A stretch of 64,000 bases of DNA. It comes from a bacterium. GTDB lineage: Bacteria > Vulcanimicrobiota > JABDET01. Position 1 is the stretch's first letter; each line of letters begins with the position of its first letter. Positions 1 to 64,000 of the stretch are shown here, in pieces. The translations under genes and the position numbers were made by a program. The notes beneath the pieces are model-generated. The model saw nothing but the letters and a program-made list of their open reading frames with translations. It did not search any database and was not told where the DNA came from. The stretch spans positions 3,141-67,140 of the forward strand of contig JAKAVV010000013.1 in the NCBI GenBank assembly GCA_021817145.1, in the 5' to 3' direction.

Positions 1-711
1 CATGCCATGGATTTCACCTTGTTTTTAGGACTTCTCTCAGCAGGAGCAGGAGCGTTTTTGATCTTTCAAGTTCGGGATTACAAACGGTTATTTGCGTTTT
101 CAACCATTGAACAAATGGGGATTATTTTAACCGCTTCAAGTCTTGGTTCTACAACAGGAATGGCAGGGGCTGTTTTCCAAATTTTTACCCATGCTCTGAC
201 AAAATCTTTCTGTTTTTATGCTGCAGGTTCTGTCCTTCTGGTCACAGGCACAAGAGAGATCTCTTCTATCAAAGGGCTGCTCCGTCAATCCCCGTATGCA
301 GGAACATCTTTATTGTTGGGAGGATTAGCCCTTTCCGGGTTTCCTCCATTCGCTCTGTTCATGAGTGAATTTTTCATTTTAAAAACATGGATTTTTGCCG
401 GTTATGATTGGATCAGCGGAGTTCTTGCGGTTTTTCTTCTGGCTGCTTTTATTGGGATCTTGTTTCATATCAATCGAATGGTTTTTGGGAAATCCGAGAA
501 TTCAAAAAAGTCATCCCTTCCTTTCCCATGCAAGCTTTCTCTATTGATTTCTGCGATTCCCGTTCTCTTATTTGGAATCTGGATCCCTCCTTTTCTGCAT
601 CATCTTTTACATGCAGCTTCCCTTAGTTTGGTTAGAGTGACTGTAGTGAAAACCCACCCATTAAGCCTCATGTGCCAGATGCATTCCTTTTATAGGAGAG
701 GTGAGCGATGA
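1..711 (+). CDS. Antiporter-like membrane subunit, C-terminal part (NuoM/NuoN/MnhD family); 5' end outside window
   Basis: Reading frame is open from base 1 (H-A-M...). Polytopic hydrophobic sequence resembles complex-I/Mrp antiporter-like subunits (...FTHALTKSFCFYAAGSV..GLALSGFPPFALFMSEF...). Directly upstream of the NuoCD-like gene, with a 4-nt overlap. Confidence 0.55.
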   Translation, partial: HAMDFTLFLGLLSAGAGAFLIFQVRDYKRLFAFSTIEQMGIILTASSLGSTTGMAGAVFQIFTHALTKSFCFYAAGSVLLVTGTREISSIKGLLRQSPYAGTSLLLGGLALSGFPPFALFMSEFFILKTWIFAGYDWISGVLAVFLLAAFIGILFHINRMVFGKSENSKKSSLPFPCKLSLLISAIPVLLFGIWIPPFLHHLLHAASLSLVRVTVVKTHPLSLMCQMHSFYRRGER

Positions 712-2123
712 ATAAGATACAGCATGAGCAGTGTCCGCCAACAGAAATCCAAAAATTCTGCGAGAAAATACATAAATCAGGCTGCCAATTCGCTTCCTTA
801 ATAGCGGAAGAGATGGAAGCTGAATGGCTTTTGCATTACTGGTTTTACGGAAACGAATCTCAGGGACAGATCCTGGTTCATACCGCTCTGCAAAAGCCAG
901 AACACATTATTCCCAGCATCAGCCTTTCGATTCATGCCGCAGATTGGCATGAAAGAGAAATAGAGGATCTGTTTGGACTTGTTTTTGAAGGTCACCCGAA
1001 ATTAGGAGATTTTATTGTTCAGGCTGCAGGCTCTTTCTTAATGCCGATTGGACCTATTTATGGAGGAGGGTTCGAATCTTCCCATTTTCTTCTGGAAACA
1101 GTTGGAGAAGATGTGATTCACACCATTCGCCGTTTGTTCTATAAATATCGAGGAGTGGAAAAAATCGCGGAAAACAAAAGAATTGATCAGGTTCTTCAAC
1201 TCTCTGAACGGTATGCAGGAACATCCGCTTTCGCCCATTCTCTTGCTTTTTGTCAGGCTGTTGAACAAGCTTGCTTGATTAAAATTTCTGAACGAGCTGC
1301 GGGTTTAAGGATTTTTCTGGCTGAACTGGAACGTATTCGCCATCATATTGGAACCATTGAAAAAATCTGTGAATCCACAGGATTAGGAATTGCAGGCAGC
1401 CAAACCTCTCTTCTTCATGAAGACTGTTTAAGATTAACAGGAGAGCTTACAGGACACCGTTATTTCTTCGGGTTGAATACCCCAGGCGGCTTGCTCCGTG
1501 AATTTACAGATAGAGAGTGCGCTGAGAGTTTAAAAAAGTTAACCATTATCTTAAAACAGCTGCTTGAAATAGAGACCCTTTTAAAAAGAACCAGCAGTTT
1601 TCTGGACCGCCTGGAAGAGGTTGGAATTGTGTCTTTAAAAAACGCGGAGAAAGTGGGGCTTGTGGGTCCTGCAGCCAGAGCTTCAGGAGTTGAGCGAGAT
1701 TTAAGAGCCTGTCAGCCTTATGGGTTTTATGATCCAATTCAATTCTCTATTTCTTGTGAAAGCCAGGGGGATGGATATGCAAGACTCCGCATTCTTTTTT
1801 CTGAAGTGAGAGAATCTTTCCGAATCATGGAACAAATCTTGAAGATGCTCCCCAAAGGATCAGAGCTGCCAGAAAAGTTAGGAGAGCCAGAAAATGCCGA
1901 ATTTAAAGATGGAACAGGAATAGGATGGGTAGAAGCCCCTCTTGGAGCAGAGTTTCAATGGGTTCGAATCTCTGAAAAAGGGACGCTCGCCCGATATCGG
2001 ATCAGCCCCCCTTCTTTTGCGAATTGGCATGGATTTGATCTAGCTGCTGAAAATTTCGCTTTTCAAGATTTTCCAATTATCATGGCCACTTTCGGACTGT
2101 CAGTGGCTGAATGCGATCGATAA
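708..2123 (+). CDS. Fused NuoC/NuoD-like subunit (complex-I 30-kDa + 49-kDa; [NiFe]-hydrogenase large-subunit homolog) lacking the NiFe cysteine ligands
   Basis: N-terminal NuoC motif EREIEDLFGLVFEGHP. NuoD/HycE-like core GPIYGG..HFLLETVGEDV..YRGVEKIAE. Where hydrogenases have RxCGxCxxxH this protein has RYAGTSAFAH. C-terminus ends VAECDR rather than DPCxxCxxH/R. Confidence 0.8.
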   Translation: MNKIQHEQCPPTEIQKFCEKIHKSGCQFASLIAEEMEAEWLLHYWFYGNESQGQILVHTALQKPEHIIPSISLSIHAADWHEREIEDLFGLVFEGHPKLGDFIVQAAGSFLMPIGPIYGGGFESSHFLLETVGEDVIHTIRRLFYKYRGVEKIAENKRIDQVLQLSERYAGTSAFAHSLAFCQAVEQACLIKISERAAGLRIFLAELERIRHHIGTIEKICESTGLGIAGSQTSLLHEDCLRLTGELTGHRYFFGLNTPGGLLREFTDRECAESLKKLTIILKQLLEIETLLKRTSSFLDRLEEVGIVSLKNAEKVGLVGPAARASGVERDLRACQPYGFYDPIQFSISCESQGDGYARLRILFSEVRESFRIMEQILKMLPKGSELPEKLGEPENAEFKDGTGIGWVEAPLGAEFQWVRISEKGTLARYRISPPSFANWHGFDLAAENFAFQDFPIIMATFGLSVAECDR

Positions 2124-2137
2124 GTGGAGGAGGAAAA

Positions 2138-2689
2138 ATGTTTCAGTGGATTTTGCAAGGATTGAAAGCTGGAGTTAAAACTAAAGATTACTCCAGAGAA
2201 AGTGAGCTTTCTGCTGGAATCGCTCCAGAATTCCCAGAAAGTGAAACAGTGGAAAAACGAAAAATGAGAAAACTACCGAAAGCTTTTCAACACTCACTGA
2301 ATCTCTTTATTGTGGATACAGGGGACTGCGGCGCCTGCTTAAATGAAATAAAACGGTTAAACACTCCTTATTACAATTTTCATCATCTCGGCTTTTTCGT
2401 GACACCAACCCCAAGAAACGCGGATGTTCTTTTAATCATCGGTCCAATTGTCGAGCACATGAAATTACCATTAAAAAAAGCTTATGAGGCTATGCCTGAA
2501 CCTAAAAAAGTGATTGCTGTTGGAACCTGCCCTATTTCAGGATGCGTTTTTGGTCCAAGCTTTATTTCAAGCGGGGTGATTCCTTCTGATATTCCGGTTG
2601 ATCTTTCTGTTCCAGGATGTCCACCATCCCCTCTGGCAGTTTTAGATGCTTTAATGAAAATCGCGGGGAAAAACGAGATCCAGCCATGA
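2138..2689 (+). CDS. NuoB / hydrogenase small-subunit-like [4Fe-4S] protein
   Basis: Four conserved Cys in NuoB-type spacing (DCGACLNEI ... GTCPISGC ... VPGCPPSP). GGAGGAGG RBS 6 nt before the ATG at 2138; the ORF tracker's upstream alternative start at 2111 is less likely. Confidence 0.8.
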   Translation: MFQWILQGLKAGVKTKDYSRESELSAGIAPEFPESETVEKRKMRKLPKAFQHSLNLFIVDTGDCGACLNEIKRLNTPYYNFHHLGFFVTPTPRNADVLLIIGPIVEHMKLPLKKAYEAMPEPKKVIAVGTCPISGCVFGPSFISSGVIPSDIPVDLSVPGCPPSPLAVLDALMKIAGKNEIQP

Positions 2690-4791
2690 TATACCCCAAC
2701 CTCTTTTTCTATTTATTTTTAATTTTTTCTGGAATTGGAATGATTTTATCCATTCTTTTACCTATGGGAAAAAGACTGCAAGCCCTGGGATGGACAGGGG
2801 GATCCTCTGCTCTGACTCTGATTATATTAAGCGGTCTTATCCTTGCTGCTGGGGGAAATTTCAGGCTTTTCCATCTTCAAATTTGGAGATTTGGGATTGA
2901 CCCTTTTTCAGCTTGGTTTATTTTAATCACAGGACTTGTGTTCCTCCCTGTTTCAATTTTCTTAACAGAGCACAAGAAAAAAGCGGCGGGAAACTCCAGC
3001 TTGAAGTCCTTTGGAATCCTTTATCATGCCCTTCTCCTCTTTATCCCTCTTGTTTTCATGGCAAGAAATATTTTGTGTTTTCTTATTGTCTGGGAGATCA
3101 CGGCAGTCCTCAGTTATTTTCTCGTTCATGAAGGAGATGAACAAGGATCCAGCGCCCAGGCAGGGTACTTTATGCTGGTTTTCAGTGAAGCTGGTTTTTT
3201 CGCTTTCACCCTGGCTTTTTTATTAATTGCCGCAAGAGCAGACTCTCTTAATTTCGCAGCCATGGAAAAAATACACTTAAGCGCGGATCTGCAGTGGGTT
3301 GTTTTTCTCCTTTCATTTATCGGGTTTGGGATAAAAGCTGGAATCCTCCCCTTTAATCTATGGATTCCTAGGACATACAAACAAGCCTCTGAACCATTCC
3401 CCTTGATCTCCTCAGGAACTATGACAAACCTTGGGATTTACGGAATTTTACTCATCAATTTAAAATTTGCCCCCTTGCGCGCCCCTGGACCAGGATTGGT
3501 TCTACTGGTGTTTGGAGCAGTCACCGCTTTTCTCGGAATCGTGTATGCAGCCATTGAAAAGGATCTGCAAGAAATGCTTGCCCACAGCACGATTGAAAAT
3601 ATGGGGATTGCCCTGTGCGGATTTGGAGCAGGGTTTGTGTTCCTGGCAGAAAAATTTCCTGTTTTAGCAGCTATTGCGTTTACTGCTGGCTTTTATCATT
3701 TACTCAATCATTCCATTTATAAATCTCTTTTATTTATGGGAACAGGAAATATAATCTCAAAAACAGGGGTTCAAAACAGCGACAAACTGGGAGGACTGAT
3801 TAAAAGTATGCCGTGGACAGCTGCTTTCTTTTTAATCGGATCTCTGGCGATTTCAGCGATCCCTCCGTTTAACGGGTTTGTAAGCGAATGGCTGACTCTG
3901 CAGTCCCTGCTGCAGTCTTTTTCCCTTGAATCTCACTCTGTTAAACTGATCTTTGCTCTTTCAGGGGCGCTGCTGGCTCTAACAGCAGCCCTTGCTGCAA
4001 CCTGTTTTGTCAAAGGATTCGGAATGAATTTCTTAGGAGTTCCAAGAAGTCTTGAAGCAGAAAAAAGTCATGAAGCTGGAAAAGCCTCTTTGTTCTCTAT
4101 GGGGTTTTTAGCTCTGCTCTGTCTTTTTTTAGGAATTGCTCCAACTTATGTGATTCCTGTTATCAGCCGCATGATTCAACCTTACGTCAGTGCTAGCTCA
4201 ACTCAAGCTTTAGTTCCAAATTTTTTCCATCCAAAATCTTTAAATCCTGGCTTTGTTTCCACTTTTCATCGTCTAGGAGCCCAGGTCGGAAAATCGATTC
4301 TTCCAGGAAGAGGGCTGGTGGTTCTTCATCAAGGATTATCAAGAAACCCTGTTGTTTTTGCGATGTCAACTTCTTATGGGTTTCTCATCCTGCTCTTTCT
4401 TCTTGGGATCGCCTTTGGAATTGTATGGATTTTTACTCGTCAGAGAAAAGTTTCAAGGAAAGAAGTCTGGGCAGGCGGAATTCGAAGCCTTGTTCCAGAA
4501 ATGACTTATACAGCCAGCGGCTTTTCAAATCCAGTGAGCGTGATCTTCCAGGGAATTCTTCATCCCACCCAAACAAAAGAAACCAGAGAAGAGATTGCGG
4601 AACATTTTAGAACAGCCATTCGAATTGAAAAGCCGTCTATTCATTTAATGGATTACTGGATAATAACCCCTTTTTCTCAGGGATTAAAATTTATCAGCAT
4701 GGGATTAGGAAAGATGCACACAGGTAAATTAAATGCTTATGCAGCCTATATTTTTATCACTTTATTAATTTTACTCTTTTTGGCAAGATAA
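2686..4791 (+). CDS. Large antiporter-like membrane subunit (NuoL/MnhA/HyfB family)
   Basis: About 700 aa with many TM helices and the antiporter-family motif region (..HSTIENMGIALCGFG..FYHLLNHSIYKSLLFMG..). ATGA start/stop overlap with the NuoB-like gene (start trimmed from the tracker's 2617). Confidence 0.75.
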   Translation: MIYPNLFFYLFLIFSGIGMILSILLPMGKRLQALGWTGGSSALTLIILSGLILAAGGNFRLFHLQIWRFGIDPFSAWFILITGLVFLPVSIFLTEHKKKAAGNSSLKSFGILYHALLLFIPLVFMARNILCFLIVWEITAVLSYFLVHEGDEQGSSAQAGYFMLVFSEAGFFAFTLAFLLIAARADSLNFAAMEKIHLSADLQWVVFLLSFIGFGIKAGILPFNLWIPRTYKQASEPFPLISSGTMTNLGIYGILLINLKFAPLRAPGPGLVLLVFGAVTAFLGIVYAAIEKDLQEMLAHSTIENMGIALCGFGAGFVFLAEKFPVLAAIAFTAGFYHLLNHSIYKSLLFMGTGNIISKTGVQNSDKLGGLIKSMPWTAAFFLIGSLAISAIPPFNGFVSEWLTLQSLLQSFSLESHSVKLIFALSGALLALTAALAATCFVKGFGMNFLGVPRSLEAEKSHEAGKASLFSMGFLALLCLFLGIAPTYVIPVISRMIQPYVSASSTQALVPNFFHPKSLNPGFVSTFHRLGAQVGKSILPGRGLVVLHQGLSRNPVVFAMSTSYGFLILLFLLGIAFGIVWIFTRQRKVSRKEVWAGGIRSLVPEMTYTASGFSNPVSVIFQGILHPTQTKETREEIAEHFRTAIRIEKPSIHLMDYWIITPFSQGLKFISMGLGKMHTGKLNAYAAYIFITLLILLFLAR

Positions 4792-4935
4792 TGAGCTCAT
4801 TCAAAAAAGGGACCTTTATTGGGGATGAATGGAATCGAAAATTGAAATCAATTTTTCTCACTTTCTTTTCATTAATAATAACTTATCATTTCAATTTTGT
4901 TAATATCTAATAATTTAAAATTAGCGCAAAAATAA

Positions 4936-4964
4936 TTGACTTTTGATTTTTATTATGATAAAAT
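4936..4964 (+). promoter_or_regulatory. Sigma-70-like promoter (TTGACT - 17 nt - TAAAAT) upstream of the 4995 gene
   Basis: Near-consensus -35 TTGACT at 4936-4941, a 17-nt spacer and -10 TAAAAT at 4959-4964. An AT-rich UP-like region precedes it. A GAGG-type RBS lies about 12 nt before the ATG at 4995. Confidence 0.45.
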
Positions 4965-4994
4965 ATACTTAAAGAAAGAGGAAAAAGAGTAAAA

Positions 4995-5276
4995 ATGAAA
5001 ACCCTTCCTAAAGTAGAAAAAGAAAATATTGTTAGAATTCTGGAGCGGCTCAATGCAGCAGAACGAATTCTCATCGTAAAACAAAAGAATGGTCGACTCA
5101 GGTTTTATGATCCGCAAAAATATTATGAACACAATGCCTATTTAAAAAAAGCTGTTAAAGAATGGAAGCCGTGGAAAAAAAGAGAGAAATCTCCAGATTC
5201 TATGATTGAAGCTGTTGAACTCGGTTCTTCCAGCAATTTGTCTCGAACAGAAATTTACGGCGATCTTCAGCCTTAA
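4995..5276 (+). CDS. Hypothetical 93-aa protein; putative antitoxin partner of the downstream PIN toxin
   Basis: Stop is 2 nt before the PIN gene start. Lys/Glu-rich with no recognisable RHH/AbrB/Phd signature; the role is inferred from position only. Confidence 0.45.
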   Translation: MKTLPKVEKENIVRILERLNAAERILIVKQKNGRLRFYDPQKYYEHNAYLKKAVKEWKPWKKREKSPDSMIEAVELGSSSNLSRTEIYGDLQP

Positions 5277-5278
5277 AA

Positions 5279-5728
5279 ATGAAAAAGGTCGAATTTTTTG
5301 GCTTGGACACCAATATTCTGGTTTTCGCGTACGATTTGTCCAGCCCCAATCATGACAAAGCCAAGGCTATTTTAGAGGACGCCTTAAAAGGAGTTCGTAA
5401 AGTTTGCCTTTCTCATCAAGTTTTACGAGAATATTTTTCAGTTGTCACAAGAAAAGTAGAAAAGCCTTTAACCCCTCAAGAAGCGGCAAAAAGGGTCCTG
5501 TTTTTAAACCGTTCAAGACGAATAAAGAAAATTTATCCAAAGCGTTCTACTCTAAGAAGATGTATTGAATTTTGCTCAACCAGCAATATAAAAGGGGCCT
5601 TGGTTTTCGACTTGTTTTACGCCATGACTCTTGTTGATAATCATGTCCCCTATCTTTACACGCACAATGTTAAAGATTTCTTGTTTTTAAAGTCTCTTAA
5701 ACCCATTGATCCATTTCTGGAAGAATAG
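5279..5728 (+). CDS. PIN-domain ribonuclease (VapC-like toxin)
   Basis: PIN acidic-residue pattern: LDTNILV (D10), VLREY (E), LVFDLFYAMT (D), TLVDNHVPYLYTHNVKDF (D, D). About 149 aa. Tightly linked to the upstream small gene. Confidence 0.7.
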   Translation: MKKVEFFGLDTNILVFAYDLSSPNHDKAKAILEDALKGVRKVCLSHQVLREYFSVVTRKVEKPLTPQEAAKRVLFLNRSRRIKKIYPKRSTLRRCIEFCSTSNIKGALVFDLFYAMTLVDNHVPYLYTHNVKDFLFLKSLKPIDPFLEE

Positions 5729-5781
5729 CGAGGTTCCACTGTCCCAGGCAGCGCCTCATGAAAAAATAAAATATCGAACCG

Positions 5782-5805
5782 CTTCTGCGAAGCAGAAGGT
5801 TTTAC
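5782..5805 (+). terminator. Candidate rho-independent terminator after the PIN gene
   Basis: Perfect 7-bp stem CTTCTGC/GCAGAAG with a GAA triloop, followed by GTTTTAC. The T-run is short. Confidence 0.35.
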
Positions 5806-5892
5806 TTGATTCTGAGATAAAGTTTAATTTTATGGAAATGCATTACGAGACACACCTTCTGGATGAAAGGATCGGGAAAAAAAGGAGACATC

Positions 5893-5988
5893 ATGCCTAT
5901 TATTGTTGGATCAGAAGTTGAAACTTATCTTTATCAAATGCTTCCCGAACGAGATGCTGTTCTCACGAAAATGGAAGAAACTGGGTAA
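5893..5988 (+). pseudogene. Truncated N-terminal fragment of a class-I O-methyltransferase (caffeoyl-CoA OMT/YrrM-like)
   Basis: Strong RBS AAGGAG 5 nt before the ATG. The 31-aa product MPIIVGSEVETYLYQMLPERDAVLTKMEETG matches the conserved N-terminus of family-3 O-methyltransferases, then meets a stop. Downstream alternative frames (..PGLLTTIIPLRDG..) look like further remnants. Confidence 0.3.
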
Positions 5989-6100
5989 AAGCGATTCAAG
6001 AATTTAACAGACTGATTTACACAACTCCAGGGTTATTGACAACAATTATTCCGCTGCGAGATGGGGTTTCAGTCAGTCTGAAGATATAATTGCTGCTGTA

Positions 6101-7144
6101 TTAAGAGATCTGCTTATTTCGTAAATTCTCAATTTCATCTCTTAACTTTTCAATTGTCTTCTGACTCATTTCTACTTCTGCTTTCTGCCCGCTTAACTGC
6201 AGCTCAAGCGTTTTCTTGGCTTCAAGAACTTCCCACAATTTAAACTTTAAAGACGCTGCTTCACTGCTTTTTTCATTTAACTGATGGAGCAGCTCTTTGG
6301 ACCGCAGTTCCAGCCTTTTATTCTGAAACTCCAGCAGATCTCTTTCTGTTGGAGTTTCCTTCTCATGAGAAACAGATGGCTCAGAATGACTTTGTATTTT
6401 TTCTACTTTTATAGAGCCGCAGAATTTCCCCTTTTGATTAGAAAAAAGCCCTGGCGCTCCTGTTAGAAGATTCAAAACAAGAGCAGCTGCATCAATCTCT
6501 TCAGGAGTAAAAGGTCTCTTGTTTTTCCAGCCATTTTTGCCGCGAAAAGACTCAAGCTCTTTCTTTAGGTTTTCGAATCGAGAAATCGCATGATGAATAA
6601 GCTGTTTTATTCCTGGATTATTTTTGTGAAGCTGCATCAAAAGCTGCAAGTGGGGAACACAAATCCCATCGGATTGAGAATAAGCCCGATGAAACTCTGG
6701 ATCCTCGATAAAATCCAGGAGAGTTTTCAGGTATCGTTTTTCTGAGTCAACCACTTCTCTACAGAAGATACAGGGCGTTTGCAAAAAAAAAGCGCTTTTA
6801 CCAAAGCCCCCTCTCCACTTTGAAAATTTTAAAGAGGAAGAGGTTAAATTTTTCAGTTTTTCGATGAGCAGTTCTAAAATGTCGGCATAAAGAATTGAGA
6901 TTCCAAAAGCCGAATCCTGAATCTCTTTTAAAATTGAAGCATGCCAGGCACAGGGTCCAAAAGATTCATGGATTTGAGATCTCAACTCTGGATCATTCAC
7001 GTTTTCATAAAGGAAGTTTTTCATCTGTTTTCTCGCGTCTTCCTCCACACACACACAGACAGGACACCCCTTTTTGTTAAAAGCTTCTACAAGGGTAAAA
7101 TATCCGATAAATTTTTTATTCATACTTGGTATTCTCCCTATCAA
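6101..7144 (-). CDS. Hypothetical protein with two tandem CxxC...C-x-x-H zinc-ribbon-like modules and a long C-terminal coiled coil
   Basis: Module 1: CPVCVC..(about 35 aa)..PCAWH. Module 2: CIFC..(about 35 aa)..CVPH. The C-terminal roughly 100 aa are heptad-like and K/E/L/Q-rich (..LELRSKELLHQLNEK..KTLELQLSGQKAEVEMSQKTIEKLRDEIENLRNK). I recognise no family. Confidence 0.55.
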   Translation of the reverse strand: MIGRIPSMNKKFIGYFTLVEAFNKKGCPVCVCVEEDARKQMKNFLYENVNDPELRSQIHESFGPCAWHASILKEIQDSAFGISILYADILELLIEKLKNLTSSSLKFSKWRGGFGKSAFFLQTPCIFCREVVDSEKRYLKTLLDFIEDPEFHRAYSQSDGICVPHLQLLMQLHKNNPGIKQLIHHAISRFENLKKELESFRGKNGWKNKRPFTPEEIDAAALVLNLLTGAPGLFSNQKGKFCGSIKVEKIQSHSEPSVSHEKETPTERDLLEFQNKRLELRSKELLHQLNEKSSEAASLKFKLWEVLEAKKTLELQLSGQKAEVEMSQKTIEKLRDEIENLRNKQIS

Positions 7145-7391
7145 TTATTTTTTGCATCATCTTCCTTTGGATTACAGCAAGACGAGAAATGAACTGCTTG
7201 AGATCGGTAAATGAAAGAATCACTGCCCTCCTTTTCTTCCTACAAAAACAAGTAACAGCCTTATGATGGATCTCTTCGAGTGAAAATTCTATTTTCTCTT
7301 GATTTATCATCTCTACTGATGCGCCCTATTGATGCAGTTTGCCATTATCAAGAAAGGAAAGTGACTGCAGGAAGTAAAGATTATTCACTGG

Positions 7392-8132
7392 ATGTTTAAA
7401 GACCATTTTTCAAAAGTGGCTGATCGTTACGCAAAATATCGTCCCCAATATCCTGGTGCATTGTTTCGGTATCTCGCATCCCTTCCCCCAGAACATGATC
7501 TGGCATGGGACTGCGCGACTGGTAACGGTCAGGCTGCAGTAGGGCTTGCTCCTTATTTCAAGAAGATCGCTGCAGCGGATTTAAGCAGAGAGCAATTGTC
7601 CCAAGCAGCACATCATGAAAAGATAGAATACCATCTTGCTTCTGCAGAAGATTCAGGGATTGAAGCTGGATCTGTAGATCTCATCACAGTGGCAAATGCA
7701 GCGCACTGGTTTAATCTGGAACTTTTTTATCGGGAAGCAGAAAGAGTTTTGAAACCTGAAGGGAAGATTGCGGTTTGGTGCTATCTTCACTCGGGAATAA
7801 CAGAAGAGATAGACAGAATCGTAAAAAATTACGCTCATAAAATCCTTCAATCGTACTGGCCTCCTGAGAGAAAATATGTGGAAGAAAAATATCGAACCCT
7901 CCCTTTCCCATTCAAAGAGGTGAAAACTCCTGAGTTTAAGATTCAGCTGCAGTGGGATTTTTTTAATTTTACAGGGTATCTTAAAACCTGGTCGGCTTCT
8001 CAGCGGTATCTGGAGCAGCAAAAAAAAGATCCTCTTGAATTAATCGAAAAAGAGCTCAAAAAAGCATGGGGAAAGCTAGAAACCCTTCATGAAGTTTCAT
8101 GGAACATTTATCTTCGAGCAGGAGGAAAATAA
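7392..8132 (+). CDS. Class-I SAM-dependent methyltransferase (Methyltransf_11-like)
   Basis: Motif I region DCATGNGQAAVGLAPYF, with post-I acidic AADLS and motif II VDLITVANAAHWF. About 246 aa. Confidence 0.75.
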   Translation: MFKDHFSKVADRYAKYRPQYPGALFRYLASLPPEHDLAWDCATGNGQAAVGLAPYFKKIAAADLSREQLSQAAHHEKIEYHLASAEDSGIEAGSVDLITVANAAHWFNLELFYREAERVLKPEGKIAVWCYLHSGITEEIDRIVKNYAHKILQSYWPPERKYVEEKYRTLPFPFKEVKTPEFKIQLQWDFFNFTGYLKTWSASQRYLEQQKKDPLELIEKELKKAWGKLETLHEVSWNIYLRAGGK

Positions 8133-8163
8133 AAAGCTGAAATCTAGCTTACGCCCATGACTC

Positions 8164-8442
8164 TTATAGGTTTTTATTGGCAATTTGACGGTTGGTCCAG
8201 CCTGCCATTCTCAAAGACTTCCAAACCGAATCATTTTTGTGTCCGGGCCAGGACTGCACTGTTACCGTGGTATAATCAGAATGCTCAAACAAATCGCATA
8301 CTCTTAATTCACTAGCTGCTGATCCAATTCCAAGTCCAACAGCAAAAGCCCCTGCAGCAACAGCTGCCAAAATTTTCTTTTTACTTATTTTTTTTGAATG
8401 ACAGCCCCCTGAACTCTTTTCCATTCCTGTAATCGAACTCAT
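8164..8442 (-). CDS. Small glycine-zipper membrane protein (92 aa)
   Basis: Strong RBS AAGGAGGAG 9 nt upstream of the ATG. KKKILAAVAAGAFAVGLGIGSAAS is a glycine-zipper TM segment. Confidence 0.45.
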   Translation of the reverse strand: MSSITGMEKSSGGCHSKKISKKKILAAVAAGAFAVGLGIGSAASELRVCDLFEHSDYTTVTVQSWPGHKNDSVWKSLRMAGWTNRQIANKNL

Positions 8443-8718
8443 GATATTCTACTCCTCCTTTGCGCATTACTGTAACCTTAGAATACGACATAACCATTAA
8501 TTCACCATTAAATGAAAGTTAAAAAAACATTATGCAAAGGATCAGATTGTAACCAAAGTGTCAACACTTCTCATAATTTCAGGATACCATAACTGTTTTA
8601 GCCAATGAGTAATTGTGGAGACCAGGGGTGAAGAATGAATAAATGGGGATCCTCTATTTAAAAGAATTAACAATTTATTCATAGACGGATAGAGGTCTAT
8701 TCTCTATACTAGAAGAGC

Positions 8719-9456
8719 ATGATCCATCCTGTTACGTTTGCTAAGCACCCCTTTAAAGGGGAAACTCCAAAACAAGTGGCTGACACTTTAAAGGCGCGTT
8801 CAGCTCTTGCAGGACTCATTCAACCAGCTCTTGGAGCAGCCGCTGGATTAACTCTTGACACTTCATCATTTATAAAAACATTAGATACAATTGGGCATGG
8901 AATAACAGGATTAAATTTCTCGGAGCTGGCTCACGGAGCTGATGAGATGTCTCATGTCTGGTTTCATTCACCTGGAGCAGATGGACTGATCGTGCACAGC
9001 GGTATGGAGGCATTTGTTGGATTAGGGATTGCGGTTGGAGCATCCGAAATATGGGCAGGAGTAAAAACCCACCAACGCTCTTATATACAAATGGGAGTTC
9101 TTGACCTCATTGGCTGCTCTTCCACACCCCTTATTCTAGCCGGGCTTGGAACTCCTGGCATAGGAGTCGCCATTGGAGTTGCAGCAGCTGGGTGTCTGCT
9201 TGCTTTTAAAAATAAAATGTCCACGATCCAAAAAGCGAATTCAGTGTTTAATACAATAAGTAGTTGGACAGGAGCTGCTGTACTGGCAGGCATTCTTGTT
9301 CTCCCTGCTTCAATGACTGCTGGTGCAGTACAAGCAGTCAAACTGATCTTCCTAAACAGCTCTGCAGCAAGAAAAAAGTTCTCAAAACTCAAAAGCAAGC
9401 TCGCTTCTTCACACACTGCTCCCGCTGCCGCGCAGCCCGAAAAATCAGGCGAATAA
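8719..9456 (+). CDS. Hypothetical Gly/Ala-rich membrane protein
   Basis: 245-aa ORF with several glycine-zipper-like hydrophobic segments (GLGIAVGASEIWAG; GLGTPGIGVAIGVAAAGCLLAF). Weak RBS. Its 3' end is overlapped in antisense by a HicB-like remnant that has a strong RBS. Confidence 0.4.
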   Translation: MIHPVTFAKHPFKGETPKQVADTLKARSALAGLIQPALGAAAGLTLDTSSFIKTLDTIGHGITGLNFSELAHGADEMSHVWFHSPGADGLIVHSGMEAFVGLGIAVGASEIWAGVKTHQRSYIQMGVLDLIGCSSTPLILAGLGTPGIGVAIGVAAAGCLLAFKNKMSTIQKANSVFNTISSWTGAAVLAGILVLPASMTAGAVQAVKLIFLNSSAARKKFSKLKSKLASSHTAPAAAQPEKSGE

Positions 9457-9506
9457 GCAGAATAATTCCCTTTAGCTTTTTCAATCACTACAAGAAAACG
9501 ATTCAT
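9402..9506 (-). pseudogene. HicB-family antitoxin N-terminal remnant (about 35 aa)
   Basis: Consensus RBS AAAGGAGGG 5 nt upstream of the ATG at 9506. MNRFLVVIEKAKGNYSAYSPDFSGCAAAGAVCEEA matches the HicB N-terminal fold consensus (..v.iEk...gy.a..PDlpGC.a.G.t.EEA). The rest of this 141-aa minus-strand ORF is antisense to the Gly-rich gene and shows no further HicB similarity. Confidence 0.3.
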
Positions 9507-9558
9507 ACTTTCCCTCCTTTAACCCAGTATTTTTGAATACTCGAATGGATATATCCTG

Positions 9559-11703
9559 TTACACCTTTGTCAGGCTGACCTGTCCAACGGACTGAATGTT
9601 AAACCTGGGAGCGATCTCATTGTAAGACAAAGCCACCAATCCAGGGAATGCCCGCTCAGTCAATCGTTTAATAAACTGCCTGACAGTGGCATTGCAGAGC
9701 ACAATGGGCTGGAGCCCTTTTTCGCTTAATTTTTTGATTTGATCTCCAATCGCTTTTAAAATCTCCTGTCCCATCTGCGGATCCAGGGCAAGGAACGATC
9801 CAAACTCTGTTCTCTGCACAGACTGCATGATAATCTGTTCAATTTCAGGATCCAGGGTGAACACATTGATAACTCCTTCATTGTTTGCGTAATCTCTGCA
9901 GATCACCCGTGAAAGAGCCTGGCGCACATACTCAGTCAGCATATCCGGATCTTTTGTGACATGAATATAATCCGCAAGGGTTTCTAAAATTGTAACGAGA
10001 TCCCGAATACTCACTCTTTCTTTAATTAAATTCTGCAGAATTTTCTGCACCTCTGCCAGTGATACTGCTTCAGGAACAACATCTTTCACAACAGCGGGAT
10101 GGGTTTTTTTGACGGTTTCGATCAAGCCTTGAGTTTCCTGTCTTCCTAAAAGTTCTGATCCATGGGTTCGAACGATTTCTGTAATTTGAGTGGCGACAAC
10201 ACTGACAGGATCAAAAATCATGCAGCCTAATCTTTCTGCTTCTCTCCTTTCTTCCGGTGGAATCCACATTCCCGGCATTCCATAAGTGGGATCCGTTGTT
10301 TTTGTTCCTTTTAAATTTTTTAACTGGTGTTCAGGTCCAATCGCTAAAAACTGTCCCATGACCACTTCTCCTCTTGCCACTTCCACATCCTTTATTTTAA
10401 TCACATACGCGCTCGGCTTCAGCTGCAGATTATCTCTAAATCTCACTCCTGGCACAATAATCCCCATTTCCATGGCAATATGTTTTCTCACAGAACCAAC
10501 CCGTTCCAGAAGTTTTGCTCCTTCATTGGGATCCACAAGGGGGAGCAGGGAGCGTCCTACTTCAACACTAATGGGATCCACCTGCATAAAGGTAACCACG
10601 CTCTCAGGTCTTTTTGTGGCTTCTTCAGCAGCTTTCTTTTCCTGCTGTTGAACAACCACCTGTTCCTGAACAGTCTGGCGAGAAAGAAAATAACCAAGTC
10701 CTGCCATAAAGATGCTGATCAGCAAAAATGGTTCCCAGGGAAGAGGAAGAATTCCCACCAGTGAAAGAAGAGCAAGAATTCCAGAAACCCCTCCTGCCAC
10801 CATTAAAGCAGTTGGCTGCTGGGTAATCTGCCCAATAACATCCGACCCTAAATTAGCATCTGAAGCAGCTCTTGTTACAACCATGCCCATGCTGGATGAC
10901 ATTAAAAAAGCGGGAATGGTTGTGGAAAGCCCGTTCCCAATCACCAGAAGAACATAAACTTTTAACGCATCTGCTGCTGACATCCCATGCTGGAGCATTC
11001 CCACAATCAATCCCCCGACAATTCCAACCACCATGACAACAATAGCCATCATGGCATCCCCTTTAATAAACTTTCCTGCTCCATCCATGGCTCCATAAAA
11101 ATCAGCTTCTCTTTCAATATCGCTTCTTTTTTTGCGGGCTGTATCGGGATCAATGAGTCCTGAATGCAAATCCGCGTCAATTGCCATCTGTTTCCCTGGC
11201 ATGGCATCCAGAGTAAACCGAGCGGCTACCTGAGCAATTCTTTCAGCTCCTTGAGTGATCACGATAAACTGAGCTGCAATCAGCAAGATAAAAATAATCA
11301 AACCTGTCACAACATTCCCATGAACCATCAAATTAGCGATTCCAGGGATCACATTTCCAACACTTCCTTTCGCTCCTGGAACTGGAAACCCGACATGACC
11401 GGGAGTTCTACTGGTTAAATTCCCATTAATAAGAATTAAGCGAGCAGCAGAAATATCCAGGGCAAGCCTGAAAAGAGTAGCCACTAAAAGAATAGAAGGG
11501 AAAACCGCAAATTCAAGAGGATCTCGAATATAAATGCTGACAATCAGGGTTAAAATCCCCCAGGCAATATTCAAAACCAAAAGGAAATCCAAAATAGCAG
11601 GAGGAAGGGGAACAATCAACATAAAAACAATAACGCATAAAACTATGGCTGCAATAATATTCGAATTGCTGATGATTTTCCCGAGGAGAGAGTCCTGGCT
11701 CAT
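9559..11703 (-). CDS. flhA: Flagellar type III export apparatus protein FlhA
   Basis: 714 aa. N-terminal TM domain and conserved FlhA cytoplasmic domain, with recognisable family motifs throughout. Confidence 0.95.
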   Translation of the reverse strand: MSQDSLLGKIISNSNIIAAIVLCVIVFMLIVPLPPAILDFLLVLNIAWGILTLIVSIYIRDPLEFAVFPSILLVATLFRLALDISAARLILINGNLTSRTPGHVGFPVPGAKGSVGNVIPGIANLMVHGNVVTGLIIFILLIAAQFIVITQGAERIAQVAARFTLDAMPGKQMAIDADLHSGLIDPDTARKKRSDIEREADFYGAMDGAGKFIKGDAMMAIVVMVVGIVGGLIVGMLQHGMSAADALKVYVLLVIGNGLSTTIPAFLMSSSMGMVVTRAASDANLGSDVIGQITQQPTALMVAGGVSGILALLSLVGILPLPWEPFLLISIFMAGLGYFLSRQTVQEQVVVQQQEKKAAEEATKRPESVVTFMQVDPISVEVGRSLLPLVDPNEGAKLLERVGSVRKHIAMEMGIIVPGVRFRDNLQLKPSAYVIKIKDVEVARGEVVMGQFLAIGPEHQLKNLKGTKTTDPTYGMPGMWIPPEERREAERLGCMIFDPVSVVATQITEIVRTHGSELLGRQETQGLIETVKKTHPAVVKDVVPEAVSLAEVQKILQNLIKERVSIRDLVTILETLADYIHVTKDPDMLTEYVRQALSRVICRDYANNEGVINVFTLDPEIEQIIMQSVQRTEFGSFLALDPQMGQEILKAIGDQIKKLSEKGLQPIVLCNATVRQFIKRLTERAFPGLVALSYNEIAPRFNIQSVGQVSLTKV

Positions 11704-12849
11704 TTATTCCCTCCTCCTCGATCTTGAAGTTTGCGGCATCTGAGGTTCCTCTCTCATCCTTAAAATACTCCGTCTTTTAGCCATCTCTCTTTTTCTTTTT
11801 AATCGAAACACAAAAGCTAAAACTTCAGCAACCGCTTTGTAAAGCTCTCCTGGAATCGTCTGTCCTATCTTGCAGGCTTCAAACAAAGCCCTTGCCAGTC
11901 CAATATTTTCGATAATCGGAACTTCATTTTTTTCCGCGATTTCTCGAATCATTTCAGCGATCAATCTCTCCCCTTTTGCCAGAACAACAGGAGCATCCAT
12001 TTTCCCCTGCTCGTATTGAATAGCAATGGCAAGATGGGTGGGGTTTGTAATCACAGCGCTGGCATTCGGAACCTGCTGCATCATGGACTGTTCCACCATT
12101 TGTCTCTGCATCTGACGCATTTTAGCTTTAACATGAGGGTCCCCTTCTGTGTCTTTAAACTCATCTTTTAACTCTTTAATGGACATTTTCATTTCCATCA
12201 TGAACAATTTCTTTTGAATTAAATAGTCAATAATGGCTAAAACCAGATAAGCTGCTGTCACATACCAGATTAATTTAAACATCAGGCTCAATCCAAAGGA
12301 AAGGATATTTCTAAGATTCCAGGCAACTAAATTTTTAAAAGTCCCCATTGAATTAGAAATAACTTTATAAGCCACAGTTCCAATAACTGCCACTTTAATC
12401 ATCTGTTTAATGAACTCAAACAAGGATTTCTTGGAAAAAATCTTTTTAAATCCCTCGATAGGACTGATCTTCTGCAAGCTGGGGGTCAGAGGAGCGGCAG
12501 AGAAAAAAAATCCAATTTGAGCGATATTCAGCAGAAGCGCGGTCAGAAATGCTACAGCAAGAACAGGAATCACCAGTTTTGCCGCAACCATCAAAACGTT
12601 CAAAATAATTCTGTGAACATCCCCTTCCCTAAAGGAAAGATTAGGGATCTGACCATACAGGTTATGGGTAAAAGACAGGAGATTCCGAATTCCCCATTCA
12701 CCAGCCCATGCCAATGCCAGCATCATCGCTGCAAATTGGAGGGCTGAAATGATCTCCATGCTTTTAAAAACCTGCCCCTTTTTCTTAGCTTCCTGCAGCT
12801 TATGCTCTGTTGGTTCTTCGGTTTTTTCTCCTTGTCCATCATCCGGCAT
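11704..12849 (-). CDS. flhB: Flagellar export apparatus protein FlhB
   Basis: N-terminus ...EKTEEPTEHKLQEAKKKGQVFKS matches the FlhB start. 381 aa. Contiguous with flhA. Confidence 0.9.
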   Translation of the reverse strand: MPDDGQGEKTEEPTEHKLQEAKKKGQVFKSMEIISALQFAAMMLALAWAGEWGIRNLLSFTHNLYGQIPNLSFREGDVHRIILNVLMVAAKLVIPVLAVAFLTALLLNIAQIGFFFSAAPLTPSLQKISPIEGFKKIFSKKSLFEFIKQMIKVAVIGTVAYKVISNSMGTFKNLVAWNLRNILSFGLSLMFKLIWYVTAAYLVLAIIDYLIQKKLFMMEMKMSIKELKDEFKDTEGDPHVKAKMRQMQRQMVEQSMMQQVPNASAVITNPTHLAIAIQYEQGKMDAPVVLAKGERLIAEMIREIAEKNEVPIIENIGLARALFEACKIGQTIPGELYKAVAEVLAFVFRLKRKREMAKRRSILRMREEPQMPQTSRSRRRE

Positions 12850-12855
12850 AATCGC

Positions 12856-13659
12856 TCACCTCTTTTGCAGATCCAAAATTAAAGAAGCCATATCCCCGTT
12901 CAGGCGGTGCCAAAAATGGGGAATAGCCAGATAAAACATGGGAACAATGCTTAAAAGCAGAAGAGAAAGCCCAACCAGAATATTTAAGGGGAACGAGATC
13001 ATAAACACATTAAACTGCTGAGCCGCTCGATTTAAAAGCCCAAGGGCTATTTGAGTAATAAAAAGAGCCACTAAAACAGGGGCGCTGATTTCAAGAGCCA
13101 TGCTGAAAATTCCGCCGCTTGCCTGAATCAGTTTGGTCAAGGCTGCCCCATTAATCGAAAAACTGGTTACAGGGATCAATTGGTAGCTTCTTTTAATCGC
13201 TTTAAAAAAATAGAAATAACCTCGAATAAAAAGCCAGGACAAAATCCCCAATTTTTGTTCAAAAGATGCGATCAAATTGATCGGCTGTCCTGTTGATGGA
13301 TTAACCATTGCAGCAATGGAAAGACCCATTTGAATATCGCACAACTCCCCTGCAAATTGAACTCCAGCAACCACGAGATAAGAGGTAAATCCAATGGTCA
13401 AGCCAATGACAGTCTGGCCAGCGGCATCAATCGCTGTTTCCATAAGACCGGTAGGAAGATGAGCAGGGAGAGGAAGAGTGCGAAAAATAAGAAAAGAGAT
13501 TCCAAGTCCATAAGCGATCTGAGCTGTCATAGGGATCCCTTGAGGTCTTCCAAAAAGAGGAGCCTGCACAAAAACCCCCATCAATCTTGCAAAGATTAAA
13601 ATAAAAAAAACAAAAGATTCAAACCCCAAATTGATAGGACTCATGTTAGGGCCCTCCAT
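12856..13659 (-). CDS. fliR: Flagellar export apparatus protein FliR
   Basis: 267-aa polytopic membrane protein in the fliPQR position. Confidence 0.85.
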   Translation of the reverse strand: MEGPNMSPINLGFESFVFFILIFARLMGVFVQAPLFGRPQGIPMTAQIAYGLGISFLIFRTLPLPAHLPTGLMETAIDAAGQTVIGLTIGFTSYLVVAGVQFAGELCDIQMGLSIAAMVNPSTGQPINLIASFEQKLGILSWLFIRGYFYFFKAIKRSYQLIPVTSFSINGAALTKLIQASGGIFSMALEISAPVLVALFITQIALGLLNRAAQQFNVFMISFPLNILVGLSLLLLSIVPMFYLAIPHFWHRLNGDMASLILDLQKR

Positions 13660-13927
13660 TACTGGTTAAACGAGGAATCGCTTTAAAAAGCTCCACTGCA
13701 AATCTTCCGATCGTTGAACCTATCCATGGTCCTGCCAGCATGGCTGCAATAAAAGTAACCACAATTTTAGGAACAAAGCTTAACGTTTGCTCTTGAATCT
13801 GAGTGGTTGCCTGAATAATGCTGATAATAAGCCCTACTACCAGAGCAGAAATAAGCATGGGAGCAGATACCAGAAGGATCAGATAAAGAGCCTGGGTGCA
13901 GATTCCTAAAATATATGTTTCATTCAT
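13646..13927 (-). CDS. fliQ: Flagellar export apparatus protein FliQ
   Basis: 93-aa two-TM protein with ..ISIIQATTQIQEQTLSFVPKI.., the FliQ signature. Confidence 0.85.
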   Translation of the reverse strand: MNETYILGICTQALYLILLVSAPMLISALVVGLIISIIQATTQIQEQTLSFVPKIVVTFIAAMLAGPWIGSTIGRFAVELFKAIPRLTSNGGP

Positions 13928-13947
13928 TGTCTGTCCTTCCTAAAACT

Positions 13948-14691
13948 TCAATGAACATGAAAACTAACGATCAAACCTTTAATAATAAGCTCCCATCCAT
14001 CCACCATCACAAAAAGAAGAAGTTTAAAAGGGAGGGAGATAGACATAGGAGAAAGCATGAACATTCCCATGCTCATCAGAACACTTGCCACAACCATGTC
14101 AATAATTAAAAACGGAATATAAATTAAAAAACCAATTTCAAATCCAATCTTAACCTCGCTGACCATGAACGCTGGAGTCAAAATATAAAGGGGGGTGTCT
14201 AAAAGATTTTTCGGAGGCTGAGCATGCGCCAAATCGAAAAAAAGCTCTAAATCCGGCTTTTGAACCTGTCTTAACATAAATTTTTTAATGGGAGTCGCTG
14301 CCCTGGCAAAAGCGACAGATTGATTGATTTTCCCTTGAGAAAGAGGGCGAATCGCTTGATTATTGATCTGAATCGCAATCGGAGACATAACATAAAAAGT
14401 AATAAATAAAGCAAGCCCCATCAAAACCTGTGTTGGGGGGACCTGCTGGGTTCCAAGAGCAGAACGAACAAAAGACAAAACAATCAGAGTTCTCACAAAA
14501 CTGGTCATCATCATTAAAAGATAAGGAGCCAGAGTTAAAACACTTAAAAGAAGTAAAATTTGAATTGGCAGAACTAGACCTGAAGGCTTGACAGCCTTTG
14601 AACCAATACTGATCTTGGGGAAGACAATCATTGGCATGGCAGCAGCGTGAATCGGTATCATTCCTGAGATTCCTTTCTGTTCTTTTTCCAT
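13948..14691 (-). CDS. fliP: Flagellar export apparatus protein FliP
   Basis: FliP family motifs (..TSFVRTLIVLSFVRSALGTQQVPP..). Confidence 0.9.
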   Translation of the reverse strand: MEKEQKGISGMIPIHAAAMPMIVFPKISIGSKAVKPSGLVLPIQILLLLSVLTLAPYLLMMMTSFVRTLIVLSFVRSALGTQQVPPTQVLMGLALFITFYVMSPIAIQINNQAIRPLSQGKINQSVAFARAATPIKKFMLRQVQKPDLELFFDLAHAQPPKNLLDTPLYILTPAFMVSEVKIGFEIGFLIYIPFLIIDMVVASVLMSMGMFMLSPMSISLPFKLLLFVMVDGWELIIKGLIVSFHVH

Positions 14692-15113
14692 CGTTTGCTT
14701 AAAGTATTCAAATATCCCGTAAAAGAAGCAGGAGTATCATGATTTTGTTCCATCCATCCCATTTCTTTTGCTGCTGCTGCTTCATCTAATTGGGTTAAAA
14801 AACTAATATTCTGGTCAGTAACCCCGAGCAGGTAAAATTTCCCCAGCACTTCTATAACTAAAATATAACGTTGAGGAGAAAGAGGGAATCGGTCCACGAC
14901 TTTAATAAGCTGTTTTCCCAATCCCAAGCGATTCAACACATTTTTCCCATACAAAAATTTAATAGTTAAATAAGCGCCTACACAAACGAGAAAAAGAACT
15001 CCTACTCCATAAGCAAGAGAAGAAATTCCTGGAAGGAAATTTTGATTTGAAAAATGCGCGGCATGTTTTGAAAGGGGATGATGAGCTGCAAGAGACAAGA
15101 GCATTGGGGTCAT
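14658..15113 (-). CDS. fliO: FliO/FliZ-like flagellar biosynthesis protein
   Basis: Single-TM small protein immediately upstream of fliP. Assignment by position and topology only. Confidence 0.45.
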   Translation of the reverse strand: MTPMLLSLAAHHPLSKHAAHFSNQNFLPGISSLAYGVGVLFLVCVGAYLTIKFLYGKNVLNRLGLGKQLIKVVDRFPLSPQRYILVIEVLGKFYLLGVTDQNISFLTQLDEAAAAKEMGWMEQNHDTPASFTGYLNTLSKRWKKNRKESQE

Positions 15114-15445
15114 TTTCCTGGCACCTCTGTTATTCTAACACCATAACTCTCATCAATAGCCACAACCTCCCCTTTTGCAATACTTTTCCCATTAACTAAA
15201 ATATCCACAGGTTCTCCTGTCGCTTTTTCAAGTTCTATAACAGAACCAACTCCTAATTTTAAAATGTCTTTTACCAGCATTCTGGTTCTTCCCAGTTCTG
15301 CGGTCACAATAAGTGGAACATCTTTTAACAAATCAATGCTAGCTCCCGCGCCGGATGACTGAACCCCTGATTCCAGGTGGCTGAACTGAAGCGGGCGCAC
15401 AGTTTGTTCTGTTTCTTCTTTTCCATTACTCATCGAAACTTTCAT
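15110..15445 (-). CDS. fliN: Flagellar motor switch protein FliN
   Basis: C-terminal SpoA/FliN domain ..LIVTAELGRTRMLVKDILKLGVGSVIELEKATGEPVDILVNGKSIAKGEVVAIDESYGVRITEV. Confidence 0.85.
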   Translation of the reverse strand: MKVSMSNGKEETEQTVRPLQFSHLESGVQSSGAGASIDLLKDVPLIVTAELGRTRMLVKDILKLGVGSVIELEKATGEPVDILVNGKSIAKGEVVAIDESYGVRITEVPGK

Positions 15446-16436
15446 CCCCTTCTTGAACGACGTGTGTGATCTGAATCGCTAATTTATTTTCAGTGGATCC
15501 TGGCTTTCCTAAAAACTTAGTTTTGCCTGCAACTTTAATTTTCAATGGCTCCTCTCTCCGCGAGATAAGGCGCAGCATATCCCCTTCTTCTAAATTGAGA
15601 AGATCTTGAAAAAGGACTTCAGCCTCTCCGAGTTCCACCACAACAGGAACAAAAGCGGATTCGATCTTTTTCCCTACCACAGGGGCAAGAGAAGAAGCCG
15701 CAGCCCCTTGAGTTCTCCGAATGATGGTTTGAGTGAGCATTTCTTCTGGATTTTTAGGGATGATTTCCCGTATCTGCCGAAAAGGAAAAGCCACTTGGAA
15801 AAGGCTGGTCATCCCGCTGATCCTTAAAACAAAGCGGGCTGAAACCATATTTTCTCGAAATGGAAAAACAACCGGGTAATTCGGCGAAAACTCGATCTGC
15901 TCAATCACAGGAGAAAAAGGGGTGATATCTTTCCATGCTTCTTGATAAGCGAGAAGAAACTGATTTAAAACATGCTTTTCTAAAAGAGCTTTTTCAATTT
16001 CCGTAAATTCCCTCAGTTCTTCCGGAATTTCTCCTTTCCCCCCCATCATGCAGTCCAGAGCAAAAAAAGGCAGAGGGCCTGAGAGCACCCATAATCCTCT
16101 TATTTTATCATTCAAACGAAAAGTCACAAAAGCGGTTGGATCTAAAAACTGATCTAAAAACTCTTTGAAAGAGATCTGCTCGGTATCCTGCAGCTCCGCA
16201 ATTCCTCTCATTTGGAGAGCAGGAGTCAGATGAGGGGGGAGGAATTCAGCGAACTGAGTAAAGATGCGAGTCAAAAACCTCTTTTGTTCTGAAGTAAGAG
16301 ATTCGGACTGCCAATCAACTCTTGACACCTGTGCTGCCAGCGGCTTTTTAAAAGAATACGTTTTCCCCTCTTCTTTTCCCATCACCTCTTTCACCTTCCA
16401 TGCCTGAGATAAATTTCCTGGTCTCCTCATCAACAT
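15426..16436 (-). CDS. fliM: Flagellar motor switch protein FliM
   Basis: 336 aa. FliM middle domain and C-terminal FliN-like domain. Located between flgE-like and fliN. Confidence 0.85.
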   Translation of the reverse strand: MLMRRPGNLSQAWKVKEVMGKEEGKTYSFKKPLAAQVSRVDWQSESLTSEQKRFLTRIFTQFAEFLPPHLTPALQMRGIAELQDTEQISFKEFLDQFLDPTAFVTFRLNDKIRGLWVLSGPLPFFALDCMMGGKGEIPEELREFTEIEKALLEKHVLNQFLLAYQEAWKDITPFSPVIEQIEFSPNYPVVFPFRENMVSARFVLRISGMTSLFQVAFPFRQIREIIPKNPEEMLTQTIIRRTQGAAASSLAPVVGKKIESAFVPVVVELGEAEVLFQDLLNLEEGDMLRLISRREEPLKIKVAGKTKFLGKPGSTENKLAIQITHVVQEGDESFDE

Positions 16437-16488
16437 ACATTACCCGCATTTCATGCTTAAATGCGGGTTGGGGGAATGGGAGCAAAAT

Positions 16489-17340
16489 TTACTTCACCAT
16501 GTTCGTCGCTGTTTGTGTCATTTGATTCATATTGTTGAAAACAGCGAACTCGGCGTTATAAGCCATTTTTGCAAGAATAACCTGCTGCACCATGGTTGGA
16601 ATATCCACATTGGACATTTCAAGGCTGTGAGTGCTTACACTGGCTGAAATAGGACCCTCTCCTGAAACTCCATCATGAGGCTGTCCAGAAGCGCTGGTCG
16701 CTTCAAAAGAGGTTGTGCCAACCTGTTTAAGCCCATCGGGATCCGCAAATTTAGCCAGTCCTACCTGAAAAAGAGGAACTGTTTTTGTGACTGCTTGATG
16801 TGTCATTGGATCACTGATTTTAATTTCACCATACAGCTTGCCTCCTGCTCCAAATTTAAACCCGGAATACATTCCCCCATACAGTTTAGTATTGGGATCA
16901 TAAGGAAGTTCTATGGTTTGGAGCTTCTTGGATTTTGGCTGTCCATTCCCATTTAAAGCATATCCCTGGACTTGAAGTCCTGAAAAGGGATCTATGAGCT
17001 TCCCATTCTTAAACTCAAAATGCCCGGCTCTGGTATATCTTGTATGTGTTCCATCAGAAAGCACGAAAAAAGTCGAACAAGGAGTCCCGGGTTCTCCGCC
17101 ATCAATCGCTAAATCATAAGCCCCTCCTGTTTTTTCTATTTTCCCTTGAGTAAAGGTAGAGGTATTGGTATGAGTATAAGCTCCAAGTCCCATCCCATTA
17201 TTCATAACCTCCTGAAAAGTCATGTTTTGCGCTTTAAAACCCGGCGTGGTAAAATTCTGAAGATCGGAAAACATGAGATTGATCTGCGAAAATTGATTCC
17301 CCGCCGCATTAAAAGTTTTATAAAAATCAAAACCAGACAT
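16489..17340 (-). CDS. flgE: Flagellar hook protein (short Bacillus-type FlgE; rod/hook family)
   Basis: N-terminal flg_bb_rod motif (..NLMFSDLQNFTTPGFKAQ..). C-terminal rod/hook domain (..LEMSNVDIPTMVQQVILAKMAYNAEF..). The position downstream of fliK matches the Bacillus fla/che order. 283 aa. Confidence 0.6.
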   Translation of the reverse strand: MSGFDFYKTFNAAGNQFSQINLMFSDLQNFTTPGFKAQNMTFQEVMNNGMGLGAYTHTNTSTFTQGKIEKTGGAYDLAIDGGEPGTPCSTFFVLSDGTHTRYTRAGHFEFKNGKLIDPFSGLQVQGYALNGNGQPKSKKLQTIELPYDPNTKLYGGMYSGFKFGAGGKLYGEIKISDPMTHQAVTKTVPLFQVGLAKFADPDGLKQVGTTSFEATSASGQPHDGVSGEGPISASVSTHSLEMSNVDIPTMVQQVILAKMAYNAEFAVFNNMNQMTQTATNMVK

Positions 17341-17352
17341 AGTTTATCCTCC

Positions 17353-18216
17353 TTACGAATTTTTTTGAACTTCTAATTCTTCTACCTGAAGCCCCTGGCT
17401 GGAAAAAGCTTTTGCCAGATCTCCTAAATGAGCCTCTAAAATCTTCCGAACGCTTTTTTCAGAAGCTTTAAATTGCGCAGAGACCTTGCTGCCGCTGATA
17501 GTGAGAGCCAGATGAATTTCTCCTAACTCTTTAGGATTTAAGATCAATCTGGCTTCTGTCCCAGTTTTTACTCTTCTTAAAGAAATCTGTTTTAAAATCT
17601 GTTTAATGACCTCAGATTCTTTCACCCCTTCCTGACTGTCAAGTTTTTGAAGAGAAGTGTTTAAGTTAGAGAAAGCGGTTTCAGAACTTTTAACCGAAGA
17701 TGTGTTTTCATTTGCCATCATCTCTCTTGCCAATTGATCCAGAAAACTGCTTAACTGTCTTCTTGTGTTTAATCGTGTCATTTGAGTAAAATGATCGTAA
17801 GAAAAATCTTGAAGATTCAATCCTCTTGAAGTAAGCATCTTTTGAAATTCCTGCCATGAAGTCTGCCCTTCATGAACTCCATATAATTCTCTGTCACCCA
17901 TGCTCCAGGTAGCTGGATCATGATAAACCAGATCATAAAGATAATGATAAAGAGGAGAAATCTCACTCCTCTGCGTTCCTGAAAGTTTTTGCGATAGAGC
18001 TTTTTTGGCGGTTTCGCGTTTTTCTTTATCATGGGTCGTATTCTTTGATTTAGGGTGAGGATGAGCGTCTTTTTCTTGAAGTTTGTCAGACTCTGTCTTT
18101 TCTTTCAAAATATCCGAAAAAGATTTCGTCTCTTTGGAAGGACGCTGAATCACCCCTTTTTTTTCAAGGGTCGCTGTTTGCTTTTCTTGGCCCAATTGAC
18201 CAATGGTCTGGTTCAT
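17353..18216 (-). CDS. fliK: Flagellar hook-length control protein FliK-like
   Basis: C-terminal FliK domain (..ARLILNPKELGEIHLALTISGSKVSAQFKASEKSVRKILEAHLGDL..) after a low-complexity Ser/Gln-rich N-terminal region. Confidence 0.6.
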   Translation of the reverse strand: MNQTIGQLGQEKQTATLEKKGVIQRPSKETKSFSDILKEKTESDKLQEKDAHPHPKSKNTTHDKEKRETAKKALSQKLSGTQRSEISPLYHYLYDLVYHDPATWSMGDRELYGVHEGQTSWQEFQKMLTSRGLNLQDFSYDHFTQMTRLNTRRQLSSFLDQLAREMMANENTSSVKSSETAFSNLNTSLQKLDSQEGVKESEVIKQILKQISLRRVKTGTEARLILNPKELGEIHLALTISGSKVSAQFKASEKSVRKILEAHLGDLAKAFSSQGLQVEELEVQKNS

Positions 18217-18227
18217 TTTTATCTCTC

Positions 18228-18797
18228 CTATACTTTGGTTGAAACTTTTGCCGATCGGTACATGCTCATAATATCACGGACATAATTCTGGGTCTGACGA
18301 TAAGGAGGGATTCCTCCATACTGCTTCACAGCATTAGGTCCTGCATTATAAGCGGCAAGAGCAAGGGAAACATTTCCCTTAAACTCATCCAGCAGCTGCC
18401 GTAAATATCGAGTTCCCGCAAAAACATTTTGCTGAGGATCAAAAGGGTTGTTCACTCCCAAGGATTTTGCGGTGGCAGGCATTAACTGCATTAAACCCAT
18501 GGCTCCCGCTGAACTGGTTACTTTGGGATCCCCTCCTGATTCTTGATGAATCACAGCTGCAATAAGGTTTGGATCAACGCCATATTTTTTCCCCGCCTGC
18601 TGAATAATCTCTTTGAATCCAGCAATCCCTTTCCCCATTCCAATTCCAACCTGAGGCAAACCAGAAGGCTGGAGAGGCTGAGTATATCCCGATAAAATCT
18701 GCTGAAAAGAACCCTGAGCTTGTTCAGGGGGAGAAAACCGTTCTTCTATCTGTTCAATTTTAGATTCGATTGTTTCGATTCTAGAAATGGCGTCCAT
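18228..18797 (-). CDS. Lytic transglycosylase (SLT domain) embedded in the flagellar operon
   Basis: SLT catalytic region ..AAVIHQESGGDPKVTSSAGAMGLMQLMPATAKSLGV..AGTRYLRQLL..AAYNAGPNAV. The E-S...GLMQ...AYNAG pattern is diagnostic. Confidence 0.75.
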   Translation of the reverse strand: MDAISRIETIESKIEQIEERFSPPEQAQGSFQQILSGYTQPLQPSGLPQVGIGMGKGIAGFKEIIQQAGKKYGVDPNLIAAVIHQESGGDPKVTSSAGAMGLMQLMPATAKSLGVNNPFDPQQNVFAGTRYLRQLLDEFKGNVSLALAAYNAGPNAVKQYGGIPPYRQTQNYVRDIMSMYRSAKVSTKV

Positions 18798-18870
18798 TGA
18801 TTCCTCCTATCTTTATCATAAATCTTCTGCTTTACGGTTTTGTTGCCTTTTTGTTAAAAAACTGTAAACA

Positions 18871-19335
18871 TTAGAAAAATTTTTCACCCTCCCTTGAAAA
18901 TTTTGTTGTGGCAATATCATCCAGCAGCTTTCGCTCTTCAGCTTCAGCCTCTGCCAGATAAACCTGATAATGCTTTTCCTTTAATTGTTCATAAGTTTTT
19001 CTTTCTTGAACCGCTTTTAGAAGTTTTTCCCTCTGAAGCTCCACATCGCTTTGGGCTTGCTGAACCTGAATCTGCTGGTCTGAAATTTCAGATGTCAGTC
19101 TTTTTTGATGATCCTGATACATTTTGAGCTCAACAACATTCAACTTTCCTTCAGAGCTTTTCACAGCCATTTCTTTCTGTCTCATCTGTTTCAAATCCAC
19201 CAGAAACTGAAGCTTCTGTTCTTCTTTAGCAAGAATTCCCTGTTTTTTTGCAAGCTCTCTCTGCTCTTCTTTCTCCTGTTTTTCTTTGTATTCAAGAACA
19301 GACTGCAGCCTGAATTTAAAGGTTCGAGAAGGCAT
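18871..19335 (-). CDS. fliJ: FliJ-like flagellar export chaperone (coiled coil)
   Basis: 154-aa highly charged coiled-coil protein immediately downstream of fliI. Assigned by position and composition. Confidence 0.5.
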   Translation of the reverse strand: MPSRTFKFRLQSVLEYKEKQEKEEQRELAKKQGILAKEEQKLQFLVDLKQMRQKEMAVKSSEGKLNVVELKMYQDHQKRLTSEISDQQIQVQQAQSDVELQREKLLKAVQERKTYEQLKEKHYQVYLAEAEAEERKLLDDIATTKFSREGEKFF

Positions 19336-19336
19336 A

Positions 19337-20659
19337 TCATGTCGCTGCCAGGGCTAAAATCCCTTGATAAGTCTCTTCAAAAGTGGAGGCAGAATCGCTC
19401 CCCCTCTGTTTAAAAAAATCATTCACAGAGTTAATCATTCTTTTGGCATGATCCACTTTTGTGTCGCTTCCCTCCTGATAAGCCCCGATATTAATGAGAT
19501 CCTCATTTTTCCTGTAAATTCCCATGATCTCTCGAATTTTTCCCGCTGCATCCTGATGTTCTCTGGTTGTCACCTCAGGGAACAATCGGGAAATACTTGC
19601 CAGAGCATCTACAGCAGGATATTGATTTTGATGGGCAATAGCCCTTGACAGAACAACATGTCCGTCCAAAATGCTTCGGACTGTATCGGCAATCGGCTCA
19701 TTCATATCATCCCCTTCAACAAGGACCGTATAAATCGCGGTAATGGTTCCTTTATCAGAAGTGCCGGATCGTTCCATCAATTTAGGCAGAAGCGCAAAAA
19801 CAGAGGGGGTATATCCTTTGGTGGCAGGGGGTTCGCCAATAGCCAGACCTACTTCTCTTTGAGCCATTGCATATCGAGTGACAGAATCCATCATAAACAT
19901 GACGTTTTTCCCCTGATCTCGAAAATACTCGGCTATCGCAGTTCCAACATAAGCCCCTTTTAACCTGACAAGAGCAGGCTGGTCGCTTGTCGCGCAGATC
20001 ACAACCGATTTTTTCATCCCTTCTTCTCCTAAATCCCGTTCAATAAAATCGCGAAGTTCTCTTCCTCTTTCTCCAATCAGAGCAATAACATTCACATCAG
20101 ATTCAGAGTTACGGGCTATCATTCCAAGGGTGGTGGATTTTCCCACCCCTGACCCCGCAAAAATTCCGATCCTCTGTCCTTTCCCAAAGGTCAGCAGAGC
20201 ATCAATGATCCGAACCCCTGTATAAAAAGGCTCTTTAATTCTTGGCCTTGTAATGGGGTTTGGAGGTTGATTATAAATAGAATACTCGGTTTCATACTCC
20301 AAAAGTCCTTTCCCATCAATAGGGTTTCCCAATCCATCTAAAATTCTTCCTAAAACTTTGGGTCCAACTTTCACTTTCAATGAATGTCCTGTTGTTCGAA
20401 CTTCACATCCTGGTCCAACGCCTCGATTTTCTCCGAGAGGCATCAACAAAACTTTATTATTTCTAAACCCTACGACTTCTGCCCACACAGGCTCTTTCAA
20501 TTCCTTGGAATAAATGAAACAGAGCTCCCCCACATTTCCGCCAGGACCTTCTGATTCAATAATCAATCCAATAATCTGTGTTACTTTCCCATACAGTTTA
20601 ACAAAAGAAGATTGATCCAAAATCGCTTCATATTTAGAAAAATCAATTTTCTGGAGCAT
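19337..20659 (-). CDS. fliI: Flagellum-specific ATPase FliI
   Basis: Walker A GIFAGSGVGKSTTLGMIARN and Walker B ..VMFMMDSVTRYA... Start trimmed to the ATG at 20659 (MLQKIDFSKYEAIL..), which is preceded by GGAGAAGGAGG. The tracker's upstream extension overlaps fliH by about 220 nt. Confidence 0.9.
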   Translation of the reverse strand: MLQKIDFSKYEAILDQSSFVKLYGKVTQIIGLIIESEGPGGNVGELCFIYSKELKEPVWAEVVGFRNNKVLLMPLGENRGVGPGCEVRTTGHSLKVKVGPKVLGRILDGLGNPIDGKGLLEYETEYSIYNQPPNPITRPRIKEPFYTGVRIIDALLTFGKGQRIGIFAGSGVGKSTTLGMIARNSESDVNVIALIGERGRELRDFIERDLGEEGMKKSVVICATSDQPALVRLKGAYVGTAIAEYFRDQGKNVMFMMDSVTRYAMAQREVGLAIGEPPATKGYTPSVFALLPKLMERSGTSDKGTITAIYTVLVEGDDMNEPIADTVRSILDGHVVLSRAIAHQNQYPAVDALASISRLFPEVTTREHQDAAGKIREIMGIYRKNEDLINIGAYQEGSDTKVDHAKRMINSVNDFFKQRGSDSASTFEETYQGILALAAT

Positions 20660-21491
20660 TAGAATCCTCCTTCTCCTGTTCAAATACTCGAGAAAAAGCC
20701 AGAGAAATCGCTTCCAGCTGCGTGGTAATTCTAGCATCCACTGTTCCCAGGTTGGTTTCAATAATACATCCTCCACGATCAGCGCGGGGATCGATCTGAA
20801 TTTCAACAGACCGAACGTCAGGAACGAACTTAAGAAAGACTTCTTTGTTTTTTTTGACGGTCTCAATATCTTCCTGATGAACCCTGAGAATAACGTGTTC
20901 TCGATCTTTAACTCTTTCCAGATTGGCTTTAATCATATTGACTACAACATTGGAATTTAAGCTGATCTCGCTTCCAATCACTCGCTGCGCGATTTTCACC
21001 GCAAGTTGAGCCAGATCGTTCTCAGCTTCTTTTCCCAGTCTTTCCCTTTCCCTTAATGCTTGTTCAAGGGTGTTTTTCGCCTCAATCATGATCTTTTTTA
21101 ACTGATCAAGTCCTGCTTCATATCCGCTTTTCTGCCCGATGTCAAACCCTTCTTTTTCAGCGTTTTCTCTCAGAGATTGAGTCAGGATTTTAGCTTCCTC
21201 AATAATTTTTTTTCCTTTATTTTTAGCCTCTTCTAAAATTCGTTCCGCTTCGGATTTTGCTTTTTCGAGCAGTTTATCAGCTTCTTCCTTCATTTTTGCG
21301 ACAGTTTCTGAACTGACAGCAGAAGATGCCTCCACAGACGCTGCAGGCTTTTCTTTTAACAGCTGCACTGGTTTTTCCGGCGTTTTTGGCTGCTGATTAG
21401 GAGGTGGAACGGTTTCCGCAAAAAGAGGGACAGGTTGATATGAAATCGTCCCTTTTTTGATCAAAGAACTTTTTTTAGATTCCTGCATCAA
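20643..21491 (-). CDS. fliH: Flagellar assembly protein FliH
   Basis: 282-aa Glu/Lys-rich coiled coil with a C-terminal FliH domain. Sits between fliG and fliI with a short overlap into fliI. Confidence 0.6.
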   Translation of the reverse strand: MMQESKKSSLIKKGTISYQPVPLFAETVPPPNQQPKTPEKPVQLLKEKPAASVEASSAVSSETVAKMKEEADKLLEKAKSEAERILEEAKNKGKKIIEEAKILTQSLRENAEKEGFDIGQKSGYEAGLDQLKKIMIEAKNTLEQALRERERLGKEAENDLAQLAVKIAQRVIGSEISLNSNVVVNMIKANLERVKDREHVILRVHQEDIETVKKNKEVFLKFVPDVRSVEIQIDPRADRGGCIIETNLGTVDARITTQLEAISLAFSRVFEQEKEDSNAPEN

Positions 21492-22462
21492 TTCACTCCA
21501 GGAGAAGAAAATTTAATTTTCCCGATAATAATCAGTCCTCTTAAATTATTTCGAATCTGCTGCTGGGCCGCTTTCACTTCTTCCCAGGATGGAGGACCTA
21601 AAGCTTCCACATCTTCCCGAACCGCCTGGGCTTTTTCCGAGGACATGGCATCATAAATTTTATTAGAAATCTCAGGAGAAGTTCCTTTCAAAGCCATGAC
21701 CAGATCTCGAATATCTGTCACTTTTAACAGCTGCTGAATGCCGGATTTATCCAGGGCGACCAAATCCTCAAACTCACACAATTGATTTTTTAAATTATTT
21801 GCGAGTTTAGGACTCTTACGCGCCAATCCCGATAAAATTTTCTCTTCTGTCGAGCGGTCTGTGCGGTTTAAGATCTGCATCAAAGTATCTTTGCCTGTTG
21901 AGGTGGAAAATCCATTCTCGACAAGAAGATAATAACGATCTTCTAAAACTTGTTCCACATCTTTTAGAATCTCGGATCTCACTCTCCCGATTTCAGCCAA
22001 TCTCCTTGCCACTTCACCCTGTAAATGCGGGCTCATTTCCTGCAAAACAGCGGTTGCCTGAGCAGCCGAAAGATTTGAAAGAACCAGAGCAATGGTCTGG
22101 GGAAGTTCTTTTTCCAGCAAAGTTAAAATCTGCCCTGGGTCAGCCCGCAGAAGAAAAGCAAACGGTTTCCCTGTTTTGTAAGATCTTCTTGGTTCTATAT
22201 CTTCTCCTCTTCTGGAAAGAGAAGGAAGATTTTGAGGCTGCTGGTGAGCCTGCCCTTGAACTTTTGAGGTTTCCAAAAATTCTTTAATCACCTGGTCCTT
22301 AACTTCTTGAGGAATATTGGCGGTTTTAGACATTTCAAGGGTAAGAGCCTGTCCTTCTTCAGCGGGAAAAGACTGCAAAACCTGAGCTGAAAGCTCGGGC
22401 GGAAGTGACATAATTAAAATCGCGGCTTTTTGCCTCGGAGACAAATCCTGGTTAGGCTGCAA
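21488..22462 (-). CDS. fliG: Flagellar motor switch protein FliG
   Basis: 324 aa. FliG N/M/C domain conservation (..AAILIMSLPPELSAQVL..). TTG start with a GAGG RBS. Confidence 0.9.
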   Translation of the reverse strand: MQPNQDLSPRQKAAILIMSLPPELSAQVLQSFPAEEGQALTLEMSKTANIPQEVKDQVIKEFLETSKVQGQAHQQPQNLPSLSRRGEDIEPRRSYKTGKPFAFLLRADPGQILTLLEKELPQTIALVLSNLSAAQATAVLQEMSPHLQGEVARRLAEIGRVRSEILKDVEQVLEDRYYLLVENGFSTSTGKDTLMQILNRTDRSTEEKILSGLARKSPKLANNLKNQLCEFEDLVALDKSGIQQLLKVTDIRDLVMALKGTSPEISNKIYDAMSSEKAQAVREDVEALGPPSWEEVKAAQQQIRNNLRGLIIIGKIKFSSPGVN

Positions 22463-22556
22463 GTTGATTCCTCATCTCATGCTCTTTTCCAATTGTAGCA
22501 AATCGGATGAGTTTTGACAAGAGGAGGGGGATTTTTCTCTAAAGCCCCCTCATGTA

Positions 22557-24035
22557 TCAGGCAGTAATCGGATTAAGGATAGAACCAGCAGAAAAACCAT
22601 TGATCCGATAATACAGCTCATAGGCTTGCTGCTCTGTAAGGCTTGCCACAAAATCAGCCGCGGTTCGCGCAAAAAATTGCTTCTTATTCTTATTCTTATT
22701 GGATGTTTTATTCTCTTCCAACTCTTTTTCAACGAAATACTTAACCCATTCAGGAAAAACTTTTAGCTCTATCTTCTCCTTATTTAAGTAATTAAATGCC
22801 CAGTTAAACAGGCATTCTATAATTTTTTGGCAACCCGTTTGTTGGGATGCAAGAGAGCGCCCTTCAATAACATAATACCAAGTCAAACTTTTCAGCACTT
22901 CGATTTCGATTCTCATGGCGCTTGGAACAATAATCCATTTAAATGTCCCACTCGTCGCAGGCGGAGAGGGGGTAAGGTTAATCTGACGAAAACAATCGTT
23001 TAAAAAGCGATTTGTAAAATCCTCAGAGAAAAGAGCCATCTGTGTAGGTAAGCCTTTATATCTATCCTTCGAAATGCCTTCTGTCCTATTGCTAATTATT
23101 TCCCCAACCTTTTCTTTGAATTTTTCCTTATTTGTCAAGTTTAACTCTTTTAATAACCCCTTTTTCCCCCATTTCTTATAAGTGTATTCCAAAAAATCGT
23201 CAATCTCTTTATCCTGTGGTTGTTTCTGTACTTTATTGTGATCGTCTTCTGCATAGTGTCTTGCAAAAAGTTCCAAGGGGATAAGCCCCGCTTTATAAAA
23301 ATCCTCAACATCATGAATTGCATAAGTAATGTCATCCGCCAGATCCATAATATCAGCTTCCACACTTCTAATGTCATTCGTGCATCCATTTCTTGCAAAG
23401 CCAAAAGCCTCATCATCTTCTGTGTATGCCCCAAATTTTTCTTTTTTTTTGCCCTCTTTTTCCCATCTCCATGGATATTTCAATACCGCATTTAAGGTTG
23501 CTCTTGTTAAATCAAGACCAAGCTGATTTTGATCCCACTTCCATTCGTCATTATTTCGATGGTTCATACGAATAGCAAGCCTAGTGATAATACGGAAGCT
23601 TTGCGCATTTCCTTCAAAACCCTCATGATCTTGACCACTTGCCTTCTTGACAAGCTGATTGAGTTTTTGTTCAGCAGTATGACCAAAGGGGGGGTGTCCA
23701 AGATCATGAGCCAATGCAGCGGCTTCAGCAACATCAGGATCGATCTCAATTTCTCCGCTTTTTACCGTCTCCTTGAGTCGCTCTGCTAATCTGCGGGCAA
23801 TTTGCGCCACTTTTAATGTATGGGTTAGGCGTGTATGGAAAACATGGGTAAGCCCTTCCTGTGAACTGACAACTTGTGTAACTCCCCCTAATCTCCTAAA
23901 ATAAGGGGAGTAAAGCAATCGATCATGATCGTGTTGAAATGGAGTTCTCCAATCTGGAGTATTAGGATCTTTCTTGCTATTAGTAGAAGGTCCACTCTGC
24001 CTATCGTCACGTTGAGGCATTTGCATGATGGGCAA
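22557..24035 (-). CDS. dGTPase-family HD-domain triphosphohydrolase (Dgt-like)
   Basis: Canonical Dgt motifs: DHDRLLYSPYFRRLGGVTQV...RLTHTLKVAQIAR...ALAHDLGHPPFGH...DLADDITYAIHDVED. 492 aa. Sits between fliF and fliG. Confidence 0.85.
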   Translation of the reverse strand: MPIMQMPQRDDRQSGPSTNSKKDPNTPDWRTPFQHDHDRLLYSPYFRRLGGVTQVVSSQEGLTHVFHTRLTHTLKVAQIARRLAERLKETVKSGEIEIDPDVAEAAALAHDLGHPPFGHTAEQKLNQLVKKASGQDHEGFEGNAQSFRIITRLAIRMNHRNNDEWKWDQNQLGLDLTRATLNAVLKYPWRWEKEGKKKEKFGAYTEDDEAFGFARNGCTNDIRSVEADIMDLADDITYAIHDVEDFYKAGLIPLELFARHYAEDDHNKVQKQPQDKEIDDFLEYTYKKWGKKGLLKELNLTNKEKFKEKVGEIISNRTEGISKDRYKGLPTQMALFSEDFTNRFLNDCFRQINLTPSPPATSGTFKWIIVPSAMRIEIEVLKSLTWYYVIEGRSLASQQTGCQKIIECLFNWAFNYLNKEKIELKVFPEWVKYFVEKELEENKTSNKNKNKKQFFARTAADFVASLTEQQAYELYYRINGFSAGSILNPITA

Positions 24036-24043
24036 ACAGGCGC

Positions 24044-24289
24044 TTATACTTTGGTGGCGTATTTCCCGAGCTCAGACAGCTTTATCTTGTTCTCATCATA
24101 AAGATCCATAATCGCCTTATTAAAATCACTCTTCCAATATGGCAGGTTTTGAGCTTTCAACTTTTTTTCTACTGCAGAAGCTAGATTCCTTATTAGCATT
24201 TTATCCCTTCCCTCTGGCAACCTTTCCTTTAGCAACTCCAAAATCATCCCTTTAATTTGCTCTACAGTATCAACGACTAGCCCTGGCAT
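24044..24289 (-). CDS. Hypothetical 81-aa protein co-oriented with, and 8-17 nt upstream of, the dGTPase gene
   Basis: ORF MPGLVVDTVEQIKGMILELLKERLPEGRDKMLIRNL...; no family recognised. Appears operonic with the dGTPase. Confidence 0.4.
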   Translation of the reverse strand: MPGLVVDTVEQIKGMILELLKERLPEGRDKMLIRNLASAVEKKLKAQNLPYWKSDFNKAIMDLYDENKIKLSELGKYATKV

Positions 24290-24422
24290 ATTTCACTCCC
24301 TCCTTCATTAAACTCACAGCTCCCGCTCTCTAAACTTTCTCGTAAATGACCTGATATCCTCCACTTCCAAGAACAATGTTATTCCCAAGAACAATCATTA
24401 TAATCGGATGGGCGCGCCCTTT

Positions 24423-26087
24423 TTACTTTTCAGACAGCCATGTTGTTTTTAACAGTTCAGCCACTTTAGTGGGCTTTTCTTTTGCTAACTGCTCCAGCTT
24501 TTCAGTTTGATTGGCTTGAACCGTTTTAGCAGGAGGATTGGAAACTTTTCCTGTCTTTTCATTCAACAGATCGCTGATATCTGAGACTGTTTCCGCAGGT
24601 CCTGGAGATAAGACCAACTGCCCTTTTTGAGACTGAACTTTCTGCTGGCGGAGGAAAAAGAAGATCCCGAGAATTAATCCGACTGACAGTAAACCTGCTA
24701 GAATTCGAAGGGCTTCACTGTCAGAAATGGGAGATGGAGCATTTTGACGGAAGAAACCGCCCTGATCCATTTGCTTGGTCAGTCTAGCAATCGCATGAGA
24801 TTGAAAAGGAAGGGTTCCAAAGCTCACTCTATCTCCACGCACAGAATCCATGCCAATCGCATTTTTGATAGAAGCTGTCAAGGTCTGGATAGAAGAAGGA
24901 CTTAAGGATTGATCTGCCAGAACAGCGGCTGTAATCCGAGTAACCTGCCCAGGAGTATAAATTGTTCTCTGATTGGTTTGATCAATCGCATTTTTTACCA
25001 GGGTTTGAGATTTTTCATAACGAGTACCTCGTTGGGCAGAGCCGCCATAAGGTTGAAACCCTAACTGCTGTGCTCCTCCCCCTTGAGAACCATGGCTTTT
25101 ATTATTAAACTTCTCGGTCACTTTCGATTTTTCAATTGGGAGACTGCCGCTGGTGTTCAAGCCTGTTCCAACTTTCTGAGATCGGGCTTCTGATTGATTC
25201 CAATCAATATGGACATTCACAGCAACAGCGTATTTCCCTCTTCCAAGCACAGGATTTAAAATCTGACGAATTTGGGACTCATACTGTTTTTCATAAGCTT
25301 CTTTTATTTTCAACATATTGTCAGGCATGCTTTCATTCTGGTAGTTCTTCAGCATCTGGCTCAGCAGTCTTCCATGAGTATCTGTAATCTGGACATTTTG
25401 CGGGTTTAAGTACGGCACAGATGCTGATACTAAATTTTGAATCGCTTTTGCTTCTTGAAGAGAGAACTGTTCTCCTGGCATCAATTTTAAAACAACAGCT
25501 GCTTTAGCCTGCTGTTTTTGATCGCTGAAAAAGTTATCTGTTTGCGAAGGGATAACCAAATTGACATTGGCATCTGCAATCCCATGGAATTGACGCAGAA
25601 CAGCAGTTAATTCTCTTTCAAGATAAAGCCGTTTATCCAGTGAAAACTGCTCAGAGGTTTCCCCTGTTGAAGGGGCTGGCATCTGAACAAAAGGCTGATG
25701 AGGAAGCCCTTCCTGAGTAAGAGTAGCAAGAGCCTGAACTTTCTGAGAAGGAGGAACTAAGATTTCATTCGTTCGAGAAGAAATTGTATAAGGGACTCCC
25801 ATTTGAGACAAAGCCTGAGTCACATCTTGAACATCTCTGGCGCTCAAAGGGATTTCATAAAGATTAACATAAGCTGTTTCTTTCTTAATCTGAGCAATTA
25901 AAAGAACAAGAATAAGAAGAACGGCCACAGCGCCACCTGCTGTCCATTTTTGTTTATTCGTCAATCTTTTCCAACTTTCCGCGATTTTCATATAAACCGG
26001 CTGCTTAGGCTGCATTCCAAACCTTCCTGCGGTTCCCCCTGGCTGACCTGTTCTGGTAGGCATTGTAGGTTGAGTTCCTGTAGGCAT
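24423..26087 (-). CDS. fliF: Flagellar M-ring protein FliF
   Basis: 554 aa. N-terminal TM segment followed by the conserved FliF periplasmic region (..YVNLYEIPLSARDVQDVTQALSQMGVPYTIS..) and a second TM near the C-terminus. Confidence 0.85.
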   Translation of the reverse strand: MPTGTQPTMPTRTGQPGGTAGRFGMQPKQPVYMKIAESWKRLTNKQKWTAGGAVAVLLILVLLIAQIKKETAYVNLYEIPLSARDVQDVTQALSQMGVPYTISSRTNEILVPPSQKVQALATLTQEGLPHQPFVQMPAPSTGETSEQFSLDKRLYLERELTAVLRQFHGIADANVNLVIPSQTDNFFSDQKQQAKAAVVLKLMPGEQFSLQEAKAIQNLVSASVPYLNPQNVQITDTHGRLLSQMLKNYQNESMPDNMLKIKEAYEKQYESQIRQILNPVLGRGKYAVAVNVHIDWNQSEARSQKVGTGLNTSGSLPIEKSKVTEKFNNKSHGSQGGGAQQLGFQPYGGSAQRGTRYEKSQTLVKNAIDQTNQRTIYTPGQVTRITAAVLADQSLSPSSIQTLTASIKNAIGMDSVRGDRVSFGTLPFQSHAIARLTKQMDQGGFFRQNAPSPISDSEALRILAGLLSVGLILGIFFFLRQQKVQSQKGQLVLSPGPAETVSDISDLLNEKTGKVSNPPAKTVQANQTEKLEQLAKEKPTKVAELLKTTWLSEK

Positions 26088-26115
26088 TTCTTTGTCCTCC
26101 TCTTAATTTAAAAGC

Positions 26116-26436
26116 TTAAAACTGCATCTGGAACAAACTGGTAGCTGCTGTCGTTACTTTTGAAGTAACAGCTGTTGCCAGTTCCAAAAGAATCTTTGCT
26201 TCTGCGGCAGAAGCCATAACACTGTGAAGATTATTTATCTTGCCAATCATGGCTTCCTGCAGCATAGAACCCGTATTGTTAATCGTATCATTCACTCCAC
26301 CGTAAAATTGCCCCAGGTAATTCTCAAAAGGCACACTTGCCGCAGATTGAGATCCCCCTGAACTTAAAAAATCTTTTGTGTCATCTAAATGACTTGAAAG
26401 GGGCTGAATTGCTTTAAAAGGAATTGGAGAATTCAT
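26116..26436 (-). CDS. fliE: Flagellar hook-basal body protein FliE
   Basis: 106-aa protein between flgC and fliF, with a C-terminal ..AEAKILLELATAVTSKVTTAATSLFQMQF helix typical of FliE. Confidence 0.55.
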   Translation of the reverse strand: MNSPIPFKAIQPLSSHLDDTKDFLSSGGSQSAASVPFENYLGQFYGGVNDTINNTGSMLQEAMIGKINNLHSVMASAAEAKILLELATAVTSKVTTAATSLFQMQF

Positions 26437-26446
26437 GATTTACCTC

Positions 26447-26911
26447 CTATGGCACCAGGCCCAAATCTTGCTGCTTCATATGTTTAGCAGCTTCAAAAAC
26501 AGCCACATTTGCTTGATAAGCTCTACTGGCTTGAATCATATTCGTCATCTCTGTAATGAGATCCACATTAGGCATAGCCACATAACCTTTTGAATTAGCC
26601 ATGGGGTTATGAGGATCATAAACCATTTTGGGAGGAGCAGGATCATTAACCACTGCAGCGACTTTAACCCCCTGTCCAATCCCTGAACCGCCACTGCCTG
26701 AACCAAAAGGGAGACCAAAAGCGGCAGGGACAAAAAAACTGTCGAAGGAAGGGGTCTTTTCCTGGAAAAGAGCTACTTTCTCTTGATAAGGTCCACCGCC
26801 AGGAGTTGAGGTTGTGTTAATATTGGCAATATTCTGCCCAATTAAATCCATCTCAGTTCTTTCAGCGCTCATTCCACTGGCACTGATATCAAAAGCGTTA
26901 AAAATTCCCAT
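26447..26911 (-). CDS. flgC: Flagellar basal-body rod protein FlgC
   Basis: N-terminal ..SGMSAERTEMDLIGQNIANINTT.. and C-terminal ..YVAMPNVDLITEMTNMIQASRAYQANV.. rod motifs. Confidence 0.9.
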   Translation of the reverse strand: MGIFNAFDISASGMSAERTEMDLIGQNIANINTTSTPGGGPYQEKVALFQEKTPSFDSFFVPAAFGLPFGSGSGGSGIGQGVKVAAVVNDPAPPKMVYDPHNPMANSKGYVAMPNVDLITEMTNMIQASRAYQANVAVFEAAKHMKQQDLGLVP

Positions 26912-26933
26912 TTTTCAATACCTCCTTAATTTA

Positions 26934-27371
26934 TTATGCAGGACCGCCTGTCAGTCCTTGAATTGGAATCTGTTCCCACTTTGGGGTAAATGACTTGGCT
27001 GCAATATCATACATAATTTGAACTTTTGCCAGATCAGCCATCTGCTGATTTAAGTTGACCTTTTTATTTTCCTCTACTTCAATCCTAGGATTAGAGGATG
27101 AATTCGGAATCATGGATTGGAATTCAGGAGAAAACCCGGTGAGATGAACTTGAAAAGGCTGATTTCCTCCCCCTCCTCCCAGACTGCTTTCAGCCAGCAA
27201 TCCTTTTAACTGGCTTTGGAAATCCACTTTTTCGGGATGATAATTCGGATTGTTAGCATTGGCAATATTATTGGCAATGGCTTTCTGCTCAAGAGAAAGT
27301 CCACTCATGGCATGTTCAAAATATCCGAACCAGGGTCCGAAAAAATTTGTGGCGTAACTCATGTTTGGCAC
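26934..27371 (-). CDS. flgB: Flagellar basal-body rod protein FlgB
   Basis: ..LEQKAIANNIANANNPNY.. rod N-terminal motif. First gene of the operon. GTG start at 27371, or ATG 9 nt downstream. Confidence 0.85.
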   Translation of the reverse strand: MPNMSYATNFFGPWFGYFEHAMSGLSLEQKAIANNIANANNPNYHPEKVDFQSQLKGLLAESSLGGGGGNQPFQVHLTGFSPEFQSMIPNSSSNPRIEVEENKKVNLNQQMADLAKVQIMYDIAAKSFTPKWEQIPIQGLTGGPA

Positions 27372-27547
27372 CTCTCTTTATTTTTTTGTTCTTGTTTTAA
27401 TCATAATACATGGGTGTTAACTTTTCATAATCAATTTGTTAAAAACTTGTAAACATTTTAATTTTTTATAATTTTTTTTAAAAAAGTCTTGACATTTATT
27501 CCGATTGTCGTGAAAAAAGAGTAGAACGAAAGAGGAATATTTATTTT

Positions 27548-27838
27548 ATGGGAACAACCGGGCCTCAACCAATGAATAAAAAAGAGAAAGAATTTGTTGA
27601 CCTGGCAAGTCAACATCTCTCTCTTTTAAAACAAGAGGGAGCAGATTCTCTTCCTCCTGTGGCTGATCATCTGGTTCAAGCCGGGCTAACCTTGGCTCTT
27701 GGTTCAGGGATCGCAAAAGAACCCGAAGCTTTCAACAAAATGAAAGCCGCCATTCAAAAGAAGATCATGACAAACCCAGAATACAGGCAGAAACTCGAAA
27801 AATTTGTCTCTATTCTTGAAAAGTTCGACAAAAAGTAA
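27548..27838 (+). CDS. Hypothetical 96-aa protein, divergent from flgB (possible FlgM-like; speculative)
   Basis: TTGACA box at 27488-27493 upstream and a GAGG RBS. No family confidently recognised. Confidence 0.4.
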   Translation: MGTTGPQPMNKKEKEFVDLASQHLSLLKQEGADSLPPVADHLVQAGLTLALGSGIAKEPEAFNKMKAAIQKKIMTNPEYRQKLEKFVSILEKFDKK

Positions 27839-28118
27839 GAACTTGACATCCTGTCCGTTCTTGTTCGGAGATGAGGACAGTCATCCTGACTGTCAATCCA
27901 CTCCCGAATAAAGAACTTGACATCCTGTCCGTTCTTGTTCGGAGATGAGGACAGTCATCCTGACTGTCAATCCACTCCCGAATAAAGAACTTGACATCCT
28001 GTCCGTTCTTGTTCGGAGATGAGGACAGTCATCCTGACTGTCAATCCACTCCCGAATAAAGAACTTGACATCCTGTCCGTTCTTGTTCGGAGATGAAGAC
28101 AGTCATCCTGACTGATTA
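27839..28118. repeat. Tandem direct repeat: about 3.8 copies of a 74-bp unit, each able to form an imperfect hairpin
   Basis: Units at 27839-27912, 27913-27986 and 27987-28060 are identical (GAACTTGACATCCTGTCCGTTCTTGTTCGGAGATGAGGACAGTCATCCTGACTGTCAATCCACTCCCGAATAAA). The fourth copy, 28061-28118, has one G>A change and is truncated. Within each unit TTGACA..TGTCAA and CTGTCC..GGACAG are inverted repeats. The array fills the convergent gap between the 27548 gene and the 28116 gene. Confidence 0.9.
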
Positions 28119-29426
28119 TGAAAGAGCAGTTAAGTCATGCCCTTTTCTAGCTTCCTCTAGCATGACATCAGCTAAAAGGTCCCAGCTGCCGAAGTTTTGA
28201 GCGAATAAAGGCTCCCCTGTCCGCGAATCATAATTTTCATGAGCGCCTCCTGTTTTTCGAATATCTGCTGCCACCAGTTTGACCATTTTTCCCGCAATTT
28301 CCTCAGCCTGTTTGTGATAACGATAAGATTCAAGCCCAATCATGGCAAGATAGTTAGCCACAACCCAGACAGGACCCTGCCAGTTTGAAACCGTATGATA
28401 CCCTGGGATCAAGACTCGTTTAGCATTATTGTAAGTTTCTTCATCAAAAGCCAGAGAGGGAATTCCATGTTTTCCCCAAAACTCTTCTGGATTCAACAAA
28501 TGGTTATCCACCATCTGTTTTGCCTGCTCTGAGCTGGAAATCCCTGCCCATAAAGGCAAAAAACAAGTCCAATCCTTAATTCGAATTGGGTTTCCTGTTC
28601 TGGAATCAAGGCTGTAGTACAGATTATCTTTTTTGTCCCACATTTTTTCATTGATCAATTTTCCGAGGTTTTCTGATTTCTCGCGATACTTTTCAGCCTC
28701 CTCAACTTTTCCAAGCTTTTCAGAAATCAATCCCATGGCTTTATATTCTCTAACCAGATAGCAGTTTAAATCCACTCCTTCCACTGACATTGGGGGGGCG
28801 CTTAAAACAGTTACCGTATCATCTGCTCCTGTCTCAACCGCTCTTCTCCAGACAAAAAGCCCATCTGGTTTGCGGCGGTGGGTTTCCCAATAATTTAACG
28901 TTGAGGCAAGCTTGTTAAAAACTTCAGGGGTTATCCAGGAAAAATCGCCGTCAGTTTTTGAAGCTAGATAAGCTCCTTGGGCTAAAAAAGGTTTGCATTG
29001 ATCAGGGTAATCTGAATACCGTGTCGGAGAGATGGTTCTTGGAGTATATCCATCGGGTTTTGTTTGGGCTAAGAAATTTAAAATACATCCTTTCCAGAGG
29101 TCGGTTTTTCCATCAACGCCAAGTCTGATCCCGACAAAAAAAGTGTCCCAGTCATACATTTCAAGGTAGGTCCCTTTCAACCTATCTGCCGGATCATTTT
29201 GGGCAGGAGCGCTTGGAATGACATAAGGGTGAGGAAGCCGTCCTGCAGGAGGGCGGACCATTTTTTCAAAAGAATCCTTAACATAATGGTGAATCACTTT
29301 CTGGTCGCTGCTGAGAGAAGAAGTCATTCTCTGAGAAGATGTGACTGCTGTTTTCAGAGTAGGAGCGACATTCATGCTTATACTGCCAGTACTCATAAAT
29401 CCATGATACCAGAGAAAAAATGCCAA
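28116..29426 (-). CDS. (alpha/alpha)6-type glycoside hydrolase, trehalase/GH37-GH63-like
   Basis: Trehalase-like signature 1 (..LEMYDWDTFF..) and a signature-2-like segment (..SNWQGPVWVVANY..). 436 aa. Family assignment is approximate. Confidence 0.5.
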   Translation of the reverse strand: MAFFLWYHGFMSTGSISMNVAPTLKTAVTSSQRMTSSLSSDQKVIHHYVKDSFEKMVRPPAGRLPHPYVIPSAPAQNDPADRLKGTYLEMYDWDTFFVGIRLGVDGKTDLWKGCILNFLAQTKPDGYTPRTISPTRYSDYPDQCKPFLAQGAYLASKTDGDFSWITPEVFNKLASTLNYWETHRRKPDGLFVWRRAVETGADDTVTVLSAPPMSVEGVDLNCYLVREYKAMGLISEKLGKVEEAEKYREKSENLGKLINEKMWDKKDNLYYSLDSRTGNPIRIKDWTCFLPLWAGISSSEQAKQMVDNHLLNPEEFWGKHGIPSLAFDEETYNNAKRVLIPGYHTVSNWQGPVWVVANYLAMIGLESYRYHKQAEEIAGKMVKLVAADIRKTGGAHENYDSRTGEPLFAQNFGSWDLLADVMLEEARKGHDLTALS

Positions 29427-29442
29427 GGGAATAAAAAAAATG

Positions 29443-30477
29443 TTAAAAATTCAATATCTGTTGATACAGGGCATCCGGGTTTTTTCTGTAAATTTGCCTT
29501 TCTTCTGCAGTGGAATCGCGCAGTAGATAATACAAAGTCTGAAGAGCAGGCATTGAGATTCCATAAGATTTCCCTTTCTCTACAAGAGGACCGTAAAGAA
29601 AAGGGGCTTCTGTATCTTTCTTTCCTTTTAACAAATCAAAATAAAGAGAGGGAAGTTTTTCTCCTCTTCCTCTGACCGCTTTCTTCCTGAAAAGAAAGCG
29701 CAGAACAGGTTCTGAAAGATGCTTGATCCCCCAAAAATAAAGAGGCACAGGCTGAAAAGGGAGTAAAACAGGTTTTATTCCGGATGTCTCCATCACTGAA
29801 ATCGTTTCCACAAGCGCCAATCTTTCGATTTTAAACCCTGAATGGCTTAAAAAAACTTCTTGGGGGGTCATCTCAAGGATCGCGCATGTTCCATTCCCAA
29901 TAAGATTTAAAAAAAGTTTTGACCACTTCATCCCCACCCAATCCTTGCAGACTCTAATTTTGATTCCTGCTCTCTGAAACAAGTCTGTCCACTGCTGTAG
30001 AGATTGATTTGGATCCAGTGGAGCAAGAGCCAATCCTCCCCTATTTTCAGCTTTGACGACTCCTGGGGATCCCATTGAACAGGCTGTTGTCAGAGATCCC
30101 GCCGTAATTTTCTTTTTTTCCACAAATCCGACAAGAATCTCTTCATTTCCAACCCCGTTTTGGACAGCGCAAAAATGAAAAATCTTATCAAGAAAAGGGG
30201 ACAATTCTAAAAGAAGAGAACGTGTTGAAAAGCCTTTCACCGTGAGCAAGCATAAATCAAAAGCAGAACAAACCGAAAAAAGAGACTGAACAGCTTGGAA
30301 AGCAGAAACTCTTCCCTGCTTTACAACTCCATTCTCAATAATTGAAAAACCCTGGTGATTGACAAGATCGCAGTATTCTTTATTCCGACTTAAAAAAACA
30401 ACTTCATGACCTGAAAGAGAAAACTTCCCTCCAAGGTAAGTTCCAACAGCCCCTGAGCCTGCAATTAAAATCCTCAA
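29443..30477 (-). CDS. 2-dehydropantoate 2-reductase family protein (ApbA/PanE-like)
   Basis: N-terminal Rossmann MRILIAGSGAVGTYLGGKFSLSGHEVVFLSR, and a length (344 aa) typical of the ketopantoate reductase family. Confidence 0.65.
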   Translation of the reverse strand: MRILIAGSGAVGTYLGGKFSLSGHEVVFLSRNKEYCDLVNHQGFSIIENGVVKQGRVSAFQAVQSLFSVCSAFDLCLLTVKGFSTRSLLLELSPFLDKIFHFCAVQNGVGNEEILVGFVEKKKITAGSLTTACSMGSPGVVKAENRGGLALAPLDPNQSLQQWTDLFQRAGIKIRVCKDWVGMKWSKLFLNLIGNGTCAILEMTPQEVFLSHSGFKIERLALVETISVMETSGIKPVLLPFQPVPLYFWGIKHLSEPVLRFLFRKKAVRGRGEKLPSLYFDLLKGKKDTEAPFLYGPLVEKGKSYGISMPALQTLYYLLRDSTAEERQIYRKNPDALYQQILNF

Positions 30478-30589
30478 AATCTACTTACAACCCTATGGAC
30501 AACTCTATCAACAACAGAAGCTCGAAAGAAAACAGAGAGGGCAAATCCTCTCTATTATTCTTCTTTGAAGCAGAACTTAAAATGGTAAT

Positions 30590-30913
30590 TTATCGAACAG
30601 CTTGTTTTAACGCTTTTCCAGGGCGGAAAGCAGGAACTTTTCTAGCTCGAATAGTTATTTTTGCCCCTGTTCTTGGATTTCTTCCTGTTCTGGCGGCTCT
30701 ATGTCGAACTTCAAAACTGCCAAAAGGAATCAACTGAACCTTCTGCCCTTGTTTGAGCATTTGTTTAACTGTGTCCAAAAAAGAATTTAACGTTTTTTCC
30801 GTCTCTCTTTTAGACAACTTTGTTTTTTTCGAAATCTGTTCAATAAGAGCGGATTTCGTAAGAGGCCTGTTTGTGTTTCTGGTCTTTGCTTTAACAGCCA
30901 TCGCTTTTTTCAC
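30590..30913 (-). CDS. hup: HU/IHF-family nucleoid-associated DNA-binding protein
   Basis: ..LIPFGSFEVRHRAARTGRNPRTGAKITIRARKVPAFRPGKALK.. is the HU beta-arm signature. Confidence 0.85.
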   Translation of the reverse strand: MKKAMAVKAKTRNTNRPLTKSALIEQISKKTKLSKRETEKTLNSFLDTVKQMLKQGQKVQLIPFGSFEVRHRAARTGRNPRTGAKITIRARKVPAFRPGKALKQAVR

Positions 30914-31063
30914 TCCTTTCTTTGGAACTTTTTGAGTTTATTTAGGTCTTATTCAAGCAGACTCTTCCAAATCCCTTTAAATTCCTGTGGGTAACCGCAA
31001 TTTCGACGCCTGAGGAAGTTTCGCGTAAAGGAAGTTTGACTAAAAAAGTGAAACGCAAACCCA

Positions 31064-31867
31064 GTGAAAGTTCACACTTTAATATGCAAGAAGTCAATAA
31101 ACGGAATCGGGCTTCATACAGGAGCTTTCTCCGAGATCCAGTTTATTCCATCAGAAAAAAAAGGGATCCGATTTTGGAAAAATGACATCTGTATTCCTGT
31201 AAGCCCAAAATTTGTCATTGAAACAAAAAGAGGAGTCGTTTTAGGAAAGGATGGGGGGAAAATTCAAACGGTTGAGCACCTTTTAGCAGCCATTCGCTGG
31301 CTGGGAATAAGCAGCCTGGAAATTCAAGTAAATGGAGATGAGATTCCAATTCTGGATGGAAGTTCAGCGGGATGGATCAAGCTTTTAGAGCCATGCAGAA
31401 AGGAAACCCCTGAAGAGTTCGATGAACTCCCCCTTAAAAAGCCAATTCTTATCCAGGAAAAAGATGCTTATATCAAAGCAGCTCCTTCTACTTCATTCTC
31501 AATTCAATACACGATTGATTTTCCAGCGCCTATTGGGACACAAACCTGGAAAGGAAAAATCTCGTCGGACCTATTTAAAAACGATATCGCTCCTGCTCGA
31601 ACTTTTGGGTTTGCGGAAGAACTGGAATCTCTTCGGGAAAAAGGGCTGGCAGTGGGAGGGAATTTAGAGAATTGTGTCGTAATAAAAAGAGGTTTGATGA
31701 TAACACCTCTGCGCTTTAAAAATGAACCTGTTCGGCATAAGGTTTTGGATTTGCTTGGAGACCTTTCCCTTCTCTCCTGGATTCCAGTGGGAAAGTTTGA
31801 AGTTTTTAAGGGGGGGCATTTTCTGCATACCCTGATGTCAAAAGCGCTGGCGGATCAAGCATTGTGA
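31064..31867 (+). CDS. lpxC: UDP-3-O-acyl-N-acetylglucosamine deacetylase LpxC
   Basis: ..SINGIGLHTG.. N-terminal motif, and conserved His/Asp region ..EPVRHKVLDLLGDLSLL..GHFLHT.. GTG start. Confidence 0.9.
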   Translation: MKVHTLICKKSINGIGLHTGAFSEIQFIPSEKKGIRFWKNDICIPVSPKFVIETKRGVVLGKDGGKIQTVEHLLAAIRWLGISSLEIQVNGDEIPILDGSSAGWIKLLEPCRKETPEEFDELPLKKPILIQEKDAYIKAAPSTSFSIQYTIDFPAPIGTQTWKGKISSDLFKNDIAPARTFGFAEELESLREKGLAVGGNLENCVVIKRGLMITPLRFKNEPVRHKVLDLLGDLSLLSWIPVGKFEVFKGGHFLHTLMSKALADQAL

Positions 31868-32268
31868 GTTACCCTTTTACTTTTGTTGACAAAATTCTAC
31901 ATGAGGAAGAGGGAAAAATTGTCGGACTAAAGTGTGTTTCTTTCAGTGAGGCTTTTTTCAGCGGACACTTTCCCGGAAAGCCAGTAATGCCAGGGGTTTT
32001 AATTTTAGAAGGAATGCTCCAAACAGCAGAAATCCTCATTGAAAAGAAAATTGACAAAACCAAGATCCCAGTCTTAACTGGTTTTGAAAAAATAAGATTT
32101 AAGAAGCCTGTCTTACCTGGAGACAAAATCTATTATGAGATCGAGCTTTTAGACTGGGATGGAAAAACAGGAAAAATAAAAGCAGAAGCAAAAGTGGGGA
32201 ATGAAATTATGACTTCTGGATTTTTAACCTTAACCATTAAAGAAAAAATTGAAGCAATTTTGCAATAG
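31864..32268 (+). CDS. fabZ: 3-hydroxyacyl-ACP dehydratase FabZ
   Basis: ..FFSGHFPGKPVMPGVLILEGMLQ.. hot-dog dehydratase motif. 134 aa. Overlaps the lpxC stop. Confidence 0.9.
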   Translation: MSYPFTFVDKILHEEEGKIVGLKCVSFSEAFFSGHFPGKPVMPGVLILEGMLQTAEILIEKKIDKTKIPVLTGFEKIRFKKPVLPGDKIYYEIELLDWDGKTGKIKAEAKVGNEIMTSGFLTLTIKEKIEAILQ

Positions 32269-32279
32269 GAGGCATTGAA

Positions 32280-33284
32280 TTGACCGCAATTAAAGCAGCA
32301 GTTGTTGGAGTGGGACACATGGGGCGTCATCATGCCCGTATTTATTCTGAAATGCCTGGAGTAGAACTGACAGCAGTGGTGGACACGAACGAACTCGCTG
32401 CTCGAGACATCGCAAAAAAATACAACACGCAGCATTTTTTAGATTACCATTCACTGATTGGCAAGGTAGATGCCGTAAGCATTGCCACACCGACTTCTTT
32501 TCATTATCCGATCTCTATGGCATTACTGAATGCGGGAATTCATGTCTTGATTGAAAAACCGATCTCCTCAACTGTTAAAGAAGCTAAAACCTTGGTCCAG
32601 TTAGCAAAAATGAAAAACCTTATTTTACAGGTAGGCCATACAGAGAGATTTAATCCCGCCGTCATGTCGCTTAATGGTCTGGTAAAAAATCCGATTTTTA
32701 TTGAAACGCATCGAATGGGACCGCCAACCCGCAGGAATCTGGATGTTGGAGTTGTTTTTGAACTCATGATCCATGATATTGATATCCTCTTAAATCTGGT
32801 TCATTCTCCAATTGTAAAAATGCAGGGGTTCGGATTAAAAATATACTCCAATCACGAAGATATCGCTCAAGCTCAAATTCTTTTTGAAAACGGCTGCATG
32901 GCAAGCCTTTCAGCCAGTCGAATTAGTTCTGAAAAAGTAAGAAATCTTGAAATAACGCAAGAGGAAGGATTTCTGCGTCTGGATTACATAGAGCAGAATA
33001 TCATTCTGAGAAAACAAGTTTCCAGCAAATATATTTTTGATCAACCTAAAGCCACTTACAAAAGCGAGTTTCTCCTAGAACAGCCATTAATCCGCAAAGA
33101 TGAACCGCTCAGGCTGGAAATCGAACATTTTGTTGAGTGTCTGAGAGAACAAAAGCAGCCTGTTGTTTCTGGAGAGGATGGAAAAGCAGCCCTTGAGATC
33201 GGCAACCGAATTCTCGACAGTCTTATTCTAGTAAAAGCGGATGACAATCAGATGACACGAGAACTAATTGCTATGAGCCAATGA
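32280..33284 (+). CDS. Gfo/Idh/MocA-family NAD(P) oxidoreductase; candidate GnnA-like UDP-GlcNAc 3-dehydrogenase
   Basis: N-terminal Rossmann ..AAVVGVGHMGRHHARIY.. and the Gfo/Idh/MocA C-terminal domain. Sits between fabZ and lpxA. The GnnA role is inferred from family plus location only. Confidence 0.7.
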   Translation: MTAIKAAVVGVGHMGRHHARIYSEMPGVELTAVVDTNELAARDIAKKYNTQHFLDYHSLIGKVDAVSIATPTSFHYPISMALLNAGIHVLIEKPISSTVKEAKTLVQLAKMKNLILQVGHTERFNPAVMSLNGLVKNPIFIETHRMGPPTRRNLDVGVVFELMIHDIDILLNLVHSPIVKMQGFGLKIYSNHEDIAQAQILFENGCMASLSASRISSEKVRNLEITQEEGFLRLDYIEQNIILRKQVSSKYIFDQPKATYKSEFLLEQPLIRKDEPLRLEIEHFVECLREQKQPVVSGEDGKAALEIGNRILDSLILVKADDNQMTRELIAMSQ

Positions 33285-34123
33285 AAACTCACCCTACCTC
33301 TATTATTGATCCGACAGCCGAAATCGCTGAATCGGTTGTTATTGGTCCTTACTGCGTTATTGGAAAGAAAGTTAAAATTGGAGAAAAGACTGTTCTCCAC
33401 AGCCATGTGATTCTTGAAGAAGATACAATCATCGGAGAAAAGAACGAAATATTCCCGGGGGTTGTCATAGGAGCCCAACCTCAAGATTTAAGCTGGAAAA
33501 GAGAAGAATCAAAAGTAATCATTGGGAATGGCAACCTCATTCGCGAATACGTGACCATTCATAGAGGAAGCGGAGGGAAAAATACCTGTATTGGAAATGA
33601 AAACTATTTAATGGCTTATGTGCATGCGGGCCATAATGTCATGATAGGAAATGGGTGCATTATTGCCAATGCTGTCGGATTAGCTGGTTATGCGGAACTA
33701 GAAGACAAAGTCGTAGTAGGAGCTATGGCAGGAATTCACCAGTTTGTGAGAATTGGAACCATGGCTATGGTTGGCGGGTACTCCAAAAATGTAAAAGATG
33801 TGCCGCCTTACGTAAAGGTGGACGGAATCCCAGCCAGGGCTTTTGGCTTGAATCTTATTGCTTTAAAGCGAAATGAAATCCCTTCAGAACATCGAGAAAT
33901 TCTGAAAAAAGCGTATTATCTCGTCTATCGCTCGCGCCATAATCTTTCTCAGGCAATTAAAGCCATCGAAAATGAAGTCACTCTAATTCCTGAAATTCAA
34001 AAGTTTCTGCGGTTTTTGAGCAGCCCTTCAAAACAAGGAATTTTAAATCGGGAAGCTGCTCACAGCGAGATATCCGAAAACGGGAATGGAGCAAAACTGT
34101 TAGAAGTTGAAACTGCTCATTAG
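33281..34123 (+). CDS. lpxA: UDP-N-acetylglucosamine acyltransferase LpxA
   Basis: Left-handed beta-helix hexapeptide repeats with the LpxA C-terminal helical domain. 280 aa. Canonical position. Confidence 0.9.
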   Translation: MKTHPTSIIDPTAEIAESVVIGPYCVIGKKVKIGEKTVLHSHVILEEDTIIGEKNEIFPGVVIGAQPQDLSWKREESKVIIGNGNLIREYVTIHRGSGGKNTCIGNENYLMAYVHAGHNVMIGNGCIIANAVGLAGYAELEDKVVVGAMAGIHQFVRIGTMAMVGGYSKNVKDVPPYVKVDGIPARAFGLNLIALKRNEIPSEHREILKKAYYLVYRSRHNLSQAIKAIENEVTLIPEIQKFLRFLSSPSKQGILNREAAHSEISENGNGAKLLEVETAH

Positions 34124-35249
34124 CGCAGGGGATCTTTCTGGCGATTTTCACGGAAGCCTGCTGATTAAAGCTTTTCAAAAAAGAGAACCTAATATCGCTT
34201 TTGCGGTTATTGGCGGAGAACGATTAAAAGAATCAGGAGGAGAACTTTTAGCGGACAGTTCTTCATGGAGTTCTGTCGGAATCTTTGATTCCATAAAAAA
34301 AGCCCCTTCTGTTCTCCTTGCTTATCAGCTCCTTAAAAGAAAATTGAAATCCATAAAACTGGATGCTGCCATCCTTATTGACTGTCCTGCTTTTAATCTT
34401 CCATTAGCCCGATTTTTGTTTAAAAGTGGGGTTCCCTGTTACTACTTTTTCCCTCCATCTTCGTGGAAAAAAGACTTGAATCGAGCAAAACAGGTTGGGA
34501 AATGGATTAAATTAGTCATTGCCCCATTTCAAGAGACAGCATCTCTTTACAAGAAAGCTGGAATTCCAGTTTTCTTTTCAGGTCATCCTCTTATAGATAT
34601 CATCCCTGACATAAAACTAAATTCTACGATGCAGATTTTTAAAAAATTAAATTTAGACCCTGAAAAACCTGTCATAGGGCTTTTTCCTGGAAGTCGCGAT
34701 CAAGAGATTCACTATCTTCTTCCTGTTCTGCTGAAAACAGCGAAAAACCTTATAAAAAAACATCCTGATCTTCAATTTGCGCTTCCTGCCGCCTCTAAGA
34801 ATTTAAAGCGGCAAATTCTTTCGCAGATCGCAAAATTCAATCTCCCTCTTGTCGCAGCAGAAAATTCAAATTATGATATTTTGCGCATTTCAAAAGTTTT
34901 AATCCTGGCATCCGGAACCGCAACTTTAGAAGCAGCTCTTTACGAAAAGCCGATGATCATCATTTATAAACTCTCCCCTTTAACATGGAAACTGCAAAAA
35001 CCTTTTCTGAGAGGAGCTTCTTTTGCTGGACTTCCCAATCTCCTGGCAGGAAAAAGAATCGTCCCTGAGCTCATTCAAGACAGCGCAAATTCTGAAAATA
35101 TCTTCAATGAAATGAATAAAATATTAACAGATGAAAGTTATGCTGCAGCCATGAAAAAAGAGCTTCGCCAAATCCGCTCCTATTTAGGAACTCCAGGAGT
35201 CATGGAAAGAGTGGCAAATCTAATCTTGGAAACCTTAAGCCATGCGTGA
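34107..35249 (+). CDS. lpxB: Lipid-A-disaccharide synthase LpxB
   Basis: ..ISAGDLSGDFHG.. N-terminus, ..GLFPGSRDQEI.. and the C-terminal ..ASGTATLEAALYEKPMIIIY.. GT19 motifs. Confidence 0.8.
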   Translation: MKLLISAGDLSGDFHGSLLIKAFQKREPNIAFAVIGGERLKESGGELLADSSSWSSVGIFDSIKKAPSVLLAYQLLKRKLKSIKLDAAILIDCPAFNLPLARFLFKSGVPCYYFFPPSSWKKDLNRAKQVGKWIKLVIAPFQETASLYKKAGIPVFFSGHPLIDIIPDIKLNSTMQIFKKLNLDPEKPVIGLFPGSRDQEIHYLLPVLLKTAKNLIKKHPDLQFALPAASKNLKRQILSQIAKFNLPLVAAENSNYDILRISKVLILASGTATLEAALYEKPMIIIYKLSPLTWKLQKPFLRGASFAGLPNLLAGKRIVPELIQDSANSENIFNEMNKILTDESYAAAMKKELRQIRSYLGTPGVMERVANLILETLSHA

Positions 35250-35829
35250 GTTCTTGTTTCGATATAGAGGTTATACTATGGCTCCATTTGGGTTTTTTCT
35301 TTTAATTTTTGGAAAACCTGATATTGAAAGCTTTTTTTTGGGGCTTGGACTCTGTGTTTTAGGAGAACTGCTTCGAATCTGGGGGGTTGGGTATGCGGGA
35401 GCCTCAACTCGAAAAAGTTATCTTGAAGCAAAAAAACTCATCACTGCAGGACCTTTCCGTTATGTTAGACACCCTCTTTATCTTGGAAATGCGCTGATTG
35501 GTTTAGGAGGAACCATCATGGCTGTTGGAAGATATTCAGGGGGAAGCAGGGGGATTTTTTTTCTGATATGGCTTATTTTTTATGGTTCAGTCTATGCAAG
35601 TTTAATTTCTCTGGAAGAAGAGTTCTTAAAAAAAGAGTTTGGAGAAGTTTACCTTCAATATCGCCAGACTGTCCCCCCTATTTTACCGACTTTTATCTCT
35701 TTTCCCGCGCCGTCGGGAAAGTATGATTGGAATAAAGCCTGGAGCACTGAAATTCACACACTTGCGCCTCTTCTTGCGGTTATCCTCATCATGTTTATTA
35801 AAATCCATCTCTCATTCCCCCTGCCATGA
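35242..35829 (+). CDS. Isoprenylcysteine carboxyl methyltransferase (ICMT)/PEMT-family membrane methyltransferase
   Basis: ..RYVRHPLYLGNALIGLG.. ICMT signature, plus the C-terminal ..EEEFLKKEFGEVYLQY.. region. Confidence 0.65.
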   Translation: MREFLFRYRGYTMAPFGFFLLIFGKPDIESFFLGLGLCVLGELLRIWGVGYAGASTRKSYLEAKKLITAGPFRYVRHPLYLGNALIGLGGTIMAVGRYSGGSRGIFFLIWLIFYGSVYASLISLEEEFLKKEFGEVYLQYRQTVPPILPTFISFPAPSGKYDWNKAWSTEIHTLAPLLAVILIMFIKIHLSFPLP

Positions 35830-36554
35830 AACTCCATATTATCCACACCAATGATCTGCACAATCATTTTCCAGAAAAAATTATTCACCAGATCCTGCAA
35901 AAAGATTCCCTCCTCTTTGACTCAGGAGATGCGATTCAAGGAAGCAATTTGATTTATCACTTCAAAGAACCCATTCTGCATAAAATGAAAAAAATGGGAT
36001 ATACTGCGATGGCAATGGGAAACAGAGAATTTCATTATCTTCGCGGCTGTTTGAAAAAACGATTTCAAGAATCTTCCTTTCCTATTCTTGCCGCCAATCT
36101 TCTGGATTTAACAGGGAAAACAAAAATGCAAGATTCATTTATCTATCAGAAGAACGGAATTAAAATCGGAATTTTCGGATTAACTGTTCCACAGTATCCT
36201 GTTGGCTCCAAATGGGAAAAAGTAACAGGATGGAGGTTTCTTCCTGCTGTCGAATCCACTAAAAAAACGGTTAAAGCTCTGTATGATGCCAAAGTTGATC
36301 TCGTGGTATGTTTGTCCCATTCAGGATTTTCCACTGACTGCGCATTGGCTGAACAGGTTCCTGGGATTGATCTTATTTTAGGCGGTCACAGCCATACGGT
36401 TTTAAAAGAACCCCAACTTGTTCGCAGCTCCATTATTCTTCAAACAGGTTCACACGGGAGATTTATTGGCAGCTGGAATTTATCTTCAGACAGGCAGAAT
36501 GGGAAATACGAACCATGGAAAATTGAAGGGGGTCTTATTTCTGGGATTATATGA
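35826..36554 (+). CDS. Calcineurin-like metallophosphoesterase (5'-nucleotidase N-domain-like)
   Basis: Metallophosphatase motifs HTNDLH, DSGDAIQGS, GNREF, LSHSG, GGHSH. Located directly after lpxB. Confidence 0.7.
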   Translation: MKLHIIHTNDLHNHFPEKIIHQILQKDSLLFDSGDAIQGSNLIYHFKEPILHKMKKMGYTAMAMGNREFHYLRGCLKKRFQESSFPILAANLLDLTGKTKMQDSFIYQKNGIKIGIFGLTVPQYPVGSKWEKVTGWRFLPAVESTKKTVKALYDAKVDLVVCLSHSGFSTDCALAEQVPGIDLILGGHSHTVLKEPQLVRSSIILQTGSHGRFIGSWNLSSDRQNGKYEPWKIEGGLISGII

Positions 36555-37671
36555 TTTTTTATTTTTAAGCAATGGTTACGGGGAAGATGCGATCGCTTCA
36601 AAAATCGCAGAAACTGCACAGAATCAGCGAAGCTCAGCTGCATTCCCCTTAATTGGAAGAGGAAAAAGCTATGAAAAAAGAGGGGTTCCTGTCATTCATT
36701 CATTTCCCGAACTCCCTTCAGCAGGGGTCTCTTTTTACCAGGATTTTAAATCAGGGTTAATCAGGAGATTGAAGGACGAGTGGACCGCTCTTGAAAAAAT
36801 CGGAAAAGAGGCGCGATTCATCATTGCTGTAGGAGATATATTCCCTGTTTTTTTATCTCAATACTCCGCGCGCCGCCCAACTGTTTTTATCGGAACAGCG
36901 AAATCGCATTATGTTCAAGATTATAATTTTCTAGAAAGATCACTGTTAAAGAGAAACTTAAAAAACTTTGTTCGAGACAAGATCACTGCCGATGTTTTAA
37001 ACAAAAAAGATACAGCTGCAGATTTTGTCGGAAACCCAATGATGGATGAAACCCTTGCTGCCACCTGGAATTTTCCGGATTTTGATGGATTAACCCTTGC
37101 TCTTTTACCTGGCTCACGCTCAGACTGCGCAGAGAACTTTTCAATACAAGTAGAGGCACTGCAGCTCTTGCAGCAGACAAAAAGGGTAAAAATTAGAGGG
37201 ATCGCTCATCTCCCTCCATCTCTGGATCCCAAAATCTTAACCTCAAAATTGATTGGATGGGATGGAGTGTCAACAAACGAAGCTCCGTTTCTTTTAGGAG
37301 CTTACACCCAGGGGGAGGTTTTACTTCTACTGGCGCAAAATTCTCTTGGGGAGACCCTTAAAGCTTCTTCTCTTGTTTTAGGGCAGGCAGGGACAGGAAA
37401 TGAACAAGCAGCAGGAGCAGGGAAACCAGTTGTGGCTTTTGATTGGTCGTTTTCAAGAAATGGAAAGCTGTCCTGGTACAGATGGAGACAGAAGAAACTG
37501 CTAGGGGATGCCCTTGCAGTTGTTCGGGCTGATTCCAAACACCTGGCTGAAAAAACTTATCACATCTTAGGGGATCGAGATCTGTATCAAAAAATGTCTT
37601 ATGAAGGGAAAAATCGCATGGGTCCAGCAGGGGGTTCTCAAAAAATTGTCGAATATTTAAAGACTCTTTAG
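36499..37671 (+). CDS. LpxB-like (GT19-related) GT-B glycosyltransferase paralog; start uncertain
   Basis: ..LALLPGSRSDCAENFSIQ.. and ..LGQAGTGNEQAAGAGKPVVAF.. echo the LpxB PGSR and C-terminal motifs. The tracker ORF begins at 36418, overlapping the upstream gene by 137 nt. Internal Met at 36499 chosen provisionally. Confidence 0.4.
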   Translation: MGNTNHGKLKGVLFLGLYDFLFLSNGYGEDAIASKIAETAQNQRSSAAFPLIGRGKSYEKRGVPVIHSFPELPSAGVSFYQDFKSGLIRRLKDEWTALEKIGKEARFIIAVGDIFPVFLSQYSARRPTVFIGTAKSHYVQDYNFLERSLLKRNLKNFVRDKITADVLNKKDTAADFVGNPMMDETLAATWNFPDFDGLTLALLPGSRSDCAENFSIQVEALQLLQQTKRVKIRGIAHLPPSLDPKILTSKLIGWDGVSTNEAPFLLGAYTQGEVLLLLAQNSLGETLKASSLVLGQAGTGNEQAAGAGKPVVAFDWSFSRNGKLSWYRWRQKKLLGDALAVVRADSKHLAEKTYHILGDRDLYQKMSYEGKNRMGPAGGSQKIVEYLKTL

Positions 37672-37711
37672 GCTCTCTTGCGTATCTTAACCAAGCATGT
37701 TATAATTAAGG

Positions 37712-39433
37712 ATGCCAATGAATTTTCAAGAGTTGACTTTTTCACAGACTGTTTTGGAAAATGTGGGAGAAGCTATTATTGTTGTTGACTCAAATGGGCA
37801 CATCCAATTTATCAATCAATCAGGAGAAAAGCTGTTCGGATATTCTCTTCAAGAAATAGCGGGAAAAAACTTTAAAATACTATTTCACGAACCTCTGCTG
37901 GGATGGCATCAAGAGTACCTTGACATTCTCCAGTCCGACAGTTTCAGAAAACCGACTTCGCGAGAATCTATAGGAATGCGCAAAGATGGGACCACCCTTC
38001 CTCTCGATTTAATTTTAAGCAAAATGTCGTCGCAGAGCATTCCTTTTTTAATTATCAGCGCCAGAAACGCGCAAAAAAGAAAGGTGATAACAGACCAGGT
38101 AAAAGATCAAGCCCGAAGAGATCCTTTAACCGGGCTGTCAAGCAAAGATTTTTTTATTGAGCGGCTTAATACGATTCTGAACAGCGCAAAAAGAATCAGT
38201 CAAATGGTTGGAGTGATTTGCTGCAATTTGGACAGATTCAGTTTAATTAACAATACCCTTGGAAGGAATATTGGGGATGAGTTCCTTGAGAAAGTGGGAA
38301 AGCGGATTAAAAACTGCTCAAGAGAAGGGGATGTCATCTCCCGCTTTGCGGGAGATGAATTTTATATTATGCTTCCTTACTTAAAATCTCCGAATGATTC
38401 GGTAGGGTTTTCTAACCGAATCATTGATTCTTTGAGATATCCATTCATCATTAAAGAGAGAGAACTTTACATTACAGCCAGCCTTGGGATTTCTATTTTC
38501 CCGACCCTTGCTTCTGACTCAGACTCCTTAATTTCAAATGCGAATATGGCAATGCGCGAAGCAAAAAAACATGGGAGAAATTGCTGGAAACTGTTTTCAA
38601 TTGAGTCCAATATCAAAACTCTTGACTCTCTCATGATTTATTCTCAGCTTCATGGAGCCATTAAGCGCAGGGAGTTGTCTTTAAATTTTCAACCCATTGT
38701 AGAGGCTAAAACCTTAACTTTAAAAGGAGCGGAAGCTCTGGCTCGATGGAACCATCCTGAACTGGGAAAAATCCCCCCCTCTGATTTTATTCCTGTGGCT
38801 GAGGAAACAGGATTTATTGATACGATTGGAAAGTTCGTCATGATGAGCGCATGCGCCCAAAGCAAAGCCTGGCAGAACCAGAAACTCCCTCTTATCCCCA
38901 TATCAGTCAATGTCTCCACACCTCAATTTAAAAGTGAAAGATTTGTAGATGTGGTCTCTGAAATACTAGAAGCAAGCGAGCTGAATCCTGAACTCCTCCA
39001 CCTGGAAGTCACAGAAAGTTTAATGATGGAAAATGTGGAAGAATCTATTTCAAAACTCAAAGTATTAAGGGACCACGGAATTAAATTGTGCATTGATGAT
39101 TTTGGGACAGGGTACTCTTCTTTTCAATATTTAAAGCGATTTCCTGTTGATATTTTAAAAATTGACCAATCTTTTGTGAGAGATGTCGTTTCCAGCGCTG
39201 GAGACGCAACCATTGTTTCAGCCATGATTGATGTCGCCCACCGCTTAAAACTAGAAACAACAGCAGAAGGGGTTGAAACAAGGGAACAAATGCTTTTTCT
39301 GCGCGCCCAGGGGTGCGATTATCTTCAAGGATACCTTTTTGACAAGCCTAAACCTCCTGAAGAATTCGCTAGAATCCTTTCCAATCATTATTCTGACCAG
39401 TGGAAAGCTCTTCTGCAAGAGGAAGCATCTTGA
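37712..39433 (+). CDS. PAS-GGDEF-EAL c-di-GMP signalling protein (GGDEF degenerate: AGDEF)
   Basis: N-terminal PAS (..VGEAIIVVDSNGHIQFINQSGEKLFGY..), RFAGDEFYIML in the A-site position, and EAL-domain motifs EALARW, DDFGTGYSS, EGVET. Confidence 0.85.
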   Translation: MPMNFQELTFSQTVLENVGEAIIVVDSNGHIQFINQSGEKLFGYSLQEIAGKNFKILFHEPLLGWHQEYLDILQSDSFRKPTSRESIGMRKDGTTLPLDLILSKMSSQSIPFLIISARNAQKRKVITDQVKDQARRDPLTGLSSKDFFIERLNTILNSAKRISQMVGVICCNLDRFSLINNTLGRNIGDEFLEKVGKRIKNCSREGDVISRFAGDEFYIMLPYLKSPNDSVGFSNRIIDSLRYPFIIKERELYITASLGISIFPTLASDSDSLISNANMAMREAKKHGRNCWKLFSIESNIKTLDSLMIYSQLHGAIKRRELSLNFQPIVEAKTLTLKGAEALARWNHPELGKIPPSDFIPVAEETGFIDTIGKFVMMSACAQSKAWQNQKLPLIPISVNVSTPQFKSERFVDVVSEILEASELNPELLHLEVTESLMMENVEESISKLKVLRDHGIKLCIDDFGTGYSSFQYLKRFPVDILKIDQSFVRDVVSSAGDATIVSAMIDVAHRLKLETTAEGVETREQMLFLRAQGCDYLQGYLFDKPKPPEEFARILSNHYSDQWKALLQEEAS

Positions 39434-39891
39434 AAAAGCTGTTTAAAAAAAAAGGATATACTTTAATCGAGCTCATGATTGTCATCGCCATTATCGGGAT
39501 TATGGCTTCCATCATGATCCCGAATTTTGTGAGAGCAAGAGCAGAAGCTGAGATGTCAGCTTGTGAATCCAATGAACGGAACCTGGCAAATGCCCTTGAC
39601 ATGTATGCTGTTGATAATAACGGCAACTATCCAACCTCAAGCGGTGGACCTGGAGGAATGACTCTTCTGACTCCTAATTATATGCCAGGGCTCCCTGTTT
39701 GTCCAACAGATCAGTCTCAATATTATTATGAAACCATCAGCACGCCAATATTTAAATTTACGATCTCCTGCCAGGGTGATTTTACCATGCTTTTAGGTCC
39801 GACCAATGGAGGTCCACCAGGATCCCCCCATTACCCAAAATATTCACTGACTGGTGGAACCAATGGCGGCACAGGAAATATTCATCCCTGA
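39430..39891 (+). CDS. Type IV pilin-like protein (prepilin N-terminal cleavage/methylation domain)
   Basis: In-frame TTG at 39430 gives (M)KKLFKKKG|YTLIELMIVIAIIGIMASI, the classic class-III signal with Gly-1 and Glu+5. GAGGAAG RBS 6 nt upstream. The tracker's longer ORF from 39400 is unlikely. Confidence 0.7.
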   Translation: MKKLFKKKGYTLIELMIVIAIIGIMASIMIPNFVRARAEAEMSACESNERNLANALDMYAVDNNGNYPTSSGGPGGMTLLTPNYMPGLPVCPTDQSQYYYETISTPIFKFTISCQGDFTMLLGPTNGGPPGSPHYPKYSLTGGTNGGTGNIHP

Positions 39892-39910
39892 GCAGGAAAA
39901 GCCTAATTCG

Positions 39911-41131
39911 TTATTTTTTTTTCTTTTCTGCGATCTCTTTTAATACTTTAAAATATTCTGCAGCCAAATCTTTTCGAAGGAATTTTTTAAAGACATACTG
40001 CTTCCCTAATTCCCCTATTTTCTTTCTTTTTTCAGGATTGGATTTCAATTCCAGAATCGCCTTTGCAACTTGATCCATATCCTCAGGGCTAACTTGAACT
40101 CCACCCCCAGACTCCTCTAAAATTTGAGAAGCATCCCCTTTTTCAAGAAGGAGTAAAACGGGCTTTCCCGCAGCCAGATAATCAAATAAACGATTGGGAA
40201 TAAAAGCGCTGAAAGAGCCTGTTTGAGCATGAGTTAAAAAACACAGATCCGCTTTTTCTAAAAGATCAGGGACCTCTTTTCTTGGGACAGGTTCTAAAAA
40301 CAAAACATTGTCTAATTTTTTTACACTAGCCTCTCTCATGAGCTTTTTCTTCTCTACCCCATCTCCAACGAAAATAAACTGAATATCCCTATAATTCACT
40401 AATTTTTCGGCAATTTTCAAAAGGGTCTCTAACTGATTTGCCCTTCCCATTGACCCCACATAAAAGACTGAAAATTTTCCGCTTTTATTAAACGCTGGCT
40501 CTCTTTCATTTTCCACCCTGTCTTCAAAAATCGGATCCACTCCATTGGGAATCACCCGCATTTTTTCCATGGGAATCCCCTTTTGAGCGATAATTTTCGC
40601 AAATCCATTTGTCAGCGGAACGATAAAAGAAGAGTCCCGATAAAATTTAGCGATTATTTTATCCGCTGTTCGAGCAAGAAACCCAATTTTAACTCCAAGA
40701 TCCCGAATCATTTCCGGCCACAAATCTCGAATCTCCAAAACCCAGGGGATCTTTTTCAATCTATTGGAAAGCCATCCCATCAAAGCAGCGCTGGGAGGAG
40801 GAGACGTGGCAATCAAAACATCCGCTGAAGCGGCAAAAACAAAAGGGAGAGACAAAAAGAAAAAAGAGAGATAACAGAGGATTTTCCCTATCATTCCGAA
40901 TTTTAAAAAAGGAAGACAGGAGACCCATGTAATGGCTATCCCATCTATCTCCTCTTTTTTCCAGAGACGGTAAAAAGGTAATTTAGACTTTCCAGTCATG
41001 TAATTCACAGCCCCTGCAATCACCTGAACCTCTGCCCCTTGCTGTTTAAAAAAACGACATAAAAAGATGTGGCGGCTGCCTCCAGGTTCTGAATCCAGAA
41101 TGAAAAACTGATGCAGAAGAAGAATTTTCAT
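39911..41131 (-). CDS. Family-4 (GT4) glycosyltransferase
   Basis: GT-B fold. N-terminal ..KILLLHQFFILDSEPGGSRH.. and C-terminal E-x7-E region (..FLEPVPRKEVPDLLEKADLCFL..FIPNRLFDYLAAGKPVL..). Confidence 0.8.
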   Translation of the reverse strand: MKILLLHQFFILDSEPGGSRHIFLCRFFKQQGAEVQVIAGAVNYMTGKSKLPFYRLWKKEEIDGIAITWVSCLPFLKFGMIGKILCYLSFFFLSLPFVFAASADVLIATSPPPSAALMGWLSNRLKKIPWVLEIRDLWPEMIRDLGVKIGFLARTADKIIAKFYRDSSFIVPLTNGFAKIIAQKGIPMEKMRVIPNGVDPIFEDRVENEREPAFNKSGKFSVFYVGSMGRANQLETLLKIAEKLVNYRDIQFIFVGDGVEKKKLMREASVKKLDNVLFLEPVPRKEVPDLLEKADLCFLTHAQTGSFSAFIPNRLFDYLAAGKPVLLLLEKGDASQILEESGGGVQVSPEDMDQVAKAILELKSNPEKRKKIGELGKQYVFKKFLRKDLAAEYFKVLKEIAEKKKK

Positions 41132-41211
41132 GGCGATCCAGGGAAACTTTTCCTGCTGCTGCCTGGAATCCTGTTGGCAGGGGAATAATCTCTCATGTCA
41201 AAAAGCCTGCC

Positions 41212-42231
41212 ATGATTCTCTTTTTATTAACTTTTTCGCTCTGTTTTATTTTTACACAGTTGTGGCTTGTTATTTCACATCATTATTTACTCTATCAGAA
41301 AATACGAGAAGAAGGGCCGAAAGAACACTTAGAAAAAAAATCTACGGTTCCAACAATGGGTGGAATCGCTGTAATGCTCAGCATTCTTCTGGCAGTTCCA
41401 ACCATGATAAGATGGCATCCTGCCTCTCAAAAAAGTCATTTGTCTTTATCCATAATACATCTACTCCCTTTGTTATTTGCTTTTTTTGCAAGCGGACTCC
41501 TTGGGCTGGCAGATGACTTAATGAAATTCTTCAGAGGGAAAAACCTGGGGTTAAAAGGAAGATACAAGATTGCTGGAGAGTGCTTGATAGGAGCTGTGCT
41601 CTGGTATCTTCTTTTCAAAGAACATCTGCTTAACTCTTACAATTCCATGATTTTGAAGTGTTTAATTTTCATTTTCGGGAAAACTCATGCTGAAATTTTA
41701 GTTGGTCTCTCTGTTTTCCTTGTCATGCTGCTGGTCGTGGTTGTGGTGTTTGCGACAACCAGCGCCGTCAATTTTACGGATGGACTGGATGGGCTTGCCT
41801 GCGGTGTTTCCATTTTCCCGCTCCTCTATTTTCTGTATTTAGGGTTTATCCAGCATCAATTATCCGCTTATCATTTTACGTTATCCCTCCTGGGAGCCTG
41901 CGCTGCGTTCTTATGGTTTAACTCTTATCCTGCTAAAATTTTCATGGGAGATTCTGGATCGCAGGCTTTAGGAGGAGCTCTTGCTGCTCTTGCATTCCAG
42001 GTCCAGAGAGTTTTCTGGCTGCCTGTTGTCGGAGGGGTTTTTGTCATTGAGACAGCTTCGATCATCATTCAGGTAACCTATTTTAAACTAACAGGAGGGA
42101 AGAGGATCTTCAAAATGTCCCCTCTTCATCATCATTTTGAGCTGTCAGGAATCCATGAAAATCAAATCACTATTCGATTCTGGATCCTCTCTATGCTTTT
42201 GTGTTTGATTGCGACAGCTGCAGGGCATTAA
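41212..42231 (+). CDS. mraY: Phospho-N-acetylmuramoyl-pentapeptide transferase MraY
   Basis: ..KSTVPTMGGIAVM.., ..NFTDGLDGLA.., ..MGDSGSQALGG.. MraY/WecA motifs. First gene of the dcw block. Confidence 0.85.
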   Translation: MILFLLTFSLCFIFTQLWLVISHHYLLYQKIREEGPKEHLEKKSTVPTMGGIAVMLSILLAVPTMIRWHPASQKSHLSLSIIHLLPLLFAFFASGLLGLADDLMKFFRGKNLGLKGRYKIAGECLIGAVLWYLLFKEHLLNSYNSMILKCLIFIFGKTHAEILVGLSVFLVMLLVVVVVFATTSAVNFTDGLDGLACGVSIFPLLYFLYLGFIQHQLSAYHFTLSLLGACAAFLWFNSYPAKIFMGDSGSQALGGALAALAFQVQRVFWLPVVGGVFVIETASIIIQVTYFKLTGGKRIFKMSPLHHHFELSGIHENQITIRFWILSMLLCLIATAAGH

Positions 42232-42351
42232 GCTCCGCTTCCTGATATTGGAAAGATGTTCTGCTCTCCTATAGGGGAGTTATTTTATCCGATATTCATG
42301 TGGAGGAATACTCTATCAATATAAAGAACCACATCTTAGAGGAAAAGGAGA

Positions 42352-42600
42352 ATGTCTCTTGCTCGATCCAAAATAGAAGAAAAAAATCTTTTCAATTATC
42401 GTGATTATTTTCTGCTCCCTGACAATGGAAAACGATACCAGATTATCGAAGGAGAACTGTTCATGACTCCACCCCCTGGATTTTCTCATCAACGATCAGT
42501 TACTCAATTAAGTAAGATCCTTGCGAATTATCTAGATAAGAATCCGATTGGAGAAGTGATCTGCGCTCCTTATGCTGTGGGTTTAATTTACTCCACTTGA
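42352..42600 (+). pseudogene. Truncated Uma2-family (DUF820) putative endonuclease fragment
   Basis: ..YRDYFLLPDNGKRYQIIEGELFMTPPPGFSHQRSVTQLSKILANYL..IGEVICAPYAV.. matches the N-terminal half of Uma2 proteins (about 190 aa full length); it terminates at 82 aa. Confidence 0.55.
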
Positions 42601-42695
42601 GCATATAAATTGGTTATATAAGGATTTCAGAAATAGACGATATACTCTTTGACAGAATCTCAAAAATTACCGTTCTCGGATTAGGAAAAAGCGGG

Positions 42696-43985
42696 ATGGC
42701 AGCAGTCCGCTTTTTTAAACGGAAAGGGGTCGAAATTTTTGCGAGCGATTTTGGGAATCCCCCTGACAAAAGCTTGCAAGAGCTGCAGAATCTTGAAGTT
42801 TCTTACGAAACCGGAAAGCACACGGAAAAGATTTATGCCACTGACTTAATCCTTGTAAGTCCAGGCATTGATGCCTATCATCCGATTTTGATTGAAGCGA
42901 GAAAGAGAAAAATTCCGATATGCCCTGAAATTGAAGCTGCTTACCACTTCTGCCCCTCCCCTATTATCGCCATTACAGGAACCAATGGGAAATCGTCGGT
43001 CGCCGCTCTTACAGCGCACCTGATGAAACAAGCTGGATTAGATTCTAGACTGGTAGGAAATATTGGGATCCCGCTCCTGGAAGAAATTCCCACTTTAACC
43101 CCCCAAAGCTGGGCAGTTATGGAGGTTAGCTCCTTTCAATTGGAAACCATCACCCATTTCCATCCCAAGATCTCTTGCATTTTAAACATCACTCAAGACC
43201 ACTTAAACCGTCATCCTGATCTGAACGCTTATATTCGAGCAAAAGCGCGAATTATGGAAAATCAAACAGAAAAAGATACTGCTGTCTTAAACAAAGATGA
43301 CCCTACAACAAGATCCCTTGCTGCAAGAACAAAAGCTGAGATTTTATGGTTTGGAGAAGGGGAAATCTATTTAAATGAGAATAAAATTATTAGGGAACAG
43401 GGGGGGGCAAAAATAGTATTAGCGCAGTTTGAGAAATTTCAATTGCCAGGGAAGCATAATCTGAACAACCTGACTGCTGCTGCTGCTGTCTGCCATGCGG
43501 CAGGATTAACTTCTCCCATAAAAGGAATTGAAACTTTTACAGGGCTTCCTCACCGCCTCGAATTTGTAAAGGTCATACAAGAAATTGAATTCTGGGATGA
43601 TTCGAAAGCGACAAATCCCAATTCTGCGGCAAGCGCGCTGAAGAGTTTCAATAGCCCGATCATTCTCATAGCAGGAGGAAGCGAGAAAGGGTTGGACTTC
43701 CATCCATTGACTGAAGCTGCAGTTGGCAAAGTTAAAGCTCTCATTGCATTAGGAAAAGAAAATTCGAAGCTGCTGCAAGCTTTTTCATTCCTTGAAAAAG
43801 AAGCGGTCTTTGAAACAACAGAGATGAACCAGGCTGTTTTTGAAGCGTTTAAAAGAGCGCAGTCGGGAGAGATCGTTTTGTTGAGCCCTGCTAATGCTAG
43901 TTTTGATCTCTTTCATTCCGCTGAGGAAAGAGGAGATCAGTTTAAAAACAGCGTTGAAAAACTTTCGCGAGGAGAATGGCGGTGA
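42696..43985 (+). CDS. murD: UDP-N-acetylmuramoylalanine--D-glutamate ligase MurD (annotated from first ATG; true start probably non-canonical upstream)
   Basis: Mur ligase motifs (..GTNGKSS.., C-terminal domain). The in-frame upstream sequence encodes ..ISKITVLGLGKSG-M.., so the Rossmann GxGxxG lies before the first ATG. No ATG/GTG/TTG occurs in frame back to the stop at 42606. Confidence 0.8.
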   Translation: MAAVRFFKRKGVEIFASDFGNPPDKSLQELQNLEVSYETGKHTEKIYATDLILVSPGIDAYHPILIEARKRKIPICPEIEAAYHFCPSPIIAITGTNGKSSVAALTAHLMKQAGLDSRLVGNIGIPLLEEIPTLTPQSWAVMEVSSFQLETITHFHPKISCILNITQDHLNRHPDLNAYIRAKARIMENQTEKDTAVLNKDDPTTRSLAARTKAEILWFGEGEIYLNENKIIREQGGAKIVLAQFEKFQLPGKHNLNNLTAAAAVCHAAGLTSPIKGIETFTGLPHRLEFVKVIQEIEFWDDSKATNPNSAASALKSFNSPIILIAGGSEKGLDFHPLTEAAVGKVKALIALGKENSKLLQAFSFLEKEAVFETTEMNQAVFEAFKRAQSGEIVLLSPANASFDLFHSAEERGDQFKNSVEKLSRGEWR

Positions 43986-45121
43986 AATATAAAAAACCTG
44001 ACATGGTTCTTCTTTTTTTAATTTTTCTGCTTCTGGCAGTAGGATTGATCATGGTTTTCAGTTCAAGCACAGGAATCGCTCTGGCAATCACAAGAAAAGA
44101 CCCAAATCCTTACTATTTTTTAGAAAGACAGATCGTCTGGGTTATTCTTGGGTTTGCGGGACTGCTGGCAGCTTATCATCTTGACCTGAATTTAATCAAA
44201 AAATACATCCCATGGCTTTATATGACCTGTATCGGCATGTTGCTGCTGGTCCTGGTTCCAGGGATTGGAATGGATGTTTCAGGAGCAAGGCGGTGGTTTC
44301 ACTTTTCATTTGTCAATTTACAGCCTGCCGAGTTTTCAAAGGTCGTGTTAATTTTATTCATTTCCTGGTTCATCACTCGAAAAGGGGGGCTCTCCACCTC
44401 CTTATGGAAAACCATTTTTCCCCTATTAGTTTCAATTCTGCCTTTAATCTATCTCGTTTATAAAGAACCCGATTTCGGCACAGCGTTTCTCATGTTCACA
44501 ACAGCTCTTGGAACGATTTTTGTTTCAGGAATTCAACTGAAAGATATGGCGCTTTTAAGTTCAGCATCCCTTCCTGCTGGAATTTTTTATATGCTGAAAG
44601 CTAAGTATCGCCTGAAACGACTCCAGGGATTCTTCAATCCATGGAAACATCCCTATACTTCAGGATATCATATTATTCAATCCCTTATTGCGGTAGGATC
44701 AGGTGGATGGTTTGGCGTTGGACTTGGCGACTCCAGACAGAAATTTTTTTATCTTCCGGATCAGCACACAGATTATATTTTTGCGATTCTTGGGGAAGAA
44801 GGGGGGATCCTTGCCACTCTTTTTGTTCTGCTCTTATTCTTATTCGTTGCAGCAAGAGGATTGAATATTGCCTTAAAACAAACGGATCCATTTAAAAGAA
44901 TATTAGCTGCAGGGCTCACCATTTCGATTGTGAGCCAGGCTCTTATCAATATGGCGATGGTCATCCATCTTCTTCCTCCAGTTGGAATTCCTCTCCCTTT
45001 TTTAAGTTATGGGGGCTCCAGTTTAATGACCTGTCTTATCATGATCGGACTTTTGTTAAATCTTTCCCGAATCCCTATTCATAAAAAAATTGAAATGACC
45101 ACTTCTCTTGAGAGCGCATGA
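43976..45121 (+). CDS. ftsW: SEDS-family peptidoglycan glycosyltransferase FtsW
   Basis: 10 TM segments and conserved SEDS motifs (..GARRWF.., ..PDQHTDYIFAILGEE..). Position between murD and murG. Confidence 0.85.
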   Translation: MAVKYKKPDMVLLFLIFLLLAVGLIMVFSSSTGIALAITRKDPNPYYFLERQIVWVILGFAGLLAAYHLDLNLIKKYIPWLYMTCIGMLLLVLVPGIGMDVSGARRWFHFSFVNLQPAEFSKVVLILFISWFITRKGGLSTSLWKTIFPLLVSILPLIYLVYKEPDFGTAFLMFTTALGTIFVSGIQLKDMALLSSASLPAGIFYMLKAKYRLKRLQGFFNPWKHPYTSGYHIIQSLIAVGSGGWFGVGLGDSRQKFFYLPDQHTDYIFAILGEEGGILATLFVLLLFLFVAARGLNIALKQTDPFKRILAAGLTISIVSQALINMAMVIHLLPPVGIPLPFLSYGGSSLMTCLIMIGLLLNLSRIPIHKKIEMTTSLESA

Positions 45122-46221
45122 AAATCGTTGTCACTGGGGGAGGAACAGGAGGGCACGTTTTTCCCGCTCTTGTTTTGATGCAGCATTTAACTTCTCATGA
45201 GATTGTTTATGCTGGCAGTTCTAAAGGACTTGAGAAAAAACTCGCGGCAGCTTATGGGTTTCGTTTCCTGGAGATTGATTCTATGCCTCTGACAGGGAAA
45301 CGAGTTTTGAAAAATTTTATCGGCATTTTGGTCCTGTGTAAAGGAACCCTGCAGTCTCTTCTTTTCCTTTTCAAATTTAAACCCAATCTAATCATAGGAA
45401 CAGGAGGATATGTTTCCTTCCCTGTCCTTGCAGCAGGCTGGGTCCTTAAAATTCCCACAGTCCTTTTAGAACAAAATCTTCTGCCAGGAAAAACGACTCG
45501 GATCTTTTCTCGCTTGTCATCTTGTGTGTGCGTAAGTTTTGAGGAAACCGCAAAATTCCTCCCTAAAGTAAAAACTAAATTCACGGGGAACCCGGTTCGA
45601 GCTGAAATCGGAAGCATCCAGCATGACGCAGCTTGCGCTGTCCTGGGATTATCTGCAGAGCGCCCCGTTATTTTAGTGATGGGAGCCAGTCAAGGGGCGA
45701 AATCCCTTAATTCCTGCCTTCTAGAAGCCCTTCGCCTTATGCAAGATGAAACCTGGCAAATTCTGCATTTAACAGGAGAATCTCACTACCATGATGTTCT
45801 CCAAAAGGCTCAAGGAGTTCAAAATAAAGAGGCTCTTGTTTACAAAGCTTTCCCTTTTGCAGACAAAATGGAGATCTTTTATGCGGCTTCTGATTTAATC
45901 GTTTCCCGCGCGGGCGCAACAACAATTGCTGAAATCTTAACAGCGGGAAAACCCTCCATTCTAATCCCTTATCCTTATGCCGCAGATAACCATCAGGAAA
46001 TCAATGCCAGGTGGCTGGAAGAAAAAAAAGGATGCGAGATGCTGCTCGAAAAAGATTTAACCCCTGAATCCTTTTATGGAATTTTAAAGGAATGGCTTTC
46101 CAAACCCGATAAATTAAAAGAAGCAGGCAAACAGGCTAAACTTTTATCAAACCCTGACGCCGCAGAAAAAATTATAGCTGTCCTTGAAGAGACAGTAAAA
46201 AGAGAGAGTAAAACAAAATAA
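45118..46221 (+). CDS. murG: UDP-GlcNAc:lipid I GlcNAc transferase MurG
   Basis: ..IVVTGGGTGGHVFPALV.. N-terminal motif. 367 aa. GT28 family. Confidence 0.9.
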   Translation: MKIVVTGGGTGGHVFPALVLMQHLTSHEIVYAGSSKGLEKKLAAAYGFRFLEIDSMPLTGKRVLKNFIGILVLCKGTLQSLLFLFKFKPNLIIGTGGYVSFPVLAAGWVLKIPTVLLEQNLLPGKTTRIFSRLSSCVCVSFEETAKFLPKVKTKFTGNPVRAEIGSIQHDAACAVLGLSAERPVILVMGASQGAKSLNSCLLEALRLMQDETWQILHLTGESHYHDVLQKAQGVQNKEALVYKAFPFADKMEIFYAASDLIVSRAGATTIAEILTAGKPSILIPYPYAADNHQEINARWLEEKKGCEMLLEKDLTPESFYGILKEWLSKPDKLKEAGKQAKLLSNPDAAEKIIAVLEETVKRESKTK

Positions 46222-46222
46222 C

Positions 46223-47677
46223 ATGAAAGAACATCGAATCCACTTTATCGGAATCAGCGGAATCGGAATGAGCGCTATAGCCAAGGTTATGTTGGGTCTT
46301 GGCTATCAAGTCTCAGGCTCTGATTTAAGGGAAACACCGATAACCCTTGCTCTTGAGAAAGAAGGAGCCGCTTTTTACAATGGACACCATAAATCCCAAA
46401 TTCAGAACGTGGATCTGATTGTTGTCAGCTCTGCCATTCCTTCCGACAACCCCGAACTTCTGGAAGCAAAACAGAGAAAAATTCCAATTCTTCAACGAGC
46501 GGAAATGCTCGGCTTTCTCATGAAAGAACGGTTTGGGATCGCGGTTGCGGGAACCCATGGCAAAACAACAACCACTTCCATGATCGCTTTAATCTTTGAA
46601 AAATCGGGACTTGATCCAACTGTTGTCATTGGCGGGGAATTAAATGATTTGGGCAGCAATGCCAAAATTGGAAAAAGCAGCTATCTGATCGCTGAAGCAG
46701 ATGAAAGTGATGCGTCTCTCCTTCATCTGCGCCCCAAAGTAGCTGTCCTGACCTCAATTGACGCCGACGTCAATCCTACTTCTGAAGCTTATGCGCCTTT
46801 CCAGTTTGATTATGATAAAACTTTAAAAAGGGTGGAAGAAGTTTTTTTAGAATTCTTATCCCACGTTCCCGAGAAAGGAAATATCATTCTCTGCCTGGAT
46901 TCCCCTTTCACAAAAAAAATGATCCCTCATCTTTCTTCTTCTGTCACAACTTATGGAATTGAAGAAAAAGCCGATTTAACAGCAGAAAATATTCAACTAG
47001 AGGGGACAAAATCTTCTTTTTCCCTTTTCTTGAAAGGGAAGCCTTTGGGTAAAGTGGAGCTGTCTGTCCCAGGCAAACATAATGTTTTAAATGCCCTTGG
47101 CGCAGCAGGAGCTGCCCTTGCTGTCGGAATACCTTATGATGAAATTGTTCGAGCATTAGAATCATTTCATGGCGTAAAGAGAAGATTCCAAATTATCGGA
47201 AGCCCGAACAATGTGCTGATTGTAGATGATTATGCCCACAACCCAAGCAAAATTAAAGCTACTTTAAGCGCTGCCCGCAGTGGATGGAGCCGCAGAGTGC
47301 TTGCTATTTTTCAACCGCACCGTTTCACCCGCACGAAACTCTTGCAGAAAGAGTTCAGCCATGCTTTTTTAGACGCAGACCTTCTTTTTGTAACCGATAT
47401 TTATGCTGCTGGAGAAGCTCCTATTCCAGGAATCAGCGCAGAAAAACTGACTTCTGAAATTAAAAAATCTCACCCTGAGAAAGAGATCATTTTTGAAGCT
47501 GAGCAGGAAGATTTAATTCAAGATGTTTTGAGAGAAGTAAAATCAGGAGATATGATTTTAACTCTTGGAGCAGGGGATATCCACAAAATTGGGAATCGCA
47601 TTAATGAGATTTTGATGCGCAGTGAGAACAAACCTCAGATACTGCCCCTCGCGCAAATGAAACAGAAGGAACGATAA
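46223..47677 (+). CDS. murC: UDP-N-acetylmuramate--L-alanine ligase MurC
   Basis: ..IHFIGISGIGMSAIA.., ..GTHGKTTTTSM.. Mur ligase motifs. Confidence 0.9.
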   Translation: MKEHRIHFIGISGIGMSAIAKVMLGLGYQVSGSDLRETPITLALEKEGAAFYNGHHKSQIQNVDLIVVSSAIPSDNPELLEAKQRKIPILQRAEMLGFLMKERFGIAVAGTHGKTTTTSMIALIFEKSGLDPTVVIGGELNDLGSNAKIGKSSYLIAEADESDASLLHLRPKVAVLTSIDADVNPTSEAYAPFQFDYDKTLKRVEEVFLEFLSHVPEKGNIILCLDSPFTKKMIPHLSSSVTTYGIEEKADLTAENIQLEGTKSSFSLFLKGKPLGKVELSVPGKHNVLNALGAAGAALAVGIPYDEIVRALESFHGVKRRFQIIGSPNNVLIVDDYAHNPSKIKATLSAARSGWSRRVLAIFQPHRFTRTKLLQKEFSHAFLDADLLFVTDIYAAGEAPIPGISAEKLTSEIKKSHPEKEIIFEAEQEDLIQDVLREVKSGDMILTLGAGDIHKIGNRINEILMRSENKPQILPLAQMKQKER

Positions 47678-48604
47678 ATGGTTGAACTGTTGAAGGGAAA
47701 CCTCTTGAAAAACGCGCCTCTTGACCAGCACACAACTTTTCGAATCGGTGGGAAAGCCGATCTTTTTTTTGTCCCAGAAGATGAAGAGGATTTAAAAAAA
47801 GGGCTTTCTTACTGTTATGAAAAGGAAATTCCCTGGTTCATTCTTGGAAATGGAAGCAATCTTCTTGTTTCAGATGATGGGATCGAAGGGATGGTGATTC
47901 ATCTAGACCACTCGCTTTTCAAAAAAATAACATTTGAAGACAGCCAGATCCGCGCAGGAGCAGGAGTTAAAACAGCAGTTCTGCTCAGAGAGACCCTTGA
48001 AAACGGTTTCGGAGGAATCGAATTCTTAGGAGCAATTCCAGGAACAATGGGAGGAGCTTTTTACATGAATGCAGGCACTTATCTTGGGGAGATTTCCAGT
48101 GTTGTGAAAGAAATTAAAATCCTGGATGAATCGCTGAACACAAAATGGCTTTCAAAAGAAGAACTGGACTATCGCTACAGACACAGCTTGTTTCAAGAGA
48201 AACCATGGGTCATTTTAGAAGGAAAGCTTAATCTACCCCGAGCAGAGAAAATATCCGCGCAGCTGAAAGTTCATGAAATTTTAGAGAGACGGAAGAAGAC
48301 CCAGCCATTAGGGGTTGCCAGCGCAGGCAGCGCATTTAAAAATCCGCCTTCCCGTTCAGCATGGCAGTTAATTGATGCTGCAGGGCTCAGAGGATTTTCA
48401 ATAGGTGATGCCGCAGTTTCTGATGTCCACGCCAATTTCCTGATCAACAAAAACTCTGCAAGCGCAAAAGAAGTCTTAACTCTCATGCGATTCATTCAAA
48501 AAACAGTCTTGGAGAAAACAGGAATCTTATTGGAGCCAGAGATTAAACTGGTAGGAAGGTGGAAAGAGAACTTCTTAACAAAACCATGCGAGGTCGGCAA
48601 ATGA
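47678..48604 (+). CDS. murB: UDP-N-acetylenolpyruvoylglucosamine reductase MurB
   Basis: FAD-binding PCMH domain (..ILGNGSNLLVSDDG..) and the C-terminal MurB domain with ..ASAGSAFKNP.. Confidence 0.9.
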   Translation: MVELLKGNLLKNAPLDQHTTFRIGGKADLFFVPEDEEDLKKGLSYCYEKEIPWFILGNGSNLLVSDDGIEGMVIHLDHSLFKKITFEDSQIRAGAGVKTAVLLRETLENGFGGIEFLGAIPGTMGGAFYMNAGTYLGEISSVVKEIKILDESLNTKWLSKEELDYRYRHSLFQEKPWVILEGKLNLPRAEKISAQLKVHEILERRKKTQPLGVASAGSAFKNPPSRSAWQLIDAAGLRGFSIGDAAVSDVHANFLINKNSASAKEVLTLMRFIQKTVLEKTGILLEPEIKLVGRWKENFLTKPCEVGK

Positions 48605-49311
48605 AATCTCATCTCAGCGAAGCTGGGAATTCAAAAGTTTATCTGCTTGGAATTCTAGCCAGCCTTTTTTTAATCTTGGCAACTCTTCCCTTTTATCGTT
48701 ACAAAGGGATTATCGTAAAATCGCCAGGCATTTCAATTCGAAATTCTCTGTCAAATTTTATTCCCGCCCATGAATCACTGCTTTTCTTCCCCTATTATTC
48801 TATTCAGAAGGAAATTTTGATGGGATTCCCATCTTACTCAAAAGTAAGACTCTATCCCATTATAAAAAATGGGTTCTATCTAAAAGTTCAGCCTGTCAGT
48901 CGGGTTCCTGTCGCCAAGCTCAATCAGAACTGGTGCCTGGATTCTTCCGGCGCTGTATTCAGATGTCGAACGAAAAACTTGCGGCTTGTGAGAATCTCTC
49001 TCCCGATGAAGCTTCGAACGGATTGGCAGATGAAAAGATTACTCTCTAAAATTGAAAAAACTTCTACCCTCCAAATTTCAAAAATACAGATTAATTCAAA
49101 AGGAGATTGGGTCATTTACACAAAAAATGGAATATGTGTGAAACTTGGGCAGGCTCAAGATATGACGAAGAAAATAAAAATTCTACTCCCTATTCTTCAA
49201 GTGGTGCAGCAGGAAAAAATGGCGGTTGCTGACATTGACGTCCGGGTTCCTCAACTGCCTGTTCTGATACGAAATCAGCGAGCAAAAACTCTTTTAAAAG
49301 CCATAAAATGA
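48601..49311 (+). CDS. ftsQ: FtsQ/DivIB-like cell-division protein
   Basis: Single N-terminal TM (..VYLLGILASLFLILATL..) followed by a POTRA-like region. ATGA overlap with the murB stop; start trimmed from the tracker's 48559. Confidence 0.5.
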   Translation: MKSHLSEAGNSKVYLLGILASLFLILATLPFYRYKGIIVKSPGISIRNSLSNFIPAHESLLFFPYYSIQKEILMGFPSYSKVRLYPIIKNGFYLKVQPVSRVPVAKLNQNWCLDSSGAVFRCRTKNLRLVRISLPMKLRTDWQMKRLLSKIEKTSTLQISKIQINSKGDWVIYTKNGICVKLGQAQDMTKKIKILLPILQVVQQEKMAVADIDVRVPQLPVLIRNQRAKTLLKAIK

Positions 49312-50060
49312 AAGGGAAACTAAAAGACTGGATTCTTTTTTTATCTTTAGGCTGTTTCGCTCTTGGGGTTTTGATTGCGTTCCAATTTAAAGGGCAGGAA
49401 AAAGAAGGATTCCCGCTGGCAGCTTATCGTTCTATGGATGTAATTCAGATACTTCAAAACTCCCAGAAACAAAATGCGGCTCTGGAAACCCAAATTTCAA
49501 AATTAAGAACACGATTAACTGAATATGAAATTTCCAGAAGCCAGAAAGGAAGTTTAACGAGAGAATTGGGGAAAGAACTTGAAAAGGCAAGAATGGAAGC
49601 GGGAATGATAGCAGTTAAAGGTCCAGGAATTAAAATCATTTTAAATGACTCCACTCGAAAGCCAAAACCAGGAGAAGGGGATTATTTCTATCTGGTTCAT
49701 GATGTTGATCTGACTGAATTGACAAATGAGCTGTGGTCAGCCGGAGCGGAAGCTATATCCATCAATAATGAAAGGATCATTGCAGACTCTCCAATCCGAT
49801 GTGTTGGACCTGCTGTACTTGTTAATACGCTTCACGTTTCCCCGCCCTACGTCGTGAAAGCAATTGGAAATCCGGCTGCCCTCAGCACAGCATTAGAAAT
49901 GCAGGGAGGATTTTTAGATGTCATGCAGGTTTCTATTGCTCATGGAGTCACAATCCAGCTTACAGAAGAAAAGAAACTGATCATCCCTGCTTATGGAGGA
50001 AGCATGGCATTTCATTATGCCTTGCCAATCTTTAATCGAAAGACTCAAAAGGAACCTTAA
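49308..50060 (+). CDS. DUF881-family division-cluster protein (Bacillus YlxW/YlxX-like)
   Basis: N-terminal TM, coiled coil, then ..GPGIKIILNDS....LVHDVDLTELTNELWSAGAEAISINNERI.. typical of DUF881. ATGA overlap with ftsQ. Confidence 0.6.
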   Translation: MKGKLKDWILFLSLGCFALGVLIAFQFKGQEKEGFPLAAYRSMDVIQILQNSQKQNAALETQISKLRTRLTEYEISRSQKGSLTRELGKELEKARMEAGMIAVKGPGIKIILNDSTRKPKPGEGDYFYLVHDVDLTELTNELWSAGAEAISINNERIIADSPIRCVGPAVLVNTLHVSPPYVVKAIGNPAALSTALEMQGGFLDVMQVSIAHGVTIQLTEEKKLIIPAYGGSMAFHYALPIFNRKTQKEP

Positions 50061-50064
50061 AGAC

Positions 50065-50439
50065 TTGATTTATCTTTTACTCTCTCTCATTCTGGGAATT
50101 ATTGCGGGGATCTTTCTCCCCTTTTCTATTCCCGTGTCTCTCGGTAAATATCTATCAGTCGCTGTGTTAGCTGCTCTAGACAGTATTTTAGGAGGAGGAA
50201 AAGCTGTTTTCGAAAAAAAATTCAACATTTCTCTGTTTGTTTCCGGATTTGTCTCCAACACTTTACTCGCCTTTCTCTTAACTTATATTGGAGATAGATT
50301 AGGGGTTGAACTTTATCTAGCAGCCATTATTACCTTTGGCGTTAGAATTTTTCAAAACCTCTCCATTTTAAGAGTTTATCTTTTTCAAAGTTTTTCCACA
50401 CCTCATCAACAAGGATTTCCAAAATCCTTACCCGAATAA
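50065..50439 (+). CDS. Small membrane protein, Sbp/DUF1290-like (division-cluster small basic protein)
   Basis: In-frame TTG 5 nt after the upstream stop, with AAGGAA about 12 nt upstream. Two or three TM helices. Position between DUF881 and ftsA mirrors Bacillus sbp. Confidence 0.45.
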   Translation: MIYLLLSLILGIIAGIFLPFSIPVSLGKYLSVAVLAALDSILGGGKAVFEKKFNISLFVSGFVSNTLLAFLLTYIGDRLGVELYLAAIITFGVRIFQNLSILRVYLFQSFSTPHQQGFPKSLPE

Positions 50440-50478
50440 CCCGAACGAGATTGACTTTAATATTTGAAGGGAGGGATT

Positions 50479-51714
50479 ATGGCTGCAGTAGGAAGACACA
50501 CCATTGTTTCAGGTCTTGATATTGGAACATCCAAAGTCACTTGTCTGGTCGGGGAGATCAACCAGGAAAACCATATCGAGATTACAGGAAAGGGAACTTC
50601 CCCATCCCAAGGTGTTAAAAAGGGGATCGTTGTTGACATAGGGGAAACTGTAAAATCAATTCAGCAGGCGGTTCGTGAAGCTGAAAGAAGTTCCGGCTTT
50701 AAGATTCACTCTGTTTTTGTCAATGTTACAGGGGAGCATATTGCATCTATCAACAGCCATGGGATTATTACTCTGGCAAACGAAGCAAAAGAGATTACTG
50801 AAGAGGATATGCGCCGTTCTATTGAAGCCGCAAAAGTAGTGAGTCTGCCGGCAGATCGAGAAGTCATCCATGTCATTCCCAGAGGATTCGCTGTGGATGG
50901 GCAAAATGGAATTAAAAATCCTGTTGGCATGTTAGGCATGAAACTTGAGGCAAATACACATATTGTTACAGGCACTGTTACTTTTCTTCATAATTTAACA
51001 AAATGCGTTGAACTGGCAGGACTTGAAATTGAAGAAAATGGAATGGTTTTACAGCCTTTAGCTTCCAGCCTCTCTGTTTTAAATGATGCGGAAAAAGAAT
51101 TGGGAATTATTCTTTTAGATATTGGCGGAGGAACAACCGATCTGGCAATTTTCCGTAATAAACACATTTATCATACTTCTGTGCTGCCAGTAGGAGGATA
51201 TCATATTACCAATGATCTGGCTGTAGCATTCAAGCTTTCTCCAACAGAAGCTGAAAGAATAAAAATAGAATTCGGACATGCCGATCCTTCACAAATTCTA
51301 GAAGATGAAGCCATTGAAGTCACGACTCTTTCAGGAGTCAAAGAAACCATCTCCAGAAAAGCAATTGCAGAAAAGATTTCCCCCCGCATAGAAGAAATAT
51401 TCGCTCTGGTCAAAACGGAAATGGATAAAGCGGCAAGAGAGTTTTCATTGGCTGGTTTAATTTTAACAGGGGGAACAAGCCTGCTCCCAGGGATCTCAAC
51501 TGTCGCAAAACAAATTTTAAAACTGCCTATCCGTGTTGGGTATCCTCTCCCATTAAATGGATCAGTGAATGATGCTATCCATAACCCGCAGTATTCTACT
51601 GGAGTAGGACTGCTGGTTTATGCGGGAAGGAACTTAAACAGCCAGAAAGTCTATCGAAAAAGAGAAAGCTTTTTGGCGCGGATGTTTAGAAACTTATTTA
51701 AAGATTTTTTTTGA
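50479..51714 (+). CDS. ftsA: Cell-division protein FtsA
   Basis: Actin-fold motifs (..VSGLDIGTSKV.., ..LDIGGGTTDLAIF.., ..LTGGTSLLPGI..). GGAGGG RBS before the ATG at 50479. Confidence 0.9.
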   Translation: MAAVGRHTIVSGLDIGTSKVTCLVGEINQENHIEITGKGTSPSQGVKKGIVVDIGETVKSIQQAVREAERSSGFKIHSVFVNVTGEHIASINSHGIITLANEAKEITEEDMRRSIEAAKVVSLPADREVIHVIPRGFAVDGQNGIKNPVGMLGMKLEANTHIVTGTVTFLHNLTKCVELAGLEIEENGMVLQPLASSLSVLNDAEKELGIILLDIGGGTTDLAIFRNKHIYHTSVLPVGGYHITNDLAVAFKLSPTEAERIKIEFGHADPSQILEDEAIEVTTLSGVKETISRKAIAEKISPRIEEIFALVKTEMDKAAREFSLAGLILTGGTSLLPGISTVAKQILKLPIRVGYPLPLNGSVNDAIHNPQYSTGVGLLVYAGRNLNSQKVYRKRESFLARMFRNLFKDFF

Positions 51715-51768
51715 GCGCCATAAAAGGCTCCTTCAAAGCCCTTTATGAAATAAAGGAGGAAACAGTTC

Positions 51769-52854
51769 ATGGAAAACATAGAAAAAAATTCAAAGAAGGA
51801 AAAAATGCAGCCTTTTGCCGGAATTAAAGTGGTTGGTGTCGGAGGGGCAGGGTGCAATGCAGTAACCCGAATGGTGGAAGCTGGACTTAAAGGGGTAGAA
51901 TTCGTTGCCATTAACACAGATGCCCAGGCTCTTTTCTTGTGCAATGTTGATAAAAGGGTGCATATTGGAGGAAATCTAACAAGAGGGCTTGGAGCAGGTG
52001 CTAACAGCGATATTGGTAAACAAGCTTGTGAAGAAAACTCAGAAGAGATTTTGAAAGCTCTTGAAGGATCTGATATGGTTTTTATTACAGCCGGAATGGG
52101 TGGAGGAACAGGAACAGGAGCTTCCCCTGTTATCGCTGATCTGGCTAAACAATCAGGAGCATTAACTGTAGCTGTTGTGACAAAACCATTTACTTTTGAA
52201 GGAAAGGTCAGGATGACCACTGCTGAAAAAGGAGCTCAAGAATTAGAGCAGAAAGTCGATGCCTTAATCACAATCCCAAATGATCGCCTCCTGCAAATTG
52301 TTGAAAGACGAACTCCTTTAGTCGATGCGTTTAAAGCTGCTGATGACATTCTAAGACAAGGAGTGCAAGGGATTTCAGATCTCATCACAAAACCAGGTTT
52401 AATCAATTTGGATTTTGCCGATGTTCAAGCCATTATGAGCAGCGCTGGTTCTGCTTTAATGGGAATTGGAAGAGGAACTGGAGAACACAGAGCTCAAGAA
52501 GCGGCTAAAAGCGCTATTGCCAGCCCACTCCTTGAAACCAGTATTGATGGAGCAAAAGGGATCCTTTTCAGTATTGCTGGAGGGACTGATTTGACGTTAA
52601 CAGAAGTTAATGAAGCAGCAGAAGTTATTTCTCCTGTCGTGGACCCTGAAGCAAGAATTATTTTCGGAACAGTCATTGATGAAAAACTTCAAGGAGAAGT
52701 TGTGGTAACGGTTATTGCCACAGGATTTGGTTCAAGAAATATTCCATTTTCCGAGCGGAGAATTTTTGACTCTTCTGAAGCAGAAATCAAGCCCATGGAA
52801 GTAAAGCCTTTCCTGGCTGATCTGGATATTCCAGCTTTTTTAAGAAGAAGGTGA
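51769..52854 (+). CDS. ftsZ: Cell-division GTPase FtsZ
   Basis: Tubulin signature GGGTGTG in ..[16 protein letters not shown]... 361 aa. Confidence 0.95.
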
Positions 52855-52898
52855 CAGAAGGAGTTTCCCAGGTCAAGGTAGAATGAATATTCTACCCG

Positions 52899-53429
52899 AT
52901 GAAAAAGATACTTGTACTGGCAATTGTTGGCTTTCTAATGGCGAAAGCAGTCGCTGCTTCTCCTTTTCGCAGCTTAAAGCGGACTTCTTTAGGTTATTCT
53001 GTCCTTTTGCAAAAGAGAAATCATGTTTTACTTTTTGAACCTTCACCTCTTAAGACAAACTATCCCCTAAAAAAAGACAGCCAGGGAAGAGGGCTGTTCT
53101 CTCCACTCTCTTTATTTCGAAGATTTTTTTTATGGGGGAAAACTCTTTATTCCAAAAACCACAAGCTTAAACCTGCTGCAAAAGGGGGGGCTTTAGGTGT
53201 TTATTACCATTTTGGTCCTAAATTTTTGTTAAATGGAAAATATGTTGTTCTGAACGACAAACGGGTTGGAAATTTTTACCAAGAAATGAACTTTCCTCTT
53301 TTAAAAGCAGAGTATTGGTTTAATGCCAGAACAAGAATCTCGATTAGTTATAAAAATGTGGAAACTGGACCAGGAAGTTATCCCTCTGCAACCCAGCGAA
53401 CAACAGCGAAACTAAGAGTTAACTTTTAA
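52899..53429 (+). CDS. Putative outer-membrane beta-barrel protein (signal peptide; C-terminal ..LRVNF)
   Basis: N-terminal signal peptide MKKILVLAIVGFLMAKAVAASP. Alternating-hydrophobic C-terminal strand ending in Phe (..TAKLRVNF), as in beta-barrel outer-membrane proteins. Confidence 0.45.
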   Translation: MKKILVLAIVGFLMAKAVAASPFRSLKRTSLGYSVLLQKRNHVLLFEPSPLKTNYPLKKDSQGRGLFSPLSLFRRFFLWGKTLYSKNHKLKPAAKGGALGVYYHFGPKFLLNGKYVVLNDKRVGNFYQEMNFPLLKAEYWFNARTRISISYKNVETGPGSYPSATQRTTAKLRVNF

Positions 53430-53433
53430 TCTT

Positions 53434-53673
53434 TTAAACTTGCCTTTTAGACTTTAAAGAATGGCTGGCTTTTTGAATAGCAGTAGATGAAGACTGCTGA
53501 GCAAGAAAGTTTTCTTTTTGAATTTCTGTCCAAACCTCTTCTCTATGCACAGAAACATGACCAGGAGCAGAAATCCCAAGTTTTACTTTTCCTTGAGAGA
53601 CTTCAATAATGGTAATTTTAATTTCATCCCCAATCATCACGGATTGATTCACTTTTCTTGCCAGCACCAGCAT
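53434..53673 (-). CDS. csrA: Carbon storage regulator CsrA
   Basis: MLVLARKVNQSVMIGDEIKITIIEVSQGKVKLGISAPGHVSVHREEVW is near-consensus CsrA. Confidence 0.9.
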   Translation of the reverse strand: MLVLARKVNQSVMIGDEIKITIIEVSQGKVKLGISAPGHVSVHREEVWTEIQKENFLAQQSSSTAIQKASHSLKSKRQV

Positions 53674-54057
53674 TTAACTCAGCCTCTCCTCCTCTAGAAA
53701 ACTCCCAACCGCTTCAACCAGTTCATCCGGATCATAAGGTTTCATAAAGTACTCTTTAATCCCACAGCCATTTAACTTTAACAGATCGTATTCATTCCCA
53801 AATGTTCCACTGGTAATAATGACTGGAATACCTGAAAATTCTGGTATGTTTTTTAAATCTTTTAGAAAACTTAACCCATCCATTTCAGGAAGCCATAAAT
53901 CCAGAATAATTAAATCAGCTTTTTCCTCTAAGAGATAATGAATGGCATCAGACGGGTTATCCACACAGGCAACAGAGTAATTTTTTAATTCGAGAGAGGA
54001 CTTTACAATAGTCTGATGATCCTTATTGTCTTCAATCACCAGAATTTTTTTCTTCAT
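53674..54057 (-). CDS. Single-domain response regulator (CheY-like receiver)
   Basis: ..KILVIEDNKDH.., phospho-acceptor D in ..ADLIILDLWLPEMDG.., ..PVIITSG.., K in ..EYFMKP.. Confidence 0.8.
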   Translation of the reverse strand: MKKKILVIEDNKDHQTIVKSSLELKNYSVACVDNPSDAIHYLLEEKADLIILDLWLPEMDGLSFLKDLKNIPEFSGIPVIITSGTFGNEYDLLKLNGCGIKEYFMKPYDPDELVEAVGSFLEEERLS

Positions 54058-54074
54058 CTATTCCTCTCCTTTAA

Positions 54075-55436
54075 TTAGCGGCTGCCAACAAGAGACATTT
54101 GAGCAGAGGCTGAACTTCTTCTGGAAGCAGGTAAAACCAGAGTAAAAGTGCTTCCCACTCCTTCCTGGCTAACCACCTCAATTTCACCCCCCAATTTTTC
54201 GGTTAATTTCTTGACAATATACAATCCCAGCCCTGTGGTTGAGCCTTGTTTTTTAATCTTCGAAAACTTTTCGAAAATAAGCTCTTTATCCTCATTTCGA
54301 ATTCCAGGTCCTGAATCAGAAATAGAGATATTAACCTTTTCATTTTTTTCAAAAGAGGCAATTTTAACAGCTTCTCCTGAGCGACTGAATTTAATGGCAT
54401 TAGAAAGCAGATTCGTTATGATTTCATGAATTTTGTCTTTGTCAGAATCCACCCACAGATTGTCTTTAGCCTCAACAGACAAAACCAAATTTTTCCCTTT
54501 TGCTAAAGAAGAGAGATTTTCAGCCACTTCATCTAAAACCGCTTTTATTTTCACAGGCTCAGAGAGCACAAGAATTTTCCCCTCCTCCATTCGGGCTGTT
54601 TCAAGTAAATTGTTAATTAACAAAAGCATCCCTTTCCCTGAACGAATCAGGGCTGCAAGAAACTTCTGTCTATCTTCCTCTGTAACGCACAGTTTCTGAT
54701 TCTGCAGCAGTCCCGCATATCCCAGAATAGAGGAAAGAGGGGAACGCAGATCATGGGTAATCATGGCGATCATTTCCTCTCGCAATTTTTCTACCTCTTT
54801 TTGAGCGGTAATATCTTTTACGGTAACAATCATCTGTCCAGGAGTTTTATCATCCTGTTTTAGAGAAGAAATGCTGAGAAAAGCAGGGAACTCTTTTCCA
54901 TTAGAAACTCCCACTTTGCAGTCTAAAAGATTAACGGTATTTTTCCCGTTAAAAGTGAGGAAATCTATTAATTTTGCCCCTGAGTAAAAATTCAATGCTT
55001 CTCCATAAGGCTTACCCAAAACATCCTCTTTTTCCAGGTTCGTTAATTTTTCCATTGAACCATTCCAAAAGCCGATCATGCCTGTTTCGTCCAGTGTAAG
55101 AATTCCATCTGGAGCCCCATTTAAAACCGCTTCAAACTTTTGTTTTTCGAGTCGAAGAGAGAGGGATAAATCTTGATAGATTCGGGATAAATATTTGACC
55201 TCTTCTTCCCGATCCACCTCTTTTTTAGAAAAAGAAGCCGGCTGAAATTTCCACAATCCGGTTAGAAACACCCCCATTCTCCAGGAAATAAAAAGAATGA
55301 TCCCTTGAATCCACCAGGTCGGCTTTACTTTAAAAAAAAGAAAAGGAGGATGGGAATGAATAAGGTAAAACTCCCACAAATAACCGAAAAAAGCTGCTGC
55401 TGAAGCGGTAAGGAAAACTCGTTTCTGGCGGCTCAT
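54075..55436 (-). CDS. PAS-domain sensor histidine kinase
   Basis: N-terminal TM segments, a PAS domain (..GILTLDETGMIGFWNGSMEKLTNL..), HisKA H-box ..ITHDLRSPLSSI.., and HATPase_c N/G1/G2 boxes. Start trimmed to MSRQKRV. Confidence 0.8.
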   Translation of the reverse strand: MSRQKRVFLTASAAAFFGYLWEFYLIHSHPPFLFFKVKPTWWIQGIILFISWRMGVFLTGLWKFQPASFSKKEVDREEEVKYLSRIYQDLSLSLRLEKQKFEAVLNGAPDGILTLDETGMIGFWNGSMEKLTNLEKEDVLGKPYGEALNFYSGAKLIDFLTFNGKNTVNLLDCKVGVSNGKEFPAFLSISSLKQDDKTPGQMIVTVKDITAQKEVEKLREEMIAMITHDLRSPLSSILGYAGLLQNQKLCVTEEDRQKFLAALIRSGKGMLLLINNLLETARMEEGKILVLSEPVKIKAVLDEVAENLSSLAKGKNLVLSVEAKDNLWVDSDKDKIHEIITNLLSNAIKFSRSGEAVKIASFEKNEKVNISISDSGPGIRNEDKELIFEKFSKIKKQGSTTGLGLYIVKKLTEKLGGEIEVVSQEGVGSTFTLVLPASRRSSASAQMSLVGSR

Positions 55437-56650
55437 ATTTCTACCGCGCTTAAGACAGGTATGGTAAAACAAAAAGCGCTCCCCTTTCCCAAAGCGCTCT
55501 CTACCCAGATAGCTCCTCCATGAGCTTCTACAATGTGCTTGGCAATAGACAAGCCCAATCCCCTTCCACCTGTGCTTGTTGAACGATCTGTTTCTACCCT
55601 GTAAAATCTTTCGAAAACTCTTTCTCTTTCCCCTTCAGGAATTCCAGGACCAGTATCTTTAACAGAGACTTTTAAAAATCCATCTTCCTGTTCGCACGAA
55701 ATTTGAATATTACCGCCAGGAGGGGTATATTTAATCGCATTATCCATTAAATTAATTAAAACTTGTTCTAATCGATCCTCATCCCCATTGACATCAGGAA
55801 GATTCTCGTTCAAATGGAAGGACAAGGAAATCTTTTTTTTCTCCGCATAATCTTTCAAAAAATCTCCTGCATCCTGAACCAGTTGTCCCAGATCAATAAG
55901 ATGCTGATTCATCCGAGTTCTCTTGGATTCCATCATGCTGAGATCTAAAAGATCGCGAATTAAACGGTTTAATCTCTCAGTTTCTTCATAAATAATTCCT
56001 AAAAATTTCTTTGACATTTCAGGATCTGCGGCTGCCCCGTCCATCAGAGTTTCCACATAACCTTTAATACAGGTAAGTGGGGTGCGCAGCTCATGGGAGA
56101 TATTAGAAACAAACTGCGCCATTACCTCTTCCAAACGGCATCTGAGAGCAGCTTCTCTCTGAGCCTCGTAAACCAATCGATCAACGGTAATGCGAGGATC
56201 AGGAGAAATAAAAGTGTGTCCGACATGAATCACAACTTTCTCTTTTACGGAGTGTGTTCTTGCCCAACTCACAGCTTTCAGTTCCAACTTTTTGCTGATT
56301 CGATAGGAGACCAGTTTTAAGTCAGCGAGAGAAAGAGCCTCTTTATGGCGAGGAGTCGAGAACAGAAACAAGATAAACGATTCCCCTCCAGGTCGTGTCA
56401 CGCAAACCAGATCCTCCTCTCGGTAAAGCTTCCCCTTCGATTCCTGAAAAATCTGTCCAATCTGCTCGAGAAGTTCTCTGCACTTTTCTTTGCCGTACAT
56501 CTCTTCCAATTCTCTAAATCCGGCGATCTCGAAGTACAAAAAACCAACCTGTTCCAATTTCAGCAAATTCTTTTCAACGTTTGAATAAACTGAGGTTAAA
56601 AAAGGAAGTCCTGTCGTTGGATCCGTTAAAAAAGAAAGCTCCATCAACAT
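55433..56650 (-). CDS. Cytoplasmic histidine kinase with an N-terminal degenerate GGDEF-like domain (GGESF)
   Basis: N-terminus ..DPTTGLPF..(about 60 aa)..RPGGESFILFL resembles the GGDEF fold but lacks the GG(D/E)EF catalytic motif. Followed by HisKA ..ISHELRTPLT.. and HATPase_c (..DTGPGIPEGERERVFERFYR..GGRGLGLSIAK..). Confidence 0.75.
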   Translation of the reverse strand: MLMELSFLTDPTTGLPFLTSVYSNVEKNLLKLEQVGFLYFEIAGFRELEEMYGKEKCRELLEQIGQIFQESKGKLYREEDLVCVTRPGGESFILFLFSTPRHKEALSLADLKLVSYRISKKLELKAVSWARTHSVKEKVVIHVGHTFISPDPRITVDRLVYEAQREAALRCRLEEVMAQFVSNISHELRTPLTCIKGYVETLMDGAAADPEMSKKFLGIIYEETERLNRLIRDLLDLSMMESKRTRMNQHLIDLGQLVQDAGDFLKDYAEKKKISLSFHLNENLPDVNGDEDRLEQVLINLMDNAIKYTPPGGNIQISCEQEDGFLKVSVKDTGPGIPEGERERVFERFYRVETDRSTSTGGRGLGLSIAKHIVEAHGGAIWVESALGKGSAFCFTIPVLSAVEI

Positions 56651-57346
56651 CTAGCCTTCTTCATCATATTGGAACTTATACCCAATTCCATGAATGGTCT
56701 TTAAATATTTAGGGAGAGATGGATCCTCTTCGATTTTCTGGCGGATGCGTCTGACATGGACATCCACTGTTCTGGTATCCCCAAGATAATCGTATCCCCA
56801 GAGCTGCTCAAGAAGAAAATCGCGCGTAAAAACCTTCCCACGGTTAGTTGCCAGAAGTTTCAGCAATTCAAACTCTTTAGGTTTTAAATCAACCCTTTCT
56901 CCTTTGACCAGAACTTCATGTTTCGCTAAATTCATGGAAATCTCTTTTACCGTGATCTCTTCCTGTTCTTCAGGGCGAATGCTGGTTCTTCTCAAAATCG
57001 CTTTTACTCTGGCTGTCAGCTCGCGAGGGCTGAAAGGCTTTGTCACATAATCGTCGGCCCCCAATTCAAGCCCTAAGATTTTATCAATTTCTTCTCCTTT
57101 AGCCGTTGCCATCAAAATAGGAATTTTACTTTCTTTTCGAATCTGGCGGCAAACTTCAAGCCCTCCCTGACCAGGGAGCATAATATCCAGAATCACCAGA
57201 TCCGGCTTCTCCTCTTTCGCCAGTTTTACTGCTTCAATTCCATCAAAAGCAGTAACCACTTCATACCCCTCTTTTTCCAAGTTGAACTTTAGAAGTTCAA
57301 CGATATTCCTTTCATCATCTACGACTAAAACTTTCTCTTTTGCCAC
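56651..57346 (-). CDS. OmpR/PhoB-family DNA-binding response regulator
   Basis: Receiver domain (..VLVVDDERNIVELL..DLVILDIMLPGQGG..) and winged-helix output domain (..RVDLKPKEFELLKLL..TVDVHVRRIRQKIE..). Confidence 0.9.
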   Translation of the reverse strand: MAKEKVLVVDDERNIVELLKFNLEKEGYEVVTAFDGIEAVKLAKEEKPDLVILDIMLPGQGGLEVCRQIRKESKIPILMATAKGEEIDKILGLELGADDYVTKPFSPRELTARVKAILRRTSIRPEEQEEITVKEISMNLAKHEVLVKGERVDLKPKEFELLKLLATNRGKVFTRDFLLEQLWGYDYLGDTRTVDVHVRRIRQKIEEDPSLPKYLKTIHGIGYKFQYDEEG

Positions 57347-57358
57347 TCGATCACCACC

Positions 57359-58135
57359 TTAATAGTTTTTATCCGGAAGTTGAAGAACCCCTGCCATCCG
57401 CCCTGTTTTCCCTTTATCTCTCCGATGGGAAAAGAAAAGATCGGCAGAACAGGAAGTGCAGAGATTGGCACGATCAATTCTCTGAGCATCCACCCCTTTC
57501 TTTAAAAGAATTTGAAAATTTGCCTCCCACAAATCCACATAAATTCTTTCTTCTTTCTGAGCTAAAACCTTTTTCCCAAACTTGCTCTGAAAAGGCTCCC
57601 ATACATCGGATTTCACTTCAAAACAGCAGGGCCCAATGGATGGACCGATTGCGGCAATTAAATCAGCGGGTTTAGAGTTGAAATTCTCTTCCATGCTCTC
57701 AATAGCCCGACACACCACTTCCCGTAAAGTGGAGCGCCAGCCAGCATGAATCAGCCCTCCTGCGCGCTTTCTTATATCCCATAAATAAACAGGGACGCAG
57801 TCAGCAAAAAATATCGCTAAGGAAAGACCCGAAATATCTGAAACAATAGCATCAGCTTTAGGAAGATCCGGCTCTTTTGGGATTGGAGTCCCCTGTTTTA
57901 AAGCCAAAACAGTATCTCCATGGACCTGCCATGCAAGAGCTGAGAGTTTAATTCCTTCTTCTTTCTCCACAATTCTTCGGTTTTCTTGAACTTTCCCCGG
58001 AGTATCCCCTGTTGTCATTCCAAGATTCAAACTCTCATAAGGAGGGCTGCTGACCCCCCCTAATCTCATCGTAAAAAAACTATGAATTCCCTTCTCACCC
58101 AAAAGAGAAGATCTCCAAACTTTAATCATCCCCAC
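57359..58135 (-). CDS. pgeF: Peptidoglycan editing factor PgeF/YfiH (DUF152, 'laccase-domain' protein)
   Basis: ..SPPYESLNLGMTTGD.., ..QVHGDTV.., ..ADCVPVYLWD.., ..IHAGWRSTL.. family motifs. Confidence 0.8.
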   Translation of the reverse strand: MGMIKVWRSSLLGEKGIHSFFTMRLGGVSSPPYESLNLGMTTGDTPGKVQENRRIVEKEEGIKLSALAWQVHGDTVLALKQGTPIPKEPDLPKADAIVSDISGLSLAIFFADCVPVYLWDIRKRAGGLIHAGWRSTLREVVCRAIESMEENFNSKPADLIAAIGPSIGPCCFEVKSDVWEPFQSKFGKKVLAQKEERIYVDLWEANFQILLKKGVDAQRIDRANLCTSCSADLFFSHRRDKGKTGRMAGVLQLPDKNY

Positions 58136-58236
58136 TACCTTCTACTATATCTTATTATTGACAAAATGACAAGACCCTTTTCAAAAAAAAATAAAAATCT
58201 TCTTTTGGATTAAATTTGCAAATAGAAGTTTTCTCC

Positions 58237-59007
58237 TCAAGAAAACCAGAAAAGCATAATAATTGAAGCCGCTATTCCCGCTGTTTCAGACCTTAAGATC
58301 TGATCTCCCAAAGAAATCAGCGGGATTTTTGCAGTACAAGCCATATCTGCTTCCTGTTCAGAAAATCCCCCCTCAGGACCAATAAAAAGAGTAACGGAAG
58401 AATTTTTTATGGGAGAAGGAAAAACTCGAGACAGCGCGGACTTTACAGGCTCTGCGGATCCCTGCCCTAAATTCGATCTCGAGCAAAAAAAAAGAGGGTG
58501 TTCTGTATATTCATGGATCGCTTTTTCAAAAGAAATAGGCGGGAGAATCTCAGGAATAAAACTTCTGCCAGACTGCTCGCAGGCATTTTGAACAATCGTT
58601 TTCCAGCGAATTAACTTCTTTTCGAACCCTCTTTTCTCTTCAATTTCCGTATACTGCGTAATCATGGGAACAAAGGCATAAACGCCTAATTCTGTTCCTT
58701 TTTCAAGAAGCCATTCCCATCTTTCTTTTTTAATCATTGCTTGACAGAGGTAAACTCGTGGTTCAGGCAGCTGCCTCCCATTAAAAACAGAGATAATTTC
58801 AACTTCTCTGTGATTAGAGCCGATTGAGCTGGATCTCAAATTCAGCAGTTTTACGAGATACTCATTCCCTGTTCCATCAAATAAAACAATCGAATCCCCC
58901 GCCTTCATCCGCAAAACCTTAACCGCATGGTTGTAAACAGACTCGGTCAGCTCAATCCGATTACCTTGAATCTGCTGCTGGGGAATATAAAAACGAGCCA
59001 AACCCAC
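58237..59007 (-). CDS. rsmE: 16S rRNA (uracil1498-N3)-methyltransferase RsmE
   Basis: ..ARFYIP..GNRIELTESVYNHAVKVLRMKAGD.. PUA-like N-domain and SPOUT C-domain (..LFIGPEGGFSEQE..). Confidence 0.85.
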   Translation of the reverse strand: MGLARFYIPQQQIQGNRIELTESVYNHAVKVLRMKAGDSIVLFDGTGNEYLVKLLNLRSSSIGSNHREVEIISVFNGRQLPEPRVYLCQAMIKKERWEWLLEKGTELGVYAFVPMITQYTEIEEKRGFEKKLIRWKTIVQNACEQSGRSFIPEILPPISFEKAIHEYTEHPLFFCSRSNLGQGSAEPVKSALSRVFPSPIKNSSVTLFIGPEGGFSEQEADMACTAKIPLISLGDQILRSETAGIAASIIMLFWFS

Positions 59008-59062
59008 TCTAGAATTTTTCTTTAGGATAACGACTTATTCCTCTGCCATTCTGACAGCCCTG

Positions 59063-59890
59063 TTAAACCATACCTGGATAGAACGCATTGTAAAACAAAG
59101 CGTAATTCGCTCGCACGGTGTCACAAATACTTTTTCCTAGAACATTCACAAAATCAACAGCCACAGGTTCCACTTTGCGGCGTATATGATGGTCTCCATA
59201 AATCGTGTGATATTGATCGTTTTCCTGCGTTAATTGCGCTATATTGTTAAAATCATGCTCAAAATAAGGTTCATCCAGATAATCATAAACCTGCTTCATG
59301 ACTTTCCCAGGGTTAGAAGTCAAATCCTCAAAACGCACAATATGGAGCTGTTTCAGCAAGTTGGTTTGAACTGCTTCGATAAGCCTCGCAACAGCAATGC
59401 CGACAGGAGGGGCATTAAGCCAGTGCATCACGCGATTATTAACTGTTATCATGGTCAAAGCGCCTGTGACTTCATCGGGGTCTGAACGGTCTCGATTTTT
59501 ATGGAAAAGTTTTTCCATAGAGGAAAGCACAGCGCGCAGATCACGGATGCAAACAATATATTTAGGATTGGGCGCGAATTGTTTAATCCAGTCATGGTAA
59601 TGAAACCAGGCGCGGCATTTGTCCACACAGACAGGCTTGTCCGTTATACCTTCGAAAAATCCATTAATGGCGTATCTGCAGTATTGAATAAACCCTTTCT
59701 GCATAAGAGCAGGATCCTGAGCCTTGAACTCGGCTAATTCAGTGTAATATTTTCGGGATGCCAACAGCAGATCCAGAACCCCACTGGTTGGGGTACAGTA
59801 AAATCGAGGATTCTGCGCAAGAATATTCTGCATCAGAGTAGAACCTGAGCGCGGCAGAGAAGAGTTAAATACTATTTTCTTATCGAACAT
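59063..59890 (-). CDS. Sulfotransferase-family protein (PAPS-dependent)
   Basis: 5'-PSB loop ..SLPRSGSTLMQNIL.. and the 3'-PB region ..IVCIRDLRAVLSS.. Confidence 0.75.
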   Translation of the reverse strand: MFDKKIVFNSSLPRSGSTLMQNILAQNPRFYCTPTSGVLDLLLASRKYYTELAEFKAQDPALMQKGFIQYCRYAINGFFEGITDKPVCVDKCRAWFHYHDWIKQFAPNPKYIVCIRDLRAVLSSMEKLFHKNRDRSDPDEVTGALTMITVNNRVMHWLNAPPVGIAVARLIEAVQTNLLKQLHIVRFEDLTSNPGKVMKQVYDYLDEPYFEHDFNNIAQLTQENDQYHTIYGDHHIRRKVEPVAVDFVNVLGKSICDTVRANYALFYNAFYPGMV

Positions 59891-60033
59891 AAATATCTCC
59901 TTTGATCACACCATCCCATCCTTATCCCTTATCATTTTAGAAGAGAGAGTTATCTTCCTCTTGCATTTCATCCTGTAACTTTCACTGCATTACAGGAAAA
60001 GAACCGAAAAAAGAGAAACAAAACTGGATAAAA

Positions 60034-61425
60034 ATGGGCGAATTATTTAAAGCGCTGAGAGGAACCAATGATCTTCTTCCCCCTGAAACCCAAAAATGGG
60101 TTTTTATGGAAGAAGCCATCAGACAGAAAGCTGAATCTTTTGGATTCCAGGAGATCCGCACCCCTATTTTTGAGCATACTGAGCTGTTCTCCCGTGGAAT
60201 TGGAGAAGGAACAGATATAACCGCTAAAGAGATGTACACTTTTACTGACAAAGGAGGGAGAAGCATAACTCTGAGACCTGAATTAACCGCTCCGGCTGTT
60301 AGAGCTTATCTGGAACATTTCCCTATGCCTGCAGCGCGAATTGAAGAAATTGAAGGAAAGAAACGAAAAATTCTTTTAGGAACTCCTCCTCTTGTAAAAT
60401 GGTATTATCTGGGACCTGCTTTTCGATATGAAAGACCACAGAGCGGGAGATACAGACAGTTTCACCAATTTGGCGTAGAAGTCATTGGCTCGCAAAACCC
60501 TGATATTGACCTTGAAGTTATTCTTCTAGCCCTTGAAATTTTTAAAACCTTAAATCTCCAGAATCTAGAAATAAAACTGAACTCTATTGGATGTTCGAAG
60601 TGCAGACCAAGCTATAGAGAAGCTTTAAAAAAGCACTTTTATCCTTATTTAGAGCAGCTGTGCGAAGACTGCAGAACTCACCGCTATGAAAAGAATCCCC
60701 TTCGAATTCTTGACTGCAAATCTCAAAAATGCGCTCCATTTTTGCATGAAGCCCCTATTCCCGCTGATTATCTGTGTGAAGAATGCCAAAACCATTTTAA
60801 AAAGCTGCAAAAAAAATTAACTAATCTCCAGGTTGTTTATTCTCTTGATCCCCGCCTTGTTCGAGGACTGGATTATTACACAAAAACGGTTTTCGAAGTT
60901 ATTTCAAGCTCTCTGGGAGCGCAGAACTCCATTTGTGGAGGGGGAAGATACGATGATTTGGGTGAAATACTTGGAGGACCATCTGTGCCTGCTGTTGGAT
61001 TTGCCGCAGGAATGGAGCGTTTGATCCTGCTGCTTAAAGACAACTTTGCAGACAGTGGGAAAACCTCTCTTGTTTATGCTGTCACTTTAGGAGAAAAAGC
61101 GGAAGAATTTATGCTTCCTCTTGTTTTTAATCTTCGGAAAGAAGCTGGCGATAGAAAAATAAAACTTAAAATCGAAAGAGATTATCAAAATCGAAATTTG
61201 GGAACCCAATTAAAAGAAGCCAACAGATTAGGAGCCGAGTTCGCCTTGATTCTTGGTGAAAATGAACTTGCTGAAAACAAACTTATTTTAAGAAACCTTG
61301 CTGCCAGGCAGCAGGAGGATCTTTTTTTCAAACAGAGTGAAAACCCAAAAGGAATTGTAGAGGATCTTTCAAACCGCATCTTAGAGAAGATTAATTATGG
61401 AAAACAGCCCTTATATTCCCATTAA
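60034..61425 (+). CDS. hisS: Histidine--tRNA ligase
   Basis: Class-II aaRS motifs 1-3 (..RGTNDLLP.., ..FRYERPQSGRYRQFHQFGVE.., ..GGGRYDDL..GFAAGMERL..) and the C-terminal anticodon-binding domain. Confidence 0.95.
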   Translation: MGELFKALRGTNDLLPPETQKWVFMEEAIRQKAESFGFQEIRTPIFEHTELFSRGIGEGTDITAKEMYTFTDKGGRSITLRPELTAPAVRAYLEHFPMPAARIEEIEGKKRKILLGTPPLVKWYYLGPAFRYERPQSGRYRQFHQFGVEVIGSQNPDIDLEVILLALEIFKTLNLQNLEIKLNSIGCSKCRPSYREALKKHFYPYLEQLCEDCRTHRYEKNPLRILDCKSQKCAPFLHEAPIPADYLCEECQNHFKKLQKKLTNLQVVYSLDPRLVRGLDYYTKTVFEVISSSLGAQNSICGGGRYDDLGEILGGPSVPAVGFAAGMERLILLLKDNFADSGKTSLVYAVTLGEKAEEFMLPLVFNLRKEAGDRKIKLKIERDYQNRNLGTQLKEANRLGAEFALILGENELAENKLILRNLAARQQEDLFFKQSENPKGIVEDLSNRILEKINYGKQPLYSH

Positions 61426-61855
61426 CCTTATTCTAGATTTTTTAAATCTGGCTCAAACCCACACTCTGGAAGAGTTAACCATAACCACTCCTGAAGGGAA
61501 ATTTTTTGTATCAAGAGCTGAAGCCCCTTCTTCCTCTCCTGCTGCTCTGGAAGTTATTCAATCCCACCCTATTCCTGTTCAAGAATCAGAGCCCCAGGAC
61601 TCTACTTTGTATAAGGTAGTCTCCCCTTTAATCGGAGTTTTTTATGAAACCCCATCCCCTGGAGCAAAGCCTTTTGTAGAAATAGGAGACACAGTGTCTC
61701 CTGGAGATCCGCTTTGTATTATTGAAGCAATGAAAGTCATGAATGAAGTGGTTTCAGATACTGCTGGAATTATAGAAGCTGTCCTGGCAAAAAATGGACA
61801 AGTGGTTGAAACAGGGGAAACCCTGTTCCTTATTCGAAGAAAAGGAATCGCATGA
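61397..61855 (+). CDS. accB: Biotin carboxyl carrier protein-like (biotinyl/lipoyl domain)
   Basis: ..GDPLCIIEAMKVMNEV.. biotinylation motif (EAMKM-like) within a C-terminal hybrid-barrel domain. N-terminal Pro/Ala-rich linker. Confidence 0.7.
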   Translation: MENSPYIPINLILDFLNLAQTHTLEELTITTPEGKFFVSRAEAPSSSPAALEVIQSHPIPVQESEPQDSTLYKVVSPLIGVFYETPSPGAKPFVEIGDTVSPGDPLCIIEAMKVMNEVVSDTAGIIEAVLAKNGQVVETGETLFLIRRKGIA

Positions 61856-63594
61856 CACCAAAAACAAACCCTTACAAACGACTTTTTTCTTACGTGCTTC
61901 CCTACTGGAAAACGATCCTTCTGGTTTTAGTCTGTACTATTTTTGTGAATGGCGCAACACTTGCTCTACCCCTTTTGATCCGCGACTTGTTAAACAAAGT
62001 CCTGCTCAAAAAAGAGCTTTTTTATCTTGACATTATTGTAATATCAGTTCTTGTTCTTGTGGCGGTAAAAGGATTTTTCACATACTGCCAGGGGTATCTT
62101 ATGAATTTCATAGGGTACTCTTCTATCAAAAAGATTCGAGAAGAAACGTTTATTAAACTTCAACATCTTCCTATGAGCTTTTTTGAAACCTGGAAAAGCG
62201 GAGAGATCTTTTCAAGATTGACGAATGATGTGGCTGTTCTAACCAATATCTTCAGCTCTACCATTGTTTTCCTTGTGAATGATACTCTGGTTTTAATCGG
62301 GGCATTATCCTGGATGTTCTGGAAAAATCCCTGGCTCACATTATTGATTTTTGCCATAAGCCCTGCGATTGGATTTGCTGTAGTAAAATTTGGGAAATGG
62401 ATGAACCAGGTAACAGCTAAAACCCAGGCTAAGATCGCTGAATTATCCCATGTCATGTTTGAAGGAATTCTTGGAATTCACGTCGTGAAAAGTTATGGCA
62501 GAGAAGAAAAGGAAATCCAAAAATTCAAAGCTAAAAATGAAGAGTATTTTACCTGGTCTATGAAATCTACACAAGTCTCTTTTACTCAACTCCCTCTTGT
62601 TGAATTTTTGACTTCGATCGGAATTGCTTCTGTTGTTTACTTCGGTGGATATGAGGTTATTCAAGGGAAATTCACTCTGGGAGGAATGTTTGCTTTTTGG
62701 GGGTACATGGTCCTTGCCACAAACCCTATTTTTCGACTTTCTTCAAATATCACAAATTTGCAAAGAGCAAACGCGGCAGCCAAACGAATTTTCGAGATCC
62801 TGGACTCAGAAGAAGAACCTGAAATTCCCAATCCTGTTATTCCGCAGGAAGTCCACGGAGAAATTAAATTTTCTAATGTCTGGTTTAAATACAAGCCCGG
62901 TGAAAATTGGGCTCTTAAAGAAGTCAATCTATCCGTTAAACCAGGACAAATCATTGCTGTAGTAGGACCCAGTGGAGCAGGAAAAACCAGTCTTGTCGAG
63001 CTGATCCCAAAGTTTTACAAACCAACTCATGGGAAAATCACTCTGGATGGAGTTGATATTTCCCAAATCCCATCCACTCTTCTTCGTTCTTATGTTGGAA
63101 TTGTCGCTCAAGAAACTTTCCTGTTTGCAGGAACAGTTAAGGAGAACATTGCTTATGGAGTATCTAATCCCTTGTTTGAGGAGATTATCCAAGCGGCTAA
63201 AACAGCAAATGCTCATGAATTTATCCTTAAACTGAAAAATGGATATGATACTGTTCTTGGAGAAAGAGGGGTCAATCTATCTGTTGGACAGAGACAAAGA
63301 ATCTCTATTGCCAGAGCCGTTTTGCGAAATCCTAAAATTCTAATTTTAGATGAAGCGACTTCCAGTGTTGACACAGAATCTGAAGCTTTGATTCAAGAAG
63401 CTCTGGAAAGATTAATGGTTGGAAGAACCTCTTTCGTGATTGCTCATCGGCTTTCTACCATTCGAAATGCGAACCAAATTATAGCGATCCAGGATGGTAA
63501 AATCGTGCAAGCTGGCTCCCATCAAGATCTTCTTGCCCAAGCAGGTCTCTACTCTCGGCTTTATTCAGCTCAAAGTCAAGTGGTAGAAGCTTAA
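61852..63594 (+). CDS. msbA: ABC transporter permease/ATPase, MsbA-like lipid exporter
   Basis: Six-TM ABC exporter domain. Walker A ..GPSGAGKTS.., signature ..LSVGQRQR.., Walker B ..ILILDEATS.., H-loop ..IAHRLST.. Confidence 0.85.
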   Translation: MTPKTNPYKRLFSYVLPYWKTILLVLVCTIFVNGATLALPLLIRDLLNKVLLKKELFYLDIIVISVLVLVAVKGFFTYCQGYLMNFIGYSSIKKIREETFIKLQHLPMSFFETWKSGEIFSRLTNDVAVLTNIFSSTIVFLVNDTLVLIGALSWMFWKNPWLTLLIFAISPAIGFAVVKFGKWMNQVTAKTQAKIAELSHVMFEGILGIHVVKSYGREEKEIQKFKAKNEEYFTWSMKSTQVSFTQLPLVEFLTSIGIASVVYFGGYEVIQGKFTLGGMFAFWGYMVLATNPIFRLSSNITNLQRANAAAKRIFEILDSEEEPEIPNPVIPQEVHGEIKFSNVWFKYKPGENWALKEVNLSVKPGQIIAVVGPSGAGKTSLVELIPKFYKPTHGKITLDGVDISQIPSTLLRSYVGIVAQETFLFAGTVKENIAYGVSNPLFEEIIQAAKTANAHEFILKLKNGYDTVLGERGVNLSVGQRQRISIARAVLRNPKILILDEATSSVDTESEALIQEALERLMVGRTSFVIAHRLSTIRNANQIIAIQDGKIVQAGSHQDLLAQAGLYSRLYSAQSQVVEA

Positions 63595-64000
63595 TGCAGC
63601 CGCTTAATTTTGAAGGAGTTAAACGATATTCTCTTCACGATCGCAAAAGCAAGGTCTCAAGAAAAGATTTTGGGAAACCCCTTGAGAAGGGAGGATCCTT
63701 TGGAGATTTCCTAAATTCTCTCCCTCATATTTTAGCCGGGTTAGATTTCCGCCTGATTGTGCAAGCGCTTCGGCACGCGCGAACCGAGAAAAAAACGATT
63801 ATTTGGGGAATTGGAGCCCATACCATTAAAGTTGGATTGAACCCAATTTTCATTGATCTGATGAAAGAAGGGTATATTTCAGGAATTTTAGTGAATGGCG
63901 CAGGGGTCATCCATGATGTGGAACTGGCTTTGTCGGGAAAAACCTCTGAAGAAGTTTCTTCAGCCCTCCAGGACAAAAACTTTGGAATGGCAGAAGAAAC
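63594..64000 (+). CDS. Hypothetical protein, 5' part only (runs off the window end)
   Basis: ATG at 63594 overlaps the msbA-like stop (TAATG). The frame is open to the end of the window (MQPLNFEGVKRYSLHDRKS...IWGIGAHTIKVGLNPIFIDLMKEGYISGILVNGAGVIHDVE..). No family confidently recognised. Confidence 0.35.
   Translation, partial: MQPLNFEGVKRYSLHDRKSKVSRKDFGKPLEKGGSFGDFLNSLPHILAGLDFRLIVQALRHARTEKKTIIWGIGAHTIKVGLNPIFIDLMKEGYISGILVNGAGVIHDVELALSGKTSEEVSSALQDKNFGMAEE

What the first reader, a model, noticed from the sequence alone, without database searches (positions are those of the whole stretch)
1..4791. Compact complex-I/hydrogenase-like module whose 'large subunit' has lost the NiFe site (Ehr-like)
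Gene order is antiporter-like, fused NuoC-NuoD, NuoB-like, large antiporter-like, with tight coupling (4-nt, about 15-nt and 4-nt junctions). The NuoD/HycE homolog has RYAGTSAFAH where [NiFe] hydrogenases have RxCGxCxxxH. It ends ..VAECDR instead of DPCxxCxxH/R, so it cannot bind a NiFe centre. The NuoB-like subunit keeps all four cluster-binding Cys. No NuoH/NuoI genes follow within the window. This matches the poorly understood 'energy-converting hydrogenase-related' class. Substrate and coupling ion are unknown.
Basis: partly seen in the sequence, partly recalled or inferred. Interest (0 to 1): 0.55.

Follow-up and report, generated by a model that had tools for sequence, protein, structure and literature searches.

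The report
Fluoride-switched, nickel-free hydrogenase-like membrane complex
These genes are the back end of a six-gene membrane complex descended from a hydrogen-making enzyme; it has lost its nickel-iron site and most of its electron wiring, and a fluoride-sensing RNA switch just upstream of the window controls it, so it is most likely a fluoride/acid-stress ion pump or exchanger rather than a hydrogenase.

Summary
Window 1-4791 encodes four tightly packed genes:
- a HyfF-like antiporter subunit (5' end cut by the window);
- a fused NuoC-NuoD/HyfG-like protein that lacks all four [NiFe] cysteines;
- a NuoB/HyfI-like protein with four cluster cysteines;
- a HyfB/HycC-like antiporter subunit.

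A nearly identical contig (1 mismatch in 12 kb) shows what lies upstream. The operon starts only 2.5 kb before the window with a NuoH/HyfC-like and a HyfE-like gene. It is therefore a six-gene Ehr-type cluster, not a split nuo operon.

The first gene is preceded by a fluoride riboswitch (Rfam RF01734, above the gathering score). The riboswitch is present upstream in 62 of 62 evaluable operons with this gene order, from at least six phyla. It is absent from a second Ehr arrangement.

Relatives carry a NuoI-like ferredoxin domain fused to NuoB. In this lineage that domain is deleted, as is a 35-residue NuoC-NuoD linker. Other lineages have lost different Fe-S ligands instead. The ion-translocating residues of the membrane subunits stay conserved in at least 95% of sequences.

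This family is what riboswitch papers call "formate hydrogen lyase". My best reading is a fluoride-induced ion-translocating module for pH and proton-motive-force homeostasis. Whether redox chemistry drives it is unresolved.

The parts
1..711 (+). 3' part (last 236 codons) of the HyfF/NuoN-like antiporter subunit. The full gene is 504 aa on the near-identical contig (L002:6227-7741, L001:8490-10004).
   Evidence: Pfam Proton_antipo_M 1.3e-22; NCBIfam hydrogenase-4 subunit F 1.9e-42. The full-length protein scores 5.1e-109. Family-conserved E132, K218, H332, K336 and E391.
708..2123 (+). Fused NuoC-NuoD / HyfG(HycE)-like 'large subunit' (EhrL-type), 471 aa, without a NiFe site.
   Evidence: Pfam Complex1_30kDa plus Complex1_49kDa. 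PDB best sequence hit HycE 7z0s_E, 1.3e-47. AlphaFold model pLDDT 87.5, pTM 0.90; best fold match HycE, TMq 0.89. dN/dS 0.125 against the sister lineage.
1209..1238 (+). RYAGTSAFAH (residues 168-177), in place of the N-terminal NiFe motif RxCGxCxxxH. Cys1 is replaced by Ala and Cys2 by Ser. The Gly between them is where complex I has the quinone-binding Tyr.
   Evidence: Alignment to HycE. The same loss is seen in all 80 related loci and in 120 database homologues.
1011..1016 (+). Junction (Phe102/Ile103) of a lineage-specific in-frame deletion of about 35 residues. It removes the end of the NuoC-like domain and the NuoC-NuoD linker (consensus LHEEWPEGVNPMRxxFD...W.P.R in relatives).
   Evidence: Alignment A1: the segment is present in all nine aligned homologues, including the 80%-identical P0002. 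The Pfam NuoC match stops at profile position 102 of 124. The model has low pLDDT only at 101-103 around the junction.
2094..2120 (+). C-terminal GLSVAECDR (residues 463-471), in place of DPCxxCxxR. The canopy Asp becomes Gly, Cys3 becomes Ser and Cys4 becomes Glu. The protein ends at the Arg, with no protease-cleaved extension.
   Evidence: The FHL structure paper calls HycE Asp529 strictly conserved in the superfamily (PMC9474812).
2138..2689 (+). NuoB/HyfI-like small subunit, 183 aa. It consists of the relic N-terminus of a NuoI/HyfH-like protein (residues 1-~35, motif W-x3-GL-x-G-x-K/T-T-x-Y) joined directly to a NuoB domain. Cluster ligands are Cys64 and Cys67 (2327-2338), Cys131 (2528-2530) and Cys161 (2618-2620). 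The CxxC spacing is the hydrogenase type, not the CC of complex I.
   Evidence: Pfam Oxidored_q6 2.5e-23. Alignments to MbhJ and HycG. Alignment A3 shows a 60-80-residue ferredoxin-like insert in all eight relatives and none here. dN/dS 0.18.
2686..4791 (+). HyfB/HycC-like large antiporter subunit, 701 aa, last gene of the operon.
   Evidence: NCBIfam hydrogenase-4 subunit B 1.6e-149. PDB HycC 7z0s_C 1e-62. Conserved E137 (TM5), K217 (TM7), H342/K346 (TM8) and E401 (TM12).

Best explanation
SHOWN
- Window 1-4791 is the distal two-thirds of a six-gene operon. In order it encodes proteins like HyfC/NuoH, HyfE/NuoK, HyfF, HyfG (NuoC-NuoD fusion), HyfI (NuoB) and HyfB.
- The operon is an Ehr-type descendant of a Hyf/FHL-2-type group-4 [NiFe] hydrogenase.
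- The large subunit has none of the four Ni-Fe cysteines, lacks the superfamily-invariant canopy Asp and has no maturation peptide. It also lacks the complex-I quinone Tyr/His. It can therefore be neither a hydrogenase nor a complex-I-type quinone reductase.
- A fluoride riboswitch heads the operon, 27 nt before the first start codon and about 2.5 kb upstream of window position 1.
- That riboswitch is conserved in front of every evaluable operon with this gene order.
- In this lineage the NuoI-like ferredoxin domain that relatives carry on NuoB has been deleted, and so has a NuoC-NuoD linker. One candidate [4Fe-4S] site remains. The genes are under purifying selection.

INFERRED
- When cytoplasmic fluoride rises, the aptamer's pseudoknot captures the CUCCU strand. 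In the free state that strand pairs with the Shine-Dalgarno sequence, so fluoride binding turns translation of the operon on.
- The complex then acts as an ion-translocating membrane machine. Two antiporter-like subunits, a NuoH-like subunit and a HyfE-like subunit have intact Glu/Lys/His relay residues.
- Its role is to help the cell hold cytoplasmic pH and proton-motive force while HF leaks in, dissociates and F- is exported. This parallels the Na+/H+ antiporters that are also common in the fluoride regulon.
- Different lineages have lost different Fe-S sites while keeping the membrane residues. The conserved job of the family is therefore probably not electron transfer. The hydrophilic NuoCD/NuoB cap most likely serves as a structural or gating module on NuoH.
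- In this organism a redox input through the single retained cluster cannot be excluded.
For: Operon and identity
- L002 differs from the window by 1 of 12,123 bases.
- Family assignments. The best PDB matches of all four tested subunits are FHL subunits HycE, HycG, HycC and HycD; HycG ranks second, close behind MbhJ.

Loss of the catalytic site
-. The significance of HycE E193, D529 and R478 is taken from PMC9474812.

Riboswitch
- Rfam RF01734 hits L001:6737-6797 at 42.1 bits (gathering score 34). It also hits directly upstream of the operon in 5 of 6 other loci.
- A covariance model built from those hits finds a plus-strand riboswitch 0-360 nt upstream of the first gene in 62 of 62 evaluable H-E-F-CD-B-L operons. 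Of these, 55 score at least 34 bits and 7 score 22-30 bits.
- The same model finds none in the 8 complete loci of the other Ehr arrangement.
- All six strains of the window's species have the riboswitch.
- The free-state minimum-energy fold pairs the aptamer 3' strand CUCCUACCG with the SD region CGGAAGGAG (z = -3.5).
- Other riboswitch copies in the related loci precede pyrophosphatase, enolase, MutS-like and DUF190 genes, which are typical fluoride-regulon genes (PMC11139923).

Cofactor decay
- The NuoB fourth Cys is N, D, S or T in 24 of 54 relatives, and all Cys are lost in L037, L046 and L077.
- The ferredoxin domain has 8 Cys in the alphaproteobacterial clade, 4 Cys in the closer clade and none here.

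Membrane residues
- Conserved in at least 95% of sequences.

Functionality
- dN/dS is 0.13-0.26. The model is confident and HycE-like.

No conserved redox partner gene nearby
-.
Against: - No experiment exists on any member of this family. Ion translocation, the coupling ion and the direction of transport are all inferred from homology.
- A secondary antiporter would not obviously need a 650-residue hydrophilic cap. That cap is under strong purifying selection: 78 CD positions are conserved in at least 95% of sequences, including the proton-relay Glu123 and His177.
- The alphaproteobacterial clade keeps three complete Fe-S sites, and this lineage keeps all four NuoB cysteines. Electron transfer may therefore still matter in some or all members.
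- The riboswitch lies outside the window. Its ON-switch logic is predicted from a fold, not measured.
- Seven of the 62 upstream riboswitch hits are weak (22-30 bits).
- Only about 10 kb of flank was examined per locus, so an unlinked redox partner would be missed.
Confidence: 0.6

Rival explanations
1. Redox-driven pump, the classical Ehr hypothesis. A low-potential donor (ferredoxin, flavodoxin or an unlinked dehydrogenase) reduces the NuoB cluster. Electrons pass to an unknown acceptor in the former NiFe pocket, and this drives H+/Na+ export. Fluoride induces the complex as a back-up generator of proton-motive force.
For: - The four NuoB cysteines are intact here and in the sister lineage.
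- The alphaproteobacterial clade keeps three full Fe-S motifs.
- The proton-relay Glu123 (equivalent to HycE E193) and His177 are conserved in at least 95% of sequences.
- The hydrophilic subunits are under purifying selection.
- Ehr complexes are generally assumed to couple redox reactions to charge translocation (PMC6349859).
Against: - There is no NiFe site, no quinone Tyr/His and no canopy Asp.
- The NuoI-like domain is deleted here.
- Some riboswitch-linked members have no NuoB cysteines at all, and 24 of 54 lack the fourth. A continuous electron path is therefore not conserved.
- No conserved FDH, NuoEF or ferredoxin neighbour was found.
Confidence: 0.25
2. The complex handles fluoride directly. 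The remodelled NiFe pocket and NuoH cavity bind F-/HF or a metal-fluoride species. The antiporter-like subunits use the proton-motive force to expel it, or the cap senses it and gates ion flow.
For: - The riboswitch linkage is strict (62 of 62).
- NuoH-like is by far the most conserved subunit: 27% of positions are conserved in at least 95% of sequences, and it is 60-80% identical to relatives against 41-55% for the other subunits.
- The pocket residues have been replaced by a conserved new set, A/S-G-T/x-S ... G-L-S-x-A/T-E.
Against: - No known complex-I-superfamily member moves an anion.
- The homologous cavity in complex I opens to the lipid phase, not to the periplasm (established structural knowledge).
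- No fluoride-binding motif could be tested.
- The pocket motif differs between the two riboswitch-linked clades (AECDR versus AGCDR; the canopy Arg is variable).
Confidence: 0.08
3. It is a genuine formate hydrogenlyase / hydrogenase-4, as automated annotation and the riboswitch literature call these genes.
For: Source annotations read 'formate hydrogenlyase subunit 5' or 'Ni,Fe-hydrogenase III large subunit'. The literature uses 'formate hydrogen lyase' (PMC2864571; PMC11139923).
Against: - All four NiFe cysteines and the C-terminal maturation peptide are absent.
- There is no HycB/HycF-type subunit, and no fdhF or hyp genes within the contig flanks.
- NCBIfam scores are far below every equivalog cut-off.
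Confidence: 0.01
4. It is a fragment of a split nuo (complex I) operon, or a decaying non-functional relic.
For: The proteins are compact, with two in-frame deletions relative to all relatives.
Against: - Upstream there are only three further hyf-like genes, and before them a riboswitch and a TPS-domain gene.
- NuoB has the hydrogenase-type CxxC, and the best PDB hits are FHL subunits, not Nuo.
- The ORFs are intact in six strains.
- dN/dS is 0.13-0.26, and the model has a confident HycE-like fold.
Confidence: 0.04

Closest known systems
Ehr (energy-converting hydrogenase-related) complexes. Defined by Marreiros et al. 2013, as cited in PMC6349859 and PMC10284858; the name was first used for Geobacter (own knowledge).
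   Same: A group-4-hydrogenase-like large subunit without the NiFe cysteines is clustered with NuoB-like, NuoH-like and Mrp/antiporter-like subunits. Function is untested.
   Different: - This subfamily has a fixed H-E-F-CD-B-L gene order and a fluoride riboswitch. Neither feature is mentioned in the Ehr papers I could read.
- Relatives have a NuoI-NuoB fusion, and the window's lineage has deleted the NuoI part.
- A second Ehr arrangement sampled here (L-H-E-F-CD-B; motifs ESISGDSSFSH / NLSYSGTDR) has no riboswitch.
The 'formate hydrogen lyase' genes downstream of the crcB/fluoride riboswitch (Weinberg et al. 2010, PMC2864571; Baker et al. 2012 as cited in PMC11139923).
   Same: Same regulatory element (RF01734) and the same annotation labels on the genes. 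This is almost certainly the same gene family.
   Different: Those papers take the annotation at face value and read it as a shift to formate/fermentative metabolism. Every riboswitch-linked large subunit examined here lacks the NiFe site, and no formate dehydrogenase is linked. The label is therefore a misnomer.
E. coli hydrogenase-4 / FHL-2 (HyfA-J) and FHL-1 (Hyc; PDB 7z0s).
   Same: Closest solved relatives of every subunit tested: HycE 1.3e-47, HycG 1.9e-23, HycC 1e-62, HycD 1.5e-41. The membrane set is Hyf-type (HyfB, C, E, F). The NuoC-NuoD fusion, the CxxC-type NuoB and the beta1-beta2 loop Glu are all shared.
   Different: - No NiFe ligands, no canopy Asp and no maturation peptide.
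- No HyfD, HyfA/HycB or FdhF.
- HyfH is reduced to a fused remnant.
- The TM7 Lys is present in the HyfB-like subunit where HycC has Leu.
Pyrococcus MBS/Mbx (PDB 6u8y), a NiFe-less relative of MBH.
   Same: A hydrogenase-derived complex that no longer makes H2 and keeps Mrp-like ion-translocating subunits.
   Different: MBS keeps a separate NuoI-like subunit with its cluster chain and has many more Mrp-type subunits. Its similarity to the proteins here is much weaker (6u8y_L 5.9e-24, 6u8y_M 6e-08).
Mrp multisubunit cation/H+ antiporter (PDB 6z16, 7qru, 7d3u).
   Same: The antiporter-like subunits are homologous to MrpA/MrpD with the same charged-residue relay. The proposed non-redox ion exchange would work like Mrp.
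   Different: No MrpB/E/F/G homologues are present. It has a NuoH-like subunit and a hydrophilic NuoCD/NuoB cap, which Mrp lacks.
Respiratory complex I (Nuo/Nqo).
   Same: The superfamily architecture is shared: NuoB, C, D, H, K-like and L/M/N-like modules. E. coli NuoCD is the second-best fold match (TMq 0.87).
   Different: It has 6 rather than 11-14 subunits. There is no N-module, no NuoI, no NuoA/J, no quinone Tyr/His and no CC motif in NuoB.

Membership tests
Ehr (NiFe-less group-4-hydrogenase-related complexes) | The large subunit is homologous to group-4 [NiFe]-hydrogenase large subunits / NuoD. | tested here: met
   HycE 7z0s_E at 1.3e-47 and MbhL 6cfw_L at 4.9e-37. Fold TMq 0.89 to HycE.
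Ehr (NiFe-less group-4-hydrogenase-related complexes) | The conserved residues that coordinate Ni and Fe are absent (definition as quoted in PMC6349859 and PMC10284858). | tested here: met
   The four Cys are replaced by Ala, Ser, Ser and Glu. The same holds in all relatives.
Ehr (NiFe-less group-4-hydrogenase-related complexes) | It is clustered with NuoB-like, NuoH-like and Mrp/antiporter-like membrane subunits. | tested here: met
   Six-gene cluster on the source contig. The order is conserved in 61 related loci.
Group-4 [NiFe] hydrogenase / formate hydrogenlyase (Hyc/Hyf) | The L1 (RxCGxCxxxH) and L2 (DPCxxCxxH/R) NiFe-binding motifs. | tested here: not met
   The sequences are RYAGTSAFAH and GLSVAECDR.
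Group-4 [NiFe] hydrogenase / formate hydrogenlyase (Hyc/Hyf) | A C-terminal extension of the large subunit that is removed by a maturation endopeptidase after Ni insertion. | tested here: not met
   The protein and all aligned homologues end exactly at the motif's Arg.
Group-4 [NiFe] hydrogenase / formate hydrogenlyase (Hyc/Hyf) | A 2x[4Fe-4S] HycF/HyfH subunit, plus HycB/HyfA and a formate dehydrogenase partner. | tested here: not met
   There is no such gene in the operon or within about 7-10 kb on either side. The HyfH-like domain that relatives have fused to NuoB is deleted here. Genome-wide absence could not be tested.
Respiratory complex I (NADH:quinone oxidoreductase) | The quinone-site Tyr (in R-x-D-Y) and the beta1-beta2 loop His of NuoD, and the CCxxE motif in NuoB. 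| tested here: not met
   Gly sits at the Tyr position. The loop reads GPIYGGGFESSHF, with Glu at the hydrogenase position. NuoB has DCGACLNE. The residue correspondences for Nqo4 rest on my own knowledge of the T. thermophilus sequence.
Respiratory complex I (NADH:quinone oxidoreductase) | A set of 11-14 core subunits, including NuoA, I, J and (E, F, G). | tested here: not met
   There are only six genes between the riboswitch and the end of the operon, flanked by unrelated genes.
Fluoride-riboswitch regulon (Rfam RF01734, crcB motif) | A match to RF01734 at or above the gathering score in the 5' leader of the operon, on the same strand. | tested here: met
   L001:6737-6797 scores 42.1 bits against a gathering score of 34, 27 nt before the start codon. 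The identical element is in L002, which is the window's DNA, and in four more strains. It lies outside the 64-kb window, which itself has no hit.
Fluoride-riboswitch regulon (Rfam RF01734, crcB motif) | The linkage is conserved across orthologous operons. | tested here: met
   62 of 62 evaluable operons. Five of six loci were confirmed with Rfam's own model.
Fluoride-riboswitch regulon (Rfam RF01734, crcB motif) | Fluoride-dependent induction of the downstream genes. | not testable with these tools
   There is only a predicted SD-sequestering alternative helix. In-line probing, a reporter assay or RNA-seq is needed.
Mrp-type cation/H+ antiporter | MrpA/MrpD-type subunits with the conserved TM5 Glu, TM7 Lys, TM8 His/Lys and TM12 Lys/Glu. 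| tested here: met
   HyfB-like subunit: E137, K217, H342/K346, E401. HyfF-like subunit: E132, K218, H332/K336, E391. All are conserved in at least 95% of sequences.
Mrp-type cation/H+ antiporter | The full MrpA-G subunit set (B, E, F, G) and no hydrophilic redox-module homologues. | tested here: not met
   The only other membrane subunits are HyfE-like (NuoK-related) and NuoH-like, and a NuoCD/NuoB cap is present. It may work like Mrp, but it is not a member.

The most novel reading that the evidence does not exclude
A member of the complex I / hydrogenase superfamily has given up redox catalysis and become a dedicated fluoride-defence machine. The former NiFe pocket and the NuoH cavity would bind or sense F-/HF. 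The antiporter-like subunits would use, or build, an ion gradient in response. This would be the first non-redox, anion-linked function for a complete 'Q-module plus membrane arm' assembly. The window's lineage would be its most stripped-down natural form.
Probability: 0.1. Interest if true: 0.9.

Novelty: new variant of a known kind. Interest (0 to 1): 0.66.

Why it matters
Ehr complexes have been catalogued for more than a decade with no function, substrate or inducing condition.

**A testable condition.** One large, phylogenetically broad Ehr subfamily sits invariably behind a fluoride riboswitch. This gives a concrete condition, fluoride at acidic pH, under which phenotypes, transcripts and activities can be tested. 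Cultivable carriers exist, for example a Paraburkholderia isolate.

**A correction to the fluoride literature.** That literature lists "formate hydrogen lyase" among the commonest riboswitch-controlled enzymes and reads it as a shift to fermentative formate metabolism. The proteins cannot bind Ni-Fe and have no formate dehydrogenase partner.

**A natural deletion series.** Different lineages have lost the Fe-S sites in different ways: a full three-cluster version, a one-cluster ferredoxin domain, loss of the fourth NuoB Cys, no NuoB Cys at all, and here no ferredoxin domain. The membrane relay residues stay fixed throughout. This series bears on which parts of the complex I architecture are needed for coupling.

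**Practical relevance.** Fluoride tolerance limits microbial organofluorine degradation and synthesis.

Tried and rejected
- **First structure prediction.** A first prediction of the large subunit with a 10-sequence alignment gave a poor model (pLDDT 58). I did not use it. A 120-sequence alignment gave pLDDT 87.5.
- **dN/dS for the HyfF fragment.** The value against L088 was meaningless (26% identity). The called gene at L088:3-500 translates to an out-of-frame product, so I discarded it.
- **Search for a redox partner.** I clustered all ORFs within 7 kb of the operon in 80 loci. The recurrent neighbours were DUF190, dynamin-like, MutS-domain-V, enolase and MFS proteins, plus several clusters without Pfam hits that are probably spurious high-GC ORFs. 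There was no FDH, NuoE/F or conserved ferredoxin. One Desulfomonilaceae locus has an unlinked Fer4 protein 2.4 kb downstream, but it is not conserved.
- **Promoter and terminator scans.** Consensus scans around the leader and after the last gene found nothing above the shuffle expectation.
- **Literature.**
  - Baker et al. 2012 is not held, so I cite its content only through PMC11139923.
  - Searches combining fluoride or riboswitch with Ehr, hydrogenase, hyf, complex I or Mrp found no paper linking the riboswitch-associated genes to NiFe-less Ehr complexes.
  - This is absence in the held library only. Marreiros et al. 2013 is not held either.
- **Chlamydial origin.** I considered this early on, from the GC content and the FHIPEP/Bac_export genes. 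I dropped it because the neighbouring genes are flagellar (FliM, FliP, FliF, FliI).

Full report
**1. What is in the window**

ORF listing and independent gene calls on contigs carrying the identical protein give four co-directional genes:
- 1-711, cut by the window start;
- 708-2123;
- 2138-2689;
- 2686-4791.

The junctions are a 4-nt overlap, a 14-nt gap and a 4-nt overlap.

Pfam and NCBIfam assign them as follows:
- a HyfF/NuoN-like antiporter subunit;
- a NuoC-NuoD fusion of the HyfG/HycE type;
- a NuoB/HyfI-like subunit;
- a HyfB/HycC-like antiporter subunit (hydrogenase-4 subunit B model, 1.6e-149, still below its equivalog cut-off).

The best solved relatives are subunits of E. coli formate hydrogenlyase: HycE 1.3e-47, HycG 1.9e-23 and HycC 1e-62. 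For the small subunit, MbhJ ranks just ahead of HycG.

The residue-level alignment to HycE shows RVCGICGFAHS replaced by RYAGTSAFAHS and DPCYSCTDR replaced by GLSVAECDR. The protein ends at that Arg. All four Ni-Fe cysteines are therefore gone, and so is the C-terminal maturation peptide. The Asp that the FHL structure paper calls strictly conserved across the superfamily (HycE D529) is also gone.

The Gly between the two lost N-terminal cysteines sits where complex I has its quinone-binding Tyr. The beta1-beta2 loop keeps the hydrogenase-type Glu (E123, equivalent to HycE E193) rather than the complex I His. The Nqo4 residue correspondences rest on my own knowledge of that sequence.

The NuoB-like protein has Cys64, Cys67, Cys131 and Cys161, aligned with the proximal-cluster ligands of MbhJ and HycG. 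The spacing is the hydrogenase CxxC type.

**2. What lies beyond the window**

Six metagenome-assembled contigs carry the identical large subunit. One of them, L002 (GCA_027421845.1), differs from the window by a single base over 12,123.

Upstream of the HyfF-like gene there are only two further genes. One is NuoH/HyfC-like, 316 aa (Pfam NADHdh 8.8e-36; HycD 1.5e-41). The other is HyfE-like, 221 aa (hydrogenase-4 membrane subunit model 1.9e-17; weak NuoK match).

Before them lies an unrelated 1,891-aa TPS-domain protein.

The unit is therefore a six-gene operon encoding HyfC-, E-, F-, G-, I- and B-like proteins.

The source organism is an uncultured flagellated bacterium of about 41% GC. Submitters labelled its MAGs Eremiobacteraeota or Firmicutes.

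**3. The riboswitch**

I clustered the neighbours of 80 related loci from GTDB species representatives. The recurrent neighbours were DUF190, a MutS-domain-V protein, enolase, a dynamin-like GTPase and an MFS transporter. I recognised this set as typical of the fluoride-riboswitch regulon.

An Rfam scan of seven loci gave these results:
- In the window's own species, RF01734 lies on the coding strand at L001:6737-6797 (42.1 bits; gathering score 34). That is 27 nt before the GTG of the NuoH-like gene.
- It lies directly upstream of the operon in five of the six other loci.

A covariance model built from the 14 Rfam-validated hits was searched over all loci. The results were tabulated against gene positions:
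- Every operon with the order H-E-F-CD-B-L and enough upstream DNA has a plus-strand riboswitch 0-360 nt before its first gene. That is 62 of 62, with 55 hits at 34 bits or more and 7 at 22-30 bits.
- None of the 8 complete loci of a second Ehr arrangement (L-H-E-F-CD-B or B-L-H-x-F-CD) has one.
- All six strains of the window's species have it.
- The 64-kb window itself contains none. The element lies about 2.5 kb upstream of window position 1.

In the unliganded minimum-energy fold, the 3' strand of the aptamer (CUCCUACCG) pairs with the Shine-Dalgarno region (CGGAAGGAG) (z = -3.5). This is the usual design of a translational ON switch. It is a prediction, not a measurement.

Other riboswitch copies in the related loci precede pyrophosphatase, enolase, MutS-like and DUF190 genes. 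The hits therefore behave as bona fide fluoride riboswitches.

**4. The family is NiFe-less throughout and is losing its Fe-S sites piecemeal**

All 80 related large subunits lack the four cysteines. So do the 119 closest database homologues. The loss is ancestral to the family.

In relatives, the NuoB-like protein is about 70 residues longer at its N-terminus:
- The alphaproteobacterial clade carries a complete 2x(CxxCxxCxxxCP) ferredoxin domain with 8 Cys, that is, a NuoI/HyfH domain fused to NuoB.
- The clade closer to the window carries CP...CxxCxxC with 4 Cys, enough for one cluster.
- The window's protein and its 80%-identical sister keep only the first ~35 residues (W-x3-GL-x-G-x-T-x-Y). 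These correspond to the N-terminal membrane-surface segment that the FHL paper describes for HycF and all complex I relatives. The protein then runs straight into the NuoB domain with no cysteine.

The window's large subunit additionally lacks a 35-residue segment that all aligned homologues have, including the sister lineage. This segment is the end of the NuoC-like domain plus the linker. The order of events was therefore loss of the ferredoxin domain first and loss of the linker second.

Elsewhere in the family the NuoB cluster site decays instead:
- The fourth Cys is Asn, Asp, Ser or Thr in 24 of 54 sequences, mostly Acidobacteriaceae.
- All NuoB cysteines are gone in two Bacillota-labelled loci and one Actinobacteria-labelled locus.

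In contrast, the charged relay residues of the membrane subunits are conserved in at least 95% of sequences:
- HyfB-like: E137, K217, H342, K346, E401.
- HyfF-like: E132, K218, H332, K336, E391.
- NuoH-like: several Glu residues.
- HyfE-like: two Glu residues.

The NuoH-like subunit is the most conserved of all. It is 60-80% identical to relatives, against 41-55% for the other subunits.

**5. The reduced version is functional**

- Against the sister lineage (L088), dN/dS is 0.125 for the large subunit, 0.18 for NuoB and 0.26 for the start of the HyfB-like gene.
- The ORFs are intact in six strains.
- With a 120-sequence alignment the large subunit is modelled at pLDDT 87.5 and pTM 0.90. Low confidence is confined to the deletion junction, the beta1-beta2 loop and the C-terminal tail.
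- The model's best structural match is HycE (TMq 0.89), followed by E. coli NuoCD.

**6. Mechanism**

Shown:
- It is a fluoride-riboswitch-headed, hydrogenase-derived complex.
- It can be neither a [NiFe] hydrogenase nor a complex-I-type quinone reductase.

Inferred:
- Fluoride turns the operon on.
- The product translocates ions through its two antiporter-like subunits and the NuoH/HyfE channel.
- This helps the cell keep its cytoplasmic pH and proton-motive force.

The physiological rationale comes from the review literature (PMC11139923). HF permeation acidifies the cytoplasm, and fluoride export depends on the proton gradient. After the exporters themselves, Na+/H+ antiporters are the most common riboswitch-associated genes.

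The taxa that carry the operon are mostly from acidic soils, bogs and mine waters, judged from their labels: Acidobacteriaceae, Terracidiphilus, Stellaceae, Methylovirgula, Acidiferrales, Paraburkholderia and Rhodanobacter. These are environments where HF entry is greatest. The habitat inference rests on names only.

Different lineages have destroyed different links of the electron path while keeping the membrane relay. I therefore consider a non-redox, Mrp-like mode more likely than a redox pump for the family as a whole.

This lineage, however, keeps a complete four-Cys site, and the alphaproteobacterial clade keeps three. The redox-pump rival therefore stays at about 0.25. Direct handling of fluoride by the remodelled pocket cannot be excluded (about 0.1).

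**7. Relation to what is known**

Ehr complexes are a recognised but uncharacterised class (PMC6349859; PMC10284858). This operon meets their definition.

Separately, the crcB/fluoride riboswitch has been known since 2010-2012 to precede genes 'encoding formate hydrogen lyase' (PMC2864571). A 2024 review still reads that as the formate-oxidising fermentative enzyme.

In the held library I found no paper that connects the two, or that notes these riboswitch targets lack the NiFe site. The original papers of Baker et al. 2012 and Marreiros et al. 2013 are not held, so I cannot exclude a remark there.

I therefore rate the object a new variant of a known kind. It belongs to a known class and has a known regulatory association. 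The connection between the two, the NuoI-NuoB fusion, the piecemeal cofactor loss and this lineage's doubly deleted minimal form appear to be undescribed.

**8. Verdict**

- The added finding is the invariant fluoride riboswitch. It turns an unexplained oddity into a testable hypothesis.
- Interest: 0.66.

Noticed in passing
L001:6737-6797 / L002:4474-4534 (about 2.5 kb upstream of window position 1; outside the window): A fluoride riboswitch (RF01734) heads the operon. The aptamer's 3' strand can alternatively pair with the Shine-Dalgarno sequence of the NuoH-like gene.
   Followed up: yes
L001:6824-7774 and its orthologues in L007-L086: The NuoH/HyfC-like subunit is far more conserved than the rest of the complex. 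It is 60-80% identical to relatives against 41-55% for the other subunits, and 27% of its positions are conserved in at least 95% of sequences. I have no explanation for this. It may mark the functional heart of the machine.
   Followed up: partly
L047, L049, L050, L057, L067, L068, L072, L073, L081-L083: A second NiFe-less (Ehr) arrangement has the gene order L-H-E-F-CD-B or B-L-H-x-F-CD and the motifs ESISGDSSFSH / NLSYSGTDR. It is about 31% identical to the window's protein and has no fluoride riboswitch.
   Followed up: partly
L038 and L060: Two hydrogenase-like operons of different types lie on one contig: the riboswitch-linked type on one strand and a 31-44%-identical second copy on the other.
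   Followed up: no
L011, L016, L020, L021, L023, L025, L026, L028 (Acidobacteriaceae-type loci): A second HyfB-like gene follows the first at the end of the operon (H-E-F-CD-B-L-L).
   Followed up: no
Related loci, mostly within about 1-4 kb downstream of the operon (e.g. L015:14753-15520, L043:18957-21473, L071:19215-20963, L040:4692-6011): Recurrent neighbours are DUF190/COG1993 (33 loci), a dynamin-family GTPase (25), a MutS-domain-V protein (23), enolase (14) and an MFS transporter (10). Several have their own fluoride riboswitch, so these regions look like 'fluoride islands'. None of these neighbours occurs next to the operon in the window's organism.
   Followed up: partly
window 4995-5276 and 5279-5728 (+): A small ORF is followed, 3 nt later, by a PIN-domain protein (weak Pfam PIN/PIN_3). 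This is a probable VapBC-type toxin-antitoxin pair directly after the operon.
   Followed up: no
window 6101-7144 (-): A DUF6062 protein of 340-347 aa with several CxxC pairs and a C-terminal coiled-coil-like tail. Function unknown.
   Followed up: no
window 9559-26087 (-): A flagellar export and basal-body gene cluster: FlhA, FlhB, FliR, FliP, FliM, FliI and FliF. An HD-domain phosphohydrolase gene (22557-24035) is interposed.
   Followed up: partly
L001:1032-6707 (+), upstream of the window: A 1,891-aa protein with an N-terminal TPS (two-partner secretion) domain ends 30 nt before the riboswitch.
   Followed up: no
window 37712-39433 (+): A PAS-GGDEF-EAL protein (c-di-GMP turnover).
   Followed up: no

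What the first reader, a model, noticed from the sequence alone, without database searches (positions are those of the whole stretch)
27839..28118. Array of 74-bp hairpin-forming tandem repeats filling a convergent intergenic region
Three perfect copies plus a 58-bp fourth copy with one substitution sit between two convergent genes. The unit length (74) is not a multiple of 3, so the array cannot encode a repeat peptide. Each unit is an imperfect palindrome: the outer arms TTGACA/TGTCAA and inner arms CTGTCC/GGACAG enclose an 18-nt loop, with a bulged direct repeat CATCCTG on the 3' arm. Repeats this perfect imply recent amplification or ongoing homogenisation. Array copy number may be variable (phase/length polymorphism). 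Possible roles include stacked bidirectional terminators, a REP/BIME-like protein-binding array, or a processed small-RNA array. It is not a CRISPR, because there are no spacers.
Basis: seen in the sequence. Interest (0 to 1): 0.6.

Follow-up and report, generated by a model that had tools for sequence, protein, structure and literature searches.

The report
Strain-variable hairpin tandem repeat between genes
A 74-base, two-hairpin DNA module is repeated head-to-tail in the short gap between two converging genes of an uncultured bacterium, and its copy number differs between strains; it is a real but fairly ordinary bacterial minisatellite, with one intriguing unproven resemblance to RNAs that soak up the regulator CsrA.

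Summary
The array is real: window 27837-28114 holds three identical 74-nt units plus a 56-nt fourth copy with one substitution (28097). It fills the stop-to-stop gap between a 96-aa ORF (+) and a GH63/MGH1-like hydrolase (-). The same locus in other assemblies carries 0.76, 1.76, >=2.76 or 3.76 copies, on two SNP backgrounds, and contigs break inside it. It is therefore a genuine hypervariable VNTR. No copy exists elsewhere in the 64-kb window, in 28 related loci or in the scanned collections. It lacks the GTAG/CGTC tags of REPs, and the window has no transposase, RAYT or cas gene. A sister lineage has an unrelated single terminator hairpin at this position. Best reading: a minisatellite built from the 3'-end hairpins of the convergent genes, expanding and contracting by recombination or slippage, with extra copies near-neutral or mildly tuning termination and mRNA stability. 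Speculative alternative: on the minus strand every hairpin apex reads CAGGAUG, the CsrB repeat, and a canonical csrA lies 25 kb away. Only motif-level evidence supports this.

The parts
27837..28114 (.). Whole tandem array: 3.76 copies of a 74-nt unit
   Evidence: TRF score 549 with 99% matches; the repeat finder family D1
27837..27910 (.). Unit copy 1 (identical to copies 2 and 3)
27911..27984 (.). Unit copy 2
27985..28058 (.). Unit copy 3
28059..28114 (.). Terminal partial copy (56 nt) carrying the G>A polymorphism at 28097. This SNP occurs only in terminal copies across alleles.
27837..27862 (.). First hairpin B' (inner part only): AAGAAC-TT-GACA-TCC-TGTC-C-GTTCTT. On the minus strand it is followed by ACUUUUUGUCG (27826-27836), making it the likely intrinsic terminator of the hydrolase gene.
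   Evidence: Fold gives -8.5 kcal/mol plus a U-tract. The sister lineage has a different hairpin in front of the same U-tract.
27876..27894 (.). Hairpin A, copy 1: GACAGTCA-TCC-TGACTGTC (8-bp perfect stem; the minus-strand loop reads GGA). Further copies lie at 27950-27968 and 28024-28042, with a truncated copy at 28100-28114.
   Evidence: (I14-I16)
27901..27944 (.). Full hairpin B spanning a unit junction: CTCCCGAATAAAGAAC-TT-GACA-TCC-TGTC-C-GTTCTTGTTCGGAG. Further copies lie at 27975-28018 and 28049-28092.
   Evidence: -17 to -19 kcal/mol
27893..27910 (.). Junction-only 18 nt, TCAATCCACTCCCGAATA, absent from the 0.76-copy alleles. It completes the stem of hairpin A and supplies the outer arm of hairpin B. 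Also at 27967-27984 and 28041-28058.
27548..27838 (+). Upstream flanking gene: a 96-aa protein of unknown function, restricted to a narrow clade and always divergent from flgB. Its stop codon overlaps the first bases of the array.
28116..29426 (-). Convergent flanking gene: a GH63/MGH1-like glycoside hydrolase (gene callers use the start at 29396, giving 426 aa). On this strand the array would be its 3' UTR.
   Evidence: Pfam PF22422, 141 bits

Best explanation
The array is a hypervariable minisatellite (VNTR). A 74-nt module of two hairpins sits in the 3' spacer of two convergent chromosomal genes and has been amplified head-to-tail. It keeps expanding and contracting by unequal recombination or replication slippage between identical units, probably helped by the hairpins. 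Functionally, the hairpins are the 3'-end structures of the flanking transcripts. On the minus strand the hydrolase mRNA would run through the array and stop at the leftmost hairpin B', which is followed by ACUUUUUGUCG. The internal hairpins would act as weak terminators or as blocks to 3'-exonucleases. They would also insulate the oppositely oriented 96-aa ORF and the flgB operon further downstream from read-through. Extra copies are probably near-neutral or give only a graded, strain-specific change in termination and mRNA stability. Shown: the array's existence, the two-hairpin anatomy, the copy-number polymorphism, and confinement to one locus and one species-level lineage. Inferred: the expansion mechanism, the terminator/stabiliser role, and near-neutrality.
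For: The array is real and has perfect copies. The two-hairpin fold is strongly favoured on both strands. The same locus in other assemblies has 56, 130, >=204 or 278 nt of array, in exact 74-nt steps. The 130-nt allele is spanned in k141 assemblies (L018). Contigs end inside the array at a unit boundary (L019) or about 30 nt in (L020, L024), as expected where multi-copy alleles exist. Both the A and G variants of the terminal-copy SNP occur with several copy numbers, so changes are recurrent. The unit is absent from the rest of the 64-kb window and from all other loci. It is also absent from the genome, metagenome, viral, plasmid and phage collections. A sister lineage has an unrelated 42-nt spacer at this position, with a single hairpin in front of the same conserved U-tract, which points to a terminator job for this spacer. 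More distant relatives have no convergent gap here at all. The window is core chromosome with no transposase, RAYT, integrase or cas gene. Literature analogues: the E. coli 12-hairpin REP325 array acts as a partial terminator plus mRNA stabiliser, and REPs between convergent genes behave as bidirectional terminators (bioRxiv 10.64898/2026.03.23.713779). MIRU minisatellites are intergenic and mutate fast in copy number (PMC3635867).
Against: The consensus terminator scan calls nothing inside the array on either strand. The stems are AT-rich or interrupted, and the internal units lack good U-tracts. There are no expression data. The 18-nt junction segment completes both hairpins and cannot be derived from the 0.76-copy allele, so the module has a history that simple slippage of a random spacer does not explain. 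Copy numbers come from short-read metagenome assemblies, which handle tandem repeats poorly. Whole-genome dispersal could not be tested because the source genome is not in the searchable collections.
Confidence: 0.62

Rival explanations
1. CsrA-titrating RNA. The minus-strand transcript (the hydrolase 3' UTR or a processed product) displays two CAGGAUG hairpin loops per unit, eight in this allele. It would bind CsrA dimers like a CsrB/Rsm-type sponge, with a capacity set by the repeat number.
For: On the minus strand both apexes read CAGGAUG with GGA in the loop. This equals the CsrB repeat CAGGA(U/A/C)G found in hairpin loops. Hairpin B's apex ACAGGAUGU is one base short of the SELEX consensus RUACARGGAUGU (PMC7652899; PMC5207318). 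Sites are 35/39 nt apart. The minus-strand GGA count of 18 per 280 nt is the maximum for the window. A canonical csrA that passes NCBIfam equivalog cutoffs and keeps L4 and R44 lies at 53434-53673, with no fliW beside it. The array lies next to the flagellar operon. The only Rfam hit of any relevance is CsrB on the minus strand.
Against: The CsrB hit scores 11.7 bits against a gathering score of 71 (E = 0.83 in a 900-nt search). GGA density is only slightly above other windows, which reach 16, and short GGA-loop hairpins are common by chance. Hairpin A has an 8-bp stem and a 3-nt loop, whereas SELEX ligands mostly had stems of 4 bp or fewer and 6-nt loops. The two apexes probably share an origin, so the identical loops count as one event, with roughly a 1-in-32 chance of GGA on one strand or the other. 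The element is confined to one species-level lineage, is absent from the sister lineage, and is deleted in L017, so it is dispensable. The CsrA has a Bacillus-like C-terminal extension typical of FliW-controlled CsrA. There is no promoter-like site and there are no expression data. Other CAGGAUG sites in the window show no pattern.
Confidence: 0.08
2. A local cluster of a dispersed REP/BIME- or MITE-like palindromic element family, spread by a RAYT or another transposase, of which this window happens to show only one cluster.
For: Extragenic palindromic hairpins lie downstream of converging genes in a tandem cluster whose copy number differs between strains, which is the typical habitat and behaviour of REP clusters (PMC3733652). 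The junction-only 18 nt suggest that a pre-formed two-hairpin module existed before the amplification.
Against: There are no other copies or diverged relatives in 64 kb or in any related locus. The unit has no GTAG/CTAC or CGTC/GACG tag on either strand. The window has no RAYT or other transposase. There are no true matches in public collections. The units are head-to-tail, whereas REP dimers are mostly head-to-head or tail-to-tail.
Confidence: 0.1
3. A DNA-level array of protein-binding sites (iteron- or operator-like GACA-N3-TGTC / TTGACA...TGTCAA palindromes), or a recombination hotspot recognised by a site-specific enzyme.
For: The palindromes are regularly spaced. GACANNNTGTC occurs 4 times in the array and only once elsewhere in the window. 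The L017 deletion has its left breakpoint at the first bases of the array.
Against: The array lies between two stop codons, far from any promoter. The window has no replication, partition or recombinase genes. The unit has no homologue on plasmids or phages. The sequence is not conserved in relatives.
Confidence: 0.05
4. An assembly artefact: the repeat number, or the repeat itself, is produced by mis-assembly of short reads.
For: All data are metagenome assemblies. Tandem repeats longer than k are unreliable, and contigs break in the array.
Against: The repeat junction is present in several independent assemblies from different sources and assemblers: NCBI MAGs, ENA MEGAHIT contigs, and the graph branching in Logan contigs. 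The 130-nt allele is shorter than k = 141 and so must be read-supported (inference from the contig names). The alleles differ by exact multiples of 74 nt.
Confidence: 0.03

Closest known systems
Bacterial intergenic minisatellites (VNTR loci, for example the MIRU-VNTR loci of Mycobacterium tuberculosis)
   Same: Head-to-tail repeats of a unit of tens of bases, located between genes and probably transcribed with them. Copy number changes much faster than point mutation and differs between strains (PMC3635867).
   Different: MIRUs are a family present at many loci of one genome. This unit is known at a single locus, is strongly hairpin-forming, and lies between convergent genes and not inside operons.
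REP clusters / BIMEs of Enterobacteria and Pseudomonas (for example the 12-hairpin REP325 of E. coli)
   Same: Arrays of extragenic hairpins in 3' UTRs, often between convergent genes. They act as partial terminators and mRNA stabilisers, and their presence and number vary by strain.
   Different: The unit has no GTAG/CGTC tag, no dispersed copies were found, no RAYT is nearby, and the units are strictly head-to-tail and identical. This is a resemblance in how it works, not family membership.
CsrB/CsrC/RsmX-Y-Z CsrA-sequestering RNAs
   Same: Many GGA motifs sit at hairpin apexes, with the exact CsrB repeat CAGGAUG on the minus strand, and a csrA gene is present in the genome.
   Different: The array fails the Rfam models (11.7 bits against a gathering score of 71). 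It has no identifiable promoter of its own, very stable stems with 3-nt loops, and perfect tandem units. It lies outside the Gammaproteobacteria, is not conserved even in the sister lineage, and has no binding or expression evidence.
Bidirectional intrinsic terminators between convergent genes
   Same: A palindromic hairpin flanked by an A-tract and a T-tract sits directly after both stop codons (AAAAAGTAAGAAC...GTTCTTGTT). The sister lineage has a simple version at the same place.
   Different: The stems are weak or interrupted, and only the leftmost copy has a convincing U-tract, on the minus strand only. The consensus scan does not call any of them. Tandem amplification is not a feature of terminators.

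Membership tests
VNTR / minisatellite | Head-to-tail repeats of a unit of roughly 10-100 bp | tested here: met
   Period 74, 3.8 copies, 99% matches
VNTR / minisatellite | Copy number differs between strains of the same species at the same locus | tested here: met
   Array lengths of 56, 130, >=204 and 278 nt between identical flanks, on two SNP backgrounds. Caveat: these are short-read metagenome assemblies.
REP / BIME | Many dispersed copies per genome (tens to thousands) | tested here: inconclusive
   There are no further copies in the 64-kb window, in 28 loci or in the public collections. The complete source genome could not be searched. Absence from 64 kb argues against an abundant family but not against a low-copy one.
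REP / BIME | Unpaired GTAG or CGTC tetranucleotide tag at one end of the palindrome (PMC3733652) | tested here: not met
   GTAG, CTAC, CGTC and GACG each occur 0 times in the unit. The TGTC at the end of hairpin A is base-paired.
REP / BIME | Extragenic palindromic stem-loop downstream of coding regions | tested here: met
REP / BIME | Associated RAYT (IS200/IS605-type Y1 transposase) | tested here: inconclusive
   None of the 66 window ORFs scanned with Pfam is a RAYT. The rest of the genome could not be reached.
CsrB/Rsm-type CsrA sponge RNA | Multiple GGA motifs exposed in hairpin loops | tested here: met
   Eight CAGGAUG apexes on the minus strand. However, the loops are 3 nt long and sit on stable stems.
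CsrB/Rsm-type CsrA sponge RNA | Match to a curated family model at gathering score | tested here: not met
   No Rfam hit at gathering score. The best hit is CsrB at 11.7 bits against 71.
CsrB/Rsm-type CsrA sponge RNA | A cognate csrA/rsmA gene in the genome | tested here: met
   Pfam PF02599 at 83.7 bits and NCBIfam equivalog at 90.2 against a cutoff of 73; L4 and R44 are conserved
CsrB/Rsm-type CsrA sponge RNA | Expressed as an RNA that binds and antagonises CsrA | not testable with these tools
   There are no transcript or binding data, and no sigma-70-like promoter site was called within the array.
Intrinsic (bidirectional) terminator | G+C-rich uninterrupted stem followed by a U-run | tested here: inconclusive
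   The consensus scan finds none in 27837-28114. The leftmost hairpin B' (-8.5 kcal/mol, interrupted stem) is followed by ACUUUUUGUCG on the minus strand.
CRISPR array | Repeats separated by unique spacers, with cas genes nearby | tested here: not met
   The units are contiguous with no spacers, and the window has no cas genes.
Type III toxin-antitoxin (ToxI-like RNA repeat array) | Repeat array followed on the same strand by a toxin endoribonuclease gene | tested here: not met
   On both strands the sequence downstream of the array is antisense to a real gene. The flanking proteins and the antisense ORFs have no PADLOC hit.

The most novel reading that the evidence does not exclude
The minus-strand transcript of the array is a CsrA-binding RNA outside the Proteobacteria. 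Its number of high-affinity CAGGAUG hairpin sites, from 2 to 8 or more, is set by a hypervariable tandem repeat. Strains would then differ heritably in how much CsrA they titrate, and hence in motility and carbon regulation. The array sits beside the flagellar operon, and csrA lies 25 kb away.
Probability: 0.07. Interest if true: 0.7.

Novelty: new member of a known kind. Interest (0 to 1): 0.3.

Why it matters
As a VNTR, its main value is as a strain marker for an uncultured lineage known only from metagenome-assembled genomes (NCBI labels such as Candidatus Eremiobacteraeota). It is also a cautionary example, because assemblers break or collapse at this spot and copy number must be read from long reads. 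It gives a clean natural series of 0.76, 1.76 and 3.76 copies between identical flanks, which could be used to measure how stacking hairpins in a convergent 3' spacer changes termination, read-through towards a flagellar operon, and mRNA stability. Only if the CsrA-binding reading were confirmed would it become important, as a repeat-number-tunable protein sponge in a phylum where none is known.

Tried and rejected
1. The genome contigs and metagenome contigs pattern scans found no true matches. The linker 29-mer and the hairpin-A 20-mer gave only L012 and L013, which are chance 20-mers inside coding sequence with unrelated flanks.

2. The search for related loci with the hydrolase returned only distant relatives (26-37% identity), so the source species is not in the searchable genome set and genome-wide dispersal could not be tested.

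3. The viral, plasmid and phage searches found nothing.

4. Rfam gave nothing at gathering score. At E <= 10 it gave only noise (snoRNA, miRNA and plastid 3'UTR models) plus the weak CsrB hit.

5. The promoter idea was rejected. TTGACA in each unit matches the -35 consensus, but no -10 follows at 16-18 nt on either strand and the scan calls no promoter in the array.

6. A coding or repeat-peptide reading was rejected because every frame has stops.

7. An integron attC site was considered and rejected from the sequence: only the GTT/AAC of the core sites is present, and the neighbours are core genes.

8. CRISPR, type III TA and tRNA-like readings were rejected.

9. An ungapped self-complementarity test of the unit scored no better than shuffles (32 of 74 against a null of 31.8 +/- 2.6), so the array is not a simple alternation of one module and its inverse. 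The symmetry lies in two separate local dyads.

10. A search for CAGGAUG-type sites in the csrA, flgB and 96-aa ORF leaders, and a window-wide census of the motif, showed no pattern.

11. The exact look-up of the 436-aa hydrolase ORF failed because gene callers use a later start. The 426-aa form worked.

Full report
OBSERVATION

Tandem Repeats Finder reports a 74-nt period, 3.8 copies, 99% matches and score 549 at 27837-28114, and it is the only strong tandem repeat in the 64-kb window. The repeat finder gives three identical copies (27837-27910, 27911-27984, 27985-28058) and a fourth. The fourth copy matches for 56 nt (28059-28114), not 58, and has one G>A change at 28097. The 55-nt core matches three times against zero expected. 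The array starts inside the TAA stop of a 96-aa ORF (27548-27838, +) and ends one base before the stop of a GH63/MGH1-like hydrolase (28116-29426, -; Pfam PF22422, 141 bits). It therefore fills the whole convergent gap. Every reading frame through it has stop codons.

ANATOMY

Each unit is best described as two hairpins, not one imperfect palindrome.

- Hairpin A is GACAGTCA-TCC-TGACTGTC, with 8 perfect pairs and a 3-nt loop.
- Hairpin B is CTCCCGAATAAAGAAC-TT-GACA-TCC-TGTC-C-GTTCTTGTTCGGAG. It is long and imperfect, and it straddles the unit junction.
- Both apexes carry the same heptamer CATCCTG.

A 74-nt unit folds to -27 to -29 kcal/mol on either strand (z about -3 to -5). The whole array has z = -7.5 on the plus strand and -5.6 on the minus strand. 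The array's ends are truncated modules. The first hairpin B lacks its outer 5' arm, and the last hairpin A lacks two stem bases.

COPY NUMBER IS POLYMORPHIC

The exact 96-aa protein is encoded on many public contigs (73 index blocks), all with the same neighbours. Between identical flanks the array lengths are:

- 56 nt (0.76 copy): L003, L004, L005, L007, L023.
- 130 nt (1.76 copies): L001, L002, L006, L018.
- 278 nt (3.76 copies): the window.

L019 is a contig that ends at a unit boundary after 2.76 copies. L020 and L024 are Logan contigs that stop about 30 nt into the array, at the point where a de Bruijn graph branches if both the '...GACTG-A' exit and the '...GACTG-T' continuation are present. 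The 130-nt allele is shorter than the k = 141 implied by the contig names, so it must be spanned by reads (inference). The terminal-copy SNP defines two backgrounds, and each occurs with several copy numbers: A with 0.76, 1.76, >=2.76 and 3.76; G with 0.76 and 1.76. Expansion and contraction are therefore recurrent and faster than point mutation.

IS IT A DISPERSED ELEMENT?

No test that could be run supports this.

- The unit, hairpin A, hairpin B and the linker were each searched with up to 3 mismatches and occur only in the array within the 64-kb window.
- A sensitive blastn against the window and all fetched loci finds nothing else.
- Exact-pattern scans of the genome, metagenome and viral collections gave no true hits, and blastn against plasmids and phages gave none. 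The two metagenome hits are chance 20-mers inside coding sequence.
- The unit has none of the GTAG/CGTC tags that define the REP superfamilies (PMC3733652).
- All 66 window ORFs belong to core functions (respiratory complex, a flgB-to-flhA flagellar operon, lipid A synthesis, the dcw cluster, two-component systems). There is no transposase, RAYT, integrase or cas gene, and no tRNA.

The limitation is that the source species is not in the searchable genome set. A low-copy family elsewhere in the genome therefore cannot be excluded.

EVOLUTIONARY CONTEXT

The organism is an uncultured bacterium known from MAGs, labelled Candidatus Eremiobacteraeota, or in one record Bacillota. A sister lineage (L014-L016) has the same gene order. 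Its spacer is 42 nt, is unrelated in sequence, and holds a single hairpin (GCCTC...GAGGC). On the minus strand that hairpin precedes the same conserved ACUUUUUGUC, which is the antisense of the ORF's last codons. In the window's lineage the leftmost hairpin B' (-8.5 kcal/mol) occupies that position. The job of this spacer is therefore most simply to terminate the hydrolase transcript (inferred).

More distant relatives (L025-L028) keep the small ORF divergent from flgB but have a co-directional metallo-beta-lactamase-fold gene after it. One close strain (L017) lacks the array and the hydrolase altogether, with the left breakpoint at the first bases of the array. The array is thus young, lineage-specific, dispensable, and located at a synteny breakpoint.

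One puzzle remains. The 18 nt found only at unit junctions (TCAATCCACTCCCGAATA) complete the stem of hairpin A and provide the outer arm of hairpin B, and they are absent from the 0.76-copy alleles. Those alleles must therefore be contractions, and the two-hairpin module predates the current amplification. Its origin is unknown.

MOST LIKELY MECHANISM

The array is a minisatellite built from the 3'-end hairpins of two convergent genes, changing length by unequal recombination or replication slippage between identical 74-nt units. The hairpins probably act as the hydrolase terminator (leftmost copy) and as weak terminators or exonuclease blocks (internal copies). They would also insulate the antisense 96-aa ORF and the downstream flgB operon from read-through coming from the HU-ApbA-hydrolase genes on the same strand.

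This is how E. coli REP arrays behave. The 12-hairpin REP325 is a partial terminator and mRNA stabiliser that yields a ladder of transcripts, and REPs between convergent genes coincide with bidirectional terminators (bioRxiv 10.64898/2026.03.23.713779). In its genetics the array resembles MIRU-type VNTRs (PMC3635867).

Against a strong terminator role, the consensus scan calls no terminator or promoter inside the array.

THE MOST INTERESTING ALTERNATIVE

On the minus strand every apex reads CAGGAUG with GGA in the loop. That is the repeat of CsrB, CAGGA(U/A/C)G in hairpin loops. Hairpin B's ACAGGAUGU is one base short of the SELEX consensus RUACARGGAUGU (PMC7652899; PMC5207318). The array has eight such sites, 35/39 nt apart. 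The only relevant sub-threshold Rfam hit is CsrB on that strand. A canonical csrA with L4 and R44 conserved lies at 53434-53673 with no fliW beside it.

The evidence against this reading is substantial:

- The Rfam score is 11.7 bits against a gathering score of 71.
- GGA density (18 per 280 nt) barely exceeds other windows (16), and GGA-loop hairpins are common by chance.
- Hairpin A is much more stable and tighter-looped than known ligands.
- The two identical apexes probably share ancestry, so they count as one coincidence.
- The element is absent from the sister lineage and deleted in one strain.
- The CsrA has the long C-terminus of FliW-controlled homologues.
- Other CAGGAUG sites show no pattern.

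I give this reading about 7-8%.

VERDICT

The element is a new member of a known kind, a hairpin-forming intergenic VNTR. It works like a BIME/REP cluster but does not belong to that family. Interest is modest (0.3).

Noticed in passing
window ~27842-29439; L017:2880-2900: One closely related MAG (GCA_023381495.1) lacks the array and the whole hydrolase gene. The 96-aa ORF's stop is followed almost directly by the end of the ApbA gene. The left breakpoint of this ~1.6-kb deletion lies in the first bases of the array, which hints that the repeat is recombinogenic.
   Followed up: partly
window 53434-57346 (-): csrA (79 aa, with a long C-terminal extension) is the last gene of an operon encoding an OmpR-type response regulator, a histidine kinase with a GGDEF-like N-terminus, a PAS histidine kinase and a CheY-like receiver. 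No fliW is adjacent. This is an unusual genomic context for csrA.
   Followed up: partly
window 27548-27838 (+); L014, L025-L028: The 96-aa ORF has no Pfam, NCBIfam or PADLOC match and only two other homologue clusters among 5.8 billion proteins. It is always divergently transcribed from flgB, so it may be a lineage-specific flagellar regulator or chaperone. The gene after it differs between relatives: a hydrolase, a Lactamase_B_3 gene, or none.
   Followed up: partly
window 22557-24289 (-); L001-L006:878-2742: An HD-domain phosphohydrolase and a small ORF are inserted between fliF and fliG inside the flagellar operon. Their called lengths differ between strains (471-492 aa; 81 against 144 aa), which suggests another variable spot.
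   Followed up: no
window 27574-27629: A 17-nt imperfect inverted repeat (27580-27596 / 27611-27627), with an inner 21-nt hairpin TGTTGACCTGGCAAGTCAACA, lies inside the 96-aa ORF. The scan flags it as terminator-like on both strands, and it attracts weak Rfam noise hits.
   Followed up: no
window 4995-5728 (+): A 93-aa ORF with no family match is followed, with a 2-nt gap, by a 149-aa PIN-domain protein. This is probably a VapBC-type toxin-antitoxin pair.
   Followed up: no
window 42352-42600 (+): An 82-aa fragment matching only the N-terminal third of the Uma2 putative-endonuclease domain sits inside the dcw cell-wall cluster between a Glycos_transf_4 (MraY-like) gene and a MurD-like ligase gene. 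It is probably a gene remnant.
   Followed up: no
window 28097: The G/A polymorphism occurs only in the terminal partial copy and never in internal copies, across alleles of 0.76 to 3.76 units. This is consistent with turnover confined to the internal units or with crossovers upstream of the SNP.
   Followed up: yes

Follow-up and report, generated by a model that had tools for sequence, protein, structure and literature searches.

Introduction

Three enzymes are known for the UDP-2,3-diacylglucosamine step of lipid A synthesis: LpxH, whose gene is usually unclustered with other lpx genes; LpxI; and LpxG, orthologues of which have been reported in Chlamydia species. UshA-type enzymes, as their family names indicate, split UDP-sugars into UMP and sugar-1-phosphate, and Leptospira LmtA is a lipid A 1-phosphate methyltransferase. 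Here we compare these systems with a lipid A operon found in a 64-kb stretch of bacterial DNA (64,000 nt, hereafter the window). We propose, with a probability of roughly 0.55, that the operon encodes a modified Raetz pathway combining a GnnA-type dehydrogenase, a metallophosphoesterase (MPE) acting as pyrophosphatase, LmtA-like methylation and a post-LpxB step carried out by a TIGR03492-family protein.

Results

An eight-gene operon

An ORF check bore out the gene order and coordinates given in a preliminary description of this DNA:

31064..31867, + strand: lpxC, UDP-3-O-acyl-GlcNAc deacetylase, 267 aa (PF03331, E 1e-75; TIGR00325, 238 bits, cut-off 187)
31864..32268, + strand: fabZ, 3-hydroxyacyl-ACP dehydratase, 134 aa (NF000582, 124 bits, cut-off 113)
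32280..33284, + strand: GnnA-like Gfo/Idh/MocA oxidoreductase, 334 aa (PF01408, E 1e-31)
33281..34123, + strand: lpxA, acyl-ACP--UDP-GlcNAc acyltransferase, 280 aa (NF003657, 322 bits, cut-off 226)
34107..35249, + strand: lpxB, lipid A disaccharide synthase, 380 aa (PF02684, E 3e-73; TIGR00215, 233 bits, cut-off 190)
35242..35829, + strand: ICMT/PEMT-family membrane methyltransferase, 195 aa (PF04140, E 2e-9; PF04191, E 1e-8); the gene-caller start at 35278 gives 183 aa
35826..36554, + strand: metallophosphoesterase (MPE), 242 aa (PF00149)
36499..37671, + strand: TIGR03492 GT-B glycosyltransferase, 390 aa (TIGR03492, 236 bits, cut-off 219); the ORF opens at 36418 and 36499 is the gene-caller start

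Because adjacent genes overlap (by 4 nt for lpxC and fabZ and up to 56 nt for MPE and TIGR03492) or nearly abut (gaps of at most 12 nt), the eight form a single operon. At least 24 contigs from metagenomes and MAGs, independent of one another, encode the same proteins, showing that the locus is not an assembly artefact. LpxC, FabZ, LpxA and LpxB are canonical. Neither tblastn nor Pfam annotation of the contigs covering the 64-kb window detected lpxD, lpxH, lpxI, lpxK, waaA, kdsB or a DegT gene, in agreement with the earlier statement that GnnB, lpxH and lpxI are missing from it. The host is an uncultured bacterium of soil or gut type that NCBI labels Candidatus Eremiobacteraeota.

The oxidoreductase and the methyltransferase

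The best PDB match of the oxidoreductase is Acidithiobacillus ferrooxidans GnnA (7BVJ/7BVK; E 6e-45, 157 bits), which scores twice as high as any other solved Gfo/Idh/MocA protein (next, 76 bits), and its best NCBIfam match is the UDP-GlcNAc 3-dehydrogenase model NF040723 (267 bits, below the cut-off of 450). The gene is invariably located between fabZ and lpxA, and of 12 related clusters, 5 pair an orthologous copy (47–60% identity) with a DegT aminotransferase gene at that exact spot; the L009 and L101 copies, both adjoining a DegT gene, are 47% identical to ours. The enzyme is thus a probable UDP-GlcNAc 3-dehydrogenase of GnnA type, as the preliminary description had suggested on the basis of gene position. 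It could instead be another nucleotide-sugar or inositol-type dehydrogenase serving core or O-antigen synthesis, leaving an ordinary GlcN-GlcN backbone. The sub-threshold NF040723 score would fit such a role, as would the lack of a DegT gene in the window and within 10 kb in the other 7 of the 12 clusters, and the LpxA encoded here matches the GlcNAc3N-specific Leptospira LpxA (189 bits) slightly less well than ordinary LpxA (205 bits, the highest of its PDB matches). Set against the GnnA match, the fixed gene position and the five DegT pairings, we find this alternative rather doubtful.

For the ICMT-like protein, which had been described as having no role in the canonical pathway, the best NCBIfam match is TIGR04571 (LmtA_Leptospira), albeit at 55.6 bits and far below the cut-off of 325. 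This match gives no support to the view that such an enzyme is without precedent in lipid A synthesis, and we consider the protein a candidate lipid A phosphate methyltransferase. Its gene keeps its position in L011, L012, L092, L094 and L101, among others.

MPE belongs to the 5'-nucleotidase branch

Where 5'-nucleotidases carry GNHEF(D/N), MPE reads GNREFH. Its Arg67 does not vary across 36 homologues, the most distant of which are 38% identical; D10, H12, D35, N66, H70, H165, H188 and H190 are likewise invariant. The family profile matches the N-terminal domains of CD73 and UshA (E 1e-30), and the predicted structure (AF2 pLDDT 95) matches 5'-nucleotidases with a Foldseek TMq of 0.78–0.85; no significant family or structure match falls outside the N-terminal domains of 5'-nucleotidase, UshA, SoxB and YfkN. 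The protein has no signal peptide or membrane helix, its first beta-strand and DxH motif beginning at residue 2. Neighbour-joining analysis of 95 domains gathered all 68 Arg-type sequences in a single clade (198/200 bootstraps) of short proteins (~240 aa), and the 27 His-type domains were those of canonical nucleotidases, mostly long two-domain proteins with a few short ones from Bacteroidota. Judged by its sequence and structural model, MPE is a cytoplasmic single-domain catalytic domain of 5'-nucleotidase/UshA type that has no C-terminal domain, and it is neither LpxH nor LpxG.

An NCBIfam profile search gave no LpxH match for MPE at E<=10, LpxH was not among the top 50 Foldseek matches of the model, and an acyl-chain lid domain like that of LpxH is not obvious in the model. 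The motif in question is HGNRDF in E. coli LpxH. The His-to-Arg change has been stated to occur only in LpxH, whose Arg80 is salt-bridged to the lipid X phosphate (Okada et al., PMC5016852). As for LpxG (chlamydial CT461), to which the preliminary description had likened MPE, the two are both calcineurin-like phosphoesterases for which the same reaction is proposed. However, LpxG is anchored by a transmembrane helix at its N-terminus and carries GNHD. MPE has no such helix, reads GNRE instead and belongs to the 5'-nucleotidase/UshA branch, so that kinship with LpxG appears extremely improbable.

MPE and LpxI do not share clusters

An Arg-type MPE gene lies directly 3' of lpxB in 39 distinct clusters, which conserve the order lpxA-lpxB-(ICMT)-MPE-TIGR03492; in one lineage a natural MPE::TIGR03492 fusion (P0139, P0157) occupies the same slot. 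Among Armatimonadota, MPE directly follows kdsD/kdsC in 9 of 18 loci. When TIGR03492 clusters with both lpxA and lpxB in view were sorted, 39 had MPE only, 7 LpxI only, one (L117) neither and none both. Restricting the count to loci found via TIGR03492 gave 6, 7, 1 and 0 (Fisher p 0.005, a value that makes the support look too strong if few independent evolutionary events are involved), and the mutual exclusion may indeed rest on only a few such events. The best reading is that MPE is a candidate non-orthologous UDP-2,3-diacylglucosamine pyrophosphatase. With its Arg motif, its place after lpxB and its exclusivity with LpxI it makes a good candidate for the hydrolase role first suggested for it, and it appears to represent a fourth type of enzyme for the step, one not described before.

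A different substrate would be implied if MPE were a cytoplasmic lipid A phosphatase, removing the 1- or 4'-phosphate to give phosphate-poor, cyanobacteria-like lipid A. The order of the clusters, lpxD-lpxC-fabZ-lpxA-lpxB, is that of the cyanobacterial/Dictyoglomi type, whose LPS is without phosphate and Kdo (PMC3087551), and lpxK and waaA were not found near any of these clusters. Yet the general-acid His that protonates the alcohol leaving group in monoesterases is Arg in MPE; Arg suits a phosphate leaving group, that is, a pyrophosphate substrate, as in LpxH. Moreover, an LmtA-like methyltransferase encoded just before MPE would require that the phosphate be retained, and a phosphatase would leave the MPE/LpxI exclusivity unexplained. 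We therefore hold this reading to be very unlikely.

The pairing and fusion with TIGR03492 could also mean that MPE serves the TIGR03492 enzyme rather than LpxB. They would then be the two components of one enzyme acting later than LpxB, with lipid X supplied by an unlinked LpxH, LpxI or other hydrolase. Either the GT-B protein would bind a UDP-linked substrate for MPE to cleave, replacing the lost 5'-nucleotidase C-terminal domain, or MPE would trim a nucleotide or pyrophosphate product. In lpx-linked clusters TIGR03492 comes next after MPE without exception, with the 56-nt overlap in the window and the fusion as further signs of a close tie, and MPE lacks the nucleotide-holding second domain that 5'-nucleotidases normally need. 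On the other hand, at least 67 distinct loci, as well as the LpxI-type clusters, have TIGR03492 but no MPE, and the Armatimonadota MPE genes beside Kdo genes have no adjacent TIGR03492; since each is found without the other, the two are separable. MPE is also missing exactly where LpxI occurs, and LpxK, Wzy_C and GT2 are equally ready fusion partners of TIGR03492. A two-part enzyme thus seems unlikely, and the pyrophosphatase reading is retained below.

The TIGR03492 protein

An LpxB-like paralog had been reported at the end of the operon. The gene is there, but its likeness to LpxB is only remote: the product has no Pfam LpxB match at E<=0.01 and belongs to a separate family, TIGR03492, named "lipid-A-disaccharide synthase-related". 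It shares the PGSR and GT..E nucleotide-binding residues with LpxB, and its predicted structure (AF2 pLDDT 92.5) has a GT-B fold. Beyond MPE, its fusion partners elsewhere are LpxK, an O-antigen-ligase-like domain (Wzy_C) and GT2, suggesting that it acts after LpxB.

Discussion

A proposed modified lipid A pathway

In the proposed pathway, the GnnA-type dehydrogenase would supply the 3-amino sugar (GlcN3N) for lipid A; its partner aminotransferase would then need to be encoded elsewhere. MPE would take the step usual to LpxH, LpxI or LpxG: it would split UDP-2,3-diacylglucosamine, or the corresponding GlcN3N compound, at its pyrophosphate into UMP and lipid X, which LpxB requires as acceptor. 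It would have arisen from an UshA/5'-nucleotidase catalytic domain by loss of the signal peptide and the C-terminal substrate-binding domain and by replacement of the general-acid His with Arg; the corresponding Arg of LpxH grips lipid X by its 1-phosphate. The TIGR03492 glycosyltransferase would work downstream of LpxB, where it probably attaches a sugar to the disaccharide of lipid A, and the ICMT-like enzyme may methylate a phosphate of lipid A in the manner of LmtA. Taken together, the resemblances to GnnA and LmtA lead one to expect a lipid A resembling that of Leptospira, with a GlcN3N backbone and a methylated phosphate.

Comparison with known systems

MPE resembles LpxH of beta- and gamma-proteobacteria in being a small (~240 aa), cytoplasmic member of the metallophosphoesterase superfamily with the dinuclear-metal motifs DxH, GD, GNx[DE], H and GHxH, in the replacement of His by Arg that is diagnostic in motif III (LpxH, GNRD; MPE, GNRE) and in the proposed reaction, which is identical. 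Beyond these motifs, however, kinship is undetectable in sequence (hhalign E 0.09 over 25 columns); the MPE fold fits 5'-nucleotidase N-terminal domains with no evident LpxH-type lid insertion, and its gene, unlike most lpxH genes, is clustered with lpxB. UshA and the other 5'-nucleotidases (CD73, YfkN, the SoxB N-terminal domain) are true homologues of its catalytic domain, and the UshA reaction on UDP-sugars is the chemistry that the proposed step requires. MPE differs from them in lacking a signal peptide and the whole C-terminal nucleotide-binding domain, in the change of the catalytic His-Asp pair (GNHEFD) to Arg...His (GNREFH), and in forming a separate clade that sits within lipid A and Kdo clusters.

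LpxI (DUF1009) fills the same pathway gap from within the lpxA-lpxB cluster, and its distribution complements that of MPE among TIGR03492-containing clusters, but fold and mechanism are unrelated and its gene lies between lpxA and lpxB rather than after lpxB. LpxG is likewise a calcineurin-like phosphoesterase in place of LpxH, though membrane-anchored.

GnnA/GnnB of A. ferrooxidans and Leptospira provide the oxidoreductase's nearest solved relative, whereas here gnnB is absent from the window, the phylum is another and the curated cut-off is far from reached. The same two differences, of phylum and cut-off, separate the ICMT-family methyltransferase from Leptospira LmtA; both are linked to lipid A, LmtA functionally and ours through neighbouring genes. 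The TIGR03492 protein shares with LpxB (GT19) the GT-B fold, the PGSR pyrophosphate-binding loop and the Thr/Glu ribose-binding motif, but the Pfam LpxB model fails to detect it, its Glu spacing is MurG-like and the position of its catalytic base is uncertain. It always co-occurs with a canonical LpxB and is therefore not a simple replacement for it; in adjoining or fusing with LpxK, MsbA and KdsB it recalls WaaA (GT30), whose gene often has such neighbours.

The lipid A operon and its surroundings

The preliminary description had reported an eight-gene lipid A cluster in the window, and all eight open reading frames were found on the + strand with exactly the limits it gave.

Genes of the lipid A operon (coordinates in the window, strand, product, model matches)
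31064-31867, +, lpxC (TIGR00325, 238 bits; cut-off 187)
31864-32268, +, fabZ (NF000582, 124 bits; cut-off 113)
32280-33284, +, Gfo/Idh/MocA oxidoreductase (PF01408, E 1e-31)
33281-34123, +, lpxA (NF003657, 322 bits; cut-off 226)
34107-35249, +, lpxB (TIGR00215, 233 bits; cut-off 190)
35242-35829, +, ICMT/PEMT-type membrane protein (PF04140, PF04191)
35826-36554, +, calcineurin-like phosphoesterase, here MPE (PF00149)
36499-37671, +, TIGR03492 protein (236 bits; cut-off 219; no Pfam match)

Since these genes overlap or almost abut, they make up one operon. Scans for promoters and terminators gave counts not above those in shuffled sequence. Identical operon proteins occur on at least 24 independent contigs (NCBI MAGs, JGI, ENA and Logan), and the MAGs that carry them are named 'Candidatus Eremiobacteraeota bacterium' at NCBI, with one 'Firmicutes bacterium'. 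In agreement with the earlier reading, tblastn of the window found no DegT (GnnB-type) gene, lpxH or lpxI; lpxD, lpxK, waaA and kdsB were likewise not found there.

Upstream of the operon lie flagellar genes, with a large cluster at 9559-27371 (-) running from flhA/flhB to fliE/flgBC, and a complex-I/[NiFe]-hydrogenase-like module occupies 7-4791 (+; fused 30/49-kDa subunit, Oxidored_q6, Proton_antipo_M). Downstream, a PAS-GGDEF-EAL c-di-GMP protein (37712-39433, +) starts 40 nt past the operon and is followed by a type IV pilin-like (N_methyl) protein (39400-39891, +) and by the dcw cell-division cluster (41212-52854, +), in the order mraY-(Uma2 nuclease-like ORF)-murD-ftsW-murG-murC-murB-ftsQ-DUF881-DUF1290-ftsA-ftsZ. 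Division clusters of the Firmicutes and Actinobacteria type typically contain DUF881 and DUF1290, whose presence here fits a diderm on the Terrabacteria side. A sulfotransferase-family gene (PF00685/PF13469; 59063-59890, -) lies near a two-component system and CsrA.

The phosphoesterase belongs to a short, Arg-type clade

By homology, MPE corresponds to the N-terminal catalytic domain found in 5'-nucleotidases, UshA, YfkN and SoxB (NCBIfam E 1e-34 to 1e-21), and its family profile retrieves CD73 and UshA from the PDB at E 1e-30. The AF2 model (pLDDT 95, pTM 0.92) is a compact core with no large insertion; Foldseek matched it to YunD, YfkN, CD73 and UshA with TMq 0.78-0.85, and LpxH fell outside the top 50 matches. 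While MPE has the same type of N-terminal metallophosphoesterase domain as the 5'-nucleotidases and UshA, it carries no signal peptide, its first strand and DxH motif beginning at residue 2. Solved CD73/UshA-type proteins are ~520-550 aa long, whereas MPE has 242 aa, matches PF00149 only and lacks the C-terminal substrate-binding domain (5_nucleotid_C). The catalytic His-Asp pair of motif III, GNHEF(D/N), is also gone: in the profile alignment the GNREFH of MPE falls on the GNHEF of CD73. Both Arg67 and His70 of this motif are invariant in 36 MPE homologues with identity down to 38%, as are the metal-ligand residues D10, H12, D35, N66, H165, H188 and H190. For 95 domains from the retrieved loci, a neighbour-joining tree placed all 68 Arg-type sequences in one clade (198/200 bootstraps) whose members are all short (~240 aa). 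The other 27, of His type, are ordinary nucleotidases, most of them long and a few short, and come from Bacillota, Bacteroidota and others.

Genomic contexts of the phosphoesterase and its distribution complementary to LpxI

MPE was seen in three contexts. The first, sampled by scanning a single genome for each species, by contig look-ups and by a metagenome scan, comprises 39 distinct clusters of the form (lpxD)-lpxC-fabZ-(DegT-GnnA)-lpxA-lpxB-(LpxB-like-2)-(ICMT)-MPE-TIGR03492, from MAGs labelled Eremiobacterota/Vulcanimicrobiota, Xenobia, 'Melainabacteria', 'Chloroflexi' and others. In the second, a single lineage, the same slot encodes one 650-aa MPE::TIGR03492 polypeptide (proteins P0139 and P0157); among 1.84 billion representatives searched in full with HMMER, this was the only fusion cluster. 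The overlap of the two genes in the window is not itself a frameshifted fusion, as the identical stop recurs on the at least 24 independent contigs and the genes are separate in relatives. The third context is that of Armatimonadota, where no lpx gene adjoins Arg-type MPE. Of 18 loci, 9 have kdsD (SIS+CBS), a kdsC-like HAD phosphatase gene or both directly ahead of MPE, some of them together with kdsB, and in 5 loci MPE lies upstream of ArnT-like PMT_2 glycosyltransferases. All three contexts (after lpxB, in the fusion, beside Kdo genes) concern LPS. In four Armatimonadota loci (L041, L043, L048 and L050) one or two large PMT_2 membrane glycosyltransferases (ArnT-like, GT-C) lie downstream of MPE, and L050 has an Acyl_transf_3 gene upstream of MPE; such neighbours suggest that genes for lipid A or core decoration share the MPE operon.

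LpxI is one of the known enzymes that hydrolyse UDP-2,3-diacylglucosamine to lipid X and UMP. Of 116 distinct TIGR03492 loci, 47 had both lpxA and lpxB in view, and in these MPE and LpxI never occurred together.

MPE and LpxI in the 47 clusters with lpxA and lpxB in view
MPE present, LpxI absent: 39/47
MPE absent, LpxI present: 7/47
MPE absent, LpxI absent: 1/47 (L117)
MPE present, LpxI present: 0/47

In the MPE-less clusters with LpxI (L099, L100, L103, L104, L112, L115 and L131), its gene lies between lpxA and lpxB. When only the TIGR03492-sampled loci are counted the numbers become, in the same order, 6, 7, 1 and 0, for which the Fisher p of 0.005 is generous because few independent lineages are involved. 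At L117, a gene with DUF362 and 4Fe-4S ferredoxin domains (5018-6172) sits directly 3' of lpxB in this one cluster with neither MPE nor LpxI; it may be a coincidence or another substitute. A DUF362 gene is also found near the cluster of L009.

The remaining canonical genes were sought by tblastn in the window and ~175 loci; the queries were LpxH, LpxK and WaaA of E. coli, together with the LpxI, LpxK and KdsB of related loci. None of LpxH, LpxI, LpxK, WaaA and KdsB was found near MPE-type clusters, and with these queries no locus gave an LpxH, LpxK or WaaA homologue except for an LpxK::TIGR03492 fusion in the LpxI-type locus L099.

The GnnA-like oxidoreductase and the methyltransferase

The preliminary description had proposed for the oxidoreductase the role of GnnA, which together with the DegT-family aminotransferase GnnB gives the GlcN3N sugar for lipid A. 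Its top solved relative in the PDB is 7BVJ/7BVK (E 6e-45, 157 bits), followed at 76 bits by the next Gfo/Idh/MocA structure; 7BVJ is GnnA, a UDP-GlcNAc 3-dehydrogenase (bioRxiv 10.1101/2024.11.05.622173). The closest relative and the slot between fabZ and lpxA thus speak for the assignment, but the best NCBIfam model, the archaeal UDP-GlcNAc 3-dehydrogenase equivalog NF040723, gave 267 bits, under its cut-off of 450. An orthologue (47-70% identity) occupies the same slot in 12 distinct related clusters, and in five of these (L009, L101, L133, L134 and L137) a DegT-family aminotransferase gene lies directly beside it, which is the GnnB/GnnA arrangement. No DegT gene was found within 10 kb in the window and six other GnnA-like clusters. 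With the DegT protein of L009 as gnnB query we obtained thousands of matches at 50-57% identity from many phyla, a family too large to be useful, and none could be tied to the source MAG. Homology and cluster context therefore support the GnnA reading well, if incompletely.

The membrane methyltransferase belongs to the general ICMT/PEMT family. Its best NCBIfam match is Leptospira LmtA, the lipid A 1-phosphate methyltransferase (TIGR04571), at 55.6 bits, under the cut-off of 325. The gene is present in 9 of the 12 GnnA-like clusters and also in 2 LpxI-type clusters. Leptospira is so far the only source from which a methylated lipid A phosphate is reported (PMC10248169).

TIGR03492 and other LpxB-like proteins

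The last operon gene matches the TIGR03492 model ('lipid-A-disaccharide synthase-related') over residues 48-415 of the long ORF, with 236.4 bits against a cut-off of 219.2. It cannot be assigned to LpxB (GT19), as neither Pfam nor TIGR00215 matched it at E<=0.01. Its modelled structure (pLDDT 92.5) has a GT-B fold, and structure searches returned generic GT-B matches only (UDP-GlcNAc 2-epimerases, CalG, WaaA), with no pointer to the donor sugar. Of the active-site residues of E. coli LpxB, TIGR03492 keeps PGSR (the pyrophosphate loop) and the ribose-motif Gly-Thr without variation, a Glu stands at MurG-like spacing, and an invariant VGD lies at most 3 residues from the position of the catalytic Asp98, with which it aligns only after a 3-residue shift. 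TIGR03492 proteins therefore probably bind a UDP-sugar and are catalytically active. The main rival reading is that the TIGR03492 protein could help present the substrate to MPE, which lacks the C-terminal domain of 5'-nucleotidases and seems to lack the helical lid that in LpxH buries the acyl chains.

The neighbours of TIGR03492 indicate its place in the pathway. Canonical LpxB always accompanies it; MsbA and a third LpxB-like family very often lie upstream, sometimes with a sugar-1-phosphate nucleotidyltransferase. Fusions in other lineages join it to LpxK (P0379, in msbA-lpxK::T3492-kdsB), to a Wzy_C O-antigen-ligase-like domain or to GT2. These neighbours and fusions place its putative step after LpxB, at the lipid A-to-core transition. 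Two ~395-aa TIGR03492 homologues, P0191 and P0224, are named 'tetraacyldisaccharide 4'-kinase' by JGI, an annotation probably carried over from LpxK::TIGR03492 fusions such as P0379.

The third family (LpxB-like-2; PF02684, 48 bits) has mostly ~410-470 aa (327 aa in L099) and commonly forms a module with MsbA and TIGR03492. It is present in L011, L025, L057, L062, L094, L099-L101 and many of L102-L181, and absent from the window. An MsbA-like ABC transporter of 580 aa is encoded in the window at 61852-63594 (+), 24 kb from the lpx operon; it shows 34% identity to E. coli MsbA (E 2e-83) and 44% to the MsbA of the L099 lipid A cluster, and probably serves this organism as lipid A flippase.

Proposed reaction and its implications

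Endotoxin synthesis cannot proceed without the formation of lipid X, which is also a drug target. The His of motif III is replaced by Arg in both MPE (GNREFH) and E. coli LpxH (HGNRDF). According to the paper on the structure of P. aeruginosa LpxH, this replacement occurs only in LpxH, where Arg80 forms a bidentate salt bridge to the 1-phosphate of lipid X (PMC5016852); the same substitution was singled out by Opiyo et al. We infer that Arg at this position suits a pyrophosphate substrate and not a monoester, because the leaving group is then a phosphate, while the alcohol leaving group of a monoester needs a proton donor. MPE would be expected to hydrolyse UDP-2,3-diacylglucosamine, or its GlcN3N analogue, at the alpha-phosphate, with UMP and lipid X as products and with Arg67 holding the departing sugar-1-phosphate; UshA chemistry would in this way be turned on a lipid-linked UDP-sugar in the cytoplasm. 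Homology, motifs, model quality, synteny, the fusion and the exclusivity pattern are direct observations; the probability that MPE forms lipid X we put at roughly 0.55-0.6. That the phosphoesterase is a candidate UDP-2,3-diacylglucosamine hydrolase had been proposed at the outset, and motif, synteny and exclusivity with LpxI agree with it; the early functional guesses for this protein and for the oxidoreductase were both broadly right.

A wider proposal joins the two proteins, and we hold it more tentatively, at somewhat less than even odds. Under this proposal, Eremiobacterota, Armatimonadota and related diderms would use the Arg-type short 5'-nucleotidase clade as a UDP-2,3-diacylglucosamine pyrophosphatase; the clade would be the fourth class of this enzyme, recruited independently, and would have acquired the His-to-Arg change of LpxH by convergence. 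Its frequent partner TIGR03492 would be an unrecognised glycosyltransferase for the step that follows the lipid A disaccharide, either instead of WaaA-type core initiation or in addition to it. If so, MPE and TIGR03492 would fill gaps of the 'four-enzyme' lipid A pathway, noted since 2010 in bacteria without lpxH, lpxK and waaA. Bacteria with lpxA, lpxC, lpxD and lpxB and no known hydrolase have long been noted (PMC3087551), and a fourth class would identify the gene they seem to lack across entire phyla of uncultured diderms. It would also be a clean case of convergent active-site evolution and would improve the annotation of proteins now called 5'-nucleotidase or cyclic-nucleotide phosphodiesterase. 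The operon as a whole predicts a GlcN3N backbone and a methylated phosphate outside the spirochaetes, and ties the widespread, uncharacterised TIGR03492 family to the lipid A-to-core transition. Literature searches on TIGR03492, Eremiobacterota lipid A, a new UDP-diacylglucosamine hydrolase or the MPE family found nothing.

Comparison with known lipid X-forming enzymes

As of February 2026, the literature gives only three enzyme classes for the lipid X step, LpxH, LpxI and LpxG (PMC13018214). The analogy to LpxG drawn in the preliminary description proved wrong in kind. LpxG (Chlamydia CT461) has an N-terminal transmembrane helix and a GNHD motif (PMC4807358), whereas MPE starts MKLHIIHTNDLH, with its first strand at residue 2, no hydrophobic leader and the motif GNRE; these published features set the two apart, and all significant matches of MPE are to families of the 5'-nucleotidase type. 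With LpxH, MPE shares intact metallophosphoesterase metal-ligand motifs in addition to the Arg, but it is not a member of that family (TIGR01854/PRK05340): its NCBIfam matches include no LpxH model with the threshold relaxed to E<=10, and when the MPE family profile was compared with E. coli LpxH in hhalign, only the GHxH region aligned (E 0.09). Altogether, MPE is a UshA-type domain that has converged on the active-site signature of LpxH, and what would be new is the enzyme family, the reaction being already known.
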